Of a stretch of DNA of 64,000 nucleotides, positions 1 through 64,000 are shown one piece after another. Numbering within the stretch: position 1 is the first letter of the stretch; each line of letters begins with the position of its first letter. The translations under genes were made by a program, and so were the position numbers. The notes under the pieces were generated by a model. The model did no database searches. It worked only from the letters and a program-made list of their open reading frames with translations, and had not been told where the DNA came from. This DNA is from an uncultured Flavobacteriales bacterium (GTDB lineage: Bacteria; Bacteroidota; Bacteroidia; Flavobacteriales_D; CAJJDF01): contig CALLII010000025.1 in NCBI GenBank assembly GCA_938009745.1, positions 586-64,585 of the forward strand, given 5' to 3'.

Positions 1-343
1 TAGGAGATATTAAACCGCCCAATACGTGATATACTCCTTTAAATTGAAGTGTATTTTCTATAGCCATTACATCTCTCACATCCTCAACAACACATATTAA
101 TGAATGGTCTCTATTTGGGTTTGAGCATATTTCACAAACAGTAGAATCAGATATGTTTTGGCATTTAGTACAATACTGAATATCGTTTTTCAATTTCATA
201 ATTGCCTTTGAAAGTCCTTCTATATCTTCAGGATCTTGCTTTAGCAAATGAAGTACAAACCTCAAGGCGCTTCGTTTTCCTATACTCGGTAACGAAGAGA
301 ATTCTTCGACTGCTTGCTCAACTATTTTTGATGGAATATTCAT
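1..343 (-). CDS. recR: Recombination protein RecR, N-terminal part (gene runs off the window start)
   Basis: Not in the ORF track because there is no stop in the window. Hand translation from ATG at 343-341 gives [34 protein letters not shown] (HhH), then [19 protein letters not shown] (Cys4 finger), then [14 protein letters not shown]...[10 protein letters not shown] (Toprim start). Confidence 0.85.
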
Positions 344-348
344 TGAAC

Positions 349-356
349 CAAAGATA
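349..356 (-). promoter_or_regulatory. Bacteroidota -7 promoter motif TAnnTTTG (TATCTTTG on the minus strand), 5 nt upstream of the recR ATG
   Basis: Plus strand reads CAAAGATA at 349-356. The reverse complement TATCTTTG matches the consensus perfectly. Its closeness to the ATG implies a leaderless or near-leaderless mRNA. Confidence 0.35.
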
Positions 357-495
357 AACATATTACAGATAAAAATGTTCATAGAATAATACTTCCTATC
401 TCTTATTTCTGTTTAAGTTTCATTATTTTTGACTTCAATTAAAAAATGAATGTGCTTTATACCTATTACAATAAAGCGAGTTAAAAATTAACCCC

Positions 496-1560
496 ATGAA
501 AAATTTAGGATACATAGTGTTGTTGAGTGTTGTAATTGGATGCTCTCTTGGTGAAAAATCTACAAAATCAAAATCAATGAATAACAGTGATACAGAATTG
601 AAATCGGCAGAGGATATGGTTTTTGGGTTTTATAATGTAGAAAACTTATTTGATACCATAGATAGTAAATACACCATTGACGAACAGTTTTTGCCCAATT
701 CTGAAAAGAAATGGGATACTAAAAAGTATTTCGAAAAAATAAATAACCTGGCTAAAGTAATCACTGCATTTGATAAAAAGGAATTGCCTTTGTTTCTTGG
801 TATGGCAGAGATTGAGAATAAAGGAGTTGTATTAGATTTAATTACTAACACTAATCTTAAGGAAGGGAACTACGATATTGTTCATTTCGAAAGCCCTGAC
901 GCTAGAGGAATAGATGTGAGCTTTATGTACAGAACAGAATATTTTAATGTATTAAGCAAAGAGAAAATTGAAGTAGCTTTATCTGAAGATCCAAATTTTG
1001 CAACTCGTGATATAGTTTATGTAAAGGGTGAGCTTAAGGATAATGATGTGGTTCATATATTTCTTAATCACTGGTCATCAAGAAGATCGGGACAAAAAGA
1101 AAGTGAACACAAAAGAGTTAGAGCAGCAAATGTATTAAGAGAAAGAGTTGACAGAATTTTGACATTAGACGAATATGCTAAGATTATTATTTTGGGCGAT
1201 TTTAATGATTATCCTACTAACAAAAGTATCGAGCAAGTTTTGAGAGCCAAAGGTAAACCAACTTTCGAAAATGGAGATTTATTCAACATGGCTTATTCCT
1301 TAGAAATTGCTGATAAAGGAACCTACAATTACAAAGGTGACTGGGGAATGCTGGATCAAATGATTATTAGCAAAGGATTGTACTTTGCTGAGCAAGGAAT
1401 GAAAGTTCAATACGACCAATGCCTTATATTGCGAGAAGATTTTATGATGTTTACCGATAAAAAATATGGAGACCAAAAGCCGAGCAGAAGCTATGGTGGA
1501 CCAAATTACTACGGAGGATACTCAGATCACTTGCCAATATATTCACGATTTAAAAAATAA
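496..1560 (+). CDS. Endonuclease/exonuclease/phosphatase (EEP) family protein, probable lipoprotein
   Basis: Signal peptide with a lipobox-like VVIGCS. EEP-type motifs are present: GMAEIEN, LGDFND, and C-terminal YSDHLPIY. Confidence 0.75.
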   Translation: MKNLGYIVLLSVVIGCSLGEKSTKSKSMNNSDTELKSAEDMVFGFYNVENLFDTIDSKYTIDEQFLPNSEKKWDTKKYFEKINNLAKVITAFDKKELPLFLGMAEIENKGVVLDLITNTNLKEGNYDIVHFESPDARGIDVSFMYRTEYFNVLSKEKIEVALSEDPNFATRDIVYVKGELKDNDVVHIFLNHWSSRRSGQKESEHKRVRAANVLRERVDRILTLDEYAKIIILGDFNDYPTNKSIEQVLRAKGKPTFENGDLFNMAYSLEIADKGTYNYKGDWGMLDQMIISKGLYFAEQGMKVQYDQCLILREDFMMFTDKKYGDQKPSRSYGGPNYYGGYSDHLPIYSRFKK

Positions 1561-1562
1561 GT

Positions 1563-1937
1563 ATGGGACTATTTGGATTTGGAGGTAAAGAGAAAAAAGA
1601 AAGAATGACTTGGAACAAGATTAGTTCCGAGAAAGATTTAGACGAAGCAATAGCATTGTCGCACGATAAGCCGGTAATGCTTTTTAAGCACAGCACAAGA
1701 TGTTCAATCAGTTCTATGGCGCTAAGCCGAATTGAATCTGAATGGGATTTTTCTCAGGAAAAAATTGTTCCTTTTTACTTAGATTTAATTGCACACAGAG
1801 AAGTTTCTAATGCAATTGCTAGTAAGTTAAATGTATTCCATGCTTCGCCACAAATGATTGTGGTAAAAGGGGGTAAATCAATGTTGGATGCTTCGCATAA
1901 CGAGATCAGGGCTAGTTTGGTTAAGGAATTGGTGTAA
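1563..1937 (+). CDS. ytxJ: YtxJ-type thioredoxin-like (bacillithiol-system) redox protein
   Basis: FKHSTRCSIS monothiol motif, later HASPQMIVVKGG and DASHNEI, as in the YtxJ/DUF2847 family. Starts 2 nt after the upstream stop. Confidence 0.7.
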   Translation: MGLFGFGGKEKKERMTWNKISSEKDLDEAIALSHDKPVMLFKHSTRCSISSMALSRIESEWDFSQEKIVPFYLDLIAHREVSNAIASKLNVFHASPQMIVVKGGKSMLDASHNEIRASLVKELV

Positions 1938-1955
1938 TGAAAAAGATAGTTTTCT

Positions 1956-2297
1956 TTAGCCTAATTTCAGTTTTTTAGTTTTAAATGAGTGCAGATTACT
2001 TTCTGTCAAGCCCATTGCTTTACTTCCAGAGTTAGTTGTATAGAATAGTTTGTAATTCTTTAATGAATCTTTTTGAATATCTGCGAAAGGAGTTTTGAAA
2101 ACGTAAAATAGATTCGAATCTTTTGGAATTTTGAGATTTATGTTTTCAGTCCATATACCAAGATTTGAAACTGAGTCAATAGTAACTTCTCCATTAGTCT
2201 TATTTACCATTTCTATCGAAGGATGACTTTTCACACATTTAAAAGCAAGTAAAGGTACGATTGCAATTATCAACCAATTGATTTGTTTTCTTCTCAT
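1956..2297 (-). CDS. Hypothetical small secreted or membrane-anchored protein
   Basis: 113-aa ORF with an N-terminal hydrophobic segment (WLIIAIVPLLAF). No recognisable domain. Confidence 0.5.
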   Translation of the reverse strand: MRRKQINWLIIAIVPLLAFKCVKSHPSIEMVNKTNGEVTIDSVSNLGIWTENINLKIPKDSNLFYVFKTPFADIQKDSLKNYKLFYTTNSGSKAMGLTESNLHSFKTKKLKLG

Positions 2298-2390
2298 AGT
2301 TCTAATTCTAATATTGTACTTAACGTTTAATGTAAAATGCGTTTTAATACATTTTACATAGTGTTGTGGTGTCGTTATTTTGATTTGATA

Positions 2391-3071
2391 TCATGTGAAC
2401 TGTTCAACTTGATATAGTCTATTTGTAATTGGATCAACAAAAAGAAAAAGGTACGGGCCATCTTCAATAAATTGTCCACTATCCAATTGTCCAATAAATC
2501 TGACCCCGTCAATTGGGGGAGTTTCATCACTTTGCACCCAGAATGGCTTGCTCCCTATTTGTCTAATGGTCTTGTTTAGCGGTTCATTAAAATAGGAGTT
2601 TAATTTCTCTTGGTAGCTTGTCCTTGCTTTAATATAATCTTCTTTGGCTCGTTCTTTATATTTTTTATAAGTTTCAGAGCAACCAAATAATTCCTTTTCT
2701 CCTAATAATTTTAATTGAGCTGGGCTAACCTGTTCAAAGGTTAAAAAATAGTCAGAGCAATGCTCATTATACCATTTGTCGGATGGATATTCACCATATT
2801 CTCTAAAAACATGAACAAAAGATGCAATTCCATTCAAATCATGATAAATAAGGGTTAAATCAAATGAACAGATGGGCATAAGTTCTCCAGATAAGCTGTT
2901 TTGGAATATTTGTTCAGAATCAGGAAAGAATCGTACTTGATCAATGTCTAAAGTTTTTGCATCAGAAGATCCTTCAAAGTTTCCAAAAGTATATACATCT
3001 TCTTGGCTGCGGAGTTTTTCCATATCAGCAATTTTTTTTGATAGCTTTTTCTTTTTAAACCAATTTATCAT
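2391..3071 (-). CDS. Hypothetical cytoplasmic protein (weak DUF1963/YwqG-like C-terminus)
   Basis: 226-aa ORF. The C-terminal IGSKPFWVQSDETP...FIGQLD...FLFVD loosely resembles the YwqG-family G-x-P-x-W-x-Q segment. The family call is weak. Confidence 0.5.
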   Translation of the reverse strand: MINWFKKKKLSKKIADMEKLRSQEDVYTFGNFEGSSDAKTLDIDQVRFFPDSEQIFQNSLSGELMPICSFDLTLIYHDLNGIASFVHVFREYGEYPSDKWYNEHCSDYFLTFEQVSPAQLKLLGEKELFGCSETYKKYKERAKEDYIKARTSYQEKLNSYFNEPLNKTIRQIGSKPFWVQSDETPPIDGVRFIGQLDSGQFIEDGPYLFLFVDPITNRLYQVEQFT

Positions 3072-3261
3072 TTAGTTACTTCTTTGTTTAATGCACTACA
3101 ACAATAGGATAAACACCACTAGTGACGTTTATATCGGTTGTATATCAAATATAAAGAATTAATTCTAAACCTTTTTTAATTTTATAAATTGTTAATAATC
3201 AATATAATAACACTAGATTAAACGTTTAATTTACTGCTAATATTTATAATGGAGTTTAATT

Positions 3262-3672
3262 TTACTTCCTCCCAACAAACACAGTTAGCCTCCCAGTAGA
3301 AACTAATTTATTTTCTGCATTAGTAATATCCACTTGCCATACATGAGTGGTTTTTCCTTTGTGAACTACAGTTGCTTTTCCGTAAACAAATCCTGAGCGA
3401 ACTGCTCGTATGTGATTGATGTTGAGGTCAAGCCCCGAAGAAAATTCAGTTTCGCTATCAATTAATAAATGCGAACCAATACTCCCCAAAGTTTCTATTA
3501 AAGCTGCTGATGCACCACCATGCATTATTCCCATGGGTTGGTGAGTTCTAAGGTCTACCGGCATTTTTCCACAAATAAAATCTTCGCCAACTTGAGTATA
3601 TTCTATTCCCAAAGTTTCCATCATGGTGTTTTTAGAAGAAGCGTTTAATTGAGTTAAATCAGTATTTTTCAT
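3262..3672 (-). CDS. Hotdog-fold PaaI/YbdB-type acyl-CoA thioesterase
   Basis: PMGIMHGGASAALIETLGS core motif, ~136 aa size, C-terminal VSTGRLTV. Overlaps the rsmE stop by 4 nt, suggesting coupling. Confidence 0.8.
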   Translation of the reverse strand: MKNTDLTQLNASSKNTMMETLGIEYTQVGEDFICGKMPVDLRTHQPMGIMHGGASAALIETLGSIGSHLLIDSETEFSSGLDLNINHIRAVRSGFVYGKATVVHKGKTTHVWQVDITNAENKLVSTGRLTVFVGRK

Positions 3673-4364
3673 TTTAAAGTATGGTATAAAGTGGTGGCTA
3701 CAATTCCTGCAGTTTCTGTTCTTAATCGGGATTCGCCAAGCGATAATTGGTCAAATCCATTTTGCGAAGCTAATTCAATTTCTTTAGGAGTAAAATCTCC
3801 TTCTGGTCCAATTAGTATTATAACCTCCGAGTTTTTGCTCAATCCCATTTCGTATAGTTCCTTTTTAGAGCCTTCGTCTTCACAATGGGCAATGTACTTA
3901 TTGCCAGTAGTTTCTTGAGTTATAAAAGACTTAAATGTAATAGGGTCTTTAAGCTCAGGGAAATTAAAGTTTTTAGATTGTTTTGCAGCTGAGGTAACAA
4001 TCTTCTGTAATCTTTCAACTTTCAATATTTTCCTTTCGGATCTATCGCAAATTATTGGCTGAATGGTTTTGATCCCAATCTCTGTAGCTTTCTCCAAAAA
4101 AAACTCCAACCGGTTATTGTTTTTAGTAGGAGCAATGGCAATAGTTAGGTTGCAATTGTTTTCAAAGCTTTCTTTATTATCAATACTTAAAAAACTCTTT
4201 TTAGAAGTTATCTGTATAAGTTCGCAGGTAAATAAATCTCCTTTTCCATTGGTAATAAATATAGAGTCACCTACATTTTTCCTCAAAACTTTAGATGCGT
4301 GAGTATGCTCTTCTTTATCAAGAAACAGGTCATTTTCTATATTTGGATTGTAAAAGAGTTGCAT
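3669..4364 (-). CDS. rsmE: 16S rRNA (uracil1498-N3)-methyltransferase RsmE
   Basis: N-terminal HASKVLRKNVGD (PUA-like). SPOUT knot motifs LIGPEGDFTPKEIE and LGESRLRTETAG. Confidence 0.85.
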   Translation of the reverse strand: MQLFYNPNIENDLFLDKEEHTHASKVLRKNVGDSIFITNGKGDLFTCELIQITSKKSFLSIDNKESFENNCNLTIAIAPTKNNNRLEFFLEKATEIGIKTIQPIICDRSERKILKVERLQKIVTSAAKQSKNFNFPELKDPITFKSFITQETTGNKYIAHCEDEGSKKELYEMGLSKNSEVIILIGPEGDFTPKEIELASQNGFDQLSLGESRLRTETAGIVATTLYHTLK

Positions 4365-4368
4365 GATT

Positions 4369-4887
4369 TTAGTTTTCTCGCTTTCGCCACTTGTAATCTC
4401 TATTTTTAATTATGACAAATTTAAGTGAAGCATAAAACAAGTTATTATTTGTAAAATCTTTGTTTGGTGTAAGTAAATTAATTCCTCCTTGTAAATGAAA
4501 GCCATATAGTTTATATCCTACTTTTGGTGAAATCCCAATTCGCGACTCTTTAAAATCGGTACGATAGAGTAGGGCAAACCCATAAGTAAAATTCAATCGG
4601 CCTTTCTTTTGATAGTAGCCAAGATTTAAACCCATTACAGATTCTATAAAATTGAAATCCAATCCAATATTAAGTGCGTGAGTAGTTGGTTTAATAAGTT
4701 TTACAGCTTTTCTCTGTAATTCATAACCTAGCTCCAGGTTTTTGTATTTTCCATACTGAAAACCAATGTAAGGTCCGCTTTTGGTAATCTTCACCAAAGG
4801 ATCTTTAGCGTATGCTAGTTCAAAATTTTGCGCATAGCTACTTACGGCAGATGCAATAGAAAATAGAAGGATGAATAATAGTTTCAT
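4369..4887 (-). CDS. Hypothetical small outer-membrane beta-barrel-like protein
   Basis: Signal peptide ending SSYAQ. Alternating aromatic/glycine beta-strand pattern. 4 nt upstream of rsmE. Confidence 0.5.
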   Translation of the reverse strand: MKLLFILLFSIASAVSSYAQNFELAYAKDPLVKITKSGPYIGFQYGKYKNLELGYELQRKAVKLIKPTTHALNIGLDFNFIESVMGLNLGYYQKKGRLNFTYGFALLYRTDFKESRIGISPKVGYKLYGFHLQGGINLLTPNKDFTNNNLFYASLKFVIIKNRDYKWRKREN

Positions 4888-4981
4888 GGATTAAATTTAG
4901 AAAAACTTCTTATTTGTAAACGGTAAATTTAGTTCTTATATTTAGTGTACATTAATTATTAATCAAAAAAAACAAGAATTT

Positions 4982-5185
4982 ATGGCAATTTTAAAAGTAG
5001 TAGAGATTTTAGCAAACTCAGATAAAAGTTGGGAAGATGCAACCAAAAAAGCAGTTAAAGAAGCTTCAAAAACTGTAAAAAACATTTCATCTGTATACGT
5101 ACAAGAGCAAAGTGCGGTTGTGAATAATGGAGAAGTAACCGAGTTTAGAGTAAACGTAAAAATTACTTTTGCAGTTTATAAATAA
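4982..5185 (+). CDS. Dodecin-family flavin-binding protein
   Basis: 67 aa. VVEILANSDKSWEDATKKAV...EFRVNVKITF is typical of the dodecin/DUF1458 family. Confidence 0.7.
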   Translation: MAILKVVEILANSDKSWEDATKKAVKEASKTVKNISSVYVQEQSAVVNNGEVTEFRVNVKITFAVYK

Positions 5186-5205
5186 GTTTATCGCACAATA
5201 GTATT

Positions 5206-5237
5206 AAGCTGATTGAATTTCAATCAGCTTTTTTTTT
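5206..5237 (+). terminator. Rho-independent terminator after the dodecin gene
   Basis: Stem AAGCTGATTG / CAATCAGCTT followed by a T9 run. Confidence 0.75.
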
Positions 5238-5463
5238 GTATAATATTTTTTAGTTAAAATTTAGTTATTTATAGGTTAATGTGTCGTTAAGCATCTTTAA
5301 TTCATGTCATTAATAATTTATTTGATAACAAATTTTTTATCGATATTTTATTCTAAATGCAGTTATTATTGTTTTAAATGTAATTTTTGGTAACCTTTTA
5401 TAAAAAATTTCCGTAAATTCATGCATAACGTTCTTTTTACAATAAGAAGCAAAACCATTTAAC

Positions 5464-7224
5464 ATGAAAAAAACTATTACTTTTTTAACCTTACTTTTCA
5501 CTTTAAATATTTGCTACTCTCAGTTTAGCCAGTTAAAACAAAGACCTTCTAATGAACAGTCTAATTTACTTCACAGCTGTATTGCAAAATCTAAATTAAG
5601 TTCAGCATTTTATGTTTTGGCTACAAATGTTTGTAACGGAAACACAAATAAAATAGCTATTCAAAAGCTAAATACTTCTGGAGTTACTTTATGGGAAAAA
5701 GAATTGTATTATTCTGATGACGATAAAGTTTTAGACGTAGTTGTTGATAAGAGCGACAACATTATCATTGTAGGATACACCAAAAAAACTAGAAAAAAGC
5801 AGCTGCTAATAGCCAAATTTAATACCAATGGTGTTCTAATTAAAGATTTTATTCTTCACTCTGAATTCAGCACAGTAGGGACTAAAATTATAGAGTCAAA
5901 AACGGAATCATCATATTTTATTGGAGGTTTTGAGTTCGAAGAAGAGTTATCATTTAATATGAAAGGTCATGCTTTATTAATGTCCATTAGTAAAGATTTA
6001 TTAACCAAGAGATGGGAACGATTTTATCAAGGAACAGAAATCAATAATACAATTACTGATGTAGTTGAGCTTCCTAATAAAAATTTATTTATAACTGGTA
6101 GTGTAGGTAATGGACAGTATGGACAAGATGTGCTTGCAGCAATAGTAGACCCAGGTAAAAAAGGACAAATAATTCCTAATGGAAATTTCAGTTTTACTAA
6201 GTTTATTGACGCTAGTCTTGGTGCTTCAGCAATTTATAACTCAGAAAATGATGAAATTAGTTTATTGTTTAATTCAGGTATTCCTAATAGGATGTTTGTA
6301 ATGACTATATCTGATGCTGCAACATCAACACCTACTACAACATATGCTGGTTTAAAAATGGATATTTCCTTATTAAGAGGATACTCTGGGTATAAATTAA
6401 TTCAAAGTTTGGATGACCCAGATAACCTAGTGATAATGGGATATTATGATTTTTTCCCTCAGCAGAATACAGGTTTTGGAATATTTGCAATGGAATTTGA
6501 CAAATTAACAGGAGTTCTTCCTGCAAGTATTAAGTTATGGAAGCCTAGTGGAAATAACTCTGGAGTTCAGTTTCAAGGAGGAGATGTGTTAAGTTTATTT
6601 TCTGCATCTACTAGTTCAAATTCTCCTTATTTTCATACTCCAAATATTTCAATAACATCTCATGACAATGAATTTTATGTTAGTTTAACTCCAGATAAAA
6701 TAAGCTCATTTACTGAGGTTGGGATTATTGAGTTTGACAAAGACCTTATGTTTGCTACATCTTCTTGTCTTACAGCTTTAGATTATACTGCAGGTGTTTA
6801 TGAGTCTGAACCGGTCAGTATTTCTTCTGAAAAACATTTCAGTATTTATTCATATCCAGAATCAACAGAGGAAGCGGTTTATTATACTTATCCAACCTAT
6901 TGTCAGTTTATTTTTATCCCGCATGTTAATAGGCCAAGATCTAGAAAGTCTAATGGTTCTGTTAATGAAAATCAAGAAGAGAGTTTAACTAAACTTAATT
7001 GTTTTCCTAATCCAGTAATGAATGAGTTAACTATTTCTATTCCTGGATCAAATATTTCTGAAATAAAAGTATTCGATATGATAGGGAATTTAGTTGTCCA
7101 ATTCAATTATTCTTCGGTTTCTCAATCTAAAATAGATACACATGATTGGATTAAAGGAATGTATTTAATTCAAGTTACGTCTGTAGATGGAGAAGTTTCA
7201 AAGTCAAAAGTGATTAAGAATTAA
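5464..7224 (+). CDS. T9SS type-A C-terminal sorting domain protein with beta-propeller-like repeats
   Basis: Signal peptide. Repeated ...IIVGYT...LLIAKFNTNGVL... segments resemble delta-60/SBBP repeats. C-terminal LNCFPNPVMNELTI...IKVFDMIGNLV...GMYLIQV is Por_Secre_tail-like. Confidence 0.7.
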   Translation: MKKTITFLTLLFTLNICYSQFSQLKQRPSNEQSNLLHSCIAKSKLSSAFYVLATNVCNGNTNKIAIQKLNTSGVTLWEKELYYSDDDKVLDVVVDKSDNIIIVGYTKKTRKKQLLIAKFNTNGVLIKDFILHSEFSTVGTKIIESKTESSYFIGGFEFEEELSFNMKGHALLMSISKDLLTKRWERFYQGTEINNTITDVVELPNKNLFITGSVGNGQYGQDVLAAIVDPGKKGQIIPNGNFSFTKFIDASLGASAIYNSENDEISLLFNSGIPNRMFVMTISDAATSTPTTTYAGLKMDISLLRGYSGYKLIQSLDDPDNLVIMGYYDFFPQQNTGFGIFAMEFDKLTGVLPASIKLWKPSGNNSGVQFQGGDVLSLFSASTSSNSPYFHTPNISITSHDNEFYVSLTPDKISSFTEVGIIEFDKDLMFATSSCLTALDYTAGVYESEPVSISSEKHFSIYSYPESTEEAVYYTYPTYCQFIFIPHVNRPRSRKSNGSVNENQEESLTKLNCFPNPVMNELTISIPGSNISEIKVFDMIGNLVVQFNYSSVSQSKIDTHDWIKGMYLIQVTSVDGEVSKSKVIKN

Positions 7225-7241
7225 TTAGCTAATAATTTTTT

Positions 7242-7274
7242 AAAGCCTCATTTATATAAATGAGGCTTTTTTTT
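7242..7274 (+). terminator. Rho-independent terminator after the T9SS type-A gene
   Basis: Stem AAAGCCTCA / TGAGGCTTT followed by a T8 run. Confidence 0.75.
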
Positions 7275-7320
7275 ATGTCTATCAACTTAGATATAGTATT
7301 CTATTTAATGTATAAATTCT

Positions 7321-7328
7321 TACTTTTG
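7321..7328 (+). promoter_or_regulatory. TAnnTTTG -7 motif (TACTTTTG), 4 nt upstream of the trmD ATG
   Basis: Perfect consensus match. The position implies a leaderless trmD transcript, or the match is coincidental. Confidence 0.3.
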
Positions 7329-7332
7329 GTTT

Positions 7333-8010
7333 ATGCGAATAGATATTCTTACTATACTTCCTCAATTACTAGAGAGTCCATTTTCGGATTCCATTCTAAA
7401 GAGAGCTCAAAACAAAGGGCTTGTAGAGGTACATTTACACGATTTAAGGGCTTATTCTACTAATAAGCATAAAAAGGTAGATGACTATGCTTTTGGAGGA
7501 GGAGCAGGAATGGTAATGACAATTCAGCCAATTGCCGATTGTATTGAGAAGTTAAAGGCAGAAAGAGACTATGACGAGATAATGTACATGACACCAGATG
7601 GTGAAGTTTGGAATCAACAAACGGCTAACTCCATGTCTATGTATAAAAACATCATGCTATTGTGTGGTCATTATAAGGGGATTGATGAACGAATAAGAGA
7701 GAAATACATTACCAAAGAAGTTTCTATTGGTGATTACGTACTTTCTGGAGGTGAACTTGCAGCCGCAGTCGTGTCCGACTCTTTGATAAGGCTTATTCCA
7801 GGAGTGTTGAATGATGAAACTTCGGCATTAACCGATTCCTTTCAAGATAATTTATTAGCTCCACCTGTCTATACTCGCCCATCCAATTACGAAGGAATGG
7901 AAGTGCCCAAAGTATTGCTTTCGGGTAATTTTAAAGAGATTGAAAAATGGAGAAGTGAGAAAGCTCTTGAGCGAACAAAAAACAGAAGACCAGACATTCT
8001 TGAAGACTAA
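7333..8010 (+). CDS. trmD: tRNA (guanine37-N1)-methyltransferase
   Basis: [10 protein letters not shown] start, [13 protein letters not shown] and [13 protein letters not shown] knot motifs. Confidence 0.92.
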
Positions 8011-8142
8011 TTTTACTAGATTATTAGTCTTATTAAAATAAATACAGAATTTTGATCAAAAAAAACGATAAGGCATTTTTTTTACGGAATAATATTCGTA
8101 ATATTGCAGTCCGAAAATTGAGGAGAATTTAAACCTACAGAC

Positions 8143-8499
8143 ATGAATTTAATTAAAGAAATACACAATGAATTAGGAACTGCACACAGTTTGCCAGAGT
8201 TTGGTGCTGGAGATACAGTTGCTGTAACATATAAAATTAAGGAGGGTGACAAAGAAAGACTACAGGTTTTTCAAGGAATCGTAATCCAAAAAAGAGGAGG
8301 TAACAATACTCCAACAGAAACTTTTACGGTAAGAAAAATGTCTGGAACAATAGGAGTAGAAAGAATTTTTCCAATGGCTTCACCATTTATCGAAGAGGTA
8401 AAAGTAATGAAGAAAGGAAAAGTAAGAAGAGCTAGAATCTTTTACCAAAGAGAAAGAACTGGTAAATCTGCTAGAATTAAAGATAAAAGAAGATTCTAA
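8143..8499 (+). CDS. rplS: 50S ribosomal protein L19
   Basis: PEFGAGDTVAV...ERLQVFQGIVIQKRG...FTVRK is the canonical L19 sequence. It sits downstream of trmD as in most bacteria. Confidence 0.92.
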   Translation: MNLIKEIHNELGTAHSLPEFGAGDTVAVTYKIKEGDKERLQVFQGIVIQKRGGNNTPTETFTVRKMSGTIGVERIFPMASPFIEEVKVMKKGKVRRARIFYQRERTGKSARIKDKRRF

Positions 8500-8524
8500 A
8501 ACAGAATTTAAATCATATTCAAAA

Positions 8525-8558
8525 AACCTCATTTGTATTTCAAATGAGGTTTTTTTTT
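8525..8558 (+). terminator. Rho-independent terminator after rplS
   Basis: Stem AACCTCATTT / AAATGAGGTT followed by a T9 run. Confidence 0.75.
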
Positions 8559-8600
8559 GCCGTTCATGTAAATTCATTCTTCGATTAAACCTTTTTAAAA

Positions 8601-8608
8601 TACCTTTG
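8601..8608 (+). promoter_or_regulatory. TAnnTTTG -7 promoter motif (TACCTTTG) for the outer-membrane barrel gene
   Basis: Perfect consensus, 27 nt upstream of the ATG at 8636 and just after the rplS terminator. Confidence 0.45.
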
Positions 8609-8635
8609 TCTAAGAATTTATTAACCCAATTTTAA

Positions 8636-11419
8636 ATGAAAAAAATATTATCAGTAGCACTTTTATTCCTGTCAGTTACATTTTATTCTCAAAATGGTAG
8701 AGTAGGAGGTATAGTTGCTGATAGCTCCGAGAATTTACCAATTCCTGGTGCAACAGTTTTTTTAAAAAGCACTACTTTTTCTCAAGGTAAAGCCACAAAC
8801 GACAGAGGAATGTTTTTCTTTGATTCCGTTCCTTTTGGTGAATATACTTTAGTAGTATCTTCAATTGGATATAAAAAAACAGAAAAAAAAATTACTGTAT
8901 CTCAACCAAGAAATTTTTTGGGTAAAATAATAATGAATCCTTCAACTACTAAGCTTGGTGAATTAGCTGTTGAAGATAAAATTCCTTTGGTTGTTATAAA
9001 AGGAGATACCACTGAATACAATGCTGATGCATATAAAACAAATGCAGATGCTTCTACAGGAGATTTAGTTGAAAAAATGCCTGGTATTACTAGTAAAAAT
9101 GGAGAAATATCTGCACAAGGAGAAAAAGTTGAGCAAGTATTAGTAGATGGGAAACCTTATTTTGGAGATGATCCAAAATCTGCAATGAAAAATATCCCAG
9201 CTCGAATTGTGCAAAAAGTGCAAGTATTTGATGATGAGAGTGACGAAGCAAAAGCTACTGGCTTTAAGGATGGTAATACTGTGAAAACGATTAATATCAT
9301 TACCAAGCCAGAATATAGAAATAGTAAGTTTGGTAATGTATATGCTGGTTATGGAACTGATGAAAGATATGATGCAGGAGGAAATTTCAATTTTTTTAAT
9401 GATGACCAAAGAGTATCCGTAGTTGGGTTGTATAATAATGTAAATAAACAGAATTTTTCTGGAGAGGATTTAGTTGGTGTTTCAGCCAGTAATACGGGCA
9501 GAAGAGGACCTGGGAATAGGGGGAATATTAGTCAGAGTACTAACAACTTTATGGTTCCACAGCAAAATGGAATAGCAAAGTCTACTGCATTTGGAATTAA
9601 TTATCAAGATACCTGGGGTAAAAAAACAGATGTTATTGGGAGTTACTTTTATAATAACACTAAAACTGATGCTTTTGAAAATACGCTTCAAACCTATTTT
9701 TCTTCCTCGGAGGATAACCAACTTTTCAACCAGACTGATTCTTCATTTACTGAGAATGCTAATAGAAAAATGACTTTACAAGTGAAACATAAGTTCAGTA
9801 AAACTGATGAACTTACTTTTAGAACTAGAGTTAGTTTACAAGATAATTTTGGAGAATCATTTAATTTTTCAAATACATCATTAGGTTCTAATACCCTTAA
9901 TAGTACAAATGCAGATTTTAATTCTAATTTATTAGGGTATAATTTAAATTCTAAATTATTCTATAACCATAGATTTAAGAAAAGAGGAAGATCAATATTC
10001 TTTCAAGTAGAGAATACTTTGTTCGGAAATGATGGAGTTAGTAACTTGTTTTCTATTCAAGAAAACAGAGCATCTATGATAGATACTCTAGACCAATTTT
10101 CTAATTTATTGGTGAATACTGTTAGCTATGAAGGAAGGATAAGATATACTGAGCCACTAGGAAAAGGAGGATTAATGTTTGATGCTAATATTGAAAAGAC
10201 TGAGAGTATAACTGATAATAAAACATTTGGCTTCTCTCAATTAGATCAATCCTATTCATTATTAACTCCAGAATTTTCTTCTCAATTCGAATCTGATATT
10301 CTTAACCAATCCTACTCAGTAGGGTACAGGTTTTTTAGCAAAAAAATATTCACTTTTATAAGAGCTCAATACCAAATTACTGATTTAAAAACTTCTACAG
10401 TATTCCCAAATACAGATAATACGAGTAATTTATATCAAAATATTTTACCCTTTGCAATGTTTAAGTATACCATCTCAAAGAGTAAAAATGTTTTTGTAAT
10501 GTACAGGAGTTATACAAGAAACCCACAAGTAACTCAGCTCCAAAATTTCCTAGATAATTCTAATCCAATAAGCTTAAGGATAGGAAATAATAATTTGCAG
10601 CAAGCACAGTACAACATGATTACTGCCCGTTATATTAATGCAAATACTGATAAAGCTACTACCTTTTTTATCACAGGTAGATTTACTTTTTCTAATGATT
10701 ATATAGGAGCTAGTTCAGATTTTTATTCAAACGATACAACTATAAGAGGAGTTAATTTAGAAAGTGGAAAAATACTAAATAGTTATACTAACTTAAGTGG
10801 TTATAGAACAGCATCAACTTACTTATCCTATGGATTTCCAATAAGTAAAATAAAGAGTAATATGAATTTAGATGGCTCTGTTACCTACATACGAACTCCA
10901 TCTAGAGTTAACTCTATTGATAATCTGGTTAACGGAATGGAGTATGAGGTTGGAGCTAAATTAAGTAGCAATATAAGCGAAAAGATAGATTTCTTGTTAT
11001 CAGCAAGAGCCTCTTTAAATGATTTTCAAAACTCGAACGGAGGTGGTAATTCAACCTTTTTAACTCAAGAGTTTCGTGCAAAAGCTACATTAACATTCAC
11101 TAGAGAGTTTATTTTCAGAACACAAGCTACCTATCAAGTTAATACCGGATTCTCTGATGAATTGAATGTAGATTTCTTATTATGGAATGCATCAATAGCC
11201 AAGAAAATATTTAAAAATAAAAAAGGAGAGATAAGCTTGTCTGTTTTTGATGCATTAAGACAGAATAATTTATTGGATGTTTCTACTAACGAAACTTATA
11301 TTGAACAAATTAAATCTCGTTCACTTCAAAGATATGGTATGGTAACTTTTACTTATACATTTAGCCAATTTAAAAAACAGGATAAAGATCCAATGGATCA
11401 ATTTTACCGCAGAAGATAA
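8636..11419 (+). CDS. Outer-membrane beta-barrel family protein (TonB-dependent-receptor-like) with an N-terminal carboxypeptidase-regulatory-like domain
   Basis: Signal peptide. GRVGGIVADSSENLPIPGATVFLK...YTLVVSSIGYK is CarbopepD_reg-like. VEKMPGITSKNGEISAQGEKVEQVLVDGKPYFG is plug-like. A long strand-rich C-terminus ends in YGMVTFTYTF. Confidence 0.75.
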   Translation: MKKILSVALLFLSVTFYSQNGRVGGIVADSSENLPIPGATVFLKSTTFSQGKATNDRGMFFFDSVPFGEYTLVVSSIGYKKTEKKITVSQPRNFLGKIIMNPSTTKLGELAVEDKIPLVVIKGDTTEYNADAYKTNADASTGDLVEKMPGITSKNGEISAQGEKVEQVLVDGKPYFGDDPKSAMKNIPARIVQKVQVFDDESDEAKATGFKDGNTVKTINIITKPEYRNSKFGNVYAGYGTDERYDAGGNFNFFNDDQRVSVVGLYNNVNKQNFSGEDLVGVSASNTGRRGPGNRGNISQSTNNFMVPQQNGIAKSTAFGINYQDTWGKKTDVIGSYFYNNTKTDAFENTLQTYFSSSEDNQLFNQTDSSFTENANRKMTLQVKHKFSKTDELTFRTRVSLQDNFGESFNFSNTSLGSNTLNSTNADFNSNLLGYNLNSKLFYNHRFKKRGRSIFFQVENTLFGNDGVSNLFSIQENRASMIDTLDQFSNLLVNTVSYEGRIRYTEPLGKGGLMFDANIEKTESITDNKTFGFSQLDQSYSLLTPEFSSQFESDILNQSYSVGYRFFSKKIFTFIRAQYQITDLKTSTVFPNTDNTSNLYQNILPFAMFKYTISKSKNVFVMYRSYTRNPQVTQLQNFLDNSNPISLRIGNNNLQQAQYNMITARYINANTDKATTFFITGRFTFSNDYIGASSDFYSNDTTIRGVNLESGKILNSYTNLSGYRTASTYLSYGFPISKIKSNMNLDGSVTYIRTPSRVNSIDNLVNGMEYEVGAKLSSNISEKIDFLLSARASLNDFQNSNGGGNSTFLTQEFRAKATLTFTREFIFRTQATYQVNTGFSDELNVDFLLWNASIAKKIFKNKKGEISLSVFDALRQNNLLDVSTNETYIEQIKSRSLQRYGMVTFTYTFSQFKKQDKDPMDQFYRRR

Positions 11420-11429
11420 TTTTATTACC

Positions 11430-11437
11430 TAACTTTG
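11430..11437 (+). promoter_or_regulatory. TAnnTTTG -7 promoter motif (TAACTTTG)
   Basis: Perfect consensus, 20 nt upstream of the ATG at 11458. Confidence 0.4.
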
Positions 11438-11457
11438 TATTATAAATTATTCATAAG

Positions 11458-11667
11458 ATGAAATTAGCAATATTAGCCATAGGATTATTAGGAATAGGAA
11501 TAGCTGGAATGGCTATTAAAATGTTTTTTGGTAAAGGATATTTAGAAAAATCTTGTGCTTCGGCAAGTAGATTGTTTGATGAAGACAGTGATGGGAGTTG
11601 CAAGTTTTGTGGAGCAACAGAAGACGAAAAGTGTAAAAGTGATGAAATGCCTATTGCTGGTCAATAA
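11458..11667 (+). CDS. Hypothetical small membrane protein with a Cys-containing tail
   Basis: 69 aa. One TM helix (LAILAIGLLGIGIAGMAI), then C-x13-CKFC-x8-C. A candidate promoter lies directly upstream. Confidence 0.45.
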   Translation: MKLAILAIGLLGIGIAGMAIKMFFGKGYLEKSCASASRLFDEDSDGSCKFCGATEDEKCKSDEMPIAGQ

Positions 11668-12403
11668 TCTGAGCCACTACTTCAGTTGTTTCTTCTAGAA
11701 ATTCTTCCTGAGGAATTTCGAAACCTACAAACAGGATATAAAGTCCTACACCTAACATAATCAGCCCAATACTTATACCAATAACTTGTAAAACTTTAGG
11801 TTTGATGTATTTCTGTAATCTACTTGCGAAGTATATTTTTAAAATATCTACTGCAAACATCATCCCTAATGTGGCAGTAAAGAATATGATAATCCCTTGA
11901 TTATCCAAGTGAAGTTTTTTGATACTTGATGTGCAAACTACTATCCAAAAAACTAATACAGAAGGGTTTAAAGAGTTAAGCGCAATCCCTTTCATAAGGT
12001 TTCCGATATAGTTTACTTTAATTCGATCAGGAATATTAAGCGACTCGAGATTGTCTAGTAATTCCTCATCTTCATCATTTTGACATTCTTCGTCACAATC
12101 GTTAAAATCTACTTTGGGTGGTTTTAGATTTTTGATGATTGAAAAAATACCAAAAAGAATGAAAATTGCTCCAAAAATATAGTTTATCCAACTGTATTTA
12201 TTTAAATATTCTAGTGCTTTAGATGCGCTAAAAAGGGCTAAGAACAAATATATTAGGTCACTTAACAATACACCAACCTCCATTAACATGGCAGCTTTAA
12301 AACCTTTTCTTAAACTAGTATTAATAAGCTCAAAAAAGACAGGTCCTAGAGAAAAACTAAGGATAAATCCAAGAATAAGTGCTGTGGTTATAATATCAAA
12401 CAT
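11651..12403 (-). CDS. LysE/RhtB-family amino-acid exporter with an acidic loop insertion
   Basis: N-terminal GFILSFSLGPVFFELINTSLRKGFKAA is typical of the LysE family. About 6 TM segments. Central DFNDCDEECQNDEDEELLDNLE loop. Overlaps the upstream GH3 gene by 8 nt. Confidence 0.7.
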   Translation of the reverse strand: MFDIITTALILGFILSFSLGPVFFELINTSLRKGFKAAMLMEVGVLLSDLIYLFLALFSASKALEYLNKYSWINYIFGAIFILFGIFSIIKNLKPPKVDFNDCDEECQNDEDEELLDNLESLNIPDRIKVNYIGNLMKGIALNSLNPSVLVFWIVVCTSSIKKLHLDNQGIIIFFTATLGMMFAVDILKIYFASRLQKYIKPKVLQVIGISIGLIMLGVGLYILFVGFEIPQEEFLEETTEVVAQIIDQQ

Positions 12404-13928
12404 CAGGTAAATTTAGGAATTTTTCCCATTTGTTGTGGAGCTCACCTTTTATAACTCTAGGAAATTTTATTTGTGCACCCTTTTTACCAATTTCGTCTAA
12501 AAAGTTATAGAACTTTTCAACCGGTACTTTTTCAATGAAAATTTCTTTAAGTGCTGAAGTTCTCTCAGTTGCATAATCATCATTGAGTTTACACAATTCC
12601 TCGTCAAGGGTATTTTTAAACTCAATGGTATCAAATTCATCATTGGTTCCAATAAACCATTTGTGAGCAAATAGGTTTTCGTAGGCAAACGCAGTTACTG
12701 TGAACTCGGGAACTTTTACATAAAGTTTTGAGCAAGTAGTTTCCAGTGCCTGATTCATATTATCCACAGAAAGGTGTTCTCCACAAATTGTTAAATAGTG
12801 TTTTGTTCTACCAGTAATTTTTATCTCACATTTTTCTTTATTTATAAATTGAATGGTATCTCCAATCATGTATCTCCATGAGCCAGCACAAGTTGTAAGT
12901 AGAATTGCATAGTTCACATTCTCTTCAATTTTATCTATGCCAATAATCTCTGGGTAGCTTACCAAGTCACCTTCTTGATTAAAATTATCTTCATTAAAGG
13001 GTATAAACTCAAAGAATATTCCATTGTTAAGCATAAGTTTTAACGGAGTTCCTCCACCCTTGCTGATGGCCATAAAGCCCTCTGAGGCTAAATAGGTTTC
13101 CATATACTCTATTGGTTGACCTAAAAGTTTTTCAAAATTTTCTTTGTAGGGACCAAAAGCAACTCCACCATGAACAAGTACTCTAAAGTTTGGCCACAAT
13201 TCATGAATATTGTTTAACTCGTATCTTTTTATAATTTTTTCAATTAATATTTGAATCCAAGAGGGGATTCCTGCAATAATTCCAATATTCCATGTTGGCG
13301 CTTGCTCCACCATTCTTTCAATTTTTTCATCCCAATCTCTTAAGTCTGTAATTTCCTTTTCTGGTTTGTAAATTACATTCATAACACTGGGTAGATTAGC
13401 GTTTATAATACCGCTCAAATCACCTTCTTTTCTTTTATCTACTTTTACTAATGAGGTAGAGCCTCCGACACCTAAAATAAACGTATCAAAAAACTCTTTA
13501 GGAAATTCGAAATTATTGAGATATTGAATTTGCTTGAGACTAGCTCTTCTAATTTTTCTTAGTAATGATCGAGATACGGGAATTTGTTTGCTAGGGCTTC
13601 CAGATGTTCCTGAACTTAATGCGAATCGATTAATTTTTCCAGGCCAAGCAACATCTTCTTTACCTTCAACAGTTTTGTGCCACCATTTTTTGTACATCAA
13701 CTCGTAATCATGAATCGGAACAAATCTTTGAAAGGTAGCTTGAGGGTCATCAGAATTTAATATTTTGTGGAAACGATAAGCTTTACCAAATTCAGTATCC
13801 TTGGCTCTTCTAAGTAGTCTCTTAAGAGTTCTGGCTTGGAGTTGAACAGGACTTTTGGTCTCGTTTTTCATTCCAATTTTAGTTGTTCTTTTAAGAACAC
13901 TTTGAAGTATATTTCCTTTTACAGCCAA
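12396..13928 (-). CDS. GH3 (auxin-responsive-promoter) family adenylating enzyme homolog
   Basis: 510 aa. FALSSGTSGSPSKQIPV (AMP-binding-like P-loop), YLASEGF, and RYMIGDTI...ITGRTKHY are characteristic of bacterial GH3-family proteins. Confidence 0.8.
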   Translation of the reverse strand: MAVKGNILQSVLKRTTKIGMKNETKSPVQLQARTLKRLLRRAKDTEFGKAYRFHKILNSDDPQATFQRFVPIHDYELMYKKWWHKTVEGKEDVAWPGKINRFALSSGTSGSPSKQIPVSRSLLRKIRRASLKQIQYLNNFEFPKEFFDTFILGVGGSTSLVKVDKRKEGDLSGIINANLPSVMNVIYKPEKEITDLRDWDEKIERMVEQAPTWNIGIIAGIPSWIQILIEKIIKRYELNNIHELWPNFRVLVHGGVAFGPYKENFEKLLGQPIEYMETYLASEGFMAISKGGGTPLKLMLNNGIFFEFIPFNEDNFNQEGDLVSYPEIIGIDKIEENVNYAILLTTCAGSWRYMIGDTIQFINKEKCEIKITGRTKHYLTICGEHLSVDNMNQALETTCSKLYVKVPEFTVTAFAYENLFAHKWFIGTNDEFDTIEFKNTLDEELCKLNDDYATERTSALKEIFIEKVPVEKFYNFLDEIGKKGAQIKFPRVIKGELHNKWEKFLNLPDV

Positions 13929-14002
13929 TAGATTTTTTTAATATTGTTAAGGTAAATATACTATTACCAAACCGATTTTCAAATTGAAAGTCCTTGCAAA
14001 AA

Positions 14003-14038
14003 AGCACAAAAAAAACCTTGAATGAAATTCAAGGTTTT
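14003..14038 (-). terminator. Rho-independent terminator (minus strand) after the 14047-14628 gene
   Basis: Minus strand reads AAAACCTTGAA-TTTCA-TTCAAGGTTTTTTTT. The 9-bp stem is followed by a T run. Confidence 0.7.
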
Positions 14039-14046
14039 AAATATTT

Positions 14047-14628
14047 TTATTTTGTTATTTCTTTACCGCCATCTAATCTATCTTGTAACTCTTTCAAGTC
14101 TTTCCATTTTCCTTCAAAAGCTAAACCTGCTTGGCGGGGCCAAGTTCCTGGGACATGAAATAAGAAACGATCTCCTCCATCTTTTAATATTTTTAATAGT
14201 CTTGATTCAGGAGCTTTAGATAGTTGCTCCCAAGAAGTAATCCCATCATTATTAAGCAACTCTTCTATTTTAGGTCCAATTCCTTCTACTATTTTTAAAT
14301 CATTGTGCTTAACTGTTTTTCCTATTGCTAGTTTTGCAGCAGAAGCATCAAAAGAAGTTTTCGTTCTATCTACTGGAGTTACAGTGCTAGCAACCGATAC
14401 TTTAGGTTTAACATAAGAGCTAGAAAATGAAGTAGTATCATTATTTTTATTTGATGAATCTATTTCTTTCTTTAATTCTTCATTGTTTTTATGGCATGCG
14501 TCTAATGAAGCTTCTAATGCTTTCTGTCTTTTGCTTTTTGATAATTTTCCAATTAAATAACCTAAAATAGCAGCTACAATTGTTGCTAATAGGATGAAAA
14601 ATAAATCCGAATAAAATCTTTCTGTCAT
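14047..14628 (-). CDS. Membrane-anchored protein with a C-terminal helix-hairpin-helix-like module
   Basis: N-terminal TM helix, a coiled segment, an S/T-rich linker, then DLKIVEGIGPKIEELLNNDGITSWEQLSKA plus GTWPRQAGLAFEGKWKDLKELQDRLDGG. The family assignment is tentative. Confidence 0.6.
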   Translation of the reverse strand: MTERFYSDLFFILLATIVAAILGYLIGKLSKSKRQKALEASLDACHKNNEELKKEIDSSNKNNDTTSFSSSYVKPKVSVASTVTPVDRTKTSFDASAAKLAIGKTVKHNDLKIVEGIGPKIEELLNNDGITSWEQLSKAPESRLLKILKDGGDRFLFHVPGTWPRQAGLAFEGKWKDLKELQDRLDGGKEITK

Positions 14629-14636
14629 GATAGTTA

Positions 14637-15650
14637 TTATTTGATAAATTTAAATGTAATTCTTCTGTTTTTTGCTTTAGCCATATCAGACCCACTATAA
14701 TCTACAAGTTGAGAATCTCCTCTACCTCTGATTTTAAGATTTTCTCTTTTTAAACCGTATTTCTTAATTAGATATGCTCTCATAGACCTTGCTCTAGCTT
14801 CACTTATTTTTTTATTGTCATAGCTATTAGATCCATCATCTGAGTGCCCAGAAATTTCAATTATTCCGTCAGGATTTTGACCAAAGTATTTTTTTAAGTT
14901 TCTAAAATACGCATCTAAATCATCTGTTATATTTGGTTCAATATCAAATCCAGATGGAGGATAATAAACCATCTGAGAACGCTTTGCTTTACTAAGTACT
15001 CTACTATCCACTTTTTTAGTAGAGGAGAAAGTCTTGGTAGCTTCTTCTTTTGTTGGCTCTTCACTTATATTATTAGATGATTCTGTTACAATATTACTTT
15101 CGTCAATTGTAGTTTTATTTATTTCAAAGTCAAATTCAACTCCACCTTCAGTTCTGTTAGTTAATGAATTAATGCTCAATTCATCTACTTTCTTAGTTGA
15201 TGTAGATATTCTTGAAGCTTCCATTCCATAGTTTGTGATGAAAAAGTCAGATAAACTATTAGCTCTAGCTAATCCAATTTCATTTCCTTCATTTTCAGTG
15301 TAAGCTCCAGTTAACAGTAAGTTTTTGTTTTCGTTATTAGAAAGGTACTCTTGAATAGCTGCAAAGTTTTTAGTTAATGAGTCGGGAACAGATAAATCTG
15401 ATTTTCCAGCACTAAAACTAATGTTTGCTGAACTCTCTAAATTAAATACATCACCATCATTAATACTAAAGTCTCTGTTGGTAGTTATTTTTTCTTTTTC
15501 TATGGTATCTTCAGAAGAGGTCTCATCTGAAGTTAATTCAATAGGGTTTTTACAATTATTTCTCATTTTGCAAACAAACCAATAACTTATTCCTGCAATC
15601 CATCCTAGTAAAAGAATAAATAGGATACTTGAAACAACTTTATTATTCAT
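14637..15650 (-). CDS. OmpA-family peptidoglycan-binding protein with an N-terminal membrane anchor
   Basis: C-terminal ISGHSDDGSNSYDNKKISEARARSMRAYLIKK...NRRITFKF is OmpA_C-like. N-terminal TM helix. Confidence 0.75.
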   Translation of the reverse strand: MNNKVVSSILFILLLGWIAGISYWFVCKMRNNCKNPIELTSDETSSEDTIEKEKITTNRDFSINDGDVFNLESSANISFSAGKSDLSVPDSLTKNFAAIQEYLSNNENKNLLLTGAYTENEGNEIGLARANSLSDFFITNYGMEASRISTSTKKVDELSINSLTNRTEGGVEFDFEINKTTIDESNIVTESSNNISEEPTKEEATKTFSSTKKVDSRVLSKAKRSQMVYYPPSGFDIEPNITDDLDAYFRNLKKYFGQNPDGIIEISGHSDDGSNSYDNKKISEARARSMRAYLIKKYGLKRENLKIRGRGDSQLVDYSGSDMAKAKNRRITFKFIK

Positions 15651-15687
15651 ATTTTTTATTTTTGTTCTGTAATGTTATGGCAATGGT

Positions 15688-15715
15688 ACGTGTAGTCCAA
15701 AAAAAAGTTACACGT
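15688..15715. promoter_or_regulatory. Inverted repeat ACGTGTA-N14-TACACGT in the divergent ompA-like/nhaC intergenic region
   Basis: Perfect 7-bp arms that are GC-richer than the AT-rich surroundings. The spacer is A8-rich. Candidate operator site or hairpin. Confidence 0.3.
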
Positions 15716-15746
15716 TCTCAATAAGTTGCTTATATTAACCTTTTAA

Positions 15747-17363
15747 ATGCACTTTATGACTAACAAAATTAACTTGTGGCAATCTTTTTTGCCTCTTGTA
15801 ATTCTTATTTCTTTATTAGCTTATAATATTCTTGAAAAAGAATCTGAATGGTTTGGAACATATTCAAATCAATATATTTTATTAACGGCTGGCTTTGTAG
15901 CTCTTATAATAGGTTTTTTTCTTAAAGTAAGAATAAGAAAGATTATTGCAGAAGTAATCGAAAATTTGAAGAGTGTTATTACTCCAATTTTAATTTTGAC
16001 TCTTGTAGGTGCTTTGGCAGGATCATGGTTAGTTAGCGGAATAATTCCAGCAATGGTTTATTACGGTCTTCAAATATTAAACCCAGATATATTTTTACCT
16101 GCTTGTGTTGTAATTTCAGCTATTATTTCTGTAGCAACTGGTAGCTCGTGGACAACAACTGCAACTGTTGGTATTGCTTTAATTGCTATAGGTTCGGCAA
16201 TGGGTATTTCAGTTGGAATGATTGCAGGTGCTGTAATTTCGGGAGCTTATTTTGGAGATAAAATGTCACCTTTAAGTGATACTACTAATTTAGCGCCAGC
16301 TATGGCCGGTACAGATTTGTTTACTCATATTAGGTACATGTCTTATACCACAATTCCTAGTATTGTAATTACTCTTATTTTTTTTAGTATACTAAATTTT
16401 TCAATTGATGCTGCTGGTAATACCGATTCTTCATTAATTAGTGAAACCATAAAATCTACTTTCAATATTACACCCTGGTTATTCTTAGTTCCTTTACTAG
16501 TAGTAATACTAATTATTTTTAAAGTTAAGCCAGTTTTCTCTCTCCTTTCTGGGATTGGGTTAGCTATAATTTTCTCTGTAATTTTTCAACCTCAAGTATT
16601 ATCAAAAATATCGGATAATAGTTTTAAATCTATATCTCAGGCTATTATTACGGATGTTGAAGTGCCTTTTTCTAACGAAAAGTATCTAGCTAAATTTAAT
16701 TCTACCGAACTAAAACAATTAAAAGATTTAGAGTACACTAAATTAATTTTTATTGAAGACGATTTAAAAGCAACTTTTAATTCTGATTCTTTAATAAATA
16801 AATTTAATACATTAAACATTCCTGTAAATAAGATTGATAATTTAAATGATATTATTACTCTTAAGAGACTAAAAAAACTAATGAAATCTGATGGTATTCT
16901 GGGAATGAAATGGACTATTTTTCTAATTCTTTCTGCAATGGTATTTGGAGGAATTATGGATGGAATAGGAGCTTTATCCAAAATCACGTCTGAATTATTG
17001 AAAATTTCAACCACAATTTTTGGTTTATTTGCAAGTACGGTAGCAAGTTGTCTTGGTTTAAATGCTATTGCATCTGACCAATACTTAGCTATTGTTATTC
17101 CTGGTAAAATGTTCCGAAAAGCATACGAAGATAGAGGGTTGGCTCCTGAGAACTTAAGTAGAACTCTGGAAGATTCAGGAACGGTAACATCAGTTTTAGT
17201 TCCATGGAATACCTGTGGAGCGTATCAATCTCAAGTTTTAGGAGTAGGAGTAGGTGAATTTTTTATTTATGCAGTTTTCAATTGGCTAAGCCCTTTTGTA
17301 ACCTTATTCTTCGCTTACTTCAGAATTAAAATAAAAATGATTGGAGATCAGTCTATCAAATAA
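15747..17363 (+). CDS. nhaC: Na+/H+ antiporter, NhaC family, with a central hydrophilic insertion
   Basis: Multi-TM protein. GSSWTTTATVGIALIAIG, GAYFGDKMSPLSDTTNLA and LEDSGTVTSVLVPWNTCGAY are NhaC signatures. The start may instead be the ATG at 15756 (MTNK). Confidence 0.8.
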   Translation: MHFMTNKINLWQSFLPLVILISLLAYNILEKESEWFGTYSNQYILLTAGFVALIIGFFLKVRIRKIIAEVIENLKSVITPILILTLVGALAGSWLVSGIIPAMVYYGLQILNPDIFLPACVVISAIISVATGSSWTTTATVGIALIAIGSAMGISVGMIAGAVISGAYFGDKMSPLSDTTNLAPAMAGTDLFTHIRYMSYTTIPSIVITLIFFSILNFSIDAAGNTDSSLISETIKSTFNITPWLFLVPLLVVILIIFKVKPVFSLLSGIGLAIIFSVIFQPQVLSKISDNSFKSISQAIITDVEVPFSNEKYLAKFNSTELKQLKDLEYTKLIFIEDDLKATFNSDSLINKFNTLNIPVNKIDNLNDIITLKRLKKLMKSDGILGMKWTIFLILSAMVFGGIMDGIGALSKITSELLKISTTIFGLFASTVASCLGLNAIASDQYLAIVIPGKMFRKAYEDRGLAPENLSRTLEDSGTVTSVLVPWNTCGAYQSQVLGVGVGEFFIYAVFNWLSPFVTLFFAYFRIKIKMIGDQSIK

Positions 17364-18931
17364 AATCCTTCAGTCTTTTTTCCTTTAGCAAGTCTAATTG
17401 CTTTGTTGTAATTAAAGAACTCCCATTCTTCGTACGATCCATTTTGATATTCTATCCAAAGACTTTCTTCTGTAGCTGAATAAACAAAATATTCATATTC
17501 CATTGACTGCTTTTCTACTATTTGTGATTCAAGAACTGCCTGACGTACATACTTGTAATCAAACTCTTTACTTGTAATTTTTACTCCTTTGTTATTTGCA
17601 AAAAGCACTATGAATTCACTCTGTTTAGTTTCTTTGTTTTTTTTGTGATAAGCTCCAAAAACATAAGGTTGGTTGTTTTTATAAGTGAATCTAAAGCTTT
17701 CAAAACCATTTTTCATTTCATCAATAAGAGTATCCTTATCGTTATAAACAAAAAACAGCTCGTTCACTACTTTGTAATTCCAATTGTTAGTTGTATCGGT
17801 CAAAGTTCTGTTATTTACAGAAACAGCATCTTGCACACCAAAAAACATAGGGTCTGTTGGGATTTTTAATCCATTAAGTGAAACTAAATAACAGTCATAG
17901 TATCCTCCAATAATTCCTTTGTATTTTACAAAATCAAAAAAATCAGAATTCATGGCTCTAAAAGTGTCACTCTCTATATATAAATAGGGTAATGAGCCAA
18001 GAGGATAGTTCACACTTACTGTATCGGTATGGTAAACTCCAGGATTAGATTGAGGATTTAATCCAGAGCTGAAAGGAAGATAAAAATTTAGGTAGGCTTT
18101 ATCATAGTTAAAAATAACGTTACCGTATTTTCTGTGTGTATACATGGAAATTAAAGGGTAATTAAAGTCAAACTTACAATGGGTAAAGAGTGAATAAAAA
18201 TCTCCTTTTTTCTTTAGAAATAACGAAGCAAAATGTGTGTTGTTACTATTTAATAAATTTATTCTTTTATCAATTAGCTCATATTTACCAGCAAAGTATG
18301 AGAAATTGATACTTGTTTTGTATTCTTCAATTCGTTTTTTAAAGTTTTCGTTCAGTTGTTTTCTTTGTTCAGGATCCACTACGTTTTTATAAATAGAATC
18401 GAGCTTAGAAATGCTATCAGTAAACTTAAAATCAGCTAATGATCTTAAGTAAGTTTGTGAGTAAACCACTGAATCAAACCCAAAGAAAAAAGCATACCCA
18501 TTCTTATCAAAAAGGCCTTGAGGCAATGAAAAAAAACGAACCATATTACTTGAATCATTGTTATAGGTGTAATAACAAGTGTCTCTAAACTCATCTTTAG
18601 TAATTACAAAAGTAGTATCGGAAATTAGTTCATATTGGCAAACTATTTTTTTACTTGTAGAATTAGAGTTAAGAAAAACTCTTATGTTTTTTAATTCTTC
18701 TGGTTTGTAATTAAAATGAACGGTACATTGGTCTTTTTCAAAAAGAATTGTACCGCATTCCTGGGTTCTTAAGTCAAATAGTGAAAGTGTCTTGCCTAGT
18801 ATGTTTTTATCAGTTTTTCTTACTTTGATAGTTCCTTTTGGAACTTGTCCAAATACATTGCTAAACCCAAATGAAAGAGTAGTTACAAGTAAAAAAGTAA
18901 TATATAATTTAAAATTAATCAGCAATTGCAA
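17348..18931 (-). CDS. Hypothetical secreted protein, paralog C of the ECF-sigma operon
   Basis: 527 aa. Signal peptide, then GTIKVRK directly after the predicted cleavage site. Rich in Tyr/Phe/Asn/Lys. Overlaps the upstream gene by 17 nt. Confidence 0.6.
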   Translation of the reverse strand: MQLLINFKLYITFLLVTTLSFGFSNVFGQVPKGTIKVRKTDKNILGKTLSLFDLRTQECGTILFEKDQCTVHFNYKPEELKNIRVFLNSNSTSKKIVCQYELISDTTFVITKDEFRDTCYYTYNNDSSNMVRFFSLPQGLFDKNGYAFFFGFDSVVYSQTYLRSLADFKFTDSISKLDSIYKNVVDPEQRKQLNENFKKRIEEYKTSINFSYFAGKYELIDKRINLLNSNNTHFASLFLKKKGDFYSLFTHCKFDFNYPLISMYTHRKYGNVIFNYDKAYLNFYLPFSSGLNPQSNPGVYHTDTVSVNYPLGSLPYLYIESDTFRAMNSDFFDFVKYKGIIGGYYDCYLVSLNGLKIPTDPMFFGVQDAVSVNNRTLTDTTNNWNYKVVNELFFVYNDKDTLIDEMKNGFESFRFTYKNNQPYVFGAYHKKNKETKQSEFIVLFANNKGVKITSKEFDYKYVRQAVLESQIVEKQSMEYEYFVYSATEESLWIEYQNGSYEEWEFFNYNKAIRLAKGKKTEGFYLID

Positions 18932-19925
18932 GTCCGTAATGTGAAGAGGAGTTCTTCTTTAATATATAATTTCTCGACTGAAAATTAGTAGGTTCCTTTC
19001 TTAAATAGAAGTTGTAGCCTCTTCTTTGGTACCTGAATCTTATTTTGTTTTTTCTTCGAGCCACTCTTCCTCTTTCAAACTGCTTTGTAGGGGAGTTTAA
19101 GATAAAAAGTGAATCTTTAGTTACTTTGAAATTACAATAATATTTCAACTTATAGTTTTGAATAATAGTCACTTTGTTTACCAAAAAGTTTTCGAACTTA
19201 AAAAACATGCTATACCTATTTTTAGCTATTTGGGAAGTTGATTGAAAATACCCGAAAGGCATATTTCTTCTAAAATGAGCTTCCATGTTTCCAACTAACG
19301 TTTGAAACAAACAATAGAAATAATCGGAATTGTTCCTGCATACTACATTCACGTTAAAAAGATTTCTTATTAGTTGTATTGTATCAAATTCCGAATAAAA
19401 AGTATAGTTTGAATAATCTAAAGTATCACCAGAAATAAGAGTGCTATCGACCACAATCCTTTGTGAATTAATAGATTTTCCAGTTTCTTTATTCCAAATT
19501 ACAGCATAAGTTTTATTAAATTTATTAAGCCTTTTGGTAGCAATCTGTTGCCTAATTTCATACCAAGTAGAAAACACTTTTGTTTTCCTTTTTGAGACTA
19601 ACCTATTAATTTTTCTCCAAAATTTATCAGGGTTGTTTTTGGCTAATTTTTTCATTTTAGCAGATATTCTATGTCCAAAAACATGAATTCTATCTCGATC
19701 AAAAAAAATATTTTCGTGCCATGACCCCATTAAGTTGTCATTATTATCAAAAGGGAGTATGGTTTCTATACCTCCCTGAAATAAATCTAAAGTATCAGTC
19801 TCTACCTGATTAAAAAAACTTGTGTCGTATCCTAGTTTTCTAATTTTTAGCACATTATTACCCTTCTGAGCCATTCCCAAAAGAGAACAGAATAAGATGA
19901 TAAGTAAATTAGCTAATAGTTTCAT
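18915..19925 (-). CDS. Hypothetical secreted basic protein, paralog B of the ECF-sigma operon
   Basis: 336 aa. Signal peptide, then NVLKIRK. Shares several blocks with the 19932-20858 product (see findings). Confidence 0.6.
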   Translation of the reverse strand: MKLLANLLIILFCSLLGMAQKGNNVLKIRKLGYDTSFFNQVETDTLDLFQGGIETILPFDNNDNLMGSWHENIFFDRDRIHVFGHRISAKMKKLAKNNPDKFWRKINRLVSKRKTKVFSTWYEIRQQIATKRLNKFNKTYAVIWNKETGKSINSQRIVVDSTLISGDTLDYSNYTFYSEFDTIQLIRNLFNVNVVCRNNSDYFYCLFQTLVGNMEAHFRRNMPFGYFQSTSQIAKNRYSMFFKFENFLVNKVTIIQNYKLKYYCNFKVTKDSLFILNSPTKQFERGRVARRKNKIRFRYQRRGYNFYLRKEPTNFQSRNYILKKNSSSHYGLAIAD

Positions 19926-19931
19926 AATGGT

Positions 19932-20858
19932 TTATTGTCTCAAGTAATCGTAATTGGCGTTTCGAATTTTAAATCGTAATCTAGTTTTTTTTGTATTAAA
20001 CTTCCCTTTTTTAAAATAGGCGATTGGAGGATTTTCTATCACTATTTTTTTTCCTTTTATGGTATAATTACAGATATATTCTTCTCCTGTAGTAGTAACT
20101 ATCCTTACTTGGTTTTTAGTGTATTGTTTTAAATCAAATTGAAATTCATAACCAACACCATTTATTACTTTAGGACACTTTAAGTTCGATACCAAAAAAT
20201 CATTGTTTGTAGTGTCAACAATTTTCCTGTGAATTTTTTCTTTTATAGCATCAGTGGAAGAACTTCTATTTCCAGTGTTCCACAAACCTGATGTAATTGT
20301 GTCGTCAAGTAATGTCACATTTAAATAGGTATCAATTTTTGTTTTACTAGTTTTTGTGCCTTGTATTTTCTCCTCTTTAAGGAACATAACTACAGGTGAA
20401 TCTTTTCTCTTAAGCTCATAAACTTTAGAGTCGTAGTAATATTCTCTATATATCGAATCTGTTATCTTTCTTGGGATTTTCAGCTTTACATAGTCAAGAG
20501 CTCCCCTCTTTTGCATCCTTCTTATTTTAGCAAAAAACCTTCTAGAATCCGATCGTTTATATTTCTTCTTAAGCTTTTCAGGCAAGGCTTCATTAAATAC
20601 ATACATCCTGCTACCTGATAATAAAACATTGTCATTTAAAAATCCATACAACTTAGGAAGAGTATGTTCTTTACCTTTATAAAGCCTAGCTTTGGTAGTC
20701 GAGTCTACTTTTTTTATTACAGTAATTATTGTATCGAATTCTACGTATTTCCTTACCACAATAACCCCGCGATTCATTGCAAGGTTATTGGAATCTAATT
20801 GTTGACCAAAATTTGAGAAAGCACAGGTCAAAAAGATTATGGTGGCAAGGGTTTTCAT
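19932..20858 (-). CDS. Hypothetical secreted basic protein, paralog A of the ECF-sigma operon
   Basis: 308 aa. Signal peptide, then GVIVVRK. 3-nt gap from the upstream gene. Confidence 0.6.
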   Translation of the reverse strand: MKTLATIIFLTCAFSNFGQQLDSNNLAMNRGVIVVRKYVEFDTIITVIKKVDSTTKARLYKGKEHTLPKLYGFLNDNVLLSGSRMYVFNEALPEKLKKKYKRSDSRRFFAKIRRMQKRGALDYVKLKIPRKITDSIYREYYYDSKVYELKRKDSPVVMFLKEEKIQGTKTSKTKIDTYLNVTLLDDTITSGLWNTGNRSSSTDAIKEKIHRKIVDTTNNDFLVSNLKCPKVINGVGYEFQFDLKQYTKNQVRIVTTTGEEYICNYTIKGKKIVIENPPIAYFKKGKFNTKKTRLRFKIRNANYDYLRQ

Positions 20859-20861
20859 AGT

Positions 20862-22559
20862 TTATCCTCCTATTATTTCACGTATTTCTGAAGTTGTTTT
20901 TCCTTTAATATCTACAACCTTCATTTTAAAAGTATGGGCTTCTTGTCCTTTTTCAATTTCTTTAAAATCTTCTGTGTCTGCAACAGCAATCATGCCATCT
21001 AGAGTAATTCCCCATAATAAATTGTTTCGTTTAGGGTTAAAAGGCAATCTACCTATTCTTGAAGCATCTAATGGAAAACAAGCATTTCTAGTTTTCTCTA
21101 CTAAGTCTAATTTAGTAAACTCAATAGTTTCGCCAGTTTCCTCATCTTCATAATTAGTCAAAACTATCATTCCTTCTGGGTAAGGAATAGGGGAGTCGCA
21201 GTTCCATGTTCCAAATCTGTTGATGTTAAATATTCTTTTTAATTCATCCCTTGCAGCTGCTTGGAACTTCATTTTACTTCTCATTGCAGCCACTCTTCTT
21301 TCGTAAGCTTCTTGCTCTTTTTTATATCGTTCTTTTATTTTAGATAGATTTATTTCAGCTTGTTTTTCTTCTTCTTTTTTAGCTGTTAGTTTTGTGCTGT
21401 AATCTGTAAACCTTGAGTCAAATTCTTTTTTGGCTTCATCATAGTCTTTGCCATCCAATACAGGAATTACTTTTATTTCTTCTTTTCTCTCTCCCTTTTT
21501 CAATTGAACTATGTATGAGTTATTTTTCTCTAATAATTCAACTCCATTCCAAGTAACAGAGTAAGTATCTTCTGGCATTTCTGATTTATCTACTACTTCA
21601 AATATGGTTCCTGCGTATACTACCAATTCTGGAAACTCAGTTTTCTTTACATCAATTGTAAAGTTTTTCTTTTCTGGATTTGCCTTCAATGGTTTTCTAG
21701 GAGATTCTTTTTTCAAAGTTTTAATCTCTTTTTTAATAACCGCAACAACTTCTTCAGCTTCAACTATTTTTATTTCCTTTTCTTCTACGTCAATTACTTT
21801 GGCTATGTTTTCTTCAATAGGTTCATCTTTTGTTGAGCCTTGTTCAGTTTTAGGATTATCTATAGAATCTTTTCCTTCATAACTCCATTTTTCCTTTTCT
21901 TCATCTAAGTAATACAAGTTAAATTTCGGGTCTGGATTTTTGGAATGCATACAAATTCTGAAGTTTTTATCTGGAACAATTTTCAGTCTCTTTCCATCTT
22001 GGTATCCTCTTATCTCCATCATTCCAGCAGATTCGAAAACTTGTTCTTTTCCAGCAGAATCATAATCCATTGGTATTCCACTAAGGAAAATCTCTGTTTG
22101 ATTGTGGAATTCACGGTATTGTACTTCTACTTTTCCTGTTACAATTTTTCCGTCTTCATCCATAAATGCACCTTCTGGGATAGTAATTTCAGTCCCTGTG
22201 TGGTGTTTTATTTTACCTCCATTATCTGCATCTACATAATACGATTCGTTAGGAATGTCAGCCTCAGGAATAGGTGGATTTACAAAAACTGATTTAGACA
22301 CTGTATCGGTAACTTGTGCAACTAGTGTTTCTGATTCTTGAACTAATTGTTCAGTATCTGGTTTTGTTCCAATATAAATACCAGCAGCAATTGCAATGGC
22401 AGCAATTCCTCCTGCAAACCAACCTGTGCTTTTGCCAGTTGGCTTTGGTGCAACAGAACCTGCTCCGCCAACTTTGCTAGCCAAAGATCCAAAGTCTTTA
22501 GTTGCATTTATTTCCTCTTTGGCAAGTGGTTTTCTGTCTATGTTAATGTTTCTTTTCAT
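20862..22559 (-). CDS. Single-pass membrane protein, candidate anti-sigma/sensor partner of the adjacent ECF sigma factor
   Basis: 565 aa. A ~45-aa cytoplasmic N-terminus, a TM helix (WFAGGIAAIAIAAGIYIG), a large extracytoplasmic part with a K/E-rich coiled segment, and a Cys-containing C-terminal domain. The call rests on position directly downstream of the sigma gene. No ZAS motif was seen. Confidence 0.55.
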   Translation of the reverse strand: MKRNINIDRKPLAKEEINATKDFGSLASKVGGAGSVAPKPTGKSTGWFAGGIAAIAIAAGIYIGTKPDTEQLVQESETLVAQVTDTVSKSVFVNPPIPEADIPNESYYVDADNGGKIKHHTGTEITIPEGAFMDEDGKIVTGKVEVQYREFHNQTEIFLSGIPMDYDSAGKEQVFESAGMMEIRGYQDGKRLKIVPDKNFRICMHSKNPDPKFNLYYLDEEKEKWSYEGKDSIDNPKTEQGSTKDEPIEENIAKVIDVEEKEIKIVEAEEVVAVIKKEIKTLKKESPRKPLKANPEKKNFTIDVKKTEFPELVVYAGTIFEVVDKSEMPEDTYSVTWNGVELLEKNNSYIVQLKKGERKEEIKVIPVLDGKDYDEAKKEFDSRFTDYSTKLTAKKEEEKQAEINLSKIKERYKKEQEAYERRVAAMRSKMKFQAAARDELKRIFNINRFGTWNCDSPIPYPEGMIVLTNYEDEETGETIEFTKLDLVEKTRNACFPLDASRIGRLPFNPKRNNLLWGITLDGMIAVADTEDFKEIEKGQEAHTFKMKVVDIKGKTTSEIREIIGG

Positions 22560-22627
22560 TTTATTATTGGTGTTTACTTTGTCTTTTTATTTGGCTATAA
22601 CACTTTGTAATTTAGTGTGTATTCAAT

Positions 22628-23197
22628 TTATTTCTGGTTGTTTTGTAATTTCTTTATTACTCTATGAGTTTTAACTTTAGCATTATTCTCAGTCATATCA
22701 AGTATTTCGCCTATTTCTTTAAAGCTTCTTTGTTCAAAATAGCGCATTTCAACTAATTCCAATTCTTGATCATTTAATTCGGATAAAGCGGCAATTAACT
22801 CTTCGTTACCAAGGGCAATAGGAATATCAATATCTTCTGACATATTTGCCAGAGATTCAGTTTCTACATTTATAGTTGGCGATTTTGATTGGTTCTTTAA
22901 AAACTGGTAGGTTTCGCTTTTTGCAATTCGGTACAACCATGAGCTGAATTTTAGCCCCATAAATTTGTACTTTTTTATGTTAGTCATTGCCTTAAGAAAA
23001 ACTTGTGCAGTAACATCTGCAGCATCATCTTTGGAATCCATTCTTTGGTAAGCGTATCGAAAAATTGCTTCGTAATTAGCGTCATATAGTTTTTCGAAAG
23101 CGCTCAAGTCTTGCTGAGCAGCTTTAATCCAAGCCTCCTCAAGTGAATCCACTTTAGCTTGTGGTGGTATGTGTTGGGATATACTCATTGAGTTCAT
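22628..23197 (-). CDS. ECF-type sigma-70 family RNA polymerase sigma factor
   Basis: Region 2: FEKLYDANYEAIFRYAYQRM...DVTAQVFLKA...FSSWLYRIA. Region 4: ELVEMRYFEQRSFKEIGEILDMTENNAKVKTHRVIKKL. Confidence 0.85.
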   Translation of the reverse strand: MNSMSISQHIPPQAKVDSLEEAWIKAAQQDLSAFEKLYDANYEAIFRYAYQRMDSKDDAADVTAQVFLKAMTNIKKYKFMGLKFSSWLYRIAKSETYQFLKNQSKSPTINVETESLANMSEDIDIPIALGNEELIAALSELNDQELELVEMRYFEQRSFKEIGEILDMTENNAKVKTHRVIKKLQNNQK

Positions 23198-23221
23198 ATT
23201 GAGATAGATTAGGAAAGTTAT

Positions 23222-23287
23222 AAAAAAAGAGTAGAAACTGGGCGATACCGCAGTATCTTTTAATCACTTGCCTTTGCTCCCAGTTTC
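23222..23287 (-). terminator. Structured element: 9-bp stem with a nested 5-bp hairpin, followed by a T run. Either a terminator for the upstream genes or a leader/attenuator of the sigma operon
   Basis: Minus strand reads GAAACTGGG-(36 nt containing GATAC-TGCG-GTATC)-CCCAGTTTC-TACTC-TTTTTTT. It ends ~25 nt before the sigma ATG. Confidence 0.4.
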
Positions 23288-23429
23288 CCTCTTCACTATC
23301 TATAACGCGAAGTAATGGATTGGTTACATAAATTTGATCAGTAATTTTAAGATTCCAATATTGAATTTTAATTAACTCTTTATTTTATGAAGGTAGAAGG
23401 GGGTTGTTTGACTAAATAAATATCACAAT

Positions 23430-23843
23430 TTAAACCTCCCATTCTTTTCCAGTTCGATAAACTGTTCCTTTAAATAAAGCAACTACTGCTGAGTGCTGAT
23501 TAAAAATATGAATGGTGTAAATCCCCACTTTAGAAGTTAGACTTTCTTCTTTTACTTGAGTTCGCAATACATCTCCTTCTTTGCTTGGTTTTGTGTGTGA
23601 AATAGAAGTTTCTATTGAAACTGATTGAATTCCATGTCCGTTTGCAGAAAATGCCAAAGCACTATCGGCTAAAGAATAAGTAATTCCTCCGTGAGCAATT
23701 CCAAAACCATTGAGCATTTCATGTCTCACGGTTAATTCTAAAACTACTTCACCAGGTTTCTCTTCAATGCGTTTTATCTCAAGCCATTGGCTAAATGGAT
23801 CGTTTAAAAACATCTTATCGATAATTGCAGTAGCTGAATTCAT
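23430..23843 (-). CDS. Hotdog-fold PaaI-type thioesterase
   Basis: LNGFGIAHGGITYSLADSALAF core motif, 137 aa. Its start abuts the stop of the S46 peptidase gene with a 0-nt gap. Confidence 0.8.
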   Translation of the reverse strand: MNSATAIIDKMFLNDPFSQWLEIKRIEEKPGEVVLELTVRHEMLNGFGIAHGGITYSLADSALAFSANGHGIQSVSIETSISHTKPSKEGDVLRTQVKEESLTSKVGIYTIHIFNQHSAVVALFKGTVYRTGKEWEV

Positions 23844-26276
23844 TTATTTTGAAATTTCTTGAGCTTCTTCAACTTTGTCAATGGCTTCTATTTGTTTGAT
23901 AAAACCATTTATGAATCTTAACTTCTTTACATATTCAGTGTTAGAAGGTTCAATTGTAGCTGCAGCTTCAAAATCATTTCTTGCTTCTTTTAGTTTTCCT
24001 TGGTTGTAATACTCTAACCCACGTTTATAAAGTAATGAAGCTTTTTCTGGAGCTGCTTTCAATTCTTTATTTATTTGTTCCAGATTATCATTTTTAGGAG
24101 CTTTTGTTCCGTCAATTGTTGGAGCACCAACTAAATTCATTTCCTCTATTAAATGTGTAGCTCCTGCATATTTATCAATTACAAATAGTACATATCTAAT
24201 ATCTACAGTAATGTTTCGACAGAGTTCTTCGCTAAACATCACATCACTCATTGTGCTTTCCCAACTACGGTCAAAGTTAATTCCAATTAGCTCTCCATTT
24301 CCATTAATAACAGGACTTCCTGAGTTACCCCCAGTTGTGTGGTTAGATCCAGTGAAACAAATAACTAAGTCATTGTCATCATTTGCATACATACCATAGT
24401 TTTTGTTTTCAATTAAGTTAAGTAGCTTTTCTGGAGCATCAAACTCGTCATTGTTTGGGATATACTTGGCAAGTATTCCTTCTGCAGTTGTGTAATGGGT
24501 GTAAGTCATTCCGTCTCTTGGAGTAGAACCTTCTATTTTCCCATATGATACTCTTAAAGTACTGTTAGCATCATACCAATATTTTTCGGTTGGGAACGCA
24601 ATCATAATCGCTTGAGTATAATCCTTCATTAATGCAGTAATCTTATCTTGATTAGCATAATATGTTGGAATTACTTTTCCTCTTAATACTTCATAAAATG
24701 ATTGTACCATTTGATAAGCCTTGTCTTTCTTAATTTTGTTAAGATTTTTAGCAGTTGGCTTATTCAGTCTTTTCATTAACTTACCATCATTAAGCAACAT
24801 AGATTTATTGAACATTTCATCAATAATCTCATTCATGTTTTGAACATAGTTTCCTGTTAGGTTACTTGCATGAAATTCTTTGTCTACATTTTCAAGAGCA
24901 GTTTTGTATAACGATTTCCACATTTTTCTTTCAAAAACTAGTCTTGGTTCATCTTCAGAAAAAGATTTGTAACTCTTTTTTAATGCTTCAATCTTTTCAT
25001 CTAATTTTCCGCTTTCTCTTAGTTTTTCATGATTTTCAATCACATCTACAAAACTATTAATGTAACGTAATGACTGAGGACCACTATAAATTAGCTCAAT
25101 ATAGTAATCAAATGCTTTTTGGTATTTTTCGTTTGCTGAGTATAGCTTTTTAAGCTCTGGTAATATATTTCCATACTTTTTCTTAAGGATTTCATTCCCG
25201 TTTATTTTTTTAGAAAACTCAGCTTCTTTGGCTTTTTTTATGTCTAAAGCTCCTTTCTTTTCTAGTCCAAAATTTTCACCTTTCCATTTTTTCCATGCGT
25301 TACTCACTCGCGATTGATATGGAGCATACTTTATTCTCAAGGCTTCACTTTCTTTCATTGTAGCATTAATTACTTCCAATGATTTTTCTCTCATCAATAT
25401 TCTTGCAGGATTGGTTTTGTTCATTTTTTGATCCACAGCATAAGAACTTAAAAACTGCTCTGTTCTTCCTGGGAAACCATAAACCATAGAAAAATCACCT
25501 TCATTAATTCCTTTTAAAGAAATTGGAAAGAAATGTTTTGGAGTATAAGGAACATTGTCTTTAGAGTATTCTGCTGGGTTGTTGTCTTTGTCAGCATAAA
25601 TTCTGAATACCGAAAAATCTCCTGTATGTCTTGGCCATACCCAGTTATCGGTATCAAAACCAAACTTACCTATTGATGAGGGTGGCGCACCAACTAATCT
25701 AATGTCAGTGAACCTTTCTATAATAAATGCGAAATATTTATTTCCATAATTGAAAGGCTTTACCTTAGCTTTATAGCTTGTTCCATCTGTTAAACTCTTA
25801 ATTAACTCTTTAGTTTTTCTTGCAATAAAGTCTTCTTCAGTTTCTCCATCTTTTTTTGTTCCTCCAAGCATTTTGGTAGTCACATCTTCAATTCTCACAA
25901 TAAAATCTACGTATAAACCTTTATTAGCTTTTTCTTCTCCGAAGTTTTTAGCCCAAAAACCATCTCTCAAGTAATTATTTTCAACTGAACTATGAGATGC
26001 TATTTGTGAATATCCACAATGGTGATTGGTAAATAACAATCCTTTAGATGATACAACCTCCGAAGTACAACCGCCATTAAAATGTGCAACTGCATCTTTC
26101 ATACTCGACTGATTTACAGAGTATATTTCCTCAGCAGAAATCATCAATCCTTTTGATTGCATATCGCTATAGTTAAGCGCTTTAATAAGATTTGGAAGCC
26201 ACATTCCTTCGGTAGCTTGTCCCAAAAATGGAATAGAAAATAAAGCGATTAATATCCAGATTTTAGTTTGTTTCAT
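23844..26276 (-). CDS. S46-family dipeptidyl peptidase (DPP7/DPP11 family, probably DPP11-like) with a C-terminal TPR-like extension
   Basis: Signal peptide followed by EGMWLP. Catalytic-His context FTNHHCGY. Catalytic-Ser context TTGGNSGSPV. An Arg at +18 from that Ser (INFDRSWES). The extra ~90-aa tail LYKRGLEYYNQGKLKEARNDFEAAATIEPSN is TPR-like. Confidence 0.85.
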   Translation of the reverse strand: MKQTKIWILIALFSIPFLGQATEGMWLPNLIKALNYSDMQSKGLMISAEEIYSVNQSSMKDAVAHFNGGCTSEVVSSKGLLFTNHHCGYSQIASHSSVENNYLRDGFWAKNFGEEKANKGLYVDFIVRIEDVTTKMLGGTKKDGETEEDFIARKTKELIKSLTDGTSYKAKVKPFNYGNKYFAFIIERFTDIRLVGAPPSSIGKFGFDTDNWVWPRHTGDFSVFRIYADKDNNPAEYSKDNVPYTPKHFFPISLKGINEGDFSMVYGFPGRTEQFLSSYAVDQKMNKTNPARILMREKSLEVINATMKESEALRIKYAPYQSRVSNAWKKWKGENFGLEKKGALDIKKAKEAEFSKKINGNEILKKKYGNILPELKKLYSANEKYQKAFDYYIELIYSGPQSLRYINSFVDVIENHEKLRESGKLDEKIEALKKSYKSFSEDEPRLVFERKMWKSLYKTALENVDKEFHASNLTGNYVQNMNEIIDEMFNKSMLLNDGKLMKRLNKPTAKNLNKIKKDKAYQMVQSFYEVLRGKVIPTYYANQDKITALMKDYTQAIMIAFPTEKYWYDANSTLRVSYGKIEGSTPRDGMTYTHYTTAEGILAKYIPNNDEFDAPEKLLNLIENKNYGMYANDDNDLVICFTGSNHTTGGNSGSPVINGNGELIGINFDRSWESTMSDVMFSEELCRNITVDIRYVLFVIDKYAGATHLIEEMNLVGAPTIDGTKAPKNDNLEQINKELKAAPEKASLLYKRGLEYYNQGKLKEARNDFEAAATIEPSNTEYVKKLRFINGFIKQIEAIDKVEEAQEISK

Positions 26277-26295
26277 GGTCTTGAATTTGGTTACA

Positions 26296-26303
26296 CAAAT
26301 ATA
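26296..26303 (-). promoter_or_regulatory. TAnnTTTG -7 promoter motif (TATATTTG on the minus strand) for the S46 peptidase operon
   Basis: Plus strand reads CAAATATA. 19 nt upstream of the ATG at 26276. Confidence 0.45.
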
Positions 26304-26398
26304 TCAAAATACCCCTAAATTAAAACTACCATTACATTTGATTCACTATTAAAGCAAAGCATTCAGTCAATTTATTGATATTCTTTGCAATAATATCT

Positions 26399-26406
26399 TA
26401 TTTTTG
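26399..26406 (+). promoter_or_regulatory. TAnnTTTG -7 promoter motif (TATTTTTG) for the 26429 gene
   Basis: Perfect consensus, 22 nt upstream of the ATG at 26429. Divergent from the S46 promoter. Confidence 0.45.
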
Positions 26407-26428
26407 TTCGAATTAATTTAATTACATC

Positions 26429-27109
26429 ATGTTTCAATTTGCTTTCCTATTAGGGATAGTTTTTATTTCATTCAACATAATTTGGTTTTTGTTTACTACT
26501 GCTCTAAAAGCAATATTAGGTAAGACTGGAGATGCCGAAAAATATATTCTTAGAGTAACACAGAGTTACTTTTTGGCTTCAGTAACTGCTATTGCAACTA
26601 TTAAATATGCCGAAAACGGATATTCCATTAATGCGTTAATTTTTATGGGAGTAATTGTGTTGTTTCTTTATTTAATCAATAAAATTGAACAAAGGAAGCG
26701 AGCAATGAACTTTAATTTCCAAATGAATAAGGAGTTTGTCTCCTTTAATCAGAATAACTTAAAATACGATTTGTTAATCGCAATTTCTTCTGTTATCCTT
26801 TATGTTTGTTCAGTTCTATATCCAACAATTGCGCAAATAGGAATTAACAATTGGTTGTTCGATTCTATCCATGAGTTGTATAATTCTTTTTTTATTGGAT
26901 CAATTATTAAAGTAGTTGGAGTGTTTTTCATTATTAGTATTTTCTTTAAAGGATTTATTTCCTTCAGACTATTATATACCCAATTCTCTGAAATGATAAA
27001 TGGGAAAAAATCTCCTGCTTTTGACGAAACTGACGGGTTTACAGATTTTGAAATTGTGGAAGATGATGATTTAGGAGAAGATGGACCTTTACAAATAGAA
27101 GATAACTAA
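26429..27109 (+). CDS. Hypothetical polytopic membrane protein with an acidic C-terminal tail
   Basis: 226 aa with about 5 hydrophobic segments. The tail is FDETDGFTDFEIVEDDDLGEDGPLQIEDN. Stop is 1 nt before the next start. Confidence 0.55.
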   Translation: MFQFAFLLGIVFISFNIIWFLFTTALKAILGKTGDAEKYILRVTQSYFLASVTAIATIKYAENGYSINALIFMGVIVLFLYLINKIEQRKRAMNFNFQMNKEFVSFNQNNLKYDLLIAISSVILYVCSVLYPTIAQIGINNWLFDSIHELYNSFFIGSIIKVVGVFFIISIFFKGFISFRLLYTQFSEMINGKKSPAFDETDGFTDFEIVEDDDLGEDGPLQIEDN

Positions 27110-27110
27110 G

Positions 27111-28244
27111 ATGAAAGCTGAAAGAGAAAAATATATTGTAAAAACTTTAAAAGGACTAGAGCAAGTTGTTAAATTAGAGTTGCAAGAACAAGGAATTAAA
27201 AAATGCCGTGTCACTAACAGGGCAATAGAGTTTCATGCTACTAAAGAACAAATGTATGCATGTAATTATCATTTTAGATCAGCCATAAGTATTCTTAAAC
27301 CAATGTTTAGTTTTACTGCTAAAGATGAAAATGAATTGTATGATAAAGTAAAGGAATTAGAATGGGAAAAAGTTTTTGGATTAGATAAAACCTTTGCAAT
27401 TTCTCACTCTGTAAATTCTGATATTTTTACTCACTCACAATATATTAGTCTTAAAACTAAAGATGCAATTGTGGATAGGTTTAGGGATAAATTTAATGAC
27501 AGGCCAAATGTAGATCCTAAAGAACCAGACATTAAGTTAAATCTTTTTATAAGAGGAGAAAAATGTCAAATTTTGTTAGATAGTTCAGGAGATCCATTAT
27601 TTAAAAGAGGCTACAGAAAGGAAACTAATGATGCGCCACTTAATGAGGTTCTTGCTGCAGGATTGTTATCACTTTCTGGTTGGGATAAAAACTCTCCATT
27701 ACTCGATCCAATGTGCGGTTCAGGAACAATAGCAATAGAGGCAGGCATGATGTTGTGCAATATTCCAGCTGGGTACTATAGGACTAGTTTTGGTTTTTTT
27801 AATTGGGAAGATTTTGATATAGATCTTTGGAAAAAAGTAATAAATGAAGCCAAGGAAAAAATAGACATTGATAAAGGAATTTCTATTTCAGGTTCTGATT
27901 TAGCTATGAGATCGGTAAGAATGGCTCAGTCCAATTTGAGAAATACACCTGAATTAAACAGGGTAATTAGATTTAAGGTAGAGGATGCTCTTGAGTTTGT
28001 ATCAAGAGAACAAAACGGAATGATATTGATAAACCCTCCTTATGGAGAAAGGATTTATAAAGATGAAGTAAATGTACTTTACGAGAGGTTTGGAAACTAT
28101 TTAAAGGAGAATTTCAAAGGGTTTAGTTTAGGAGTTTTAACCTCTAATCAGGAGGCTTTGGATTTAATTGATTTATCTAAAACTGAAGTTTACGACCTAA
28201 TGAATGGTTCTATAGACTGTAAGTTTCAAATGTTTAAAGTGTAA
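27111..28244 (+). CDS. THUMP-domain class I SAM-dependent RNA methyltransferase (RlmL N-terminal-like)
   Basis: N-terminal THUMP-like region. PMCGSGTIAIEA (SAM motif I) and ILINPPYGERI (motif IV, NPPY). Confidence 0.8.
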   Translation: MKAEREKYIVKTLKGLEQVVKLELQEQGIKKCRVTNRAIEFHATKEQMYACNYHFRSAISILKPMFSFTAKDENELYDKVKELEWEKVFGLDKTFAISHSVNSDIFTHSQYISLKTKDAIVDRFRDKFNDRPNVDPKEPDIKLNLFIRGEKCQILLDSSGDPLFKRGYRKETNDAPLNEVLAAGLLSLSGWDKNSPLLDPMCGSGTIAIEAGMMLCNIPAGYYRTSFGFFNWEDFDIDLWKKVINEAKEKIDIDKGISISGSDLAMRSVRMAQSNLRNTPELNRVIRFKVEDALEFVSREQNGMILINPPYGERIYKDEVNVLYERFGNYLKENFKGFSLGVLTSNQEALDLIDLSKTEVYDLMNGSIDCKFQMFKV

Positions 28245-28296
28245 AAGCTCTTTTAAAATCAAATTATTTAATAAAAATTAACAAGGAAGAATAAAA

Positions 28297-28304
28297 TACT
28301 TTTG
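28297..28304 (+). promoter_or_regulatory. TAnnTTTG -7 promoter motif (TACTTTTG) for the PPIase gene
   Basis: Perfect consensus, 32 nt upstream of the ATG at 28337. Confidence 0.4.
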
Positions 28305-28336
28305 TTTCTTTGTAATACAAGAATTACCAATATAAA

Positions 28337-29674
28337 ATGAACAAATTTTCACTTATACTTTTATCACTTACATTTGCTTTAACGAGCTTGTCGCAAACTG
28401 GAACTTTAATTGATGGAACCATTGGTGTAGTAGGTGATAAAGTAATTTTACATTCAGAAATAGAAGAACAACTAGTACAAGCTAAACAACAAGGTTATCA
28501 GTTGGGAGATAACGCTAGGTGTTTGATTTACGAAGAAATATTATTTCAATCATTATTAATGTACCAAGCTGATGTAGATAGTATAGTTATTCCAGCTGAG
28601 CAAGTTAATGGTGAATTAGAAAATAGAATTAGATATTTTGAAAACCAGATTGGAGGAAGAAAGCAACTAGAAGAATATTATGGTAAATCTATTGAAGAAA
28701 TAAAAGCGGAGTTTTATGTATCTATTGAAGATAGAATGAAAGCCGAAAGAATGAGAGGACAAATTACTTCAGGAATTAACGTAACTCCATCTGAGGTAAA
28801 AAAATATTATTATAATTTAAATCCTGATAGTATTCCATTAGTTGGATCTAAGGTTGAAGTTGCACACATAACTTGTGCTCCTAAGGTATCTGAAGCTGAA
28901 AAGTTGAGGACTAAGAAAAAACTTGAAAAATATAGAGAAGAGATATTAAAAGGAGAAAGAATGTTTTCTTCTACTGCTGTTTTATACTCAAATGACCCAG
29001 GGTCAAGTAGCAAAGGAGGAGAGTTCGACTGGGTTACCAGAGGAACCTTTGTGCCTGAATTTGACAGAGCAGCATTTAAAATTAAAGAAGGAGAAGTGTC
29101 TGAAGTTTTTGAAACTGACTATGGATACCACATTCTTGAACTGTTCGAAAGAAGAGGAGATCAATATAGAGGAAGACACATTTTATTAATTCCCAAGATT
29201 AGTGCATTGGAGGTAATGGCCGCAAAGTCATTTCTTGATAGTGTAAAAACATTAATAGATAATGGTGTTTATACTTTTGATGAAGCAGCTGAAAAGTTTT
29301 CTGACGATAAGGAAACTAAGTTTAATGGAGGTCTAATTTATAATCAACAAGCAGGTTCTTCATTATTTGAAATGAACCAATTAGACAAACAAGTATTTTT
29401 AATTATTGATGATTTGCAACAAGGTGAATATAGCAGGCCAATGCTTTCAGAAAATAGAGATGGTCAGTTTTATCAAATTGTGAAACTAAAAACCATTACT
29501 AAGCCCCACAAAGCAAATCTTAAAGACGATTACCAATTAATCCAACAAAGTGCAAAAGCTGATGCTCAGGCAGAAGCAATGAAAAAGTGGATTATAAATA
29601 AATCGAAATCTACTTATATCAAAATTAGTCCTACCTACGTAGAATGTGATTTTGTGAAAGACTGGATAAAATAA
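28337..29674 (+). CDS. SurA-like periplasmic peptidyl-prolyl isomerase (parvulin type)
   Basis: Signal peptide and a SurA_N-like segment. The parvulin domain reads VAHI...GGEFDWVTRGTFVPEFDRAAFKIKEGEVSEVFETDYGYHILEL. Confidence 0.8.
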   Translation: MNKFSLILLSLTFALTSLSQTGTLIDGTIGVVGDKVILHSEIEEQLVQAKQQGYQLGDNARCLIYEEILFQSLLMYQADVDSIVIPAEQVNGELENRIRYFENQIGGRKQLEEYYGKSIEEIKAEFYVSIEDRMKAERMRGQITSGINVTPSEVKKYYYNLNPDSIPLVGSKVEVAHITCAPKVSEAEKLRTKKKLEKYREEILKGERMFSSTAVLYSNDPGSSSKGGEFDWVTRGTFVPEFDRAAFKIKEGEVSEVFETDYGYHILELFERRGDQYRGRHILLIPKISALEVMAAKSFLDSVKTLIDNGVYTFDEAAEKFSDDKETKFNGGLIYNQQAGSSLFEMNQLDKQVFLIIDDLQQGEYSRPMLSENRDGQFYQIVKLKTITKPHKANLKDDYQLIQQSAKADAQAEAMKKWIINKSKSTYIKISPTYVECDFVKDWIK

Positions 29675-29749
29675 TATCCCTAATTCCGTAAGCAGGTTTT
29701 CAATTCTTTTTCTATTTTTACTTTATAACCAGTAAAACGATACTCAACA

Positions 29750-30715
29750 ATGACTCAATTTAGTTCGGATGCCGAAGCAATAGATAGCTTAGTAGTAAAA
29801 TACAAAGAGCTAAGTAAGGAAATTAGTAAAGTAATTGTAGGTCAGGATGAGGTCATAGAAAAAGTGTTAATTGCAATTTTAAGTAACGGTCACAGTTTAT
29901 TAGTGGGTGTGCCAGGATTAGCTAAAACTCTTTTGGTAAATACTATTTCCGAAGTTTTAGGACTCGGATTTAATCGTATTCAGTTTACTCCAGATTTAAT
30001 GCCTTCGGATATTGTTGGTTCAGAAATTTTGGACGAAAACAGAGCTTTTAAATTTTTAAAAGGGCCATTATTTTCTAATATTATTTTGGCTGATGAAATA
30101 AATAGAACTCCACCAAAAACACAATCTGCTTTGCTTGAGGCAATGCAAGAAAGAGCTGTTACAGCTGCGGGTAAAACTTACAAGTTAGATAAACCATTTT
30201 TTGTACTAGCAACTCAAAACCCAATAGAGCAGGAGGGAACTTATCCTTTGCCAGAGGCTCAGTTGGATAGATTTATGTTTAATATTTGGGTAGATTATCC
30301 TAGTTACCAAGAGGAATTAGCTATTGTAAAAGCAACAACTGCGAACAATACTGTAGAGTTGTCTAATGTGTTAACTGGTGCTGAAATTTTGTTTTATCAA
30401 AATCTTATCAGAAAAATTCCTGTTGCTGATAATGTAATGGAATATGCAGTAAAATTGGCTTCTAAAACTAGACCTAATACTGAGTTTTCAACTGAAATGG
30501 TGAATAAATACCTTTCTTGGGGAGCAGGACCAAGAGCCTCACAATATTTAATTATTGGAGCAAAGACTCATGCAGCAATCAAAGGAAAATACTCTCCAGA
30601 TATTGAAGACGTGCAAGCAGTTGCTGAATCAATACTAAGACACAGAATTGTAAGAAACTATATTGCGGAAGCAGAGGGTTATACTATCGAGCGTATTATT
30701 AAAGAGCTTCTTTAA
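29750..30715 (+). CDS. MoxR-family AAA+ ATPase
   Basis: Walker A LLVGVPGLAKT. ILADEINRTPPKTQSALLEAMQE (AAA_3). ATQNPIEQEGTYPLPEAQLDRF. Confidence 0.9.
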   Translation: MTQFSSDAEAIDSLVVKYKELSKEISKVIVGQDEVIEKVLIAILSNGHSLLVGVPGLAKTLLVNTISEVLGLGFNRIQFTPDLMPSDIVGSEILDENRAFKFLKGPLFSNIILADEINRTPPKTQSALLEAMQERAVTAAGKTYKLDKPFFVLATQNPIEQEGTYPLPEAQLDRFMFNIWVDYPSYQEELAIVKATTANNTVELSNVLTGAEILFYQNLIRKIPVADNVMEYAVKLASKTRPNTEFSTEMVNKYLSWGAGPRASQYLIIGAKTHAAIKGKYSPDIEDVQAVAESILRHRIVRNYIAEAEGYTIERIIKELL

Positions 30716-30773
30716 GATTCTATTGGCAACTCCTTAGACAAATTATCGTATATTTAAACATACAATAAAGTCA

Positions 30774-33700
30774 ATGAAGCAGTTAGTAATTTTCTTATTC
30801 CTTTTATCCCCTTTTTTTGGATTTAATCAAAATTCAGAATCTTATCAATTTATTGAAAATAAAGGTCAATGGAATGAAAATGTTCAGTTTAAAACTGATA
30901 TTTCAGCAGGTAATCTTTATTTAGAAGCAAATAAAATTACCTACGATTTTTATAATCAAGAAGAAGTTGAAACTTATTTTCATGCTCACAATTCGCACCT
31001 TCTCCGAAAGGAAATAACAAAATTTAGAGCACATTCTTACCAAGTTGAGTTTATAGGTGGAAATGCTACAAGCATTAGGCCTACTGAAAAAAATATTGAA
31101 TATTACAATTATTTTATTGGTTCAGACAAAAGTAAATGGGCAAACAAAGTTTCAAGTTTCAACAAAATTAGATATGAAAACCTTTATAAATCAATTGATT
31201 TAATTTTTTATTCTAATTACGAATCATTAAAGTATGATTTCGTACTAAAACCTTCGGCAGATCCTTCTAATATTAAACTACTATACAATGGAGTTGATAA
31301 TATTAAGTTGTTAAAAGGGAGGTTAGTAATAAAGACATCAGTAAATAAAGTAATTGAAGAAAAACCTTATGCTTATCAAATTATTGATGGTGAAGAAATA
31401 GAAGTTGAATGTGAGTATACTTTATCTAACAATGTTTTAGGTTTTACTTTTCCTAGTGGATATGATAAAAGCAAAGAACTAATTATTGATCCTACTTTAA
31501 TTTTTTCTACATTTTCTGGTTCTACATCTAATAATTTTGGGTACACGGCCACATTTGATAGAGATGGATTTCTATATTCTGGATCAACTGTGTTTGGACC
31601 AACATACCCAACAACTATAGGAGCATATGATGTAACTTTTGATACCAATGGGATTGTTGATATTGCAATTACTAAATACGATACTACTGGAACATTCATG
31701 GTGTATTCTACTCTAGTTGGTGGTAATAGTGATGAGTTGCCGCACAGTATGATTGTAAACTCTAATGACGAAATCTTCGTTTATGGAACTACTAGTTCCA
31801 CTGATTTTCCTTTCACAACTGGTTGTTATGATTCGGTTTTTAATGGTGGTACAGCATTAAATTTAACCAATGGACTTGGAGTTAATTTTGTGAATGGATC
31901 GGATATATTTGTACTAAGATTAAGTCAAGCCGGAGATAACTTATTGTCATCAACATATGTTGGTGGTTCTGGGAATGACGGCTTAAATTCTACTTTAACC
32001 AATGATTTACGATATAATTATGCAGATGAGGTAAGAGGTGAAATAGAAATTGACAAAAACAATAACATTTATGTTGTTTCCTGTACTCGTTCCATAAACT
32101 TCCCAGTAACTGCTGGTGTTTTTCAGCCTACTCACGGAGGGAATGATTTAGATGGTGTTATTTTTAAAATGGATAATAAACTAACCACACTTATTTGGTC
32201 ATCTTATTTGGGAGGTAATGGAGATGATGCTGCTTACTCTGTAGCTCTTGATAGAAATGATAATGCTTATGTTGCTGGTGGTACAAACTCTAATAATTTT
32301 ATAAAATCAGCCAATGCTATTGATACATCCTATACAGGTGTTAGGGCAGATGGATTTATTACAAAAATAAACATAACTGGTTCAACAGTTTTAGCCTCTA
32401 CTTATTATGGTACAGATGCTTATGACCAGATTTATTTTATAGAGTTAGATAGAAGGGACAGTGTATATGTCTTTGGTCAAACTGATAAAATGGATTCTTC
32501 TTTTATAAAAAATGCAGGATATTTTACTTTTAATAGTGGTCAGTTTGTGACTAAAATGTCGCCAAATTTAGATACTATAGAATGGTCAACAGTTTTCGGT
32601 TCTGGAGGGGGAGGACCAAATATTTCTCCAACAGCTTTTCTGGTAGATGTTTGTAACAAAATTTATTTATCTGGTTGGGGAGGCGCTACAAACTTATTTG
32701 GAACAACAAATAATGCAATTACTACCACTGGAATGGATGTAACAGCAGGGGCATTTCAAACTACTACTGATGGTAGTGATTTTTATTTGATGGTACTTGA
32801 AAGTGATGCTTCCAATATTTTTTATGGTTCATTTTTTGGAGGTAACCAAAGTGACGAGCATGTAGATGGTGGAACAAGTCGATTCGATAGAAACGGTAGA
32901 ATGTATCAATCTGTTTGTGCAGGTTGTGGAGGTAATTCTGATTTCCCTATATTTCCATCTCCAGGGGCACACTCAGATACCAATGGAAGTAGCTGTAATA
33001 ATGCGGTATTCAAATTCGATTTTAATTTACCAATTACATTAGCAGATTTTAATCACAATCCAGTTTCTTGCCTTGGCGACACTACTTTTTTTACTAACAG
33101 AAGTTTAAGAGGAACTTCTTTTCAATGGTTTTTTGGTGATGGAACAGGTTCAACTGCTTACAGTCCATTTCATATTTATTCCAATCCAGGTAATTTTACC
33201 GTAACTCTCATAGTTTCAGATACATCTGCTTGTAATTTTTCTGATACTATTAGGAAGCAAGTAACTATTCTATCCGATTCATCATGGATGCTAGCTAACG
33301 ATACCATATGTGACAGTAGTTTTAAGCAAATAGGTTTTTTGCCTTCAACAAATCCTACAATAACATACAATTGGTCTCCAGGTATTGGGCTAAGTGATTC
33401 TACTATTTCTAATCCAATTGCATCTCCAATTAATACAACAACCTACCAGCTGTTAATTTCTAATGGAATTTGTACAGATACGGTTTCATTAACTGTTGTT
33501 GTTACTAAACTACAACTATTAGTTCCTAATGATACAACACTCTGTATTCCTGGCACACCAATCTCTATTTCTGCTAATACTTTTGGAACAACCAATGTGT
33601 ATCAATGGTCGTCTAACCCATTATTTACAGACACAATAAACACTAGTTTAGGTAATCCAGTTTTAACTGTTTCACCTAATATTTCAACAACTTATTTTAT

Positions 33701-34523
33701 AAGAGTAGGTAACAATAGTTGTTTTTTAGAAGACACAGTACGAGTGAATGTGTTTGCTTCTCAATTTTCAATCACAGGCCCAGATGCAGTTTGTTTTGGA
33801 GATACATTTCAATTATCCGTTATATCCAATAGCACTGATTCATTAACCTATAATTGGAGTCCAAACCCAGAGATAATTACGGGAGATTTTACACCAACTA
33901 TTTCTACAAGTCCTAATGGAACCACAATTTATTCCGTTACGATTACAAGTTCTCAAGGGTGTGTAATTACTTTAACCAAAAGGGTGTACGTTTCTCCCTT
34001 GCCAACAATGGCCTTGGGGGCTTCAGCAGATAGAGACACTATTTTTGAAGGGCAATCCGTTCAATTGAGTGCATTGCCATCTGGTTTTGCTTATTCTTGG
34101 ACTCCCTCAAGCACATTAAATAATTCAACTTCTCAAAATCCAATTGCTTCACCATCAAGTACTACAACTTATCGTGTAAGAGTTACCGATACAGGTTGTG
34201 TTCGAACAGCTACAATAACAATCTATATTTTAGATGTTATTTGCGGGCCACCTGATTTATATATCCCAAATGCATTTACACCAAATGGAGATGGCGATAA
34301 TGATGAATTACTTGTAAGAGGAAATAACATTACAAGCATGACTTTAAGAGTTTATCATAGATGGGGTGAAAAGGTGTTTGAAACAAGTGATCAAAATGAA
34401 GGCTGGGACGGAACCTACAAAGGAAAAGAATGCGATCCAGCTGTTTTTGTTTATTATTTGGATATAGAATGTAAAGGAGGAGAAACCTATCAAGAGAAAG
34501 GAAATGTAAGTTTGATTAGATAA
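30774..34523 (+). CDS. Large T9SS type-B cargo protein: SBBP beta-propeller repeats, a PKD domain, Ig-like repeats and a CHU_C/type-B sorting domain
   Basis: Signal peptide. Repeated ...FPxTxGxxQ...GGxDxFxxK... SBBP-like units. PKD-like WFFGDGTGS...HIYSNPGNFTVTLIV. C-terminal YIPNAFTPNGDGDNDEL...GWDGTYKG...VFVYYL...GNVSLIR. Confidence 0.85.
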   Translation: MKQLVIFLFLLSPFFGFNQNSESYQFIENKGQWNENVQFKTDISAGNLYLEANKITYDFYNQEEVETYFHAHNSHLLRKEITKFRAHSYQVEFIGGNATSIRPTEKNIEYYNYFIGSDKSKWANKVSSFNKIRYENLYKSIDLIFYSNYESLKYDFVLKPSADPSNIKLLYNGVDNIKLLKGRLVIKTSVNKVIEEKPYAYQIIDGEEIEVECEYTLSNNVLGFTFPSGYDKSKELIIDPTLIFSTFSGSTSNNFGYTATFDRDGFLYSGSTVFGPTYPTTIGAYDVTFDTNGIVDIAITKYDTTGTFMVYSTLVGGNSDELPHSMIVNSNDEIFVYGTTSSTDFPFTTGCYDSVFNGGTALNLTNGLGVNFVNGSDIFVLRLSQAGDNLLSSTYVGGSGNDGLNSTLTNDLRYNYADEVRGEIEIDKNNNIYVVSCTRSINFPVTAGVFQPTHGGNDLDGVIFKMDNKLTTLIWSSYLGGNGDDAAYSVALDRNDNAYVAGGTNSNNFIKSANAIDTSYTGVRADGFITKINITGSTVLASTYYGTDAYDQIYFIELDRRDSVYVFGQTDKMDSSFIKNAGYFTFNSGQFVTKMSPNLDTIEWSTVFGSGGGGPNISPTAFLVDVCNKIYLSGWGGATNLFGTTNNAITTTGMDVTAGAFQTTTDGSDFYLMVLESDASNIFYGSFFGGNQSDEHVDGGTSRFDRNGRMYQSVCAGCGGNSDFPIFPSPGAHSDTNGSSCNNAVFKFDFNLPITLADFNHNPVSCLGDTTFFTNRSLRGTSFQWFFGDGTGSTAYSPFHIYSNPGNFTVTLIVSDTSACNFSDTIRKQVTILSDSSWMLANDTICDSSFKQIGFLPSTNPTITYNWSPGIGLSDSTISNPIASPINTTTYQLLISNGICTDTVSLTVVVTKLQLLVPNDTTLCIPGTPISISANTFGTTNVYQWSSNPLFTDTINTSLGNPVLTVSPNISTTYFIRVGNNSCFLEDTVRVNVFASQFSITGPDAVCFGDTFQLSVISNSTDSLTYNWSPNPEIITGDFTPTISTSPNGTTIYSVTITSSQGCVITLTKRVYVSPLPTMALGASADRDTIFEGQSVQLSALPSGFAYSWTPSSTLNNSTSQNPIASPSSTTTYRVRVTDTGCVRTATITIYILDVICGPPDLYIPNAFTPNGDGDNDELLVRGNNITSMTLRVYHRWGEKVFETSDQNEGWDGTYKGKECDPAVFVYYLDIECKGGETYQEKGNVSLIR
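34260..34520 (+). other. Region encoding the T9SS type-B (gliding-motility-associated, CHU_C-like) C-terminal sorting domain
   Basis: YIPNAFTPNGDGDNDELLVRG...RWGEKVFE...GWDGTYKGKECDPAVFVYYLD...GNVSLIR. Confidence 0.8.
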
Positions 34524-34530
34524 TAAAATT

Positions 34531-34932
34531 ATGGATTTTAATATTTTTAAGTTAATAGTTATTTTGTTCTTTGGTATAATTTCTTTGAGTTTTATAACTA
34601 AATCAACAATCATATCTGATAATTGTAGTGTCCTAAAAAAAGGAACTTTTAGATATCTAGATTCAGATAATAAGAATGATTATTTTGTTATTGATGGCAA
34701 AAATCATATTGAATATTTAAATGATGGAAAATCTTGGATTAAATCAAAAGTTAAGTGGATAGAGGATTGCGAGTATGAATTAAGACTTAATAAGATTAAT
34801 TATCCCAATTTTCCTTTCAAAAAAGGAGACAAATTAAATATAAAAATTTTAGGTGGTAATAGCGATACTATTTTTTATAAATCTCAAATAGGTGCTTTTA
34901 TAAATAAAGGAAGATTATTAAAAATTCAATGA
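34531..34932 (+). CDS. Hypothetical small membrane-anchored or secreted protein located between the two T9SS cargo genes
   Basis: 133 aa with an N-terminal hydrophobic helix and two Cys (C32, C80). Starts 7 nt after the upstream stop. Not PorP/SprF-like in size or sequence. Confidence 0.5.
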   Translation: MDFNIFKLIVILFFGIISLSFITKSTIISDNCSVLKKGTFRYLDSDNKNDYFVIDGKNHIEYLNDGKSWIKSKVKWIEDCEYELRLNKINYPNFPFKKGDKLNIKILGGNSDTIFYKSQIGAFINKGRLLKIQ

Positions 34933-35045
34933 TAATCAGTTCTTAAATAAGAGTTAGGCTAAATTTCATGTTAAAATTTAGTTAATAGAATAGGCAGCCA
35001 TTCTTATAAAAAATCGTTATTTTTATTAACTGGACTAATTCGAAC

Positions 35046-38000
35046 GTGAAAAAAACTATTTTAAATATCTCTTTTTTGCTTTTTGTATTTCTTTTTGGAA
35101 TACAGTTAAATAGCTTTGGCTCCCATTTTATGGGGTCCACATTATCCTACACTTGCACTGGTCCTAACCAATACCTAGTTACCTTAAAAGCTTATCGTGA
35201 TTGTGGAGGGATAACAATGCCACCTTCTTTTAGTGTTGCTTATAATGGTTGTGGAAGTTCTGGTAGTGTAACTGTGGCTTTACAAAGTTCTTCAGATATT
35301 TCTCCACTTTGTCCAACTTTAACCAGTATTTGCTCTGGCGGTTCATACCCATTTGGTTTAGAAGAACATATCTATACAGGTACAGTTACCGTCCCAGCTA
35401 ATTGTGCTAGTGTGATTTTTTCCACCTCTTCTTGTTGTAGAAACGGAAGTATTACAAATATTTCAATTCCTGGTTCTATAGGATTTTATACCAGTTCATT
35501 TCTAAATAATAATTTAACTACTTGTAATAGCTCCCCTACGTTTGCATCAGAACCAGCCCTATATACATGTTTAAATCAGTCTGTTGTTTTTCAGCAATTA
35601 GCAACCGATTCAGATGGCGATTCCTTAGTGTATTCTTTGGTAAATTGCCTACAATCTCCAGCAACAAGTGTTCCTTATGCTCCAGGATTTAGTGGAGTAA
35701 ATCCATTGACTACTCCTGTAACAATTGATCCTAATACAGGTGATTTATCTTTCACTGCTACTGCAATTCAAGTTGCATCTGTAAGTGTTTTAGTAGAAGA
35801 ATATAGGGCGGGAATTAAGGTTGGAGAAATTGTTCGCGATATGCAATTTACTATTCTCAATTGTTCCAATACTCTGCCGCAACTATCTGGTATTAATGGA
35901 GCTTCAGGAATATATTCTGTTAATACTTGCGAAGGTGCACCTATCTGTTTTAACATAAACGCAACTGACATAAATGCTGTTGATAATCTTTCAATGTTTT
36001 ATTCAGGAAATATTCCTGGAGCTACATTTACACAAACTGGAACCGGAAATAATCGTGTTGGTACTTTTTGTTGGACACCACCAATCGGTTCAGCAGGAAC
36101 TTATGTGTTTTCATTAGGAGTATTTGATGATGCTTGTCCAATTATTGGTCAAAATTCTAGATCATATATAGTAAATGTAAACTCAAATCCCAATACACCT
36201 ATTTCTGTAAGTGCAGATGTAGGAATTTGTTCGGGTTCAACCACAACACTTTTAGCTACTAATGTTACCCCTAACATTTCTTGGTCGCCTTCATTAGCAC
36301 TTTCAACAACTTCAGGAACTAGCACAAATGCATCTCCAACTTCAACAACAACCTACACTGCAACAGCTATTTACCCTGATGGCTGTAGTTCAAGTGATGA
36401 TGTTACTGTAACGGTTAATCCTGATCCAGTTGCCAATATTAGTCCTTCTTCTGCTAGTGTTTGCCCAGGAGGAAATATAACACTTACAGGTACTACAAAT
36501 TCTACAGGAATGACTTTCCAATGGTTCAATCCTTCAATGGGAGGTTTAGGCTCGGGAACGGTATCAGGAACTTCATCTAGTATTGTAGTATCAGTTCCTG
36601 CTGCTTCAGGTACTTATAATTATACTCTCCGAATTACTAATCCATCTACAGGATGTTCTTCTGATGCGATAGTTCCTTTATCAGTAGGAGCTCCTCCTAC
36701 TTTAGCTTCTTGTATTAATATATATGTTACACCTACGGGGTCATCTGCTGCTGCTGGTACACAGGCTAATCCTACAAATTTGGTTGAAGCACTAAGTCGA
36801 AGTGCTTGTCAAGGAGCAGTGATAAAAATGGCTATAGGAACTTATAATTTTAATAATGCAATCAATCTTCAAAGTTTTGTTACGATAGAGGGTGGTTTTG
36901 ATCAATTTTTTGGATGGAGAAAAACTAGCCAGCCAGGCGCAACTACAATCAATCGAACAACAGCAAGTCCAGAAGGATCAACAAATGCTCAAAGACTTGT
37001 AGCTTTTTATGGAAATAGTGCAACAGGTTTTAGATTACAAGATATTACTGTTAGAACTTCAGCAGCAAATCAGCCAGGTATGTCTACTTATGGTTTGCAT
37101 TTAACCTCTTGTTCTGATTATGATATTGTAAGATGTCAAATTCAGCCGGGAAATGCTGCTGCAGGTAGAAATGGAACAAATGGAACAAATGGAAACATAG
37201 GAAGGAATGGAGGGCGTGGATCAGCAGGTGACGGTAATGATTATGATGATTCTGGAGGAGGAGGAGGAGGAGGAGGAGGGGGAGGAACAACTGTTGGTAA
37301 TGCAGGTACTAATGCAAGCGGTAATTATAATTCGGCTAATAACTGCACTATAGCTGGTGGTAATGGTGGTGGTGGTGGTGCAACTGCTGGTAATGGTGGT
37401 AATGGTAGAGGCGATTCAAATGGTTGTGGTTGTTGTAATGCAGGTTCACAAGGTTATACAGGTGGTTCATCTTCAAATTCTCGAAGTGGTGGTGGTGGTG
37501 GTGGTGGTGCAAATGGTGGTTGCGAAGATGAAAATGGTGGCCGTGGTGGAAACGGAGGAGGTGTTTTAAGTGTCTATGGGTCAAATCTTGGTGGTGGTAA
37601 TGGTGGTAATGATGGAGGGAATGGTGGTGGTTATCCTGGAAGTAACGGTACTGCTGGTTCAAATGGTACTCTTGGATCTAATGGTGGTCTTGGTTCTAAT
37701 GGTTCGCATGTTGGGGGATTCTGGTCTCCAGGTAGTCAAGGGGGCAGTGGCAGTGATGGTAGTGGTGGTAGTGGTGGTGCAGGTGGCGGTGGTGGCGGTG
37801 GACAAGACTGTTTCTTTTGTTCTGATGGATGTGGTTCTGGAGGAGGAGGTGGTGGTGGTGGTGGCCAAGGAGGCCAAGGTGGTACTGGTGGTCGAGGAGG
37901 AGGATCCTCCTACGGGGTATATCTTTTCTCAAATGGTGCAAATGGAATAATTAATCAAAGTTTTGTAGATGCAGGGAATGCAGGTGGAGGTGGTACTCCA

Positions 38001-41000
38001 GGTACAGGCGGTACAGGTGGTGCAGGTGGTCTTGGTGGTAGTGGAAGCCCTTATACTGGTGGTGGAGAAGTTGGAGCAGGTGGAAATGGTGGACGAGGCG
38101 GAAATGGTGGATTAGGTCGAAGTGGTGGTGCTGGTCGTGCTGGTCAAACTATTGATGTTTACAGAGTAAGTGGTGCTTTTTTAACAACTCAGGTTACAAC
38201 ATTCAATCTTGCTGCCCAAACTACAATTACAGCTAGTAATGTAAATTGCACCAATACCAATGTAAATTATACAACAACATCTGCAAGTACGTGGGATTTT
38301 GACAGAGTCACCAATTATGCAACTCCTGCTACAGCAGGATCATCAAGTAACACTAATACTCAATATTCTCAAATAGCTCGTTATACTTTATCCAGAGGAG
38401 CTCATATTTATGAAGGATTTCATAATATTTCTTTTGATGGTTCATTAGCACCAGAAATAACAACTAATGCAGATTCAATTGGAGTCGATACTTTTCAGCT
38501 TTGCCAAGGAGATTTTGCAACTTTTAGCAGTGTGTATTCAGGATTAACTTATATATGGAATTTTAATGGAGCAATTACAAACCCAGGAACAACAGTTCAA
38601 AATACTCCTTCAATACAATTTAACACTCCTGGCTTTTATACTATTACACTTAGAACAACATCAGATTGTTGTGGACTATCTCCTACCAAAACAATTTATC
38701 TATATGTAGATGCATTACCAACAGTTACTGGGTCTGGTGCGGGTGCCATTTGTGAAGGTGAGAATAGAACTTTAACATTGACTGGTTTAGCAGTTAGTGA
38801 TAGTGTGATTTGGACACCCACTACTAATATTGTTTCTTCTACAACCAACACTATTACAGTTAGCCCATCAACAACTACAACTTATACTGCTTCTATTTAT
38901 ACTAAAACAATAGCGAGTGGTGTTACAAGATTAAGTTGTCCTATTTCTCGTCCACTTACAGTAACTGTGAGTCCAATCCCAACTATTGCTTTGACATTAA
39001 CGCAACCAAATTGCGGTAATAATGGACAAATTGTTGCCAATATTACTTCTGGGGGAGGGCTTTATAATTTTTCATGGTCTAATGGAGTATTTAGCTTTAA
39101 TTCCACCTCTTCTACAAATGGAAGTATTGGTGTAGGGTCATATTCTGTTACAGCAACTAACACTATTACAGGTTGTTCAGTTACGGACACTGTTTTCTTA
39201 TTCCCAGCTCCTGGATCACCTATCGTTTCAGTTCAAAATACTACCCCTGCAACTTGTGGCCTTAATAATGGTACTGCCAATGTTCTTGCATCAGGCGGAA
39301 CCGGACCTTATACTTATACTTGGAGTACTGGCGGTACAGGGACTAGTCGCACAAATTTAGCTGCTGCTACTTATTGTGTAACAGCTACTGATAATCTTGG
39401 ATGTCCTACTACAATATGTTTTGATATAACAACTCCAGATACTTTAAAAGTATCTCTATTATCTAGCAGTAACTTGATTTGTGCCAGTGATAGCAATGGT
39501 ACTGCTAAGGTAGAAGCAACAGGAGGTCAACCTATCTATACCTATCTTTGGTCTAATGGAGAAACAGGAGATTCTGCTTCTTCATTACCCGTAGGTACTT
39601 CTTATGTTATTGTTTCTGATTCCTCAGGATGTACTGATTCTCTTTCTTTTGTTTTGTTGGCTACCGGTCCTTCTACGAGTTCTACTCAAACTATAACAGT
39701 TTGTGATAGCTTGATTTCGCCAAGTGGAAAAATTTGGCGAACAGCAGGGACCTATTTTGATACAATCCCAAATTCAACTGGTTGTGATAGTTTATTAACT
39801 ATTACAGTTTCAATTTCTCCTGTAATCAACACGATTGATTCTATTACTGCTTGTGATTCGTTAACTTGGATAAATGGAATTACATATTACGCTAACAATA
39901 CAGCTGCAAAAGATACATTGTCTTCAATCCAAGGATGTGATTCTATTGTGAGTTTGAGTTTAATTATTAATAATACTTCAAGCTCAACTCAAACCGTTAC
40001 AGTTTGTGATAGCTTATTGTCTCCTAGCGGAAAAACTTGGAATACAACTGGCACTTATCTCGATACCATTATGAATGCTAGTGGTTGTGATAGCTTAATC
40101 ACTTTTAATCTTACAGTAAACTTTACATCAAGTTCTACTCAAACTTTAACTGTTTGTGATAGTTTAATATCTCCAAGTGGAAAAATTTGGTCAACATCCA
40201 ATACTTATTTAGATACAATTTTAAATGCAACTGGTTGTGACAGTCTAATGACATTTAATCTGACAGTAAACTACACGACTAGTTCAACTCAAACATTAAC
40301 AGTTTGTGATAGTTTAGTATCTCCAAGCGGAAAAATTTGGTCAACAACTGGCAATTATTTTGATACTATATTAAAAGCTAATGGGTGTGATAGTTTACTT
40401 ACATTTAACTTGACAATAAATACTACTTCAAGCTCAACTCAAACCCTTATAGTTTGTGATAGTTTAATATCTCCAAGTGGAAAAACTTGGAATACAACTG
40501 GCAATTATCTCGATACCATTATGAATGCTGGTGGTTGCGATAGTTTAATGACTTTTAATCTTACAGTAAACTTTACATCAAGTTCTACTCAAACAATAAC
40601 AGTTTGTGATAGTTTAATTTCTCCAAGCGGAAAAATTTGGTCAACAACAGGAACCTATCTTGATACAATTTCTAATTCATCAGGATGTGATTCATTACTT
40701 ACAATAAACCTTACAGTTTCCTCTACAATAAATAGTATAGATTCAGTTTTAGTATGTGATTCTCTTATTTGGATAGATGGAGTTACTTATTACACAAATA
40801 ATAATACAGCAAAAGACACATTGCCATCTTATCAAGGGTGTGACTCAATTATTACCTTGAATCTGACAGTAAACTATACTACAAGTTCTACTCAAGCAAC
40901 AACAATATGCGATAGCATGATCTCTCCAAGTGGTAAAATTTGGTCAACATCTGGAATATATCTAGACACGATAACAAATTCAAGTGGGTGTGATAGTTTA

Positions 41001-44000
41001 ATGACATTTAATTTGATAGTAAATAATACTTCAAGCTCAACTCAAACTTTAACAGTTTGTGATAGTTTGTTATCTCCAAGTGGAAAAACTTGGAATTCGA
41101 CAGGAACCTATTTGGATACTATTTTAAATGCAGCTGGCTGCGACAGTCTAATGACTTTTAATCTAACAGTAAACTTTAATTCCAGTTCCACTCAAACTAT
41201 TACTGTTTGTGACAGCTTTGTTTCGCCATCAGGAAAAACTTGGAATAATTCTGGAATGTACTTAGATACAATATTAAATACTTCGGGTTGTGACAGTTTA
41301 ATGACTTTTAATCTAACAGTAAATTATACCATTAGCATTACACTGACAGACACCTCATGTGACCAGTTTTTATGGCGTTCAAATAATCTAACTTCTTCAG
41401 GCACTTATTATGATACTGCAACTACAGGTTTTTGTGACAGTATTTTTACTTTAAACCTTACACTATTTAATTCAGTAGATAATTGGCAAAGTTTTATTGG
41501 GTGTGACAGTCTGCTTTTACCAAACGGAAATACAGTATTTTTCAGTGGTACATACAGAGATACTTTTTCAACAGTTAATGGATGTGATAGTATTCACAGG
41601 TATCAAGTAACCATGAGATCTACAATAATTACTAATGTTATCAATAGTTCTTGTGATAGTTTTACCAGTCCAAACGGACAAGTTTGGACTACTTCAGGAA
41701 TCTATGCAGATACTTTTAATACTGCGGGTGTTTGTGATAGCTTAGTCATTTATAATTTAACCATTAATTATACTACTTCCTCAATCCAAAACCTTACAGT
41801 TTGTGATAGTTTAATTTCTCCTTCTGGGAAATTTTGGAATAGCTCTGGAATATACTTGGACACAATAACAAGCAACTCAGGTTGTGATAGTTTAATGACT
41901 TTTAATCTTACTGTAAATTACACTTCAACTTCTTCAATATCCTTGACAGTTTGCGATAGTTTATTCTCTCCATCAGGGAAAATATGGAGATCAAATGGAG
42001 TCTATCTAGATACAATTTCTAATGTTTCTGGATGTGATAGTTTAATGACTTTTAATTTAACATTGAGTAATTACGCTCAAATTCCTTCAACCTTAAATGC
42101 TTGTGATAGTATTTCTTGGAGAGGAAGTTGGTATTCTAGTACTGGAATTTATAATGATTCTGTAATAGTTCCGGGTTGTGATACCGTTTTTATCTTAAAT
42201 CTTACTATTAATAACTCTAGTTCATCTGCTCAAACGATAACAGTTTGCGATAGTTTAGTGTCTCCAACTGGAAAAACTTGGAATACAACAGGAACTTATA
42301 GCGACACAATAGCCAATGCAATTGGTTGCGATAGTTTAATGACATTTAATTTGACGGTAAATTATACAACTAGTTCGTCTCAAACAATTACCGTTTGTGA
42401 TAGTATAGTCTCACCAAGTGGTAAAACTTGGAATACCACTGGAATTTACCTGGATACACTAGTAAAACCAAATGGATGCGATAGTCTTATGACGTTTAAT
42501 CTTACAGTTAACTATACTTCAAGCTCTTCTCAAATGATATCAGTTTGCGATAGTTTTGTTTCTCCAAGTGGAAAAATTTGGACTGCTACTGGTAATTATT
42601 TGGATACAATTCTAAATGCTTCAGGTTGCGATAGCTTATTAAGTATTAACCTTACAATAGCTCCAATTGCAAGAATTCCTCTAACAATAACAATTTGCGA
42701 TAGTGTTGTGTGGAGAGGTGTTACTTATACCACTACTGGAAATTATTCTGATACGCTATTAGTTGCAGGATGCGACACAATTTTTGACTTAAGCTTAACA
42801 GTAAATTACACTACAACTTCAAGTCAAACACTTACGGTTTGCGATAGTCTATTGTCTCCAAGCGGAAAAACTTGGAATACAACTGGTACTTATTTTGATA
42901 CAATTTTAAACTCAACTGGATGTGATAGTTTGATGACATTCAATCTTACAATAAACTACACAACAAGTTCTACTCAATTCTTAACAGTATGTGATAGTCT
43001 ATTATCGCCAAGTGGAAAAACATGGAATACTACAGGAACTTATTTAGATACAATAACTAAAACTGACGGATGTGATAGCTTAATAACATTTAATCTTACT
43101 GTGAATTCCACAACAAATTCATCCCAATCTATTACAACCTGCGATAGTTTATTATCACCAAGTGGAAAAATTTGGAGAACATCAGGAATCTATTTAGATA
43201 CTATATTAAACTCAAATGGTTGTGATAGTTTAATGACATTTAATTTAATTATAAACTTTACAACAAGTTCTACTCAAACTTTATCAGTTTGTGATAGCCT
43301 ATTGTCTCCAAGCGGAAAAACTTGGAATACAACAGGAATTTATTTGGATACAATTTTAAACTCATCTGGATGTGACAGTTTAATGACATTCAATCTTACA
43401 ATAAACTACACAACAAGTTCTACTCAAACCTTAACAGTATGCGATAGTCTATTGTCGCCAAGTGGAAAAATATGGAGTACCACAGGAACTTATTTAGATA
43501 CAATAACTAAAACTGATGGATGTGATAGTCTGATGACATTTAATCTTACTGTCAATTCTACAACAAATTCATCCCAATCTATTACAACCTGCGATAGTTT
43601 ATTATCACCAAGTGGAAAAATTTGGAGAACATCAGGAATCTATTTAGATACTATATTAAACTCAATTGGTTGTGATAGTTTAATGACATTTAATTTAACC
43701 ATTAGTGGGTTTATTCCTATTACAACTTCTGTTACAGCTTGTGATAGCTTAACTTGGAGAGGAGTAACTTATACTTCTTCTGGTACATATAATGATACTG
43801 TTTTAATACCTGGGTGTGATACCATTTATACATTGTCATTAGTAATAAATAATAGTTCAACCTCTATAATTAATCCAATATCATGTGGTCCGTACTCATC
43901 ACCAAGTGGAAAATCATATTCTACCTCAGGGAACTATTTAGATACTATTTCTAACACAATAGGTTGTGACAGTATAATTACCATTAACCTTATTGTAGAT

Positions 44001-45041
44001 ACAGTTTCTTATATTTCTGTTCTTGCATCTGGTTGCGACAGCTTTCAATTACCAGGAGGAACAATAGTATATACTTCAGGAGCATACAATGACACACTAA
44101 CCAATATAAGTGGTTGTGATAGTATAATTACAACCAATCTGTTTTTATCTCCTTCGTATAATCAATCCAACACCTTTAATTTATGTGCAGGGCAAACAGT
44201 TACAGTTGGAGCAAATATTTATGGAAGCACTGGAATTTACAGAGATACACTAGCTACTGCTTTTGGTTGTGATTCAATAATAGAAACTAACTTAACAATT
44301 AACCCACTTGTTTTAGGAACAATAACTTTTAGTAGTAATTTATGTCAAAATGATTTGCCAGCTACTTTCACTGCAACACCAATTGGTGGAAGATGGATTG
44401 GGACAGGTATAGATACAATTACTGGGGTTTTCTCACCTGCAATAGCGGGAGTAGGTATACACACAATTGTTTATATTCCAAATGGACCATGCCCATTGCC
44501 AGATACAGTTCAAGTTAATGTATTCTCAGTCCCAGTAATCAATTTTGATGAAACAGATGAGCTGTGTGATCAAGCTAATGGAGAAATTGATGTTACCATA
44601 ACAGGAGGAACACCAGCCTATATTTATAATTGGAGTAATGGTGACAGTACTCTTAATATTTCAAATCTAAAAGAAGGCTCATATTCTTTAATAGTATCGG
44701 ATGCTAATAACTGTTCAAATTCAGACAATACATCTCTAATAAATATTATAGATCCAGATTGTGAATTTGGTATTTATGTTCCAAACGTTTTCTCTCCTGA
44801 TGGCAATCAAGAAAACGACTTATTTTATGTGCAAGGATCAGGCATTGAAACTGTTAAGCTTGTCATATTTAATAGATATGGGAATAAAGTTTTTGAATCA
44901 AATGCAATTGGAGGAGGATGGGACGGAACCTATAAAGGGTCTCCAGTAAATCCAGATGTATTTGTTTACTATGTAGAAGGAACCTTTGTTAATGGAGAAG
45001 AATTTGAGAAAAAAGGAACAATAACTTTAATCAGGAGGTAG
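35046..45041 (+). CDS. Giant (3331 aa) T9SS type-B cargo/adhesin-like protein, GTG start
   Basis: One uninterrupted 9996-nt ORF. In order: signal peptide; Cys-rich N-domain (GSHFMGSTLSYTC...YRDCGG); cadherin-like TDSDGDSLVYSL; Ig-like modules; beta-helix-like YVTPTGS...NPTNL segment; Gly-rich region; PKD-like module; SprB-type repeats (CGNNGQIVANITSGGG.YNFSWSNG, CGLNNGTANVLASGGTGPYTYTWS, and others); 31 'CDS' repeats; type-B sorting domain. Confidence 0.85.
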   Translation: MKKTILNISFLLFVFLFGIQLNSFGSHFMGSTLSYTCTGPNQYLVTLKAYRDCGGITMPPSFSVAYNGCGSSGSVTVALQSSSDISPLCPTLTSICSGGSYPFGLEEHIYTGTVTVPANCASVIFSTSSCCRNGSITNISIPGSIGFYTSSFLNNNLTTCNSSPTFASEPALYTCLNQSVVFQQLATDSDGDSLVYSLVNCLQSPATSVPYAPGFSGVNPLTTPVTIDPNTGDLSFTATAIQVASVSVLVEEYRAGIKVGEIVRDMQFTILNCSNTLPQLSGINGASGIYSVNTCEGAPICFNINATDINAVDNLSMFYSGNIPGATFTQTGTGNNRVGTFCWTPPIGSAGTYVFSLGVFDDACPIIGQNSRSYIVNVNSNPNTPISVSADVGICSGSTTTLLATNVTPNISWSPSLALSTTSGTSTNASPTSTTTYTATAIYPDGCSSSDDVTVTVNPDPVANISPSSASVCPGGNITLTGTTNSTGMTFQWFNPSMGGLGSGTVSGTSSSIVVSVPAASGTYNYTLRITNPSTGCSSDAIVPLSVGAPPTLASCINIYVTPTGSSAAAGTQANPTNLVEALSRSACQGAVIKMAIGTYNFNNAINLQSFVTIEGGFDQFFGWRKTSQPGATTINRTTASPEGSTNAQRLVAFYGNSATGFRLQDITVRTSAANQPGMSTYGLHLTSCSDYDIVRCQIQPGNAAAGRNGTNGTNGNIGRNGGRGSAGDGNDYDDSGGGGGGGGGGGTTVGNAGTNASGNYNSANNCTIAGGNGGGGGATAGNGGNGRGDSNGCGCCNAGSQGYTGGSSSNSRSGGGGGGGANGGCEDENGGRGGNGGGVLSVYGSNLGGGNGGNDGGNGGGYPGSNGTAGSNGTLGSNGGLGSNGSHVGGFWSPGSQGGSGSDGSGGSGGAGGGGGGGQDCFFCSDGCGSGGGGGGGGGQGGQGGTGGRGGGSSYGVYLFSNGANGIINQSFVDAGNAGGGGTPGTGGTGGAGGLGGSGSPYTGGGEVGAGGNGGRGGNGGLGRSGGAGRAGQTIDVYRVSGAFLTTQVTTFNLAAQTTITASNVNCTNTNVNYTTTSASTWDFDRVTNYATPATAGSSSNTNTQYSQIARYTLSRGAHIYEGFHNISFDGSLAPEITTNADSIGVDTFQLCQGDFATFSSVYSGLTYIWNFNGAITNPGTTVQNTPSIQFNTPGFYTITLRTTSDCCGLSPTKTIYLYVDALPTVTGSGAGAICEGENRTLTLTGLAVSDSVIWTPTTNIVSSTTNTITVSPSTTTTYTASIYTKTIASGVTRLSCPISRPLTVTVSPIPTIALTLTQPNCGNNGQIVANITSGGGLYNFSWSNGVFSFNSTSSTNGSIGVGSYSVTATNTITGCSVTDTVFLFPAPGSPIVSVQNTTPATCGLNNGTANVLASGGTGPYTYTWSTGGTGTSRTNLAAATYCVTATDNLGCPTTICFDITTPDTLKVSLLSSSNLICASDSNGTAKVEATGGQPIYTYLWSNGETGDSASSLPVGTSYVIVSDSSGCTDSLSFVLLATGPSTSSTQTITVCDSLISPSGKIWRTAGTYFDTIPNSTGCDSLLTITVSISPVINTIDSITACDSLTWINGITYYANNTAAKDTLSSIQGCDSIVSLSLIINNTSSSTQTVTVCDSLLSPSGKTWNTTGTYLDTIMNASGCDSLITFNLTVNFTSSSTQTLTVCDSLISPSGKIWSTSNTYLDTILNATGCDSLMTFNLTVNYTTSSTQTLTVCDSLVSPSGKIWSTTGNYFDTILKANGCDSLLTFNLTINTTSSSTQTLIVCDSLISPSGKTWNTTGNYLDTIMNAGGCDSLMTFNLTVNFTSSSTQTITVCDSLISPSGKIWSTTGTYLDTISNSSGCDSLLTINLTVSSTINSIDSVLVCDSLIWIDGVTYYTNNNTAKDTLPSYQGCDSIITLNLTVNYTTSSTQATTICDSMISPSGKIWSTSGIYLDTITNSSGCDSLMTFNLIVNNTSSSTQTLTVCDSLLSPSGKTWNSTGTYLDTILNAAGCDSLMTFNLTVNFNSSSTQTITVCDSFVSPSGKTWNNSGMYLDTILNTSGCDSLMTFNLTVNYTISITLTDTSCDQFLWRSNNLTSSGTYYDTATTGFCDSIFTLNLTLFNSVDNWQSFIGCDSLLLPNGNTVFFSGTYRDTFSTVNGCDSIHRYQVTMRSTIITNVINSSCDSFTSPNGQVWTTSGIYADTFNTAGVCDSLVIYNLTINYTTSSIQNLTVCDSLISPSGKFWNSSGIYLDTITSNSGCDSLMTFNLTVNYTSTSSISLTVCDSLFSPSGKIWRSNGVYLDTISNVSGCDSLMTFNLTLSNYAQIPSTLNACDSISWRGSWYSSTGIYNDSVIVPGCDTVFILNLTINNSSSSAQTITVCDSLVSPTGKTWNTTGTYSDTIANAIGCDSLMTFNLTVNYTTSSSQTITVCDSIVSPSGKTWNTTGIYLDTLVKPNGCDSLMTFNLTVNYTSSSSQMISVCDSFVSPSGKIWTATGNYLDTILNASGCDSLLSINLTIAPIARIPLTITICDSVVWRGVTYTTTGNYSDTLLVAGCDTIFDLSLTVNYTTTSSQTLTVCDSLLSPSGKTWNTTGTYFDTILNSTGCDSLMTFNLTINYTTSSTQFLTVCDSLLSPSGKTWNTTGTYLDTITKTDGCDSLITFNLTVNSTTNSSQSITTCDSLLSPSGKIWRTSGIYLDTILNSNGCDSLMTFNLIINFTTSSTQTLSVCDSLLSPSGKTWNTTGIYLDTILNSSGCDSLMTFNLTINYTTSSTQTLTVCDSLLSPSGKIWSTTGTYLDTITKTDGCDSLMTFNLTVNSTTNSSQSITTCDSLLSPSGKIWRTSGIYLDTILNSIGCDSLMTFNLTISGFIPITTSVTACDSLTWRGVTYTSSGTYNDTVLIPGCDTIYTLSLVINNSSTSIINPISCGPYSSPSGKSYSTSGNYLDTISNTIGCDSIITINLIVDTVSYISVLASGCDSFQLPGGTIVYTSGAYNDTLTNISGCDSIITTNLFLSPSYNQSNTFNLCAGQTVTVGANIYGSTGIYRDTLATAFGCDSIIETNLTINPLVLGTITFSSNLCQNDLPATFTATPIGGRWIGTGIDTITGVFSPAIAGVGIHTIVYIPNGPCPLPDTVQVNVFSVPVINFDETDELCDQANGEIDVTITGGTPAYIYNWSNGDSTLNISNLKEGSYSLIVSDANNCSNSDNTSLINIIDPDCEFGIYVPNVFSPDGNQENDLFYVQGSGIETVKLVIFNRYGNKVFESNAIGGGWDGTYKGSPVNPDVFVYYVEGTFVNGEEFEKKGTITLIRR
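37149..38145 (+). repeat. Glycine-rich low-complexity coding region with in-frame GGN triplet tracts
   Basis: About 335 aa, about half Gly by eye. Tracts are (GGA)8+GGG+(GGA)2 at 37254-37286, (GGT)7 at 37488-37508, and (GGA)3(GGT)5GGC at 37839-37865, all in the gene's frame. GC content is locally elevated. Confidence 0.85.
39661..44300 (+). repeat. Tandem array of 31 coding repeats of ~150 nt (~50 aa), each with two Cys-Asp-Ser motifs
   Basis: Consensus is TVCDSL[IL]SPSGK[IT]WxT[TS]GxYLDTIxNxxGCDSLMTFNLTVN[YF]T[TS]SSTQT[LI]. Units were counted by hand from the translation. gtttgtgatagt recurs about every 150 nt. Confidence 0.9.
42941..43698 (+). repeat. Higher-order (3-unit, 450-bp offset) near-identical duplication inside the repeat array
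   Basis: 42941-43248 versus 43391-43698 differ at ~15 of 308 positions by hand count. 43111-43248 versus 43561-43698 differ at 1 of 138 positions. Confidence 0.8.
44775..45038 (+). other. Region encoding the T9SS type-B C-terminal sorting domain of the giant protein
   Basis: YVPNVFSPDGNQENDLFYVQG...RYGNKVFE...GWDGTYKGSPVNPDVFVYYVE...GTITLIRR. Confidence 0.8.
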
Positions 45042-45070
45042 TTTTTAATTAAGAAAAAACTTACATTCTT

Positions 45071-45094
45071 ATAATCTAATTTTAATTAGATTAT
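45071..45094 (+). terminator. Perfect AT-rich palindrome downstream of the giant gene (weak terminator candidate)
   Basis: ATAATCTAATT-TT-AATTAGATTAT. No clear T run follows, so function is uncertain. Confidence 0.3.
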
Positions 45095-45144
45095 AGTTGT
45101 TGAAAAATCTAAGATTTAGCATTATTAAACCATACATATAGTTG

Positions 45145-45152
45145 TATATTTG
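45145..45152 (+). promoter_or_regulatory. TAnnTTTG -7 promoter motif (TATATTTG) for purE
   Basis: Perfect consensus, 18 nt upstream of the ATG at 45171. Confidence 0.45.
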
Positions 45153-45170
45153 TAATATCAAAACAAACCA

Positions 45171-45653
45171 ATGACAGCACAAGTAGGTATAATAATGGGA
45201 AGTAAATCTGATATGCCTGTTATGAAAGCAGCAGCAACAGTATTAGATGAATTAGGATTAAACTATGAGTTAACAATAGTTTCTGCGCACAGAACTCCCG
45301 AGAGAATGATGGATTATGCTCGTAATGCAAAATCTAAAGGACTTAAAGTTATTATTGCAGGAGCAGGAGGAGCAGCTCATTTACCAGGAATGGTAGCAAG
45401 TATTACTACTTTGCCAGTAATTGGAGTACCAGTTAAATCAAGTAACTCAATTGATGGGTGGGATTCAATACTTTCAATACTTCAAATGCCAGGTGGAGTG
45501 CCGGTAGCAACTGTAGCTCTTGACGGAGCAAAAAATGCAGGAATATTAGCTGCACAAATTATAGGGACAGCTAACGAACAAGTAAGTAACAAGCTCCAAG
45601 AATACAAAGAGCTTATGAAGGCTAAAGTAATGGACTCAATTAACGAATTATAA
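45171..45653 (+). CDS. purE: 5-(carboxyamino)imidazole ribonucleotide mutase (class I PurE)
   Basis: VGIIMGSKSD, SAHRTPERM and AGGAAHLPGMVAS motifs. Confidence 0.9.
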   Translation: MTAQVGIIMGSKSDMPVMKAAATVLDELGLNYELTIVSAHRTPERMMDYARNAKSKGLKVIIAGAGGAAHLPGMVASITTLPVIGVPVKSSNSIDGWDSILSILQMPGGVPVATVALDGAKNAGILAAQIIGTANEQVSNKLQEYKELMKAKVMDSINEL

Positions 45654-45955
45654 TGAGTTTCATTTCTAACTTAAAAGATAAGTTTCCTAATTTTTTAAAA
45701 AATAAATGGGCAATTTCCTTTTTAATCCTTTTTGTGTGGGTTTTATTTTTTGAAGACATAAATCTTATATCTCTTATCAAAACTAAAACTAAAATATCTC
45801 GATTAGAACAAGAGTGGGTATTTAAAGAAAATAGAATCAAAGAAGCAGAAGAAAAAAAACTACTTATATTAGGTAATCCTGAAAAGTATGCAAGGGAAAC
45901 TTTTTGGATGAAGATGGCTGATGAGGAATTATTCATAATTCCAGAAAATAAATAA
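45653..45955 (+). CDS. FtsB/DivIC-like septum formation initiator family protein
   Basis: 100 aa. TM helix, a coiled segment (ISRLEQEWVFKENRIKEAEEK), then PEKYARETFWMKMADEELFII, the typical family C-terminus. The start overlaps the purE stop (TAATG). Confidence 0.55.
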   Translation: MSFISNLKDKFPNFLKNKWAISFLILFVWVLFFEDINLISLIKTKTKISRLEQEWVFKENRIKEAEEKKLLILGNPEKYARETFWMKMADEELFIIPENK

Positions 45956-46080
45956 TCAATTAAATATTTATTTCTTGTCTACAACTACTATTCCTTCTAT
46001 CAATATGACTTGCAGTTTGATTTTTCTTTACTTTTTTTTAAAACATTCTTCAAAACAGTTGGTATAATAAAAAAAAACTG

Positions 46081-46088
46081 TAAATTTG
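46081..46088 (+). promoter_or_regulatory. TAnnTTTG -7 promoter motif (TAAATTTG) for the ribosomal str/S10/spc/alpha cluster
   Basis: Perfect consensus, 41 nt upstream of the rpsL ATG. A partial -33-like TTG (46059-46061) lies 19 nt upstream. Confidence 0.5.
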
Positions 46089-46129
46089 CACCCCGATAAA
46101 TAGTAAAATAGTACTTAATAAACAGTCAG

Positions 46130-46504
46130 ATGCCAACTATACAACAATTAATAAGAAAAGGAAGGACTTCTAATACAAAGGTTAGTAAGTCAATAGCACT
46201 TAACTCTTGTCCTCAAAAAAGAGGGGTGTGTGTAAGAGTATACACAGCTACTCCAAAGAAGCCAAATTCTGCAATGAGAAAAGTTGCCAGAGTTAGACTA
46301 ACTAATGGAAAAGAAGTGAATGCTTATATTGGTGGAGAAGGACACAACTTACAGGAACACAGTATTGTGTTAGTAAGAGGAGGAAGAGTAAAAGATCTTC
46401 CAGGTGTAAGATACCACATAGTAAGAGGATCATTAGATACTGCCGGAGTAGATGGTAGAACTCAAAGAAGATCTAAATACGGAACAAAAAGACCTAAAAA
46501 CTAA
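46130..46504 (+). CDS. rpsL: 30S ribosomal protein S12
   Basis: [12 protein letters not shown]...[16 protein letters not shown] is canonical S12. Confidence 0.97.
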
Positions 46505-46554
46505 AAACATTACATACTCTACCTATTAAATTAGGAGTATTATAACAATCAGTT

Positions 46555-47025
46555 ATGAGAAGAAGAACCGCCAAAAAGCACAGAATTTTACCAGATCCAA
46601 AATTCAATGATGTGCAAGTAACCAAGTTTGTAAACAACTTGATGATGCATGGAAAAAAGGAACTAGCGTTCGATATTTTTTACACAGCATTAGAGATCGT
46701 AGAATCTAAAATTGAAGACGAAGCTCCATTGGAGGTTTTCAAAAAAGGATTAAAAAACATTACTCCAGACGTAGAAGTACGAAGTAGAAGAGTAGGTGGG
46801 GCAACTTACCAAATTCCACAACCAATTAGAGACGGAAGAAAAGAATCCTTAGGGATGAAGTGGTTAATCTCATTCGCAAGAAAGAGAAATGATAACACTA
46901 TGGGTCAAAAATTGGCTTCTGAGATAATGGCAGCTTTCAAAGAAGAAGGTGGAGCGATTAAGAAGAAAGAAGATACTATCAGAATGGCTGAAGCAAATAA
47001 GGCATTTTCACATTTTAGATTTTAA
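46555..47025 (+). CDS. rpsG: 30S ribosomal protein S7
   Basis: [17 protein letters not shown]...[16 protein letters not shown]. Confidence 0.97.
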
Positions 47026-47028
47026 GAG

Positions 47029-49161
47029 ATGGCAAAGAGAGATTTAACCAAAACAAGAAACATTGGAATTGCAGCTCACATTGATGCAGGTAAAACTACA
47101 ACAACAGAGCGTATTCTTTTTTACACAGGAATTAACCATAAGATTGGTGAAGTACATGATGGTGCATCAACAATGGATTGGATGGAGCAAGAAGCTGAAA
47201 GAGGTATTACAATTACTTCAGCGGCTACAACTTGTGAATGGAAATTTCCAACAAATAAAGGAGCAGCATTACCAGAATCAATAGATTATAAAATTAACAT
47301 TATTGATACTCCAGGTCACGTAGATTTTACGGTAGAGGTGGAAAGATCATTAAGAATATTAGATGGAGTTGTTGCTTTGTTTAGTGCAGTAGATGGTGTA
47401 GAACCGCAATCTGAGACTGTATGGAGACAAGCTGACAAATACAGGGTACCTAGATTAGGTTTCGTTAACAAAATGGACAGACAAGGGGCTAACTTCTTGA
47501 AAGTTTGTGATCAAGTTAGAGAAATGTTAGGAGGTAACCCAGTTCCATTACAAATTCCAATTGGTGATGAAGATGACTTTGAAGGAGTTGTTGATTTGAT
47601 TGCAATGAAAGGAATCGTTTGGGATGAAGAAGGATACGGAATGACTTACAAAGAAGTAGAAATTCCAGCTGATTTGACTGAAGTTGTTGCTGAATACAGA
47701 GCAAAATTAATTGAATCTGTTGCTGAGTATGATGATACTTTAATGGAGAAATTCTTTGAAGATGAAAATTCAATTACAGAAGAAGAAGTAATAGAAGCTT
47801 TAAGAAAAGCAACAATTGATATGTCTATCATACCAATGATGTGTGGTTCTGCCTTTAAGAACAAAGGAGTTCAAGCAATGTTGGATGCAGTAATTAGATT
47901 TTTACCTTCACCAATGGATGTTGAAGCTATTATTGGGGTGAATCCTGATACTGAAGAAGAAGAGAAAAGAAAGCCTAACACAGAGGAGCCTTTTTCAGCA
48001 TTAGCATTTAAAATTGCTACGGATCCTTTCGTAGGAAGACTATGTTTCTTCAGAGTTTATTCAGGAGTATTAGATGCAGGGTCTTATGTATTAAATACAA
48101 GAACACAAAAGAAAGAAAGAATTTCTAGAATATTCCAAATGCACTCTAACAAGCAGAACGCTATTGATAGCATTGAAACTGGAGATATTGGAGCAGCAGT
48201 AGGATTTAAAGATATTAGAACAGGAGATACATTGTGTGATTTAAAGCACCCAATAGTATTGGAGTCTATGACATTCCCAGCACCAGTAATTGGTGTAGCA
48301 ATTGAGCCTAAAACTCAAGCTGATGTTGATAAATTAGGTGTTGGTCTTGGTAAATTAGCCGAGGAAGATCCAACATTTGTAATTAACACAGATGAAGAAA
48401 CTGGTCAAACAGTAATCTCCGGAATGGGTGAGTTACACTTAGAAATTCTTATTGATAGATTGAAGAGAGAATTTAAGGTTGAAGTTAACCAAGGAGCTCC
48501 TCAAGTATCATACAAAGAAAATATTACATCAGCAGTGGATCACAGAGAGCTTTACAAAAAGCAATCGGGTGGTAGAGGAAAATTTGCTGATATCGTTATA
48601 ACATTAGAGCCAGGTGATCCTGAAAAAGAAGGATTAGAGTTTGTAAACATCATTAAAGGTGGTAACATTCCTAAAGAATTTATTCCTTCAGTAGAAAAAG
48701 GATTTAAAGAAGCTATGAAGAATGGTATTCTTGCAGGTTTCCCAATTGATTCTTTAAAAGTAACATTGAAAGATGGATCTTTTCACGCAGTGGATTCAGA
48801 TCAATTATCTTTTGAGATTGCAGCTAAAATGGCATTTAAAACTGCTTGTAAGCAAGCTGGTGCGATTTTACTTGAGCCTATAATGAAATTAGAGGTTGTT
48901 ACTCCAGAAGTTAACATGGGTGATATCGTAGGAGATTTGAACAGAAGAAGAGGTCAAGTTGACGGGATGGATGACAGAGCAGGAGCTAAGATTGTAAAAG
49001 CTAAAGTTCCATTGTCAGAAATGTTTGGATACGTTACACAATTAAGAACAATGTCTTCAGGAAGAGCAACTTCAACTATGGAGTTTTCACATTTCCAAGA
49101 GGCACCAAGAAATATTACGACTGAAGTGCTTGCAAAAGCTAAAGGAGAAGTACAAGCTTAA
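47029..49161 (+). CDS. fusA: Elongation factor G
   Basis: [28 protein letters not shown] and NKMDR GTPase motifs. 710 aa. Confidence 0.97.
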
Positions 49162-49173
49162 TAAAACTTTATT

Positions 49174-49485
49174 ATGAGTCAGAAAATTAGAATAAAATTA
49201 AAATCATACGATCACAACTTAGTTGACAAATCAGCTGAGAAAATCGTTAAAACTGTAAAAGTTACAGGTGCAGTAGTAAGTGGGCCAATTCCATTACCAA
49301 CTCACAAAAGAATTTACACAGTATTGAAATCTCCTCACGTTAACAAAAAAGCGAGAGAGCAATTCGAATTAAGTTCGTACAAAAGATTGATAGATATCTA
49401 CAGCAATTCAAATGCAGCTAAAACAATTGATGCATTAATGAAATTAGAATTGCCAAGTGGTGTAAATGTTGAAATAAAAGTTTAA
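49174..49485 (+). CDS. rpsJ: 30S ribosomal protein S10
   Basis: [21 protein letters not shown]...[15 protein letters not shown]. Confidence 0.97.
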
Positions 49486-49495
49486 GTAAAGAATT

Positions 49496-50119
49496 ATGGC
49501 AACTGGATTAATAGGAAGAAAAAAAGGGATGACTAGTATCTTTGACGAGAACGGTAAAAATATACCGTGTACAGTTATAGAATTAGGTCCTTGTGTAGTT
49601 ACTCAGATTAAAACTGAAGAGACTGACGGATATACTGCTGTTCAAGTAGGATATGACGAGAAGAAAGAAAAGAATACACCTGCAGCAATGCAAGGTCATT
49701 TCAAAAAAGCTAAAACTACTCCAAAGAGAAAGTTAGTTGAATTTGATATGTTTTCAGGAGAAGTAAAAATGGGAGATACAATCTCTGCAGCTGATGTATT
49801 TGCTGAAGGAGAATTTGTAGATGTTGTTGGAACTTCAAAAGGAAAAGGATTTCAAGGGGTTGTAAAGAGACATAACTTCGCAGGAGTAGGACAAGCAACT
49901 CACGGTCAACATAACAGATTGAGAGCGCCAGGATCTATTGGAGCAGCTTCTTACCCAGCAAGAGTATTTAAAGGAATGAGAATGGCAGGGCAAATGGGTA
50001 ATGTTAGGGTGAAAACTCAAAACTTACAAATTGTTAAAGTTCTTGCAGATAAAAATTTAGTATTAATTAAAGGAGCCGTTCCTGGATTTAATGGAAACTT
50101 TGTAATAGTAGAAAAGTAA
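49496..50119 (+). CDS. rplC: 50S ribosomal protein L3
   Basis: [13 protein letters not shown]...[13 protein letters not shown]. Confidence 0.96.
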
Positions 50120-50745
50120 TGAGTATAGAAATTCAAAATATAGAGGGGAAATCTTCAGGAAAGAAGGTTACTCTTAATAAAGGAATCTTTGCTGTAGAGC
50201 CAAATGATCACGCTATCTATTTGGACGTTAAGTGGTACTTGGCTAGAAGAAGACAAGGAACAAGTAAAGCAAAAGAAAGAGCAGAAGTAACTGGATCTAC
50301 TAGAAAAATAAAAAAACAAAAAGGTACTGGTACTGCAAGAGCAGGAAGTATTAAATCTCCACTTTTCAAAGGAGGAGGTACTGTTTTTGGACCAGCTCCA
50401 AGAGACTACGATTTCAAAATGAACAGAAAGTTGAAGAAAGTAGCTCGTAGATCTGCATTAACTTACAAAGCACAAAAAGAAGATATAATTGTATTAGAAG
50501 ATTTCGTAATGAAAGATGCTAAAACAAAGGACTTTAAAATAATCCTACAAAAATTAGGAATTGATTCTGAAAAATCACTATTTTTGTTGCCCGAAAAAAG
50601 CGACAATCTTTACTTAGCCTCAAGGAACATTCCTAACGCTATGGTTGTTACAGCTGATTCGATAAATAGCTATGAAGTAATGAATGCCAACAAGTTAGTT
50701 GTTGTTGAAAGTGCATTAAAAACAATTGATACTTACTTAGCATAA
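50119..50745 (+). CDS. rplD: 50S ribosomal protein L4
   Basis: KQKGTGTARAGSIKSPLFKGGGTVFGP. The start overlaps the rplC stop (TAATG). Confidence 0.95.
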   Translation: MSIEIQNIEGKSSGKKVTLNKGIFAVEPNDHAIYLDVKWYLARRRQGTSKAKERAEVTGSTRKIKKQKGTGTARAGSIKSPLFKGGGTVFGPAPRDYDFKMNRKLKKVARRSALTYKAQKEDIIVLEDFVMKDAKTKDFKIILQKLGIDSEKSLFLLPEKSDNLYLASRNIPNAMVVTADSINSYEVMNANKLVVVESALKTIDTYLA

Positions 50746-50755
50746 TAATAACAAG

Positions 50756-51052
50756 ATGACTGAGATACTTAAAAGACCTATTATTTCCGAAAAATCTGAA
50801 TTTTTCATTGAAAATAATAACACGTATACATTCGAGGTAGATAAAAGAGCTACGAAGGTAGATATCAAAAATGCTGTTGAGAATATGTATGGTGTTAAAG
50901 TTAGAAAGGTGAATACTATGAACCTTGGAGGTGGAAAGAAGGAGATGAAACAGACGAATAAAGGATTAATTTTTCAAAGAACTAAAGCGATTAAGAAAGC
51001 TATGATAACTCTAGTAGATGGAGATGAAATAGATTTCTATAGCAATATTTAA
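50756..51052 (+). CDS. rplW: 50S ribosomal protein L23
   Basis: ILKRPIISEKS...YTFEVDKRATKVDIKNAVENMYGVKV. Confidence 0.95.
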   Translation: MTEILKRPIISEKSEFFIENNNTYTFEVDKRATKVDIKNAVENMYGVKVRKVNTMNLGGGKKEMKQTNKGLIFQRTKAIKKAMITLVDGDEIDFYSNI

Positions 51053-51058
51053 TATACA

Positions 51059-51886
51059 ATGGGAGTAAGAAAATTAAAACCAACAACACCAGGTCAAAGG
51101 CATAAAATTGCTGATGATTTTGCGGATATAACTTCACCTAACAATCCTGAGAAGAGTCTATTAAGACCTATCAAGAAATCTGGAGGAAGAAATAACCAGG
51201 GTAAAATGACAATGAGATACCGTGGGGGTGGTCATAAAAGAAGATATCGTGTAATTGATTTTCAAAGAAATAACTTTGGAATCGAAGGTGAAGTAATGAC
51301 TGTGGAGTATGATCCAAACAGATCTGCTAGAATAGCATTAGTTCAATACACAGATGGAGAAAAAAGATACATCATTTGTCCTAATGGATTAAAAGTTGGA
51401 GATAAAATAAATTCTGGAGAAGGTGTTGAGCCAAATGTTGGTAATGCAATGTTCTTAAGTGAAGTTCCATTGGGAACAACTATTCACAATATAGAGTTAC
51501 AACCAGGAAGAGGAGGAGTATTAGCAAGAGGTGCAGGAACTTACGCTCAATTGAACGCAAGAGATGGTAAATATGCTATTATCAAATTGCCTTCTGGTGA
51601 AACAAGAATGATTTTGCTTACTTGTTTAGCTACTATTGGTTCTGTATCTAATCCAACACATAACTTGGTAAGATCAGGTAAAGCTGGAAGGAGCAGGTGG
51701 TTAGGAAGAAGACCTAGAGTAAGAGGAGTTGTAATGAACCCAGTTGATCACCCAATGGGAGGTGGAGAAGGAAAATCTTCTGGAGGTCATCCAAGATCAA
51801 GAAATGGAATACCAGCTAAAGGTTACAAGACTAGAAGTAAGACTAAAAAGTCTAACAGATTAATAATTGAAAGAAGGAAGAAATAA
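51059..51886 (+). CDS. rplB: 50S ribosomal protein L2
   Basis: [22 protein letters not shown]...[14 protein letters not shown]. Confidence 0.97.
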
Positions 51887-51893
51887 ATAAAAG

Positions 51894-52166
51894 ATGAGTA
51901 GATCCTTAAAAAAACCGCCATTTGTATACTATAAGTTATACAAGAAGTTAGACAAAGTAAGTGAGTCTGGTAAAAAGACTGTAATCAAGACTTGGTCTAG
52001 AGCTTCAACTATTACACCTGATTTTGTTGGACATACATTTGCTGTTCACAATGGTAATAAGTTTATTCCTGTTTATGTTACTGAAAACATGGTAGGACAC
52101 AAACTTGGAGAATTTTCTCCGACAAGAAACTTCAGAGGACACGGAGGTAAGAAAGGAAAAAAATAA
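51894..52166 (+). CDS. rpsS: 30S ribosomal protein S19
   Basis: [11 protein letters not shown]...[29 protein letters not shown]. Confidence 0.97.
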
Positions 52167-52188
52167 TTAAGAAAATTATTCTAAAACA

Positions 52189-52575
52189 ATGGGAGCTAGA
52201 AAAAGATTAATGGCCGAAAGGATAAAGGAAGAAAAAAAGAGCTTAGCATTTGCTAAACTTAATAAATGTCCTATTCCTGCGAGAAAAATGAGACTTGTTG
52301 CTGACCTTATTAGAGGGGAAGAAGTTGCAAAATCTCTTATTATATTAAAACATAATCCAAAGGATGCTTCGGGTTATTTGGAAACACTTTTGTTATCCGC
52401 AGTTGCCAACTGGCAAACTAAAAATGATGGACAAGAGCCGGATAATTTGTTTATTAAGGAAATAACTGTAGGCCCCGGACCAACACTTAAAAGAATTAAG
52501 CCAGCACCTCAAGGTAGAGCTCACAGAATTAGAAAAAGATCAAATCACGTAACTATTTTAGTAGACACTTTATAA
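52189..52575 (+). CDS. rplV: 50S ribosomal protein L22
   Basis: [13 protein letters not shown]...[24 protein letters not shown]. Confidence 0.95.
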
Positions 52576-52579
52576 GAAT

Positions 52580-53290
52580 ATGGGACAAAAGACAAATCCA
52601 ATAGGAAACAGATTAGGTTACATCAAAGGTTGGGATTCCAACTGGTATGGTGGAGACGATTATAAGGACAAGATTGTTCAAGATAATAAAATCAGAACCT
52701 ACATCAATGCTAGATTAAGAAAAGCAAGTGTAGCTAAAGTTGTAATTGAAAGAACTTTAAAATTTGTTACTGTAACAATTCATACTGCAAGACCAGGTGT
52801 AATTATCGGTAAAGGAGGAGCAGAGGTAGATAAGTTGAAAGAAGAGTTGAAGAAATTGACTGGAAATGAAATCCAAATCAATATCTTTGAAGTTAAAAGA
52901 CCTGAATTAGATGCTGTGCTAGTTGGAGAAGGTATTGCTCGTCAAATCGAAGCAAGAATTTCTTACAGAAGAGCAATTAAAATGTCTATTGCTTCTACAA
53001 TGAGAATGGGAGCCGAAGGAATTAAGGTTAAGATCAGTGGAAGATTGAATGGAGCTGAAATGGCAAGAAGCGAAATGTACAAAGAAGGAAGAACTCCACT
53101 TCATACATTTAGAGCTGATATTGATTATGCTCTTTCTGAAGCACATACACAATACGGAAGAATAGGTGTTAAAGTATGGATCTGTAAAGGCGAAGTATTT
53201 GGTAAAAGAGATTTATCTCCAAATTTAGATAAAGGAGGAAAGTCACCAAGAGATAACAAGGGCGGTAATAGAAAGCCAAGAAGAAGATAA
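52580..53290 (+). CDS. rpsC: 30S ribosomal protein S3
   Basis: [13 protein letters not shown]...[17 protein letters not shown] (KH domain)...RLNGAEMAR. Confidence 0.97.
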
Positions 53291-53316
53291 TATTAAATTA
53301 GAAAAACTCTGTAATA

Positions 53317-53736
53317 ATGTTACAACCGAAAAGAGTAAAGTTCAGGAATACACAAAAAGGTAAACTAAAAGGTTTAGCTTATAGAGGAAATCATGTAGCT
53401 TTTGGTTCATATGGACTAAAGACTATGGAAGAAGGATGGATTACCTCAAGACAAATTGAAGCTGCCCGTATTGCTGTTACAAGATACATGAAAAGAGAAG
53501 GTAAAGTTTGGATTAGAATATTTCCAGACAAGCCAGTTACAAGTAAGCCTGCTGAAGTAAGACAAGGAAAAGGTAAAGGATCATTAAGTCACTATGTTGC
53601 TGCAATTAAGCCAGGAAGAGTAATGTTTGAAGCAGATGGAGTACCTTTGGAAGTAGCTAAAGAAGCTATGAGACTTGCGGCACAAAAGTTACCTGTAAAG
53701 ACGAAGTTTGTTTTAAGAAGAGATTTCGCAGAATAA
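53317..53736 (+). CDS. rplP: 50S ribosomal protein L16
   Basis: [15 protein letters not shown]...[15 protein letters not shown]. Confidence 0.97.
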
Positions 53737-53752
53737 TTTAAAGAATTAGAAG

Positions 53753-53950
53753 ATGAACAATAAAGAAATAATCGGATTATCTGATAAAGAATTAGTTCAG
53801 GAGTTTAAAGACACTAAATTGCTTTTAAACAAAATGAAACTAAACCACAAAGTATCTGCCATTGAAAACCCAATGTTAATCAGAGATACAAGAAGAACTG
53901 TGGCAAGAATTAAAACTGAGTTAGTCGCAAGAAAAAGCGCAGCTAAATAA
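53753..53950 (+). CDS. rpmC: 50S ribosomal protein L29
   Basis: 65 aa. [10 protein letters not shown]...[15 protein letters not shown]. Operon position is between L16 and S17. Confidence 0.92.
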
Positions 53951-53958
53951 TAGTTGAA

Positions 53959-54213
53959 ATGGAAAGAAATTTAAGAAAAGAAAGAGTTGGAATCGTGACT
54001 AGCCAGAAAATGGATAAGTCAATAACTGTTCTTGTAGAAAGAAGAGAGAAGCATGCCATGTATGGAAAGTTCCTTAAAAAGTCAAACAAGTTTTTGGCAC
54101 ATGATGAGAATAACGACTGTAATGAAGGTGATGTGGTAAGAATAGCTGAAACTAGACCTTTAAGTAAAAGAAAGCGATGGAGATTAGCTGAAATAATCGA
54201 AAGAGCAAAATAA
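53959..54213 (+). CDS. rpsQ: 30S ribosomal protein S17
   Basis: [23 protein letters not shown]...[23 protein letters not shown]. Confidence 0.95.
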
Positions 54214-54222
54214 TATTAAAAA

Positions 54223-54591
54223 ATGGTACAACAAGAATCAAGATTAAAGATAGCAGATAATAGTGGAGCAAAAGAAGTGCTTGTTATTAGAGTGCTTGGA
54301 GGTTCAGGTAAGAGATATGCCTCAATCGGAGATAAGATTGTAGTAGCTGTAAAGTCTGCAACTCCTAACGGTAACGTTAAAAAAGGATCAGTAGCTAAAG
54401 CTGTAGTTGTCAGAACCAAAAAGGAAATTAGAAGACCTGATGGATCTTATATCAGATTTGAAGATAACGCAGCAGTTATCTTAAATGAAGCTGGAGAGAT
54501 GAGAGGTACAAGAATTTTTGGCCCTGTAGCTAGAGAATTAAGAGATAAGCAATTTATGAAGATTGTTTCATTAGCACCAGAAGTGCTATAA
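54223..54591 (+). CDS. rplN: 50S ribosomal protein L14
   Basis: [28 protein letters not shown]. Confidence 0.97.
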
Positions 54592-54603
54592 TTGATAAGG
54601 AAT

Positions 54604-54972
54604 ATGACAAACAAGAAATTACATATTAAAGTAGGAGACAAAGTTTTTGTTTCAACAGGAGTTTCAAAAGGTAAAAAAGCAGAAGTTATTTCTATTAATA
54701 GAAAATCTTTGAGAGCTGTAATTAGAGGAATCGAAGGAGATACTTTAAAGCCAATAAAGAAACATGTTAAGCCTAATGCAGATAAAGATTTTCCGGAAGG
54801 AGGAATTATTGAAAAAGATCCTACTATTCACATTTCTAATTTAATGGTTTTGGATCCAACATCTGGAGAACCAACCAAAACTGGAAGAAATAGAAAAGAA
54901 GTTGAGATCAAAGGAAAGAAAAAGACGGTATCTGTAAGGTATTCGAAAAAATCACAAGAAGAAATTAGTTAA
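54604..54972 (+). CDS. rplX: 50S ribosomal protein L24
   Basis: KOW motif [19 protein letters not shown] prefer the ATG at 54604 (MTNKK) over the ORF-track TTG at 54592. Confidence 0.9.
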
Positions 54973-54974
54973 CG

Positions 54975-55523
54975 ATGGAATATACACCAAGACTAAAAAA
55001 GGATTACGAGGAAAGAGTAACCAAAGCTATGATTGAAAAATTCAATTATAAGAATGTTATGCAAGTACCAAAACTTACTAAAGTTTGTTTAAGTCAAGGT
55101 ATTGGTAAAGCAGTATCAGATAAAAAATTAGTTGACGCAGCTGTAGAAGAAATGACAACTATTACTGGTCAAAAAGCAATGGCTACATTTTCGAAGAAAG
55201 ATATCTCTAACTTTAAATTAAGAAAAGGGATGCCAATTGGAGCTAAAGTAACTCTTAGAGGTGAAAAGATGTGGGAATTTGTTGACAGATTTGTTGCAAT
55301 ATCTTTACCAAGAACTAGAGATTTTAGAGGAGTAGAGCCAAAAGGTTTTGATGGAAGAGGTAATTATACTTTAGGTATTAAGGAACAGATTATTTTTCCT
55401 GAGATAGATATTGATAAGATTAAGAACATTACTGGTATGGACATTACATTTGTAACTACAGCTAATACTAATGAAGAAGCACAAGAATTGTTAATCCAAT
55501 TAGGATTTCCTTTTAAAAAATAA
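54975..55523 (+). CDS. rplE: 50S ribosomal protein L5
   Basis: [11 protein letters not shown]...[16 protein letters not shown]...[16 protein letters not shown]. Confidence 0.97.
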
Positions 55524-55529
55524 TAGACA

Positions 55530-55799
55530 ATGGCAAAAGAATCAATGAAAGCTAGAGAGCGTAAAAGAGAAGCAATGGTTGCTAAATATGCTCAAAAGAG
55601 AAAAGAATTACTTGAGGCAGGTGATTATGATGGTTTACAAAAACTACCAAGAAACGCTAATCCAGTAAGACTTCATAACAGATGTCAATTAACAGGAAGA
55701 CCAAGAGGGTACATGAGACAATTTGGAATTTCTCGTGTAACTTTTAGAGAAATGGCTTTGCAAGGAAAAATACCAGGTGTTAAAAAAGCAAGTTGGTAA
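55530..55799 (+). CDS. rpsN: 30S ribosomal protein S14 (long form without the zinc motif)
   Basis: [13 protein letters not shown]...[25 protein letters not shown]...W. Confidence 0.95.
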
Positions 55800-55826
55800 T
55801 TAATAAGAATACTTAAGAAAACAAAG

Positions 55827-56225
55827 ATGGTAACAGATCCAATAGCAGATTATTTAACAAGAGTTAGAAACGGTATTATGGCTAAGCATAGAGTCGTGGA
55901 AATACCTGCATCTAACATGAAAGTTTCTATTTCTAAAATATTATTAGAAAAAGGATACATCTTGAACTATAAAGTAGTTGAAGATAACAAACAAGGAATT
56001 ATTAAAGTAGCTTTAAAATACGATCCAAGAACAAACCTTAATTCAATCTCTAAGTTGATTAGAATAAGTAAGCCAGGACTAAGAAAATACACTGGTGCAG
56101 ATGAAATGCCAAGAGTATTGAATGGTTTAGGTATTGCAATTCTTTCCACTTCGAAGGGTGTAATCACCAACAAAGAAGCAGCAGAGTTGAATGTAGGAGG
56201 TGAAGTTTTGTGTCACGTATATTAA
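55827..56225 (+). CDS. rpsH: 30S ribosomal protein S8
   Basis: [15 protein letters not shown]...[19 protein letters not shown]. Confidence 0.97.
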
Positions 56226-56237
56226 TCTGAACGAATT

Positions 56238-56792
56238 ATGTCAAGAATAGGAAACGCAATAGTAACGATACCAGAAGGTGTTACAATTACAGTAGATAGC
56301 GATAATATCGTTACTGTAAAAGGAAAGCTAGGGGAACTAACCCAAGCTGTAGACAGTAGTATAACAATCAAAAATGAAGGAAGCGAAATATCTTTCGAAA
56401 GAAGTTCTGATAATGGTGCTGTTAGATCAATGCACGGTTTATACCGTTCATTAGTTTTTAATATGGTTGAAGGTGTATCTGCTGGATATAAAAAACAACT
56501 TGAATTAGTAGGAGTAGGATTTAGAGCTTCTACTAGTGGACAGTTATTAGAATTAGCTTTAGGATTTTCTCATCCAATTATTATGGAGATCCCAAAAGAA
56601 ATTAAAGTATCAGCTGAAACTGTAAAAGGAAAACCACCAGTTATTACTCTTGAGTCTTTTGATAAGCAATTAATTGGGCAAGTTGCAGCTAAAATTAGAG
56701 CTTTCAGAAAACCTGAACCATACAAAGGAAAAGGGGTAAGATACGTAGGAGAACAAATAAGAAGAAAAGCTGGAAAAACAGCTGCTAAATAA
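56238..56792 (+). CDS. rplF: 50S ribosomal protein L6
   Basis: MSRIGNAIVTIPEGVTI...LVGVGFRA...EPYKGKGVRYVGE. Confidence 0.96.
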   Translation: MSRIGNAIVTIPEGVTITVDSDNIVTVKGKLGELTQAVDSSITIKNEGSEISFERSSDNGAVRSMHGLYRSLVFNMVEGVSAGYKKQLELVGVGFRASTSGQLLELALGFSHPIIMEIPKEIKVSAETVKGKPPVITLESFDKQLIGQVAAKIRAFRKPEPYKGKGVRYVGEQIRRKAGKTAAK

Positions 56793-56815
56793 ACATTAGT
56801 TAAAGTTTACAAAAG

Positions 56816-57166
56816 ATGCCATTAACAAAAGACCAAAGAAGAACAAAAGTTAAGAAGAGAATCAGAAAAAAGTTTTCTGGTACTCCAACAAGACCTAGAC
56901 TATCTGTTTTCAGAAGTAACAAAGAAATTTACGCGCAATTAATTGATGACGAAAATAATGTTACACTAGCTGCCGCAACCTCTTATAAAAAAGGGTTTAT
57001 AAAAGGTACCAAGACTGAAAAGGCGAAAGAAGTGGGTGCTCAAATTGCTGCAAAAGCAAAAGAAGCTGGAATTGAAACTGTAGTATTTGACCGTAATGGT
57101 TACATTTACCACGGAAGAGTTCAAGCATTGGCAGAAGGTGCCAGAGAAAACGGATTAAAATTTTAA
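56816..57166 (+). CDS. rplR: 50S ribosomal protein L18
   Basis: [20 protein letters not shown]...[28 protein letters not shown]. Confidence 0.96.
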
Positions 57167-57176
57167 AAAAGATTAT

Positions 57177-57683
57177 ATGTCTAAGTTATTAAGATCGGGA
57201 GATTTAGAGTTAAAAGATAAGGTTGTTGCCATCAATAGAGTAACAAAAGTAACTAAAGGTGGACGTCACTTCAGTTTTTCTGCAATTGTTGTTGTAGGAG
57301 ATGAAAACGGAATCGTAGGTCACGGATTAGGAAAAGCTAACGAAGTAACAGAAGCTATTACTAAAGCTATTGATAATGCAAAAAAGAACCTTATTAAAGT
57401 TCCTTTGATTAAGGGAACAATTCCTCACTCTCAATTTGAGAAATTTGGAGGAGCTAGAGTATTACTTAAGCCAGCATCTGGTGGTACAGGAGTAATTGCA
57501 GGAGGTGCAATGAGAGCTGTATTAGAGAGTGTAGGTGTACATGATGTACTTGCAAAATCACAAGGTTCGTCTAACCCACACAATTTAGTAAAGGCTACTA
57601 TCAATGCATTAGCAGGGATGAGAAGCGCTAAGGAAATAGCTAAGCAAAGAGGTGTAAGTTTGGACGTAGTATTTAACGGATAA
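57177..57683 (+). CDS. rpsE: 30S ribosomal protein S5
   Basis: [39 protein letters not shown]... Confidence 0.97.
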
Positions 57684-57696
57684 AAAAAGTCTAAAG

Positions 57697-57873
57697 ATGG
57701 CAACTATTAAAATAAAACAAGTTAGAAGTACAATTAAAAAGCCTTTGAGACAAAAAAGGACAATCAAAGCTTTGGGATTCAAAAAGTTGAACCAAGTTAT
57801 TGAAAAAGAAGCTACTCCTCAAATCCTTGGGATGATACGTAAAGTAAATCACTTGGTAGAAGTAGTAGATTAA
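57697..57873 (+). CDS. rpmD: 50S ribosomal protein L30 (hand-called; below the ORF-track length cutoff)
   Basis: Hand translation gives MATIKIKQVRSTIKKPLRQKRTIKALGFKKLNQVIEKEATPQILGMIRKVNHLVEVVD (58 aa). Sits between rpsE and rplO as expected. Confidence 0.9.
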   Translation: MATIKIKQVRSTIKKPLRQKRTIKALGFKKLNQVIEKEATPQILGMIRKVNHLVEVVD

Positions 57874-57896
57874 TTACTATAGAATTTTAAAAGAAA

Positions 57897-58352
57897 ATGG
57901 AATTACATAATTTAACACCAGCAGAAGGTTCTAATAAGAACAAGAAAGTAAGAATAGGTAGAGGTCAAGGATCTGGAAAAGGTGGAACTGCTGCAAGAGG
58001 GCATAAAGGAGCAAAATCAAGATCAGGTTATTCAAGAAAGAGTGGATTTGAGGGTGGACAAATGCCACTTCAAAGACGTATACCTAAGTTTGGTTTTAAG
58101 AATATTAATAGAATTGAGCATTTAGGGATAAATCTTGATGTACTTCAAACTATAGTAGATAATGATAAATCTGTTACTACAATTGATTTAGCTTATTTAG
58201 TAGAAAATGGATATGCTCACAAGAATGATAGAGTTAAAATTTTAGGAAGAGGAGAATTAAACGCTAAGTTGGACATAACAGTTCACAAATTTACAAAAAC
58301 AGCTAAAGAAGGGATAGAGTCTAAAGGAGGAACTGCTGTAGAATTATCTTAA
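57897..58352 (+). CDS. rplO: 50S ribosomal protein L15
   Basis: LHNLTPAEGSNKNKKVRIGRGQGSGKGGTAARGHKG... Confidence 0.96.
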   Translation: MELHNLTPAEGSNKNKKVRIGRGQGSGKGGTAARGHKGAKSRSGYSRKSGFEGGQMPLQRRIPKFGFKNINRIEHLGINLDVLQTIVDNDKSVTTIDLAYLVENGYAHKNDRVKILGRGELNAKLDITVHKFTKTAKEGIESKGGTAVELS

Positions 58353-58383
58353 TAGGGTAAGAAAACTTTTTTTAAAAGATTAC

Positions 58384-59733
58384 ATGAAAGCATTAATAGA
58401 TAAAATAAAACAAATTTGGAGTATTGAGGAACTTAGGAATAGAATAATCCTAACGCTTTCTCTTATACTTATCTACCGTATTGGCTCTTTTATTGTTTTG
58501 CCTGGAGTAGATTATGAAGTTATGCTAACAAAGCAAACTGATGGTATACTTGGTTTTATAAATTTATTTAGTGGAGGAGCATTTTCAAGAGCGTCTTTAA
58601 TGGCATTGGGTATTATGCCCTATATATCTGCATCTATTATCATGCAGTTAGCAGGTATAGCTGTTCCAGCAATTCAAAAAATGCAATCAGAAGGTGAAAG
58701 TGGAAGAAAGAAAATTAATCAATTTACTAGAATCTTAACAATAGGTATTTGTGCATTACAGGCACCAGGATATTTAACTCAATTTGTCCCTAGAGAAGCT
58801 ATAATGGGTGGAGGTACTGACGCTATTCCTGTTATTTGGTGGATTACATCTGTGATCTTACTTATAGCTGGTTGTGTATTTGCAATGTGGCTAGGTGAAA
58901 AAATTACTGATAAAGGAATCGGAAATGGTATTTCTATCCTTATTATGATCGGAATTATTGCAGGATTACCTGGAGCTTTTGTTTCGGAAATTGCAAGTAA
59001 AATGGGAGGCGGTGGTTTTGTAATGCTTCTACTAGAAATTGTTTTCTTAGTTGTTGTTACAATAATCTCGATATTACTAGTACAAGGAACTAGGAGAATA
59101 CCAATTCAATCCACAAAAAGAGTTGTAGGTGCTAGAGGAAATAGCAACATGGTTGAAGGTGGTGCAAGATCCTATATACCTTTAAAAGTTAATGCTGCAG
59201 GAGTAATGCCTATTATATTTGCTCAAGCGCTTATGTTTATTCCTGCTTTGGTATCACCAAATTCAGCAGAATTTACAAACATTAACGGATTTTGGTATAA
59301 TTTTCTTTTTGCTTTAATGATTATAATATTTACTTATTTCTACACGGCTATTACTGTAAATCCTAAGAAAATAGCTGAAGATTTAAATAGAAGTGGGAGT
59401 TTTATACCAGGTGTTAAACCAGGAGAAAAGACGGCTGATTTTATTGATACTTTGTTGTCAAGGATTACATTGCCAGGTTCAATAATGCTTGCACTAATTG
59501 CAATATTACCTGTTTTTGCATATAAGGCTGGAATAGTACAAGAATTTGCTTTGTTTTATGGAGGGACTTCACTACTAATCCTAGTAGGTGTTATGTTAGA
59601 TACATTACAACAAATTGAAAGTCATTTATTAAGTCGTCATTATGACGGATTGATGAAGACAGGTAAAGTAAAAGGTAGATCATCTGGAGGAACTGCATTT
59701 CAAAGTGCAGGGAATAATACCAGTTCTATATAA
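58384..59733 (+). CDS. secY: Preprotein translocase subunit SecY
   Basis: 10-TM protein. LGIMPYISASIIMQL and GTSLLILVGVMLDTLQQIESHL motifs. Confidence 0.96.
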   Translation: MKALIDKIKQIWSIEELRNRIILTLSLILIYRIGSFIVLPGVDYEVMLTKQTDGILGFINLFSGGAFSRASLMALGIMPYISASIIMQLAGIAVPAIQKMQSEGESGRKKINQFTRILTIGICALQAPGYLTQFVPREAIMGGGTDAIPVIWWITSVILLIAGCVFAMWLGEKITDKGIGNGISILIMIGIIAGLPGAFVSEIASKMGGGGFVMLLLEIVFLVVVTIISILLVQGTRRIPIQSTKRVVGARGNSNMVEGGARSYIPLKVNAAGVMPIIFAQALMFIPALVSPNSAEFTNINGFWYNFLFALMIIIFTYFYTAITVNPKKIAEDLNRSGSFIPGVKPGEKTADFIDTLLSRITLPGSIMLALIAILPVFAYKAGIVQEFALFYGGTSLLILVGVMLDTLQQIESHLLSRHYDGLMKTGKVKGRSSGGTAFQSAGNNTSSI

Positions 59734-59750
59734 AAATTGGATAACTAGAA

Positions 59751-60530
59751 ATGGGAATTCATTATAAGACGAAAGAGGAGATAGAATTAATAAGACATAG
59801 TTCTTTACTTGTTGGTAAAACTTTAGCAGAAGTTGCTAAACTAATTAAGCCAGGTGTTAACTCACTTGAGTTGGATAAAATAGCCGAAGAATTCATTAGA
59901 GATAATGGTGGTGTTCCAACTTTTTTAGGTTACAATGGTTTTCCAGGATCTTTATGTGTATCAGTTAATGATTGCGTAGTTCATGGAATACCAAATGCCA
60001 AGCCACTAGAAAATGGAGATGTAATATCTGTAGATTGTGGAGTTTTTAAAAATGGTTTTAATGGTGATTCAGCTTACACTTTTCAAGTAGGTGAAGTTGA
60101 TAGACAAGTTCAACAGTTATTAAAAGTAACTCAAGAATGTCTTCAAAAAGCAGTGGAAGCTTGCAGAGAGGGAAACAGAATAGGAGATATTGGAAGTGCA
60201 GTTCAAACTCATGCAGAAAGTTATGGTTACGGAGTAGTGAGAGAATTAGTAGGTCATGGTCTAGGTGCTGAACTCCACGAAAAACCTGAAGTTCCAAATT
60301 ATGGAAAAGCAGGAAGAGGATTAAAACTAAGAGAAGGATTAGTATTGGCAATAGAGCCAATGATAAATTTAGGAACTAAAGACATAGATCAATTAAACGA
60401 TGGATGGTCAATAGTAACTTTAGATGGTAAACCTTCAGCTCATTTTGAGCATGATGTAGCTATAGTTGATGGGAAACCTGAGGTTTTATCTACATTTGAA
60501 TATATAGAAGAAGCATTAAAGAATAAATAA
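59751..60530 (+). CDS. map: Type I methionine aminopeptidase
   Basis: VVHGIP...GDVISVDCG...NGFNGDSAYTF...GHGLG...LAIEPM...HFEHDV metal-ligand pattern. Confidence 0.93.
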   Translation: MGIHYKTKEEIELIRHSSLLVGKTLAEVAKLIKPGVNSLELDKIAEEFIRDNGGVPTFLGYNGFPGSLCVSVNDCVVHGIPNAKPLENGDVISVDCGVFKNGFNGDSAYTFQVGEVDRQVQQLLKVTQECLQKAVEACREGNRIGDIGSAVQTHAESYGYGVVRELVGHGLGAELHEKPEVPNYGKAGRGLKLREGLVLAIEPMINLGTKDIDQLNDGWSIVTLDGKPSAHFEHDVAIVDGKPEVLSTFEYIEEALKNK

Positions 60531-60533
60531 TAA

Positions 60534-60752
60534 ATGGTAAAACAAGCGTCAATAGAACAAGACGGATTGATAATTGAAGCGTTATCAAATGCAAAATTCA
60601 AGGTAGAACTTGAGAATGGGCATGTAATAACGGCTCATATTTCAGGAAAGATGAGAATGCACTACATTAAAATCTTACCTGGTGACAAAGTAAAAGTAGT
60701 AATGTCTCCTTATGATTTAACTCAAGGGAGAATAACATTAAGATATAAATAA
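60534..60752 (+). CDS. infA: Translation initiation factor IF-1
   Basis: 72 aa. [46 protein letters not shown]. Confidence 0.96.
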
Positions 60753-60768
60753 AAGTTAATATCAAAAG

Positions 60769-60885
60769 ATGAAAACAAGAGCATCAGTAAAAAAAAGATC
60801 TGCAGATTGTAAAATCGTAAGAAGAAAGGGCAGATTGTACGTGATTAACAAGAAGAATCCAAAATTTAAACAAAGACAAGGATAA
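60769..60885 (+). CDS. rpmJ: 50S ribosomal protein L36 (hand-called; zinc-ligand-poor form)
   Basis: Hand translation gives [38 protein letters not shown] (38 aa). Sits between infA and rpsM. Confidence 0.9.
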
Positions 60886-60895
60886 ACAAAAGATT

Positions 60896-61273
60896 ATGGC
60901 AAGAATTTCAGGAATAGACTTACCAAAGAATAAAAGAGGAGTTATTGGATTAACTTACATATTTGGAATAGGTAGAGGAAGAGCTAAAGAAATATTAAGC
61001 TCAGCTGGTATTGACGAGAACATCAAAGTTCAAGATTGGGATGATGATCAACTAAGTAAAATTAGAACTACTATCACAGAAACCTTTAAGGTTGAAGGTG
61101 CTCTTAGATCAGAAGTACAATTGAACATTAAAAGGTTAATGGATATTGGTTGTTACAGAGGAATACGTCACAGAAGTGGACTACCTTTGAGAGGACAAAG
61201 AACCAAGAATAATTCAAGAACTAGAAAAGGAAGAAAGAAAACAGTTGCTAACAAAAAGAAAGTAACTAAATAA
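60896..61273 (+). CDS. rpsM: 30S ribosomal protein S13
   Basis: [14 protein letters not shown]...[28 protein letters not shown]. Confidence 0.97.
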
Positions 61274-61288
61274 TAAGAATAGTTTATT

Positions 61289-61675
61289 ATGGCAAAGGTA
61301 AATAAAGTAAAGAAAAAGAAAGTTGTTGTTGAAGCAATGGGGCAAGCTCATATTCAAGCATCTTTTAATAATATTATTATCTCTTTAACTAACAATAGCG
61401 GTCAAGTTATATCTTGGTCATCTGCTGGTAAAATGGGATTTAGAGGTTCTAAAAAGAATACTCCTTATGCAGCACAAATGGCAGCAGAAGATTGTTCTAA
61501 AGAAGCATTTGAATTTGGACTTAGAAAAGTAAAAGTTTATGTTAAAGGACCTGGACAAGGAAGAGAATCTGCTATCAGATCTATTCACAATGCAGGAATT
61601 ATTGTTACAGAAATTATTGATGTAACACCTATACCGCATAACGGATGTCGTCCACCAAAAAGAAGAAGAGTTTAA
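61289..61675 (+). CDS. rpsK: 30S ribosomal protein S11
   Basis: [30 protein letters not shown]...[16 protein letters not shown]. Confidence 0.97.
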
Positions 61676-61719
61676 TTTAACAATATAGTATCTCAACAGA
61701 TATACATTAATAAAGAGTT

Positions 61720-62325
61720 ATGGCAAGATATACAGGCCCAAAATCAAGAATTGCAAGAAGGTTTAAAGAACCAATCTTTGGCCCAGATAAGAATTTGGAA
61801 AAAAGACAATACGGTCCAGGACAACATGGTCCTAATAAAAGAAGACCAAAGCAATCTGAATATGGAATTCAATTGATGGAAAAGCAAAAAGCTAAATATA
61901 CTTATGGTATTTTAGAAAAGCAGTTCCGTAATATGTACAAAAAAGCTAAATCAAGTAATGGAATTACTGGTGAAGTTTTATTACAATTGTGCGAAAGAAG
62001 ATTGGATAATGTAGTATACAGATTAGGTGTTTCTCCAACAAGAAGTGGAGCAAGACAATTTGTATCTCACAGACACATTACAGTAAATGGAGAAGTATTA
62101 AACATTCCTTCTTACCAAGTAAAAGAAGGTGATGTTGTAGGAGTAAGAGAGAAATCTAAATCAATTCCTGGTATCACTTCATCACTTGCTACTAACAATA
62201 AATCTTTTGATTGGATGGAATGGAATCCAGCTGAGATGAGCGGTAAGTTTATCAAGGTTCCGGAAAGAGTTCAAATTCCAGAAAATATCAAAGAACAGTT
62301 AATAGTAGAATTATATTCTAAATAA
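61720..62325 (+). CDS. rpsD: 30S ribosomal protein S4
   Basis: [15 protein letters not shown]...[10 protein letters not shown]...[13 protein letters not shown] (S4 domain). Confidence 0.97.
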
Positions 62326-62351
62326 TAATTAGTAAAAAACATTTTTTTAAA

Positions 62352-63341
62352 ATGGCAATATTAGATTTTCAAAAACCAGATAAGGTAATCATGCTTGATT
62401 CTGATGAGTTCGTAGGTAAATTCGAATTCAGACCACTAGAACCAGGTTATGGAATTACTGTTGGTAATGCATTAAGAAGAATATTATTATCTTCATTAGA
62501 AGGCTTCTCAATCACTTCTCTTCATATAGAAGGAGTTGATCATGAATTTTCTTCTATTAAAGGTGTGGTACAAGATGTAACTGAAATCATTTTGAATTTG
62601 AAGCAAGTACGTTTCAAAAGACAAATAGAAGATACAGAAAATGAAGTAGTAAAGTTTAAGATTAGTAATCAAACTAAATTTACTGCTGCTGATATCGGAA
62701 AAGCAACATCTGCATTTCAAGTAATCAATACAGACATGGTTATTTGTGAAATGGATAAAGGTGTTACTTTAGAAGTAGAATTAAATATTGGAAAAGGAAG
62801 AGGATACAGACCATCAGAAGAAAATAAAGCTGAAAACGCCAAATTAGGAACTGTTGCTATTGATTCTATTTTTACTCCTATTAAAAATGTAAAATACACT
62901 GTAGAAGATTACCGTGTTGAGCAAAGAACAGATTACGAACAATTAAACTTCGAAATTACAACTGATGGTTCTATCGATCCTAAGTCTGCTTTGAAAGAAG
63001 CTGCTAAGATTTTGATTCACCACTTTATGTTATTCTCAGATGAGAGAATTACTTTGGATATTGATGAGAAGAAAAGTGAAGAAGAATTTGATGAAACTTC
63101 ATTACACATGAGACAATTGTTGAAAAACAAATTAGTTGATATGGAATTGTCTGTAAGAGCATTAAACTGTCTTAAGTCTGCAGATGTTGAGACTTTAGGA
63201 GAATTAGTATCTTATCACAAGAGCGATTTATTAAAATTCAGAAACTTCGGAAAGAAATCTCTTACTGAGTTAGAAGAATTGATTGAATCAAAAGGATTGG
63301 CATTCGGAATGGATGTTTCGAAATACAATCTAGATAGCTAA
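62352..63341 (+). CDS. rpoA: DNA-directed RNA polymerase subunit alpha
   Basis: [22 protein letters not shown]... at the N-terminus. C-terminal domain reads [21 protein letters not shown]. Confidence 0.97.
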
Positions 63342-63373
63342 AAAAAATATATCACGAGAGATAATAGGAAGAA

Positions 63374-64000
63374 ATGAAACACGGAAAGAAATTTAAAAGT
63401 TTAAGTAGAACTAAATCACACAGAAAAGCACTAATGGGAAACCTTGCTTCTGAATTGATTAAGCACAAGAGAATATCTACTACTCTAACAAAAGGAAAAG
63501 AGCTAAGAAAATACGTAGAGCCAATATTGACTAAATGTAAAACTGATACTACTCATAACAGAAGATTAGCTTTTAAAGCTCTTTTAAGTAATGAGCAAGC
63601 TAAAGGTTTAGTGGCTGAAATGTTTAGAGATATAGCTCCTAAAATTGCTGATCGTCCAGGAGGATATACAAGAATTATTAAATTAGCACCAAGACAAGGT
63701 GATAATGCACCTATGTGTTTTATCGAATTGGTAGACTTTAATGAAGTATATACAGCTGGAGGTACAACTGAAAAGAAACCAGTAAGAAGAAGTAGAAGAG
63801 GAGGTGCTAAGAAAACAACTGACACGCCTGCTACTGAAACTGTTGCTGCAGCTGCTGCTCCAAAAGTAGAAGCTAAGGTTGAAGAAAAAGCTAAAGCTAC
63901 TAAGTCAGATTCTAAAGCAGATGATTTAAAGAAAATTGAAGGTGTAGGACCTAAAGCTGCAGAGGCTATGGTTGCTGGAGGTTTAGTTACATTTGTTGAT
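63374..64000 (+). CDS. rplQ: 50S ribosomal protein L17 with a long C-terminal extension (runs off the window end)
   Basis: Not in the ORF track because there is no stop in the window. Hand translation gives MKHGKKFKSLSRTKSHRKALMGNLASELIKHKRISTT...DRPGGYTRIIKLAPRQGDNAPMCFIELV (L17 core). This is followed by an A/K/E-rich linker and DDLKKIEGVGPKAAEAMVAGGLVTFVD. The frame is open for all 209 codons. Confidence 0.88.
   Translation, partial: MKHGKKFKSLSRTKSHRKALMGNLASELIKHKRISTTLTKGKELRKYVEPILTKCKTDTTHNRRLAFKALLSNEQAKGLVAEMFRDIAPKIADRPGGYTRIIKLAPRQGDNAPMCFIELVDFNEVYTAGGTTEKKPVRRSRRGGAKKTTDTPATETVAAAAAPKVEAKVEEKAKATKSDSKADDLKKIEGVGPKAAEAMVAGGLVTFVD

Follow-up and report, generated by a model that had tools for sequence, protein, structure and literature searches.

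What could join an ECF sigma factor, a single-pass membrane protein, and three exported proteins of no recognizable family in one operon, and is the motif that the exported proteins share near their N termini a relic of common descent or an element with a role of its own? The genes lie on the minus strand of the 64,000-nucleotide stretch of DNA from an uncultured Flavobacteriales bacterium that was analyzed here (the window). A preliminary description had presented them as a tightly packed ECF-sigma operon without described function, encoding three divergent, highly basic secreted paralogs. The five ORFs, their coordinates, and their spacing (gaps of 68, 3, and 6 nt, then a 17-nt overlap) proved to be as described, and no internal terminator was found within the operon. 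Below, "tagged" refers to the shared motif, hereafter the tag.

22628-23197, minus strand: ECF (group 4) sigma-70 factor, 189 aa (Pfam and NCBIfam matches)
20862-22559, minus strand: single-pass membrane protein, 565 aa (ORF)
19932-20858, minus strand: tagged exported protein, 308 aa, mature pI 9.9, paralog of the 336-aa protein
18915-19925, minus strand: tagged exported protein, 336 aa, mature pI 10.1, paralog of the 308-aa protein
17348-18931, minus strand: tagged exported protein, 527 aa, TTG start, of a separate family that has only the tag (and signal peptide) in common with the other two

That the first gene encodes an ECF sigma factor, as first described, is established. Pfam finds Sigma70_r2 (E 1.9e-12) and Sigma70_r4_2 (E 7.2e-11) in the 189-aa protein, the TIGR02937 match exceeds its cutoff (91 bits vs 42.9), and the presence of sigma-2 and sigma-4 domains only, in ~190 aa, fits the ECF (group 4) class. 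The protein scores below the cutoffs of the named ECF subgroup models TIGR02985 (58 vs 126.4), sigma_PG0214 (56.6 vs 130), and TIGR02952 (101 vs 206). None of the four other proteins matched a Pfam or NCBIfam family, in agreement with the preliminary description, which had recognized no domain in them; together with the layout, this supports its view of an ECF-sigma operon without described function.

How much of the cluster is conserved outside this genome, a point on which that description had made its reading depend, differs between its parts. The core of sigma factor and membrane protein recurs in at least 598 Bacteroidota species, nearly all carriers being uncultured MAGs, and the 565-aa family that defines it has no Pfam or NCBIfam model. 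In every full-length locus, the membrane-protein gene comes immediately after that of a sigma ortholog, at the +1 position and with a median gap of ~66 nt, and these two are the only universal components of the neighborhood. The families of the exported proteins are, in contrast, very narrow: a profile of the 308-aa and 336-aa proteins found 16 representative clusters among 1.84 billion proteins (a word-index search with the 308-aa protein gave only 2), and the 527-aa family has 15 clusters. The conserved unit thus appears to be sigma factor, membrane protein, and any tagged protein.

If the sigma factor is controlled by its neighbor, which part of the 565-aa protein would bind it? The protein has an N-in topology and, as the preliminary description had noted, a single membrane span and a short cytoplasmic part. 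This N terminus of ~45 residues is net-positive (+5). Since this N terminus contains neither Cys nor His, there is no ZAS motif.

22425..22559, minus strand: cytoplasmic N-terminal segment, residues 1-45, putative sigma-binding (anti-sigma) part (conserved motif, AF2)
22368..22424, minus strand: single transmembrane helix, residues 46-64 (hydropathy maximum; AF2 helix)
20862..22367, minus strand: periplasmic part of the 565-aa protein (AF2 model, alignment A1)

The N-terminal segment carries the motif MKRKINIDR..EEI..KDF, in which I17 and F23 are invariant or nearly so, and AF2 predicts two short helices within it (residues 14-20 and 23-31). Three homologs, L036, L072, and L086, lack the segment, and only these three have no sigma gene beside them (Fisher 3/0 vs 1/79, p = 4e-5); as the apparent exception, L082, was later found to have a sigma gene, the association is perfect. 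This coincidence points to the segment as the anti-sigma part. The protein resembles neither of the familiar types of anti-sigma factor: for class I (ASD/ZAS, RskA, zf-HC2), there is no Pfam or NCBIfam match and the cytoplasmic part has ~45 residues rather than the ~80-90 of their helical domain, which may or may not contain an HxxxCxxC zinc motif, and for the FecR type, no FecR or DUF4974 domain was detected and no TonB-dependent receptor is conserved nearby. In all likelihood, the 565-aa protein acts as an anti-sigma factor of a non-canonical kind, in line with the first description, by which any such function would be non-canonical. A short cytoplasmic part without ZAS is nevertheless less unusual than that description implied, given that in the Bacteroides Dma1/Reo pair the N-terminal 40 residues of Dma1 suffice for binding of the cognate ECF sigma factor (PMC10927553).

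The periplasmic part is predicted by AF2 (mean pLDDT 79; folded domains > 85) to comprise a beta-sandwich (~105-234), a helix (258-284), a small beta domain (319-368), a 68-residue helix (370-437), and an alpha/beta C-terminal domain (440-563). The most conserved block in alignment A1, YREFHD..SGIPMxYDSAG..FESAGM, falls in the beta-sandwich. No family was matched in a Pfam scan of 38 family members, and a search of PDB folds returned nothing significant (best E 0.05) and nothing pointing to a strand-binding groove. There was no significant sequence match either. With this architecture, the protein could instead be a TolA/TonB/GldM-like, periplasm-spanning structural partner of the tagged proteins, co-regulated by a sigma factor that is itself controlled otherwise. 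The long helix and stacked beta domains of the model would suit a spanning scaffold, and no known anti-sigma domain was detected. Moreover, the sigma-less homologs keep a tagged neighbor, so that membrane protein and tagged proteins can work together where no sigma gene adjoins them. We give this explanation little credence, since it sits poorly with the perfect association between N terminus and sigma gene, the fixed position of the membrane-protein gene just behind the sigma gene, and the Bacteroidota precedent for short N-terminal sigma-binding segments. Spanning and anti-sigma roles are, in any case, not mutually exclusive.

The preliminary description had correctly assigned a signal peptide followed by a short motif to all three exported proteins. 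The signal peptides of the 308-aa and 336-aa proteins end in SNFG (followed by QQ) and GMA (followed by QK), respectively. Such ends, G or A before Gln, agree with the "Q-rule" of signal peptidase I, in which Gln follows the cleavage site (PMC5837995). The lipobox Cys at +1 that marks lipoproteins and type V pilins (the latter also losing their first strand to Arg/Lys-specific cleavage) is absent, and no T9SS C-terminal sorting domain (PF18962/CHU_C) was found in the three proteins. Elsewhere in the window, CHU_C is present in a 3331-aa protein.

The claim that the three are paralogs holds for two of them. The 308-aa and 336-aa proteins align over their full length by BLASTP (22% identity, E 1e-10), including the mid and C-terminal blocks singled out at first reading, and both are highly basic as claimed (net charge ~+30). 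The 527-aa protein (mature pI 8.2, net charge +3, 6 Cys) is not, and it has no BLASTP similarity to either; hhalign of the 308/336 and 527 families aligns 29 columns, comprising the signal peptide and motif and nothing beyond. Within the clade, the 308/336 family has 1-3 copies per locus, and orthologs of the 336-aa protein are 89% (L006) and 41% (L001) identical. The AF2 model of the 527-aa protein is of low confidence (pLDDT 48), and a confident predicted structure was obtained for none of the three.

What the three proteins have in common is therefore reduced to the N-terminal region, in which the tags occupy the following positions.

20748..20768, minus strand: tag GVIVVRK, residues 31-37 of the 308-aa protein; R and K invariant or nearly so in family alignment A3
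19836..19856, minus strand: tag NVLKIRK, residues 24-30 of the 336-aa protein; K30 invariant and R29 nearly so in A3
18815..18835, minus strand: tag GTIKVRK, residues 33-39 of the 527-aa protein (family conservation)

In both window families, conservation is highest in the tag; among 13 members of the 527-aa family, Q29, G33, I35, R38, and K39 are invariant. In the window, the motifs begin 6-13 residues past a signal peptide that ends just before Gln, and the general consensus, [R/H/S]-G-T-I-K-[VI]-x-K, lies 3-10 residues past Gln at +1. The tag always ends in K or R, in the window's clade as ...[IV]RK. At pLDDT ~25-37, the region of GTIKVRK has no confident packing in the monomer model of the 527-aa protein.

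Across 82 related loci, in which signal-peptide ORFs were sorted by position and strand, the tag was present on 64 of the 91 that lie on the same strand no more than 1 kb downstream, compared with ~3% elsewhere (2 of the 58 located far upstream, 7 of the 201 encoded on the opposite strand). It is thus essentially confined to genes adjoining the module, with 138 instances in 73 loci. Its bearers range from 107 to ~500 aa and include TonB_C proteins (10/10 tested, E down to 3.5e-19), in which a variable spacer of ~6-32 residues places the tag outside the folded domain, as well as GldM_3rd-like (Ig domain) proteins and several orphan families. None of the tagged proteins matched Plug or TonB_dep_Rec, as would a TonB-dependent transporter.

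The motif had first been read as homology among paralogs, and a version of that view would make the downstream proteins highly divergent members of one secreted effector family, with the motif an ancestral remnant that forms the first strand of a common fold. The true paralogy of the 308-aa and 336-aa proteins and their tandem copies in close relatives are in its favor, as is a ~211-aa family in which the tag seems to run on into a beta-hairpin (GTIKISKVKPDSIYIKA). It appears improbable to us, as the tag also precedes TonB_C, a known independent fold, across a spacer of changing length, and occurs on Ig domains and on proteins of very different size, and as nothing beyond signal peptide and tag relates the 308/336 proteins to the 527-aa protein. 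The tag is a modular N-terminal extension on unrelated cargo across the phylum, not left-over homology.

Are the tagged genes under the control of the sigma factor? Two elements precede the operon.

23301..23328, minus strand: candidate autoregulated ECF promoter TGTAACCAATCCATTACTTCGCGTTATA, with -35-like GTAACC and -10-like CGTTATA (conservation)
23221..23294, minus strand: leader hairpin and U-tract, between promoter and sigma start codon (conserved; specific to this clade)

The promoter sequence has one match in the 64-kb window (0.01 expected by chance). In 38 of 77 loci, the region upstream of the sigma gene contains a two-box motif, GTA[TA][CA][CT]-15 nt-GTTA, whose boxes are exactly 15 nt apart in 37 of the 38; the background is 42 of 1540 random 200-nt segments (2.7%). 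Extra tagged genes in four loci (L034, L049, L053, and L081) have a second promoter copy 9-17 nt ahead, and that in L057 has one 176 nt ahead. A copy is also retained in the sigma-less L072. With the motif seen in only about half of loci, Chitinophagales-type loci must use another promoter variant. The leader hairpin (MFE -28 kcal/mol, z = -2.98) is almost invariant in the window, L006, L001, L007, and L008, while the encoded proteins have diverged to ~56-62% identity. One compensatory pair occurs among 4 sequences, and no Rfam family was matched. Hairpin and U-tract may form an attenuator.

Our preferred reading is that the operon represents a previously undescribed, Bacteroidota-wide module of the autoregulated ECF sigma/anti-sigma type, whose regulon is made up of exported, probably periplasmic, proteins that bear the tag, and whose tag docks this cargo on the membrane protein. 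Taken as a whole, we would put it just short of an even chance. In such a module, the ~45-residue cytoplasmic N terminus of the 565-aa protein would hold the sigma factor at the inner membrane; once released, the sigma factor would transcribe its own operon from the conserved TGTAACC-N-CGTTATA promoter. The other genes encode proteins exported by Sec and signal peptidase I, with the tag a few residues past Gln at +1. The tag would most likely dock by beta-strand addition on the periplasmic part of the membrane protein, which we propose as the partner because it is the only other universally conserved exported component. The 565-aa protein would thereby serve at once as anti-sigma factor and as a scaffold across the periplasm, onto which interchangeable "heads" that differ between lineages are mounted; here these are the two highly basic paralogs and the 527-aa protein. 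The charges are complementary (acidic membrane protein, pI 5.3; basic tag). The flavor of the tag follows the membrane-protein subfamily and differs between two modules of one MAG, a correlation that is confounded by co-inheritance in one operon.

It could also be that the sigma/anti-sigma pair and its regulon are as we propose, with the tag instead a sorting or processing signal for machinery encoded elsewhere. The tag might mark the site behind which a Lys-specific maturation protease cleaves, direct the proteins to the outer membrane or cell surface, or serve as a TonB-box-like strand to which TonB-type C-terminal domains, peptidoglycan, or LPS bind. The invariable K/R end near the mature N terminus would suit such a signal, and the Chitinophagales flavor, DT[FL]xVK(T), is like the TonB-box consensus DTxxVTA, which we take as a lead. 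Part of the cargo is itself a TonB_C domain, the membrane protein has no recognizable strand-binding fold, and a small OM-barrel-like family found nearby in 16 loci has a loosely tag-like N terminus. We nonetheless consider this explanation unlikely: the neighborhood conserves no candidate machinery, signal-peptide ORFs elsewhere in the loci rarely bear the tag, and module-specific flavors within one genome are more easily explained by a module-encoded receptor than by a shared cellular machine.

Returning to docking on the membrane protein, a bolder version, possible but in our view doubtful, is that the tag serves as an address label by which the periplasmic heads are plugged, interchangeably, into a spanning anti-sigma scaffold, that occupancy or engagement of the heads controls the ECF sigma factor, and that tag/receptor pairs have diversified into orthogonal flavors that coexist in one cell. 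Among the heads would be domains of the TonB_C and Ig-like types, basic orphan proteins, and perhaps small OM barrels.

How does the module compare with known systems? TonB boxes, which pair with the TonB C-terminal domain, and chaperone-usher donor strands are 6-7-residue strands near the mature N terminus that engage a partner by beta-strand addition. The tag, for which strand addition is proposed, is likewise a short, putatively strand-forming motif on diverse proteins, and TonB_C is among its cargo. In contrast to those systems, Plug, barrel, and pilin families are absent from the tagged cargo, genes for an usher or chaperone are absent from its surroundings, and the tag is basic and K/R-rich, unlike canonical TonB boxes.

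In RseA-RseB, MucA-MucB, and CnrY-CnrX, an anti-sigma factor is co-transcribed with a periplasmic partner that binds it, and the cytoplasmic sigma-binding part of CnrY is a very short two-helix segment, as predicted for the N terminus of the 565-aa protein. These systems keep the genes of an ECF sigma factor, of its single-pass anti-sigma factor, and of periplasmic proteins together in one autoregulated operon, as is proposed here, with partners on the anti-sigma ectodomain (here, the proposed docking). They have no sequence or Pfam relationship to the window proteins, and each has one conserved partner, whereas here there are many unrelated, lineage-specific partners united only by the N-terminal tag.

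A further likeness, in layout, is to Dma proteins, whose defining features are a linker without order and, at the C terminus, an 8-stranded OM beta-barrel (OMP_b-brl_2) (PMC10927553). Like the 565-aa family, they are confined to Bacteroidota and encoded immediately after an ECF sigma gene, and both have a ~40-45-residue cytoplasmic N terminus without ZAS or class I domain, a single transmembrane helix, and an extracytoplasmic part long enough to reach across the periplasm. The Dma description sets the 565-aa protein apart, since in place of barrel and linker it has a predicted beta-sandwich, coiled helix, and alpha/beta domain; OMP_b-brl_2 was not matched in the 38 family members scanned with Pfam, and tag-bearing exported proteins are not reported in Dma operons. 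If interchangeable heads do plug into a spanning scaffold, the module would do in split, modular form what TonB and the Dma-type trans-envelope sensors do.

The preliminary description of five tightly packed minus-strand genes held in full, with the same coordinates, sizes and spacing. In operon order, these are:

22628-23197, minus strand, ECF sigma factor, 189 aa
20862-22559, minus strand, single-pass membrane protein, 565 aa
19932-20858, minus strand, tagged exported protein, 308 aa
18915-19925, minus strand, tagged exported protein, 336 aa
17348-18931, minus strand, tagged exported protein, 527 aa, TTG start

Successive gaps of 68, 3 and 6 nt are followed by a 17-nt overlap, and no terminator-like sites were found between the five genes. 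The 3′ end of the 527-aa gene (17348-17363) shares 16 nt with the 3′ end of a convergent gene encoding an NhaC-type Na+/H+ antiporter (15747-17363, plus strand), and no terminator-like hairpin lies between these two genes. When all five proteins were searched against Pfam and NCBIfam, the sigma factor alone was matched and the other four were assigned to no family. The product of the first gene belongs to the ECF sigma factors, with matches to Sigma70_r2 and Sigma70_r4_2 and a TIGR02937 score of 91 bits against a cutoff of 42.9; it reached the cutoff of none of the named subfamily models. Bacteroidota genomes encode dozens of ECF sigma factors each, and the signals and outputs of most are obscure. 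Elsewhere in the window, the product of a 3331-aa ORF (35046-45041, plus strand) begins with a signal peptide and carries at its C-terminus the type IX secretion signal CHU_C, from which it follows that the organism has a type IX secretion system (T9SS). The start of this ORF falls where the G+C content is raised (0.43 at 36-38 kb versus ~0.32 elsewhere).

The membrane protein contains one hydrophobic helix, at residues ~46-64. The charges on either side of this helix (net +5 for the N-terminus, acidic just past the helix) place the N-terminus in the cytoplasm and the bulk of the protein in the periplasm. The protein is acidic overall (pI 5.3). As had been stated, it carries no ZAS motif: residues 1-45 contain neither Cys nor His. 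An AF2 model (mean pLDDT 79) contains the following elements, all predicted with high confidence:

residues ~105-234, beta-sandwich, with the most conserved block of the family, YREFHD..SGIPMxYDSAG..FESAGM
residues 258-284, helix
residues 319-368, small beta domain
residues 370-437, 68-residue helix
residues 440-563, alpha/beta domain

Comparison of this model with the PDB using Foldseek gave no significant match, the best (E 0.05) being to CnaB/pilin/transthyretin-like sandwiches, and Pfam searches with 38 homologs returned no match and no barrel family. The one match of the family profile to PDB sequences, to bS21 (E 0.027), was dismissed as spurious. Homologs occur by the hundreds in Bacteroidota, all labelled hypothetical and lacking a Pfam domain, and confirmed matches were found in at least 598 species of a one-genome-per-species collection, almost all of them MAGs or uncultured. 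Among the matches listed, the carriers are Flavobacteriales, Parvicellaceae, Cryomorphaceae, Chitinophagales and Sphingobacteriales, and the closest protein (94% identity) comes from a Flavobacteriales MAG (L006; L numbers denote related loci from other genomes). One homolog, P0051 (648 aa), has a precomputed match to the T9SS C-terminal sorting domain PF18962, which is odd for a protein anchored in the inner membrane; a fusion or an artefact of assembly may explain it.

Clustering of the neighboring ORFs revealed only two universal families, the sigma factor, present at 79 loci, and the membrane protein, at 82, a pairing that extends across the phylum. The cytoplasmic N-terminus of the membrane protein is itself conserved (MKRKINIDR..EEI..KDF, with little or no variation at I17 and F23) and is predicted to form two short helices. 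Three homologs, at L036, L072 and L086, have only ~10-12 residues ahead of the TM helix, and these are exactly the three that lack an upstream sigma gene; such a gene is present for every full-length homolog in the loci examined, including L082. The association is therefore perfect; the table underlying the Fisher test (3/0 versus 1/79, p = 4e-5) had counted L082 as lacking the sigma gene. The three truncated proteins retain a tagged neighbor, and L072 also retains the promoter motif described below, implying control by a sigma factor encoded elsewhere. In Bacteroides thetaiotaomicron, GST-fused residues 1-40 of Dma1 pull down the cognate ECF21 sigma factor Das1, and the B. fragilis ortholog Reo behaves as Dma1 does (PMC10927553). 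This precedent removes the concern, raised in the preliminary description, over so short a cytoplasmic part. We infer, with good support, that residues 1-45 bind the sigma factor, making the membrane protein a putative anti-sigma factor. The joint loss of the sigma gene and the N-terminal segment also allows a new short anti-sigma domain to be defined in testable terms.

How might the sigma factor act? In the 200 nt preceding the sigma genes of 77 loci, k-mer enrichment brought out a family-wide element of the form TGTATCTTTT...CGTTATA, with TGTATCT in 35 of 77 loci (12-fold over background) and CGTTATA in 31-40 of 77 (7-fold). The two-box pattern GTA[TA][CA][CT]-15 nt-GTTA occurs in 38 of the 77 loci, with a spacing of exactly 15 nt in 37 of these 38, compared to 42 of 1540 background segments; the element is thus conserved and its spacing fixed. 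ECF promoters typically contain AAC and CGT cores, as does the element of the window, and the classic ECF pattern AAC-N-CGT was matched only in the clade of the window. Chitinophagales-type loci must use a variant promoter. Two features precede the sigma gene in the window:

23301-23328, minus strand, two-box element TGTAACCAATCCATTACTTCGCGTTATA, the sole such site in the 64 kb
23221-23294, minus strand, leader hairpin GAAGAGGGAAACUGGG ... CCCAGUUUCUACUCUU, between the promoter and the sigma start codon

The two-box element was matched 67 times in 1.33 Mb of loci, 39 of these matches being at a sigma gene. The remaining full-consensus copies lie just ahead of extra genes for signal peptide, tag and TonB_C upstream of the sigma gene, at a distance of 9-17 nt in L034, L049, L053 and L081 and 176 nt in L057, and one further full-consensus copy precedes the membrane-protein gene of L072, which lacks a sigma gene. 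These comparisons are good evidence, at the level of sequence, that the two-box element is the likely promoter of this sigma factor and that the tagged proteins make up its probable regulon. There is likewise good support for inferring that the operon is autoregulated and that the tagged proteins are its output.

The extra genes are small and form arrays of 1-4 just upstream of the sigma gene at six loci:

L054:6455-8203
L081:7339-8176
L049:7614-8048
L053:7874-8299
L057:7799-8221
L034:7960-8358

The arrays of L034, L049, L053, L057 and L081 are each preceded by their own copy of the sigma-type element, and that of L054 by a near-consensus copy, GTATCTTTTAATTACTTTTACGATAT, ~15 nt before the first gene.

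The conserved leader hairpin is confined to the clade of the window (the window, L006, L001, L007 and L008), where it shifts the promoter from ~50 to ~130 nt ahead of the ATG. It is long, with a nearly invariant 35-nt loop region, and is followed by U7; its MFE is -28 kcal/mol (z = -2.98), and one compensatory pair was seen among 4 sequences. The hairpin looks like an intrinsic terminator or attenuator; Rfam returned no match.

The three exported proteins had been described as divergent, highly basic paralogs, which is correct for two of them. The 308-aa protein can be aligned with the 336-aa protein from end to end (22% identity, E 1e-10), an alignment that includes the mid and C-terminal blocks originally noted, and both are very basic (pI 9.9 and 10.1; net charge ~+30). 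By contrast, the 527-aa protein, which contains Cys, has a pI of 8.2 and a net charge of +3, and has only its N-terminus in common with the others: BLASTP against both found nothing, and when the profiles of the two families were compared (308/336, 10 sequences; 527, 13 sequences), only 29 columns aligned, those of the signal peptide and motif. Unlike the membrane protein, all of these proteins have a very narrow distribution. A word-index search placed the 308-aa protein in 2 clusters, the 308/336 profile reached 16 representative clusters among 1.84 billion proteins, and the 527-aa protein is found in 15.

The genes downstream of the membrane protein vary between loci, from one 330-aa and one 529-aa gene (L001), genes of 168, 350 and 509 aa (L002) or three 336-type copies and a 519-aa gene (L008) to a single 233-aa gene (L004) or four small genes of 127-172 aa (L009). 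The 308/336 family, with 1 to 3 copies, diverges far more quickly than the other genes of the operon (window 19932-20858 versus L006:10702-11574; L008:2554-5449). Between the window and L001, the 336-type proteins are 41% identical, the membrane proteins 62% and the sigma factors 72%, and in the 94%-identical relative the 308-aa ortholog is cut to 290 aa. At L004 (9454-10986) and 8 further Bacteroidia-type loci, the single tagged gene is directly followed by one for a ~510-aa membrane protein that contains a spermine/spermidine-synthase-like domain (PF01564).

What could these proteins be? The AF2 model of the 527-aa protein, built with 13 homologs, was unusable (pLDDT 48), and Foldseek found no significant match for it, the weak local similarity being to a lipocalin/NlpE-like fold (E >= 0.1). 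Several known classes were considered and rejected: lipoproteins and type V pilins, as there is no Cys at +1; T9SS cargo, as there is no C-terminal sorting domain; chaperone-usher pili, as no usher or chaperone gene is present; and outer-membrane barrels, as the three proteins have neither a C-terminal aromatic signal nor a barrel family match. The two very basic proteins might bind anionic envelope polymers.

What the variable downstream proteins share is how they begin, with a signal peptide ending before Gln and, 3-10 residues on, a short motif that we call the tag (GVIVVRK, NVLKIRK and GTIKVRK in the 308-, 336- and 527-aa proteins). Cleavage just before Gln is the "Q-rule" of Bacteroidetes signal peptidase I (PMC5837995). 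The consensus from 138 instances at 73 loci is [R/H/S]-G-T-I-K-[VI]-x-K-x-K. Counted with one fixed regex among ORFs with signal peptides, the tag is present in 64 of 91 on the same strand whose start lies no more than 1 kb downstream, compared to 2 of 58 lying >3 kb upstream and 7 of 201 on the opposite strand; a shifted variant, DTFxVK, accounts for most of the downstream ORFs that appear untagged. It is also the best-conserved part of both window families, with Q29, G33, I35, R38 and K39 invariant in the 527 family and, in the 308/336 family, an invariant K30 and an almost invariant R29.

Behind the tag, the cargo differs. All 10 small tagged proteins tested consist of signal peptide, tag and TonB_C domain (PF03544, E 4e-6 to 3.5e-19), the ~240-aa tagged proteins of Chitinophagales weakly resemble GldM Ig-like domains (GldM_3rd at cutoff, E 2e-5), a likeness also seen weakly in L086, and a ~211-aa tagged family (21 loci) and the cargo families of the window match no domain. 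Since the spacer between the tag and the TonB_C entry motif (M)PxFxGG ranges from ~6 to 32 residues, the tag lies outside the folded TonB_C domain, a position that excludes the motif being merely the first strand of one diverged fold. The tag is a modular element, statistically tied to the module and separate from the cargo fold.

A convergent gene family encoding ~181-aa proteins lies ~1.4 kb downstream of the module at 16 Bacteroidia-type loci (such as L020:11887-12429, minus strand; L036:10732-11277; L060:13049-13612) and is absent from the clade of the window. With alternating strands, a C-terminal ...GVNIGL/F and sub-threshold matches to OMP_b-brl, DUF5777 and FadL, these proteins look like small 8-stranded outer-membrane barrels. 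Their N-termini, QDS(T/S)MIRK or QDSIRIRK, are loosely tag-like.

If the tag is not part of the cargo fold, what reads it? The main alternative to recognition within the module is a role for the tag in sorting or processing, with the machinery that reads it encoded elsewhere. The tag varies with the module: it ends in [IV]RK in both the 336-type and 527-type proteins of the window's clade, reads SGTITIxKE at Parvicellaceae loci, and takes the DTFxVK form with the shorter (520-555 aa) membrane proteins of Chitinophagales type. When the periplasmic parts of the membrane proteins were clustered, tag type A prevailed in the cluster containing the window (12 of 13 assignable loci) and type B in the short cluster (19 of 20). 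Moreover, two MAGs, VBWE01 (L038, L062) and JAAFIA01 (L073, L045), each contain two paralogous modules with membrane proteins of separate subfamilies, and within each genome every module keeps its own flavor, DTFxVK or G[TV]IxVx[RK]. Such module-specific flavors fit recognition by a partner that the module encodes, although co-inheritance within one operon is a confounder. The candidate partner is the membrane protein, as it is the only other universally conserved exported component, is acidic (the tag being basic), and keeps tagged neighbors where the sigma gene is missing. Docking of the tag on its periplasmic part by strand addition has weaker support, and we propose it tentatively, as somewhat short of an even chance.

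In the mechanism we envision, the N-terminal 45 residues of the membrane protein would bind the sigma factor, the sigma factor would drive its own operon from the two-box promoter with the tagged exported proteins as output, and the tag would dock each cargo on the periplasmic part of the membrane protein. The membrane protein would then be anti-sigma factor and scaffold at once, with the cargo swapped between lineages; in the window genome, the heads would be two very basic proteins and one Cys-containing 527-aa protein. The module can now be recognized by a membrane-protein family for which Pfam and NCBIfam have no model and no solved structure was matched, a promoter, a tag rule and unrelated cargo that includes TonB_C, and members of the regulon can be picked by a simple rule: signal peptide, Gln, then GTIKVxK. 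Greater novelty could lie in the docking reading. Were the tag a docking strand, it would represent a new way to assemble envelope complexes, and the tag with its receptor would form a compact, orthogonal pair that could serve as a tool.

No earlier account was found of the tag, the promoter or the family to which the membrane protein belongs: Pfam, NCBIfam, Rfam and the PDB gave none, and full-text literature searches on the module led to nothing beyond the ECF classification and work on Dma. What defines Dma proteins is a disordered linker together with an 8-stranded outer-membrane barrel at the C-terminus, annotated OMP_b-brl_2 (PMC10927553), whereas the membrane protein has folded domains in place of the linker and no barrel family match; the folded periplasmic domains and lack of a barrel rule out membership in the Dma family. 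If the ~181-aa proteins are true tagged barrels, the module would resemble a split Dma. Although sigma/anti-sigma modules are already known, this one adds a new putative anti-sigma family and a probable tag-marked, cargo-swapping regulon that is without precedent.

Follow-up and report, generated by a model that had tools for sequence, protein, structure and literature searches.

A conserved glycine-rich module of a T9SS cargo protein, most likely folded as a polyglycine/polyproline-II helix lattice on a short beta-helix

What, if anything, does a stretch of about 335 residues fold into when about half of them are glycine? The question arises from an open reading frame at 35046..45041 (+ strand) of the window, the 64,000-nucleotide stretch of DNA from an uncultured Flavobacteriales bacterium analysed here. 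It encodes 3331 aa, uninterrupted from a GTG start. A Sec signal peptide and a ~550-aa N-terminal region with Ig-like domains precede the conserved module described below; PKD/Ig domains and about 40 repeats of ~50 aa, which contain Cys, follow it, and a T9SS type-B C-terminal domain closes the protein. This sorting domain (44775..45035, +; aa 3244-3330) scores above the cutoffs of both TIGR04131 (E 2.5e-11, 43.5 bits, cutoff 35) and PF13585 CHU_C (E 2.5e-12, 47.2 bits, cutoff 27), which confirms the preliminary description of the protein as T9SS cargo. No conservation was found among the genes neighbouring the hosts of the module.

The Gly-rich region at 37149-38145 corresponds to aa 702-1034, and its Gly content was well estimated at about half: 152 of 333 residues (45.6%), followed by Asn (10.8%) and Ser (9.9%). 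Its GC content is, as had been remarked, locally high (0.48-0.53 against about 0.33-0.38 in the flanks) because of the GGN codons. The preliminary description had also stated that the region has no G-X-Y periodicity, but this was mistaken. The autocorrelation of Gly reaches z = 6.3 at lag 3 and z = 3.3 at lag 6 (2000 shuffles), and Gly occupies every third position in six runs of ~24 residues (aa 707-730, 865-888, 896-919, 930-953, 977-1000, and 1007-1030). The runs belong to three classes, G-x-x, G-G-x, and G-G-G; their x positions are rich in A, N, T, and S and also accept Pro. This period of 3 is the main evidence at the sequence level for the putative polyproline-II (PPII) helices of the region. 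A relation to RTX repeats, dismissed from the outset, is absent here: a single chance match to GGxG[DN]xUx occurs, without a tandem register and without a Pfam match.

Homologues of the module are found at E values from 1e-111 to 1e-50, and the family comprises 462 protein clusters at E<=1e-10, a number that falls to 188 at E<=1e-30. The full module, ~540-580 aa long, is present in 205 of 253 fetched proteins; where their source is named, homologues all come from Bacteroidota. In 141 of these 205 proteins its start lies within the first 60 residues, immediately behind the signal peptide and at the far end of the protein from the C-terminal T9SS sorting domain. Comparison of the length of the Gly-rich region across relatives, one of the checks initially proposed, yields a fixed length (median 320 aa, range 277-356, 91 homologues). 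Across 168 non-redundant sequences of <70% identity, the mean is 0.38 bits for 69 Gly columns and 3.06 bits for the 61 x columns interleaved with them. The x columns exceed both the beta-helix (1.98 bits) and the sandwich (2.48 bits) in variability. Per column, 0.009 inserted residues occur in the Gly runs and 0.084 in the loops. The Gly-rich stretch is a fixed-length conserved domain and no floppy linker. The hypervariable x positions could stem from absent constraint rather than diversifying selection.

The module has no match in Pfam (including ALK_LTK_GRD and Gly_rich_2 as well as Beta_helix, Pectate_lyase, and HemolysinCabind), NCBIfam, or PHROGs. With the PDB included, no confident homology to a described Gly-rich family emerged, in line with the initial impression that no characterised family could be recognised. 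The module is best read as a new family, absent from Pfam, NCBIfam, and PHROGs, and as a PGII/PPII lattice domain of a rare known kind.

As delimited by homologues and AF2, the whole module (36702..38435, +; aa 553-1130) comprises a beta-helix, the putative Gly-rich lattice, and an Ig/PKD-like sandwich. It opens with an N-terminal cap and about three rungs of right-handed parallel beta-helix (36702..37148, +; aa 553-701), assigned from AF2, Foldseek, and conservation. AF2 predicts the strand pattern with pLDDT 97-98, and conserved motifs include C.IYVT..G...G.GT..P, EGGF, W.K.S..GAT.I.R, FR.QD.T, and STYG..L..CS.Y...RC. Foldseek matches are weak (E 3e-3 to 0.15; e.g., 5olr, 1xg2, 4mxn, 2pyg) and consistent, being right-handed beta-helix-type proteins (pectin methylesterases, polysaccharide lyases, epimerases, and phage tailspikes), with one PKD-like match as the sole exception. 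Together with the AF2 strands, they substantiate the earlier impression of a beta-helix-like segment upstream of the Gly-rich region.

The transition into the Gly-rich region is formed by internal repeat unit A (37080..37235, +; aa 679-730), in which a PbH1-like rung, STYGLHLTSCSDYDIVRCQIQPGNAAAG, is followed by (G-x-x)8 at aa 707-730. In this run, every third column has Gly at a frequency of 0.90-0.99, the third triplet position admits some Pro, and pLDDT is mostly 94-98, going down to 79 at aa 721-730. Next comes a variable loop (37242..37427, +; aa 733-794, or about 731-800), delimited by low pLDDT (39-61) and occupancy. It carries an insertion of about 28 aa (aa 742-769) peculiar to this protein, with occupancy about 0 among 99 aligned homologues, and an equally peculiar G11 run, a (GGA)11 microsatellite at 37254-37286. 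Two of the five motifs first singled out as landmarks lack family-wide conservation: VLSVYGSNL, taken for a strand, lies in variable, indel-rich loop sequence at pLDDT about 55, and CGCCNAG (aa 794-800) overlaps the loop.

Beyond the loop, the second (G-x-x)8 run, GSNGTAGSNGTLGSNGGLGSNGSH (37638..37709, +; aa 865-888), has Gly at 0.93-1.00 in every third column, x positions of about 3 bits with Pro up to 26%, and pLDDT 87-97. The central Gly core (37731..37904, +; aa 896-953), recognised by conservation, codons, and pLDDT, is ordered as a G-G-x run, an invariant G7, the turn Q-x-C-x-F-C-x-D-G, an invariant G9, and a further G-G-x run. At aa 913-917 and 935-940 Gly reaches a frequency of >=0.95, and the conserved poly-Gly runs are encoded by a mixture of Gly codons; the arms have pLDDT 87-98, the turn 70. 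The rough symmetry of this sequence about the Cys turn suggests a long hairpin. Within the DCFFCSDGCG cluster, likewise proposed as a landmark, only C925 is nearly invariant, and C922 is common.

A further rung stands in the middle of the Gly-rich region. Internal repeat unit B (37905..38045, +; aa 954-1000) combines the rung SSYGVYLFSNGANGIINQSFVDAGNAGGGG, with AF2 strands at model residues 405-411 and 418-420 (pLDDT 93-98), and a G-G-x run in which Gly is at >=0.84 in two of every three columns (0.71 in the last). Units A and B align with an hhalign probability of 96% (E 4e-9, 51 columns), and SSYGVYLFSNGANGIINQSFV, which the preliminary description had put forward as a strand, is a real and conserved beta-helix rung. 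The last G-G-x run (38064..38147, +; aa 1007-1034) opens with a conserved E-[IV]-G and has Asn-rich (31%) x positions and pLDDT 93-98. It leads into the C-terminal Ig/PKD-like beta-sandwich (38148..38435, +; aa 1035-1130, ~95 aa), assigned from AF2 strands (pLDDT 92-97) and a Foldseek match to the ColG PKD-like domain 4aqo (probability 0.94, TM(target) 0.49). More distant relatives are without the sandwich and cover HMM positions 8-450 only. The Gly-rich region had been placed between a beta-helix and a PKD-like module; the beta-helix side of this placement stands, but the conserved sandwich intervenes before that PKD-like module (PF18911 PKD_4; 38538..38699, +; aa 1165-1218; E 0.011, under the gathering score), which is outside the conserved module.

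AF2 models the whole module with a mean pLDDT of 87 and a pTM of 0.81, confidence values that for Gly-rich sequences are little calibrated by experiment, and the Gly part alone with 84.6 and 0.79. Run residues mostly exceed pLDDT 90 and are given neither helix nor strand by DSSP, an indirect indication of PPII; about 70 of the 333 residues (aa 731-800) have low confidence. A confident fold is predicted, and not the pure disorder that was originally named as an outcome counting against a structured scaffold. Foldseek gave no significant match of the Gly part in the PDB: the solved PGII domains of sfAFP, ALK/LTK, gp38, and Obg were not retrieved, and the sole PDB chains returned were those of Bxb1 gp33 (E 0.9 and 1.7, TM <0.1).

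Taken together, the conserved Gly positions, fixed length, and AF2 model favour the early guess of a polyglycine-II-type scaffold in a T9SS cargo protein: the region most likely folds as a polyglycine/polyproline-II helix lattice on a short beta-helix. We regard it as probable that the module is an autonomously folding extracellular unit of this kind, the functional part of this reading being drawn by analogy. The short right-handed beta-helix (cap and about three rungs) would be broken and then prolonged by about 320 residues, in which the six period-3 runs would form PPII/PGII helices; lying alongside one another, these would be joined by backbone hydrogen bonds into a multilayer lattice. 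The all-Gly G7 and G9 would constitute the buried core, the G-G-x runs the next shell, and the collagen-like G-x-x runs the periphery, with x side chains facing solvent. This order matches the hierarchy of PPII assemblies in which one-third, two-thirds, and all-Gly sequences give collagen-like, two-layer, and honeycomb arrangements (bioRxiv 10.1101/2023.11.25.568672). At least part of the module may have originated by duplication of a unit of beta-helix rung plus Gly run. It could serve as a compact and rigid scaffold at that end of a surface-anchored fibre which points away from the cell, and on this scaffold the variable x positions and inter-run loops may offer a diversifiable binding surface, a role modelled on the Gly-rich tips of S16 gp38 and Pam3 gp24 and on the ligand-binding domain of ALK/LTK.

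Other readings of the same features were weighed. The Gly runs could instead be solenoid coils, that is, extra rungs of one unusual beta-helix or beta-roll, possibly a metal- or polysaccharide-binding domain or an enzyme. A run of about 24 residues is as long as a typical beta-helix rung, the repeated unit has a run immediately behind a PbH1-like rung, all significant structural neighbours are beta-helix carbohydrate-active enzymes, and the N-terminal rungs have conserved QD and R/K residues. The dominant period is 3 and not 2, however, the runs, despite their high pLDDT, contain neither strands nor ladders by DSSP, neither an RTX nor another beta-roll register is present, and the Pfam solenoid models do not match, so that we consider this unlikely. 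Somewhat more doubtful still is that the two (G-x-x)8 runs are trimerising segments of the collagen-like type seen in phage tail fibres and in collagen-like proteins of bacteria, and the rest linker. Both runs are perfectly in register with some Pro at X/Y, the family profile matches PDB collagens and a collagen-like fibril (8zxl, E 3.9e-16; 3hqv, 2e-4; very high bias), and the top viral Foldseek match is a BFVD phage protein annotated 'collagen triple helix repeat'. Yet those PDB matches are composition-driven (about 14 bits per domain, bias >=65), eight triplets are short, Pfam Collagen (PF01391) does not match even at E<=10, most Gly lies in non-collagen G-G-x and G-G-G runs, and AF2 predicts with high confidence that a single chain folds compactly.

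That the region is a disordered, low-complexity spacer between folded domains of a giant adhesin, conserved in composition only, would agree with its extreme bias, the DSSP assignment without regular secondary structure, and the poorly predicted loop with its slippage-prone (GGA)11. This is nonetheless very unlikely: Gly columns are conserved individually beside freely variable neighbours, the runs are nearly indel-free and fixed in length at only about 40-55% identity, pLDDT exceeds 90 over most of the region with a pTM of 0.79 for the Gly part alone, mixed codons encode the conserved poly-Gly, and a beta-helix rung sits mid-region. Secreted ice-binding proteins are known in Bacteroidota, and the A, N, T, and S at x positions would suit a PPII bundle acting as an antifreeze or ice-adhesion surface. 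Springtail antifreeze proteins (AFPs), with their G-x-x repeats, are the best-studied Gly-rich PPII bundles (PMC11364801). We find this function highly improbable, given no sequence or Foldseek likeness to sfAFP or GrAFP, hypervariable x positions without a conserved flat face, and source names of homologues without a link to cold habitats.

Returning to the favoured lattice on a beta-helix, its parts can be compared with several known systems. The N-terminal cap motif and rungs match the pectin-lyase (PbH1) fold by AF2 and Foldseek, and rungs that fit S[ST][YF]G.xL... are present both ahead of the Gly part and inside it. Unlike that fold, the module has about four rungs in total, separated by a 250-aa Gly insertion, with no Pfam Beta_helix match and no recognisable catalytic site. 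The glycine-rich domain of ALK/LTK (PF12810; PDB 7N00, 7NX1) contains poly-Gly of 6-9 residues, presumably arranged as a hexagonal PGII lattice that is grafted on a beta scaffold. It shares with the module its extracellular location and poly-Gly stretches, but the scaffold here is a beta-helix and not a TNF-like sandwich. PF12810 does not match the module at E<=10; one homologue, P0115, has a true PF12810 domain at another place in its sequence, and hhalign of the family profile against that segment (11.8) was no better than shuffles (10.1 +/- 1.7).

The 'tail wing brush' gp33 of mycobacteriophage Bxb1 (PDB 9D93), a PF21722 Gly_rich_2 protein described as a PPII bundle (PMC13243192), is likewise Gly-rich; it alone among PDB proteins was retrieved with the Gly part, non-significantly. 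PF21722 has no Pfam match to the module, and its hhalign score against the family profile was 14.7 (shuffled 10.8 +/- 2.1, maximum 16.1). Springtail AFPs (sfAFP, 2PNE/3BOG; GrAFP) consist of near-continuous G-x-x/G-G-x sequence in 6-13 PPII helices, with disulfides at turns and a flat face that carries the small side chains of Ala, Thr, and Asn (PMC11364801); unlike the module, they are small, stand-alone two-layer bundles without a beta-helix or Ig partner. The PGRS regions of mycobacterial PE_PGRS proteins are large GGx surface domains, predicted confidently by AlphaFold as PPII 'sails' without an experimental structure (PMC9436101, PMC13243192). They too are Gly-rich domains of a bacterial surface, but belong to another phylum, whereas the module takes the T9SS route and has no PE domain; PGRS length is highly polymorphic and that of the module's Gly part fixed, and no search gave sequence similarity.

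The adhesin tips of Salmonella phage S16 and cyanophage Pam3 lack detectable sequence or Foldseek likeness to the module and share its proposed layout. In S16 gp38 (PDB 6F45) a lattice of 10 motifs comes after a beta-helix domain, and in Pam3 gp24 six loops with two Gly-rich motifs each build a four-layer lattice, the most Gly-rich motifs (GGGGxGG) being central and the distal tips variable (PMC9608196). As proposed for the module, a beta-rich domain bears a Gly-rich lattice of paired motifs, conserved Gly motifs are interleaved with variable segments, and the position is the distal end of a fibre (PMC9608196). The tips are virion proteins with receptor binding, whereas the module, for which binding is a role suggested by analogy, is cellular T9SS cargo. 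Its Gly part is two to three times larger, spanning about 320 aa with 83 conserved Gly columns where Pam3 gp24 has 125 aa and 49 Gly, and the collagen-like (G-x-x)8 runs and the embedded beta-helix rung are its own.

The glycine-rich stretch at 37149-38145 encodes aa 702-1034 of a single unbroken ORF (35046-45041 on the plus strand, GTG start, 3331 aa), and 152 of these 333 residues (45.6%) are glycine, followed by asparagine (10.8%) and serine (9.9%). The ~335-aa, half-glycine region of the preliminary description is therefore real, and its interpretation is supported in part. The locally raised GC content noted there is likewise borne out (0.48-0.53 vs 0.33-0.38 nearby); both this and the strongly positive GC skew arise because of the GGN codons, with GGT accounting for 92 of the 152 glycine codons. 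In the other frames and on the minus strand, 37348-37950 carries overlapping ORFs of 81-126 aa with His/Leu or Val/Met runs; the GGT/GGA repeats, read out of frame, account for these His-rich and Val-rich ORFs, which are not genes. The host protein begins with a hydrophobic N-terminus, MKKTILNISFLLFVFLFGIQLNSFG, and its aa 3244-3330 match TIGR04131 (43.5 bits, cutoff 35) and PF13585 (CHU_C; 47.2 bits, cutoff 27). It is thus, as already proposed, a T9SS cargo, with a type-B C-terminal domain and an N-terminal signal peptide.

The glycine-rich region forms the center of a module spanning aa 553-1130, which AF2, given a 100-sequence alignment as input, models with a mean pLDDT of 87 and a pTM of 0.81. 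An N-terminal cap and three predicted right-handed beta-helix rungs (aa 553-701, pLDDT 97-98) lead into a first glycine-rich part (aa 702-953), composed of a (G-x-x)8 run (aa 707-730), a variable loop, a second (G-x-x)8 run (aa 865-888), and a central core (aa 896-953) of the form GGxGGxGGGGGGG-QxCxFCxDG-xGNGGGGGGGGGQGGxGGTGGxGGG, roughly symmetric around its Cys-containing turn. An additional beta-helix rung, SSYGVYLFSNGANGIINQSFV (aa 954-976), modeled as strands, is followed by two G-G-x runs that make up the last glycine-rich stretch (aa 977-1034), and then by an Ig/PKD-like sandwich (aa 1035-1130; Foldseek match to 4aqo, probability 0.94, TM(target) 0.49). The PKD module previously described as the flank is present as the next domain (aa 1165-1218), with the sandwich intervening. 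In the beta-helix part, the strands form triplets and 49 of the 50 best Foldseek matches are of beta-helix type, but with E values of at least 3e-3 and TM scores no higher than 0.3.

Glycine recurs within this region with a period of three. The Gly-Gly autocorrelation over aa 702-1034 peaks at lag 3 (z = 6.3) and again at lag 6 (z = 3.3), and stays at chance level at lags 1, 2, 4, and 5 (vs 2000 shuffles), and six runs of ~24 residues carry glycine at every third position (aa 707-730, 865-888, 896-919, 930-953, 977-1000, and 1007-1030). The earlier statement that G-X-Y periodicity is absent is thus incorrect. According to family-wide glycine frequencies, aa 707-730 and 865-888 belong to a G-x-x class with some proline at x, aa 905-913, 942-953, 980-1000, and 1010-1030 to a G-G-x or G-x-G class, and aa 913-917 and 935-940 to a G-G-G class, the period-3 pattern expected in sequence of polyproline-II/polyglycine-II (PPII/PGII) bundles.

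Several landmarks of the preliminary description fall outside these runs. VLSVYGSNL (aa 840-848), taken for a strand, lies in a variable loop with a pLDDT of about 55, and both CGCCNAG and the G11 run belong to a variable loop modeled with low confidence (aa 731-800), part of which is an insertion specific to the window copy. The G11 run is encoded by an in-frame (GGA)11 trinucleotide microsatellite with one GGG interruption (37254-37286), and together with the next ~28-aa insertion it has low pLDDT and is missing in almost all homologues. It has the appearance of a recent expansion by slippage within a variable loop and could differ in length from strain to strain. The conserved G7 and G9 runs, unlike this one, use mixed codons.

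With aa 551-1130 as query, we recovered some 100 strong relatives (E from 1e-111 to 1e-50). Most of them are 650-1000 aa long and terminate in a type-A T9SS C-terminal domain; the named sources are Fluviicola, Crocinitomicaceae, Chitinophagales, Bacteroidia, and Bacteroidales. When 1.84 billion cluster representatives were searched exhaustively with HMMER, 859 clusters matched at E<=1e-3, 462 of them at E<=1e-10 and 188 at the stricter E<=1e-30. A module HMM located the full module in 205 of 253 fetched proteins; 141 of these copies start at or before aa 60, directly behind the signal peptide, and 59 start at aa 350-900, as does the window copy. The more remote relatives have the beta-helix and the glycine-rich part (HMM positions about 8-450) but no C-terminal sandwich. 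Comparison of region length across relatives, suggested in the preliminary description, reveals a fixed size: among 91 homologues the glycine-rich part has a median of 320 aa (range 277-356) and 34-47% glycine, the window copy being the longest.

Upstream of the module, aa 1-551 (35046-36700) comprise a Cys-rich N-terminal domain and Ig_7-type domains, a combination that recurs in other proteins, and dozens of giant homologues (1500-5300 aa) have their module start at aa about 540-570. The recurrence points to a conserved architecture of N-terminal head plus module, distinct from the short proteins that begin with the module. A single-protein locus search additionally found one Flavobacteriales MAG locus related to the host protein, the match being confined to the C-terminal half.

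Among 168 sequences of <70% identity, the 69 columns of the six runs with a glycine frequency of at least 0.8 have a mean variability of 0.38 bits, and the 61 non-glycine (x) columns interleaved with them a mean of 3.06 bits, which exceeds the values for both the sandwich (2.48 bits) and the beta-helix (1.98 bits). The runs carry 0.009 inserted residues per column and the intervening loops 0.084, a tenfold difference, and the indel-rich loops map to aa 731-814 and 838-864. A fold defined by its backbone leaves this signature: invariant backbone positions, free side chains, and a lack of indels. Given its conservation among homologues, the half-glycine composition of aa 702-1034 cannot be a chance feature. 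The AlphaFold check proposed earlier agrees with this picture: most run residues are predicted at pLDDT 87-98, yet are assigned neither helix nor strand by DSSP, in the whole module as well as in aa 690-1045 folded alone (pLDDT 84.6, pTM 0.79). A disordered spacer, which a stretch so rich in glycine and so poor in assigned secondary structure might bring to mind, is thus very unlikely; the glycine-rich region is a conserved domain and not a linker.

We consider, with moderate confidence, that the module folds as a PPII/PGII lattice, whose geometry, helix count, and topology we infer from the model and the run pattern. From the six ~24-residue runs, at least a dozen PPII helices can be estimated within ~320 residues. 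In the hierarchy described for PPII assemblies, one-third glycine corresponds to collagen-like packing, two-thirds to two-layer sheets, and all-glycine helices to a honeycomb with six neighbor contacts per helix (bioRxiv 10.1101/2023.11.25.568672); the G-x-x, G-G-x, and G-G-G classes of the module runs are this hierarchy. The domain also contains an internal repeat, in which a rung followed by glycine triplets, STYGxHLxNCSxYxIVRCxIxxGNAxxG + (Gxx)n, aligns with a second such unit, SSFGIYLxNNGxNGxIxDCxIxxGxAGxGG + (GGx)n, in a profile-profile comparison (probability 96%, E 4e-9, 51 columns). At least part of the domain therefore grew by duplication of a "rung + Gly run" unit, and such duplication would have given rise to a hybrid beta-helix/PPII architecture.

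Other folds could be imagined for the same runs. That they form a glycine-rich solenoid continuing the beta-helix is unlikely: the runs do follow on predicted rungs, and they are themselves modeled without DSSP strands. Collagen-like trimerization, to which the G-x-x runs could lend themselves, appears less likely still, as merely two (G-X-Y)8 runs are present, PF01391 (Collagen) has no match at E<=10, and the collagen matches in the PDB are driven by compositional bias. Natural domains of the glycine-rich PPII/PGII bundle type are rare: only a handful appear in a 2024 survey, namely springtail antifreeze proteins, Obg, CO2-incorporating carboxylating enzymes, a phage tail-fibre tip, ALK, and LTK (bioRxiv 10.1101/2023.11.25.568672). 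Despite the antifreeze proteins in this list, ice binding is the most improbable of the alternatives for the module. Taken as a whole, the proposal of an independently evolved, undescribed PGII lattice family, built by rung-and-run duplication into a hybrid architecture without solved counterpart, widespread on Bacteroidota surfaces and serving as a recognition scaffold, is put forward tentatively, as a serious possibility.

In its usual place, at the N-terminal extreme of proteins that carry a C-terminal T9SS sorting domain, the module would occupy the cell-distal end. This position, combined with an invariant scaffold that bears hypervariable x positions and loops, fits a candidate binding head; by analogy with gp38 and gp24, the module might, with low confidence, act as a rigid distal binding or adhesion head. 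Gene neighborhoods offer no conserved neighbors or operon clue across the window and two homologues. The host gene lies between a T9SS type-B cargo gene and purE, rpsG, and fusA, and both homologues are flanked by unrelated housekeeping genes. The upstream cargo (30774-34523, 1249 aa) contains DUF7948, SBBP beta-propeller repeats, PKD, and CHU_C, so that two giant surface-protein genes stand in tandem; a 133-aa ORF without Pfam match (34531-34932) lies between them. Type-B cargo genes often adjoin a porP/sprF-like gene. None follows the host gene within 45171-49161, where purE (AIRC), rpsG (S7), and fusA (EF-G) come next. Further along the host ORF, 39974-43698 encodes about 40 copies of a ~50-aa Cys-containing repeat (TxCDSLxSPSGKxWxxxGxYxDTIxNxxGCDSLxTFNLTVN), a type also found behind the module in short homologues such as P0003 and P0007. 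These repeats have no real Pfam match, the SF3b10 and Talin matches there being spurious. At the DNA level they are 150-bp tandem repeats, and a 450-bp unit is repeated with 94% identity (42837-43698), pointing to a very recent duplication.

If the lattice reading is correct, the module would probably rank among the largest natural PGII lattices, and glycine lattices would serve as extracellular recognition scaffolds in cellular bacteria and not only in phages, animals, and springtails. PPII/PGII bundles are wanted both as design scaffolds and as models of a third kind of protein architecture. A large family of constant length from cultivable-type bacteria, with its 462 clusters at E<=1e-10, would offer hundreds of natural variants, and the gradation of its runs from G-x-x through G-G-x to G-G-G would provide rich data on the packing rules of PPII lattices. 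The module is a new fold target for structure determination and now has a name and a boundary in the many T9SS surface proteins in which it is currently unannotated. For annotators, it is a warning that half-glycine stretches in secreted bacterial proteins may be something other than disordered linkers.

No characterized family was recognized in the preliminary description, and all library searches agree. Pfam was queried with aa 551-1110 and with aa 702-1045 and returned no family at E<=10, neither PF12810 (ALK_LTK_GRD) nor PF21722 (Gly_rich_2), PF01391, Beta_helix, or HemolysinCabind. NCBIfam and PHROGs were equally empty for the whole module and for its glycine-rich part alone (E up to 1-10), with 0 PHROGs families. 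In sequence searches of the PDB, both the single sequence and the family profile retrieved only linkers, composition-driven collagens, and the T9SS C-terminal domains of homologues. The previous exclusion of RTX also holds: a beta-roll register occurs as one isolated match (GGGGQDCFF, aa 916), with no tandem array and no HemolysinCabind match. In Foldseek, the whole module found only weak beta-helix and PKD matches in the PDB, and beta-helix proteins and "collagen repeat" phage proteins, nothing specific, in BFVD.

Searched against 350,542 PDB chains, the glycine-rich model matched two chains only, 9d93_Qa and 9d93_Qb, both non-significantly (E 0.9 and 1.7, TM 0.06-0.09). These are the Bxb1 gp33 "tail wing brush", a PF21722 protein described as a PPII bundle resembling gp38 (PMC13243192), and the match is a suggestive, if non-significant, lead. 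Membership in Gly_rich_2 was rejected on the missing Pfam match, these Foldseek scores, and an hhalign comparison of the family's glycine-rich profile with gp33, which fell within the shuffled range. Membership in ALK/LTK was rejected as well: Pfam gave no match at E<=10, and hhalign against the PF12810 segment of P0115, a module-bearing homologue from a Bacteroidales MAG, scored as shuffled targets do. In P0115, a genuine PF12810 domain at the N-terminus (aa 4-114, E 5.6e-7) is followed about 600 residues later by the module (about aa 598-960). The two are therefore distinct domains, and Bacteroidota surface proteins use at least two unrelated glycine-rich domain types. In ALK/LTK, moreover, the PGII helices sit within a TNF-like beta-sandwich, whereas the beta part of the module matches right-handed beta-helices and not TNF-like folds.

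The closest parallels in design are found in phage adhesins. Similarity to gp38-type adhesins was not detected, as PHROGs gave no family and 6F45 is not among the Foldseek PDB matches, but the module shares with S16 gp38 the alternation of conserved glycine motifs and hypervariable segments, a resemblance and not membership. In S16 gp38, a lattice of 10 motifs comes after a beta-helix domain, and Pam3 gp24 arranges six loops of two glycine-rich motifs each in a four-layer lattice, with central GGGGxGG motifs and variable distal tips (PMC9608196). Both solved analogues follow the design proposed for the module, which is a widespread, confidently modeled candidate glycine-lattice domain on a beta-helix, present in none of the searched family libraries. 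The module is a member of no known family, and its mode of action would resemble that of the PGII lattice domains in ALK/LTK and in phage adhesins.

Follow-up and report, generated by a model that had tools for sequence, protein, structure and literature searches.

A widespread two-cysteine tandem repeat of Bacteroidota T9SS cargo proteins as a candidate building block of O-glycosylated stalks

The 64,000-nucleotide stretch of DNA analysed here (the window) encodes a T9SS cargo protein of 3331 residues, much of which consists of a head-to-tail array of short two-cysteine units. The locus raises two questions: to which repeat family these units belong, and what so long an array might do for the protein that carries it. 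The features of the protein are collected in Table 1. The sorting domain (aa 3244-3330) scores above the curated cutoffs of both PF13585 (47.2 bits, cutoff 27) and TIGR04131 (43.5 bits, cutoff 35) and, together with a hydrophobic N-terminus, identifies the whole protein as T9SS type B cargo. The Pfam scan places SprB repeats on both sides of the array. Those on its 5' side match the Ig-like domain of a phage decoration protein, and the last of them ends in 'GCTDSLSFVLL', a motif resembling that around the second cysteine of the units. An exact look-up of the 3331-aa protein returned no record. The neighbouring genes encode another CHU_C cargo, MoxR, a PPIase, purE and ribosomal proteins; among them, neither a PorP/SprF-type partner nor a PorP/PorE-like gene of the ghpB/ghpC type adjoins the cargo gene.

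Table 1 Features of the T9SS cargo gene, in positions of the window.
Feature	Position (nt)	Strand	Remarks
ORF, 3331 aa, T9SS cargo	35046..45041	+	GTG start; N-terminal Sec-type signal peptide; CHU_C / TIGR04131 matches
Two CHU_C-associated Ig-like domains (Pfam Ig_7, aa ~382-547)	36189..36686	+	PF19081, E 5.6e-9
Region aa 561-1100 with long glycine-rich tract	36726..38345	+	0 Pfam families; GGN-type micro-repeats
Weak PKD_4-like match (aa 1165-1218)	38538..38699	+	best 21.8 bits, below the Pfam curated cutoff of 27
Three SprB-type Ig-like repeats (aa ~1323-1547), directly 5' of the array	39012..39686	+	PF13573, 3 stretches, E 5e-23
Array of 31 two-cysteine 'C-D-S ... G-C-D-S' units (aa 1548-3091)	39687..44318	+	87 D-[ST]-[AILVMT] sequons
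Unit 2, W-type, 51 aa, 'CDSLTWINGITYY'	39837..39989	+	flavour nearest the family-wide consensus
Other W-type units: 8, 12, 17, 21, 28	40740-40892, 41343-41486, 42087-42230, 42681-42824, 43725-43868	+	
Recent three-unit block duplication, units 22-24 vs 25-27	42825..43724	+	90-91% nt identity; period 450, 94% matches
Ig-like domain and one SprB repeat (44553-44645; aa 3170-3200), between array and sorting domain	44319..44774	+	PF13573, E 4.2e-10
T9SS type B C-terminal sorting domain (CHU_C / TIGR04131)	44775..45035	+	Pfam and NCBIfam scans

The array holds exactly 62 cysteines, which divide it into 31 units of 48-51 aa. The first and second cysteines of a unit (Cys1 and Cys2) are 27 residues apart (25 or 28 in variant units). 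From Cys2 to the Cys1 that follows, the distance is 23 residues, or 22 for the last unit, and 59 of the 62 cysteines lie in a C-D-[ST] context. When the units are aligned, C6, D25, C33 and D34 are invariant, and D7, S8, G14, G21, Y23, T26, G32, S35 and L41 nearly so. Independent detection by Tandem Repeats Finder gave scores of 383-1556 for periods of 150, 300 and 450 nt. The sequence-only reading had described this anatomy correctly: the 31 tandem units of about 50 aa, their consensus, the two near-invariant cysteines with their spacing and context, and the positions of the minority tryptophan-type units all agree with the alignment. Its 'nearly half' of the protein also stands, as the array covers 1544 of 3331 residues (46%), and its range of 39661-44300 departs from the true edges by about 25 nt at most. 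Its proposed ancestral supra-repeat, on the other hand, is not borne out. The nucleotide identity matrix pairs unit 3 with unit 6 (92%) and units 1-2 with units 7-8 (75% and 69%), and together with the duplicated block near the 3' end this reveals piecemeal duplication of blocks, without a uniform higher-order period. Blocks so alike (90-92%) may collapse or expand during assembly, a reservation on the count of 31 units.

No Pfam model (2025) covers the unit, whether the whole protein or each of the 31 units is scanned, and the same holds for NCBIfam (2026) with the whole protein. Pfam found PKD (PF00801 / PF18911) in none of the 31 units; cadherin, BIg, CBM and lectin families did not match them, nor did any PDB sequence profile, and a full-text search of the literature found no description of the unit or its motif. 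The Pfam matches that did appear (SF3b10, Talin_R4, FbpC_C, PFU and YadA_anchor) have few or no significant stretches and were rejected as spurious, because they result from weak matches summed over the repeats. A likeness to antibody light chains ('GSGSGTDFTLTIS...YYC') was likewise weak and not significant. The earlier statement that the unit could not be assigned to a curated repeat family is thus upheld by the Pfam, NCBIfam and PDB profile searches.

The family itself is far from uncommon, numbering at least 34,561 protein clusters (50% identity) at E<=1e-3 and 13,171 at the stricter E<=1e-30. A search with a 50-aa unit profile retrieved nothing longer than ORFs of 90 aa, which are probably fragments; the 1544-aa array served as query for the set of the 120 best homologues, and a related-locus search with a three-unit block recovers close relatives only. 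The best homologues carry 13-45 units each, with a modal period of 51 aa. All named homologues belong to Bacteroidota and have T9SS type A or type B tails; cultured carriers include Fluviicola and Phaeodactylibacter species. Among the 120 best, 57 are of type B, 44 of type A and 19 have no tail or are partial, so that the unit is not confined to proteins with type B sorting domains. The 'CDSxxW' flavour is indeed the minority in this array, as had been noted, but family-wide it is the archetype, and 'SPSGK' is the flavour of a sub-lineage. Many of the proteins made up almost entirely of the array are contig fragments. The repeat family is therefore very large in Bacteroidota and widespread in T9SS cargo, yet has no Pfam or NCBIfam model.

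AlphaFold2 modelled a single unit with a pLDDT of 94.0 and strands at residues 2-10, 25-32 and 38-48, and three consecutive units as all-beta with a pLDDT of 92.3. The unit is confidently predicted to be an all-beta domain of three long strands and a small hairpin; the pTM of the three-unit model is only 0.58, leaving the relative orientation of the units, and hence the rigidity of the array, uncertain. Foldseek found no significant match between the single unit and solved structures (best E 0.62), which sets it apart from standard Ig and PKD domains. With 50 aa and three long strands, it also differs from the Ig-like sandwich of roughly 80-90 aa that defines PKD. The sequence-only reading had named a curated-family match or a standard fold as what would count against it; the Pfam and NCBIfam scans and the single-unit Foldseek search revealed neither. 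With three units, the best PDB matches are fragments of the GhpA stem (9fls, 9flp and 9flw; E 5e-4 to 3e-3) at a probability of 0.98-1.0, but with TMq values of only 0.36-0.42 and 14-16% identity, and this match could reflect generic similarity between beta-rods. Cysteine co-loss, within a unit or with its neighbour, was considered as an indicator of pairing and discarded as uninformative: across 9001 units, Cys2 was lost 456 times without loss of a partner and Cys1 only 29 times.

The units had been described as unlike the SprB, PKD and Ig-like repeats of the same protein. This is correct at the level of Pfam, but not for the last 30 residues of the unit, which resemble the F-G hairpin of Ig_7 and SprB-type domains. 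Profile-profile local matches to SprB-type and Ig_7-type sets span the last 30 unit columns, with modest probabilities of 63-71%. The SprB-type comparison gives P 4e-5, and hhalign with an Ig_7-type set gathered by homology, without motif filters, gives a probability of 63% and P 7e-5 over 30 columns that comprise the F-G hairpin only. The reversed control of the Ig_7-type comparison gives P 0.13, and trimming off the G strand from the homology-collected set lowers the score to P 0.0047. A first Ig_7 comparison, with a probability of 90%, was rejected as circular, the set having been picked with a regular expression that required 'G.Y...GC.S...V.V'. Ig_7 (PF19081) is present in the same class of proteins as well as in this one. 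Columns 17-46 of the unit align with the Ig_7 F-G hairpin 'TYYV.a.n..GC.S....VTVTVnp', and Cys1 is aligned too in the global alignment; the unit lacks about 30 residues, which correspond roughly to strands B-E. The second half of the SprB repeat, 'L-x-A-G-x-Y-x-V-x-V-x-D-x-N-G-C', parallels 'S-G-x-Y-x-D-T-x-x-N-x-x-G-C' of the unit, which is without the hairpin 'N-G-x-I ... G-G-x-x-P-Y-x-Y-x-W' that defines PF13573. By Pfam, PF13573 has no match in the array, and the motif 'NG..I...GG..PY.Y.W' is absent from the units; PF19081 (gathering score 27.3 bits) matches 0 of 31 units even at E<=10, its whole-protein matches (aa 464-547) lying outside the array. The weak likeness of the C-terminal 30 residues to the F-G hairpin nevertheless suggests that the unit is probably a pared-down Ig-like domain, akin to the flanking Ig_7 and SprB-type domains.

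The site of O-glycosylation in Bacteroidota is D-(S/T)-(A/I/L/V/M/T) (PMC8550257; PMC12871550). The system requires a non-cytoplasmic protein, and in such proteins occupancy of the common motifs is as a rule nearly complete (PMC12871550). The most conserved motif of the repeat family apart from Cys and Gly, D-S-[ILVT] after Cys2, coincides with this sequon, an identity that the sequence-only reading missed although it had observed the C-D-S/T context itself. The array contains 5.6 sequons per 100 aa, compared with 0.51 in the other ORFs of the window, an 11-fold difference, and one follows Cys2 directly in all 31 units. With putative sites in the array and the Sec/T9SS route of a cargo protein, the protein has the sequence characteristics of a Bacteroidota O-glycoprotein. 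Across the family, a sequon occurs at least once in 97.5% of 7043 distinct units and directly after Cys2 in 88% of 7663 units. It is retained in 91% of 352 units that lack Cys2, and units without it in the canonical place have one within 9 residues in 52% of cases, compared with 12% by shuffling. The units were gathered with an HMM that rewards D-S, which inflates the apparent retention of D-S, and D-S-[ILVT] at the start of a beta-strand could be conserved for folding alone.

The conserved aspartates might instead bind Ca2+ at the junctions between units (D7, D25 and D34), making the units Ca2+-dependent rod segments comparable to cadherins or to the BIg repeats of the RTX ice-binding adhesin. 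In this protein all three are invariant or nearly so, and Foldseek gives weak matches to a region of the Marinomonas adhesin (E 0.016-0.04). We consider this very unlikely: only D34 is conserved family-wide (0.94, against 0.45 for D7 and 0.52 for D25), Glu is almost absent (0.1%), neither cadherin nor BIg families match, and every conserved Asp is followed by S/T and a hydrophobic residue, as fits a sequon better than a Ca2+ site.

It is similarly doubtful, if less so, that the units are multivalent lectin-like or adhesive modules, with the aromatics of 'Y-T-W-x-N-G-x-T-Y ... G-x-Y' forming carbohydrate- or surface-binding platforms along a fibre. These aromatics are conserved family-wide (Y9 0.46, W11 0.44, Y17 0.66, Y23 0.80), the N-terminal parts of unit-bearing proteins are very different from one another, and some proteins are nearly all units (P0141 has 45 in 2310 aa, almost the whole protein), leaving little else to carry a function. 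Most of the conserved aromatics, however, are likely to lie in the core of a 50-residue, three-stranded unit, no CBM or lectin family matches, such surfaces would be hidden under dense glycosylation, should it be real, and fragmentary contigs account for many of the near-full-array proteins.

As the best-conserved motif of the family is the O-glycosylation site of the phylum, we conclude that the array is probably a sugar-coated stalk, made of 31 all-beta mini-domains stapled by disulfides; we put the probability of this reading at about 0.6. The unit would be a reduced relative of the Ig_7 and SprB-type domains that flank the array and build the GhpA stem. It would retain the initial, Cys1-bearing strand as well as the F-G hairpin 'G-x-Y ... 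G-C-D-S ... L-T-V-N', with about 30 intervening residues lost. Following export by Sec to the periplasm, the cysteines would be oxidised and pair either inside each unit or in a ladder Cys1(n)-Cys2(n+1). The general system of the phylum would O-glycosylate 2-3 D-S/T-hydrophobic motifs in each unit of this protein, which amounts to as many as about 87 over the whole array. T9SS would then export the protein, with anchoring via the type B C-terminal domain. The outcome would be a protease-resistant, sugar-coated spacer that holds the N-terminal Ig-like, glycine-rich and PKD part off the cell surface. Such a stalk fits the T9SS context and the resemblance to the GhpA stem. With end-to-end stacking, its length would be an estimated 3-4 nm for each unit and about 100 nm for all 31. 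The earlier suggestion of an undescribed adhesin or stalk module is thus retained in that no description was found and a stalk is plausible, but the module is widespread, occurs with type A tails too, and resembles the Ig_7/SprB hairpin.

More tentatively, the unit may serve specifically for glycan display, as a minimal beta scaffold stapled by a disulfide in which the sequon itself is the selected feature. If so, arrays of 13-45 or more units would be bacterial 'mucin-like' stalks bearing dozens of species-specific O-glycans, and a glycan coat would be built in this way by tens of thousands of T9SS proteins in Bacteroidota, with uses such as lubrication in gliding, shielding from proteases and phages, or self-recognition.

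This unit makes up most of tens of thousands of large surface proteins in Bacteroidota, which databases nevertheless label 'hypothetical' or 'gliding motility-associated'. Some carriers have names that mislead, since unrelated Pfam models pass their cutoffs when weak matches add up over many repeats; a curated model of the unit would mend such annotation. The coincidence with the sequon links the general O-glycosylation system of the phylum with T9SS surface architecture and offers a testable purpose for giant arrays, namely the display of many O-glycans on a rigid spacer. The apparent derivation from Ig_7/SprB-type domains, if true, would be a clear case of domain miniaturisation within repeat proteins.

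The closest known system is GhpA of Aureispira sp. CCB-QB1 (PDB 9flp, 9fls, 9flw). GhpA is a T9SS substrate with a stem of Ig-like repeats and disulfides between nearby domains; putative O-glycan densities are seen in every Ig-like domain, and GhpA-like hooks occur in other Bacteroidota too (bioRxiv 10.1101/2024.01.29.577165). Like the protein described here, it is T9SS cargo in which many small beta-domains follow one another in tandem, and the pattern 'I-C-x-G ... Y-x-W ... G-x-Y ... G-C-x-S ... T-V-x-P' is shared by its repeats. These are about 82-85 aa long, with Cys1 and Cys2 55 residues apart, whereas the array units have 50 aa and cysteines 27 apart. The GhpA stem is heptameric and is accompanied by the PorP/PorE-like ghpB/ghpC genes. 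The array could by analogy be a multimerising shaft, with parallel protomers forming a rigid hollow filament in a grappling hook or fimbria-like appendage. The distribution of hooks among Bacteroidota and the ranking of the heptameric stem as best solved-structure match of the three-unit model speak for this, as does a sequence match to GhpA (E 9.3e-6) of the N-terminal Ig_7 domains and the sorting domain. That match has its best stretch at aa 382-547, outside the array, and profiles of the unit found no match to GhpA by sequence. With the longer GhpA repeats and no adjoining ghpB/ghpC-type genes, we regard a shaft of this kind as improbable, and a glycosylated stalk remains the preferred reading. 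Rib and other tandem beta-domain stalks of Gram-positive bacteria, to which Foldseek gave weak matches (E 0.02-0.05), are analogous in that long arrays of small beta-domains project a tip domain. They differ from the array described here in having no sequence relation to it, in phylum and secretion route, and in having neither cysteines nor sequons.

The 31-unit, two-cysteine array that a sequence-only reading had described in the T9SS type B cargo protein was confirmed by translation. The array contains exactly 62 cysteines. From the first to the second cysteine of a unit (Cys1 and Cys2) the distance is 27 residues, with 25 or 28 in variant units; from Cys2 to the next Cys1 it is 23, shortened to 22 for the last unit. 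D-[ST] directly follows the cysteine in 59 of 62 cases, and periods of 150, 300 and 450 nt were found independently by Tandem Repeats Finder (TRF). The array makes up 46% of the protein, in line with the earlier estimate of nearly half. A MAFFT alignment of the 31 units (A1) has invariant columns C6, D25, C33 and D34 and near-invariant D7, S8, G14, G21, Y23, T26, G32, S35 and L41. Its consensus, QTxTVCDSLxSPSGKxWxTxGxYLDTIxNxxGCDSLxTFNLTxN, agrees with the one first proposed, and the minority W-type units indeed lie at positions 2, 8, 12, 17, 21 and 28.

Features of the window protein and of the surrounding region
Feature	Position (nt)	Strand	Description
Third T9SS cargo	5464-7224		type A tail; further upstream
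Four consecutive ORFs	17348-22559	-	527/336/308/565 aa; no Pfam match at E<=1e-5
Second T9SS type B cargo	30774-34523	+	1249 aa; DUF7948, SBBP beta-propeller repeat, PKD, CHU_C; directly upstream
Window protein	35046..45041	+	3331 aa; ORF listing and translation
Glycine-rich tract	37140-38170		aa ~700-1040
SprB-type repeats	38997-39686		
Array	39687-44318	+	aa 1548-3091; 31 units of 48-51 aa; cysteine spacing

From the N-terminus, the protein comprises a signal peptide, two Ig_7 domains (CHU_C-associated, Ig-like), a roughly 540-aa region without Pfam match, a weak PKD_4, three SprB repeats, the 31 units, an Ig-like plus SprB segment and CHU_C. The long glycine-rich tract lies within the 540-aa region and consists of G runs with N/S/T/A, e.g. 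GGGGGGGGGGTTVGNAG, including several micro-repeats of 9-18 nt (TRF); a beta-helix and a flexible linker are both possibilities. MoxR ATPase and PPIase genes are upstream neighbours, while purE, rpsG, fusA, rplC, rplD and later secY follow downstream. Among the neighbouring genes examined, no PorP/SprF-type gene adjoins that of the window protein, and the locus is an ordinary chromosomal region.

In a matrix of pairwise nucleotide identities, units 22-24 and 25-27 agree at 90-91%, a recent duplication of three units. Unit 3 is 92% identical to unit 6, and units 1-2 are 75% and 69% identical to units 7-8; remaining pairs are 50-80% identical. The offset is not constant, which argues that the two unit flavours reflect piecemeal block duplications and not the single ancestral supra-repeat originally suggested. 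The blocks are so alike that the number of units could depend on the assembly.

We compared the protein with curated libraries. Pfam-A (2025 copy) reports CHU_C at aa 3244-3328 plus weak Ig_7 and PKD_4, with no significant stretch in any other match to the whole protein, and NCBIfam (2026) recognises nothing in it but the T9SS type B sorting domain. Scanned singly, the 31 units gave no match save one chance match to YadA_anchor (E 0.022). Four array-rich homologues (P0141, P0115, P0124 and P0179) gave only summed-up chance matches within their arrays, and the precomputed Pfam lists of the best 120 homologues (a slightly newer release) share nothing but the two sorting domains. Profiles A1 and A2 (the latter a further unit alignment) matched no PDB sequence, and no description of the unit was found in literature full text. 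The unit is thus assigned by no curated library searched, which upholds the main claim of a real repeat family outside the curated ones. In the four array-rich homologues, summed weak repeat matches lift unrelated Pfam models well over the cutoffs set for whole proteins, although hardly any stretch, or none, is significant by itself (FbpC_C_terminal 127.7 bits with 0 such stretches, PFU 77.8, YadA_anchor 65.2); the same effect gives SF3b10 27.4 against a cutoff of 27 on the window protein. Source names such as 'trimeric autotransporter adhesin' or 'Laminin B' for some array-rich proteins may be a product of such matches.

The family is not rare. With the 1544-aa array as query, more than 4560 proteins were found at E<=1e-3 among 8000 candidates listed, and in the best 120 of them unit counts range from 13 to 45 and the most frequent period is 51 aa. 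When a three-unit profile was run with HMMER over the complete set of 1.84 billion cluster representatives, 34,561 proteins passed E<=1e-3, of which 24,678 also passed E<=1e-10 and 13,171 E<=1e-30; their lengths reach 7061 aa. Source names are Bacteroidota without exception: Flavobacteriales, Crocinitomicaceae, Salibacteraceae, Chitinophagales, Lewinellaceae, Phaeodactylibacter, Longitalea, Sunxiuqinia and Paludibacteraceae. Among genomes, the window's flavour has its nearest relatives in Flavobacteriales MAGs, at 71-76% identity, and in a Fluviicola MAG, at 60%. A possible link to type B sorting domains did not hold: among the best 120 homologues, 57 have a type B tail (PF13585), 44 a type A tail (PF18962) and 19 neither (several of these being partial), so the unit is not bound to type B sorting. 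Unit relatives also occur under phage labels, in BFVD A0A8D9FS04 (uncultured marine phage, 1423 aa; 30% identity, Foldseek E 4e-13) and GenBank LR745206.1, 579756-580232 (uncultured phage, 634,780 bp; tblastn 32%, E 8e-6), and could be genuine phage-borne copies or mis-binned Bacteroidota DNA.

The consensus of 1395 full-length homologue units is t-[VI]-T-[IA]-C-D-S-Y-T-W-x-N-G-x-T-Y-T-x-S-G-T-Y-x-D-T-L-x-N-A-x-G-C-D-S-[IV]-[VI]-T-L-N-L-T-V-N, with core frequencies of C6 1.00, G21 0.91, Y23 0.80, G32 0.91, C33 0.99, D34 0.94, S35 0.97 and L41 0.95. This identifies the window's minority 'CDSxxW' flavour as the family archetype; 'SPSGKxW' marks a sub-lineage.

Non-cytoplasmic proteins of Bacteroidota carry O-glycans at D-(S/T)-(A/I/L/V/M/T) (PMC8550257). 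Occupancy at the common motifs is as a rule nearly complete, and motifs introduced by engineering acquire glycans (PMC12871550). The array contains 87 such sequons (5.6 per 100 aa), against 0.56 per 100 aa in the remainder of the protein and 0.51 in the window's other 30 large ORFs. They are located after Cys1 in 24/31 units, mid-unit in 29/31 and after Cys2 in 31/31. Among 7663 distinct family units, gathered with an HMM that itself rewards D-S, the sequon directly follows Cys2 in 88%, lies mid-unit in 32% and follows Cys1 in 4%; at least one is present in 97.5% of 7043 near-full-length units (mean 1.5). D-S-hydrophobic at the start of a strand could be kept for structure. The motif is retained in 91% of 352 units that lack Cys2 ('G-[RVY]-D-S-[IV]'), and 52% of 916 units without the canonical post-Cys2 sequon have one at most 9 residues further on, typically 'GC[APT]S[VT]-D-T-L' (12% on shuffling). 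The tripeptide is therefore conserved independently of both disulfide and exact position, a pattern that favours selection on the sequon itself. Cys2 loss (G-[RVY]-D-S), with Cys1 and D-S kept, affects many units of homologues P0235, P0243, P0269, P0244 and others, where a taxon (Paludibacteraceae MAGs) is given for the P0235 cluster alone. The coincidence of the C-D-S context with the O-glycosylation sequon is the new point of most interest and is directly testable. The best-supported reading is that the unit would serve T9SS surface proteins as a stalk module, glycosylated and stabilised by disulfides.

AlphaFold2 predicts units 7-9 (98-row alignment) to be all-beta, with mean pLDDT 92.3 and pTM 0.58. 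The single-unit model (129 rows; pLDDT 94.0, pTM 0.68) has strands at 2-10 (Cys1 at the end), 25-32 and 38-48 (from just after Cys2), and a two-residue hairpin, 13-14/20-21, around the 'SPSGK' turn. Foldseek found nothing significant in the PDB for the single unit (best E 0.62), with partial overlaps to Ig V-type, Rib and DnaJ C-terminal domains. Three units matched at E<=0.003 only fragments of GhpA, the Aureispira grappling-hook protein (9fls, 9flp, 9flw; probability 0.98-1.0, TMq 0.36-0.42, identity 14-16%), followed by Rib and Ig rods at E>0.01. A standard Ig or PKD domain can thus be rejected for the unit, though modelled arrays resemble an Ig-type rod.

When a profile of 200 family units was compared with other profiles, SprB-type repeats scored a probability of 71% (P 3.9e-5, 24 columns), and 152 Ig_7-type domains one of 63% (P 7e-5, 30 columns; reversed control P 0.13). 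The Ig_7-type set had been gathered by repeated HMM searches seeded with the window protein's Ig_7 domain as delimited by Pfam, every unit being masked. The Ig_7-aligned region, unit columns 17-46, corresponds to the F-G hairpin. A stronger Ig_7 score from a motif-filtered set was rejected as circular. The stated unlikeness to SprB and Ig-like repeats stands in that no unit matches these in Pfam; the F-G hairpin shows a modest likeness to them. SprB repeats flank the array on either side; those preceding it have PDB matches in the Ig-like domain of a 'decoration protein' of phage capsids (8zvi, E 3.3e-4; 5lxk, E 2.7e-3) through a common 'GGTGPYTYxW' motif. Our inference, of moderate confidence, is that the unit arose from Ig_7/SprB-type Ig-like domains by miniaturisation; it would retain the first strand, which holds Cys1, and the F-G hairpin, which holds Cys2. 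It probably lacks a distinct fold of its own, a pared-down Ig-like domain being more likely.

Cysteine parity fits both an intra-unit staple (Cys1-Cys2, 27 residues apart) and a ladder (Cys1 of unit n to Cys2 of n+1, 77 apart), and since Cys1-like and Cys2-like residues are available in the domains on either side (C1479/C1529 ahead of the array, C3100/C3149 behind it), either scheme closes. A test for coupled loss of the cysteines favoured neither. GhpA is a T9SS substrate with a stem of 52 Ig-like repeats, in which disulfides link nearby domains and likely O-glycan densities occur on every domain (bioRxiv 10.1101/2024.01.29.577165). Should the unit keep the Ig A/F/G orientation, the top of unit n would carry Cys1 and the bottom of n+1 would carry Cys2, and the GhpA inter-domain disulfides would be a precedent for the ladder. 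By sequence, the window protein matches GhpA (E 9.3e-6) via its N-terminal Ig_7 domains (aa ~320-573) and C-terminus, not the array. The printed GhpA alignment has the pattern I-C-x-G ... Y-x-W ... G-x-Y ... G-C-x-S ... T-V-x-P, with 55 residues from Cys1 to Cys2 and a repeat length of about 82 in the printed stretch; the GhpA repeat thus has the pattern of the unit with about 30 extra residues mid-repeat.
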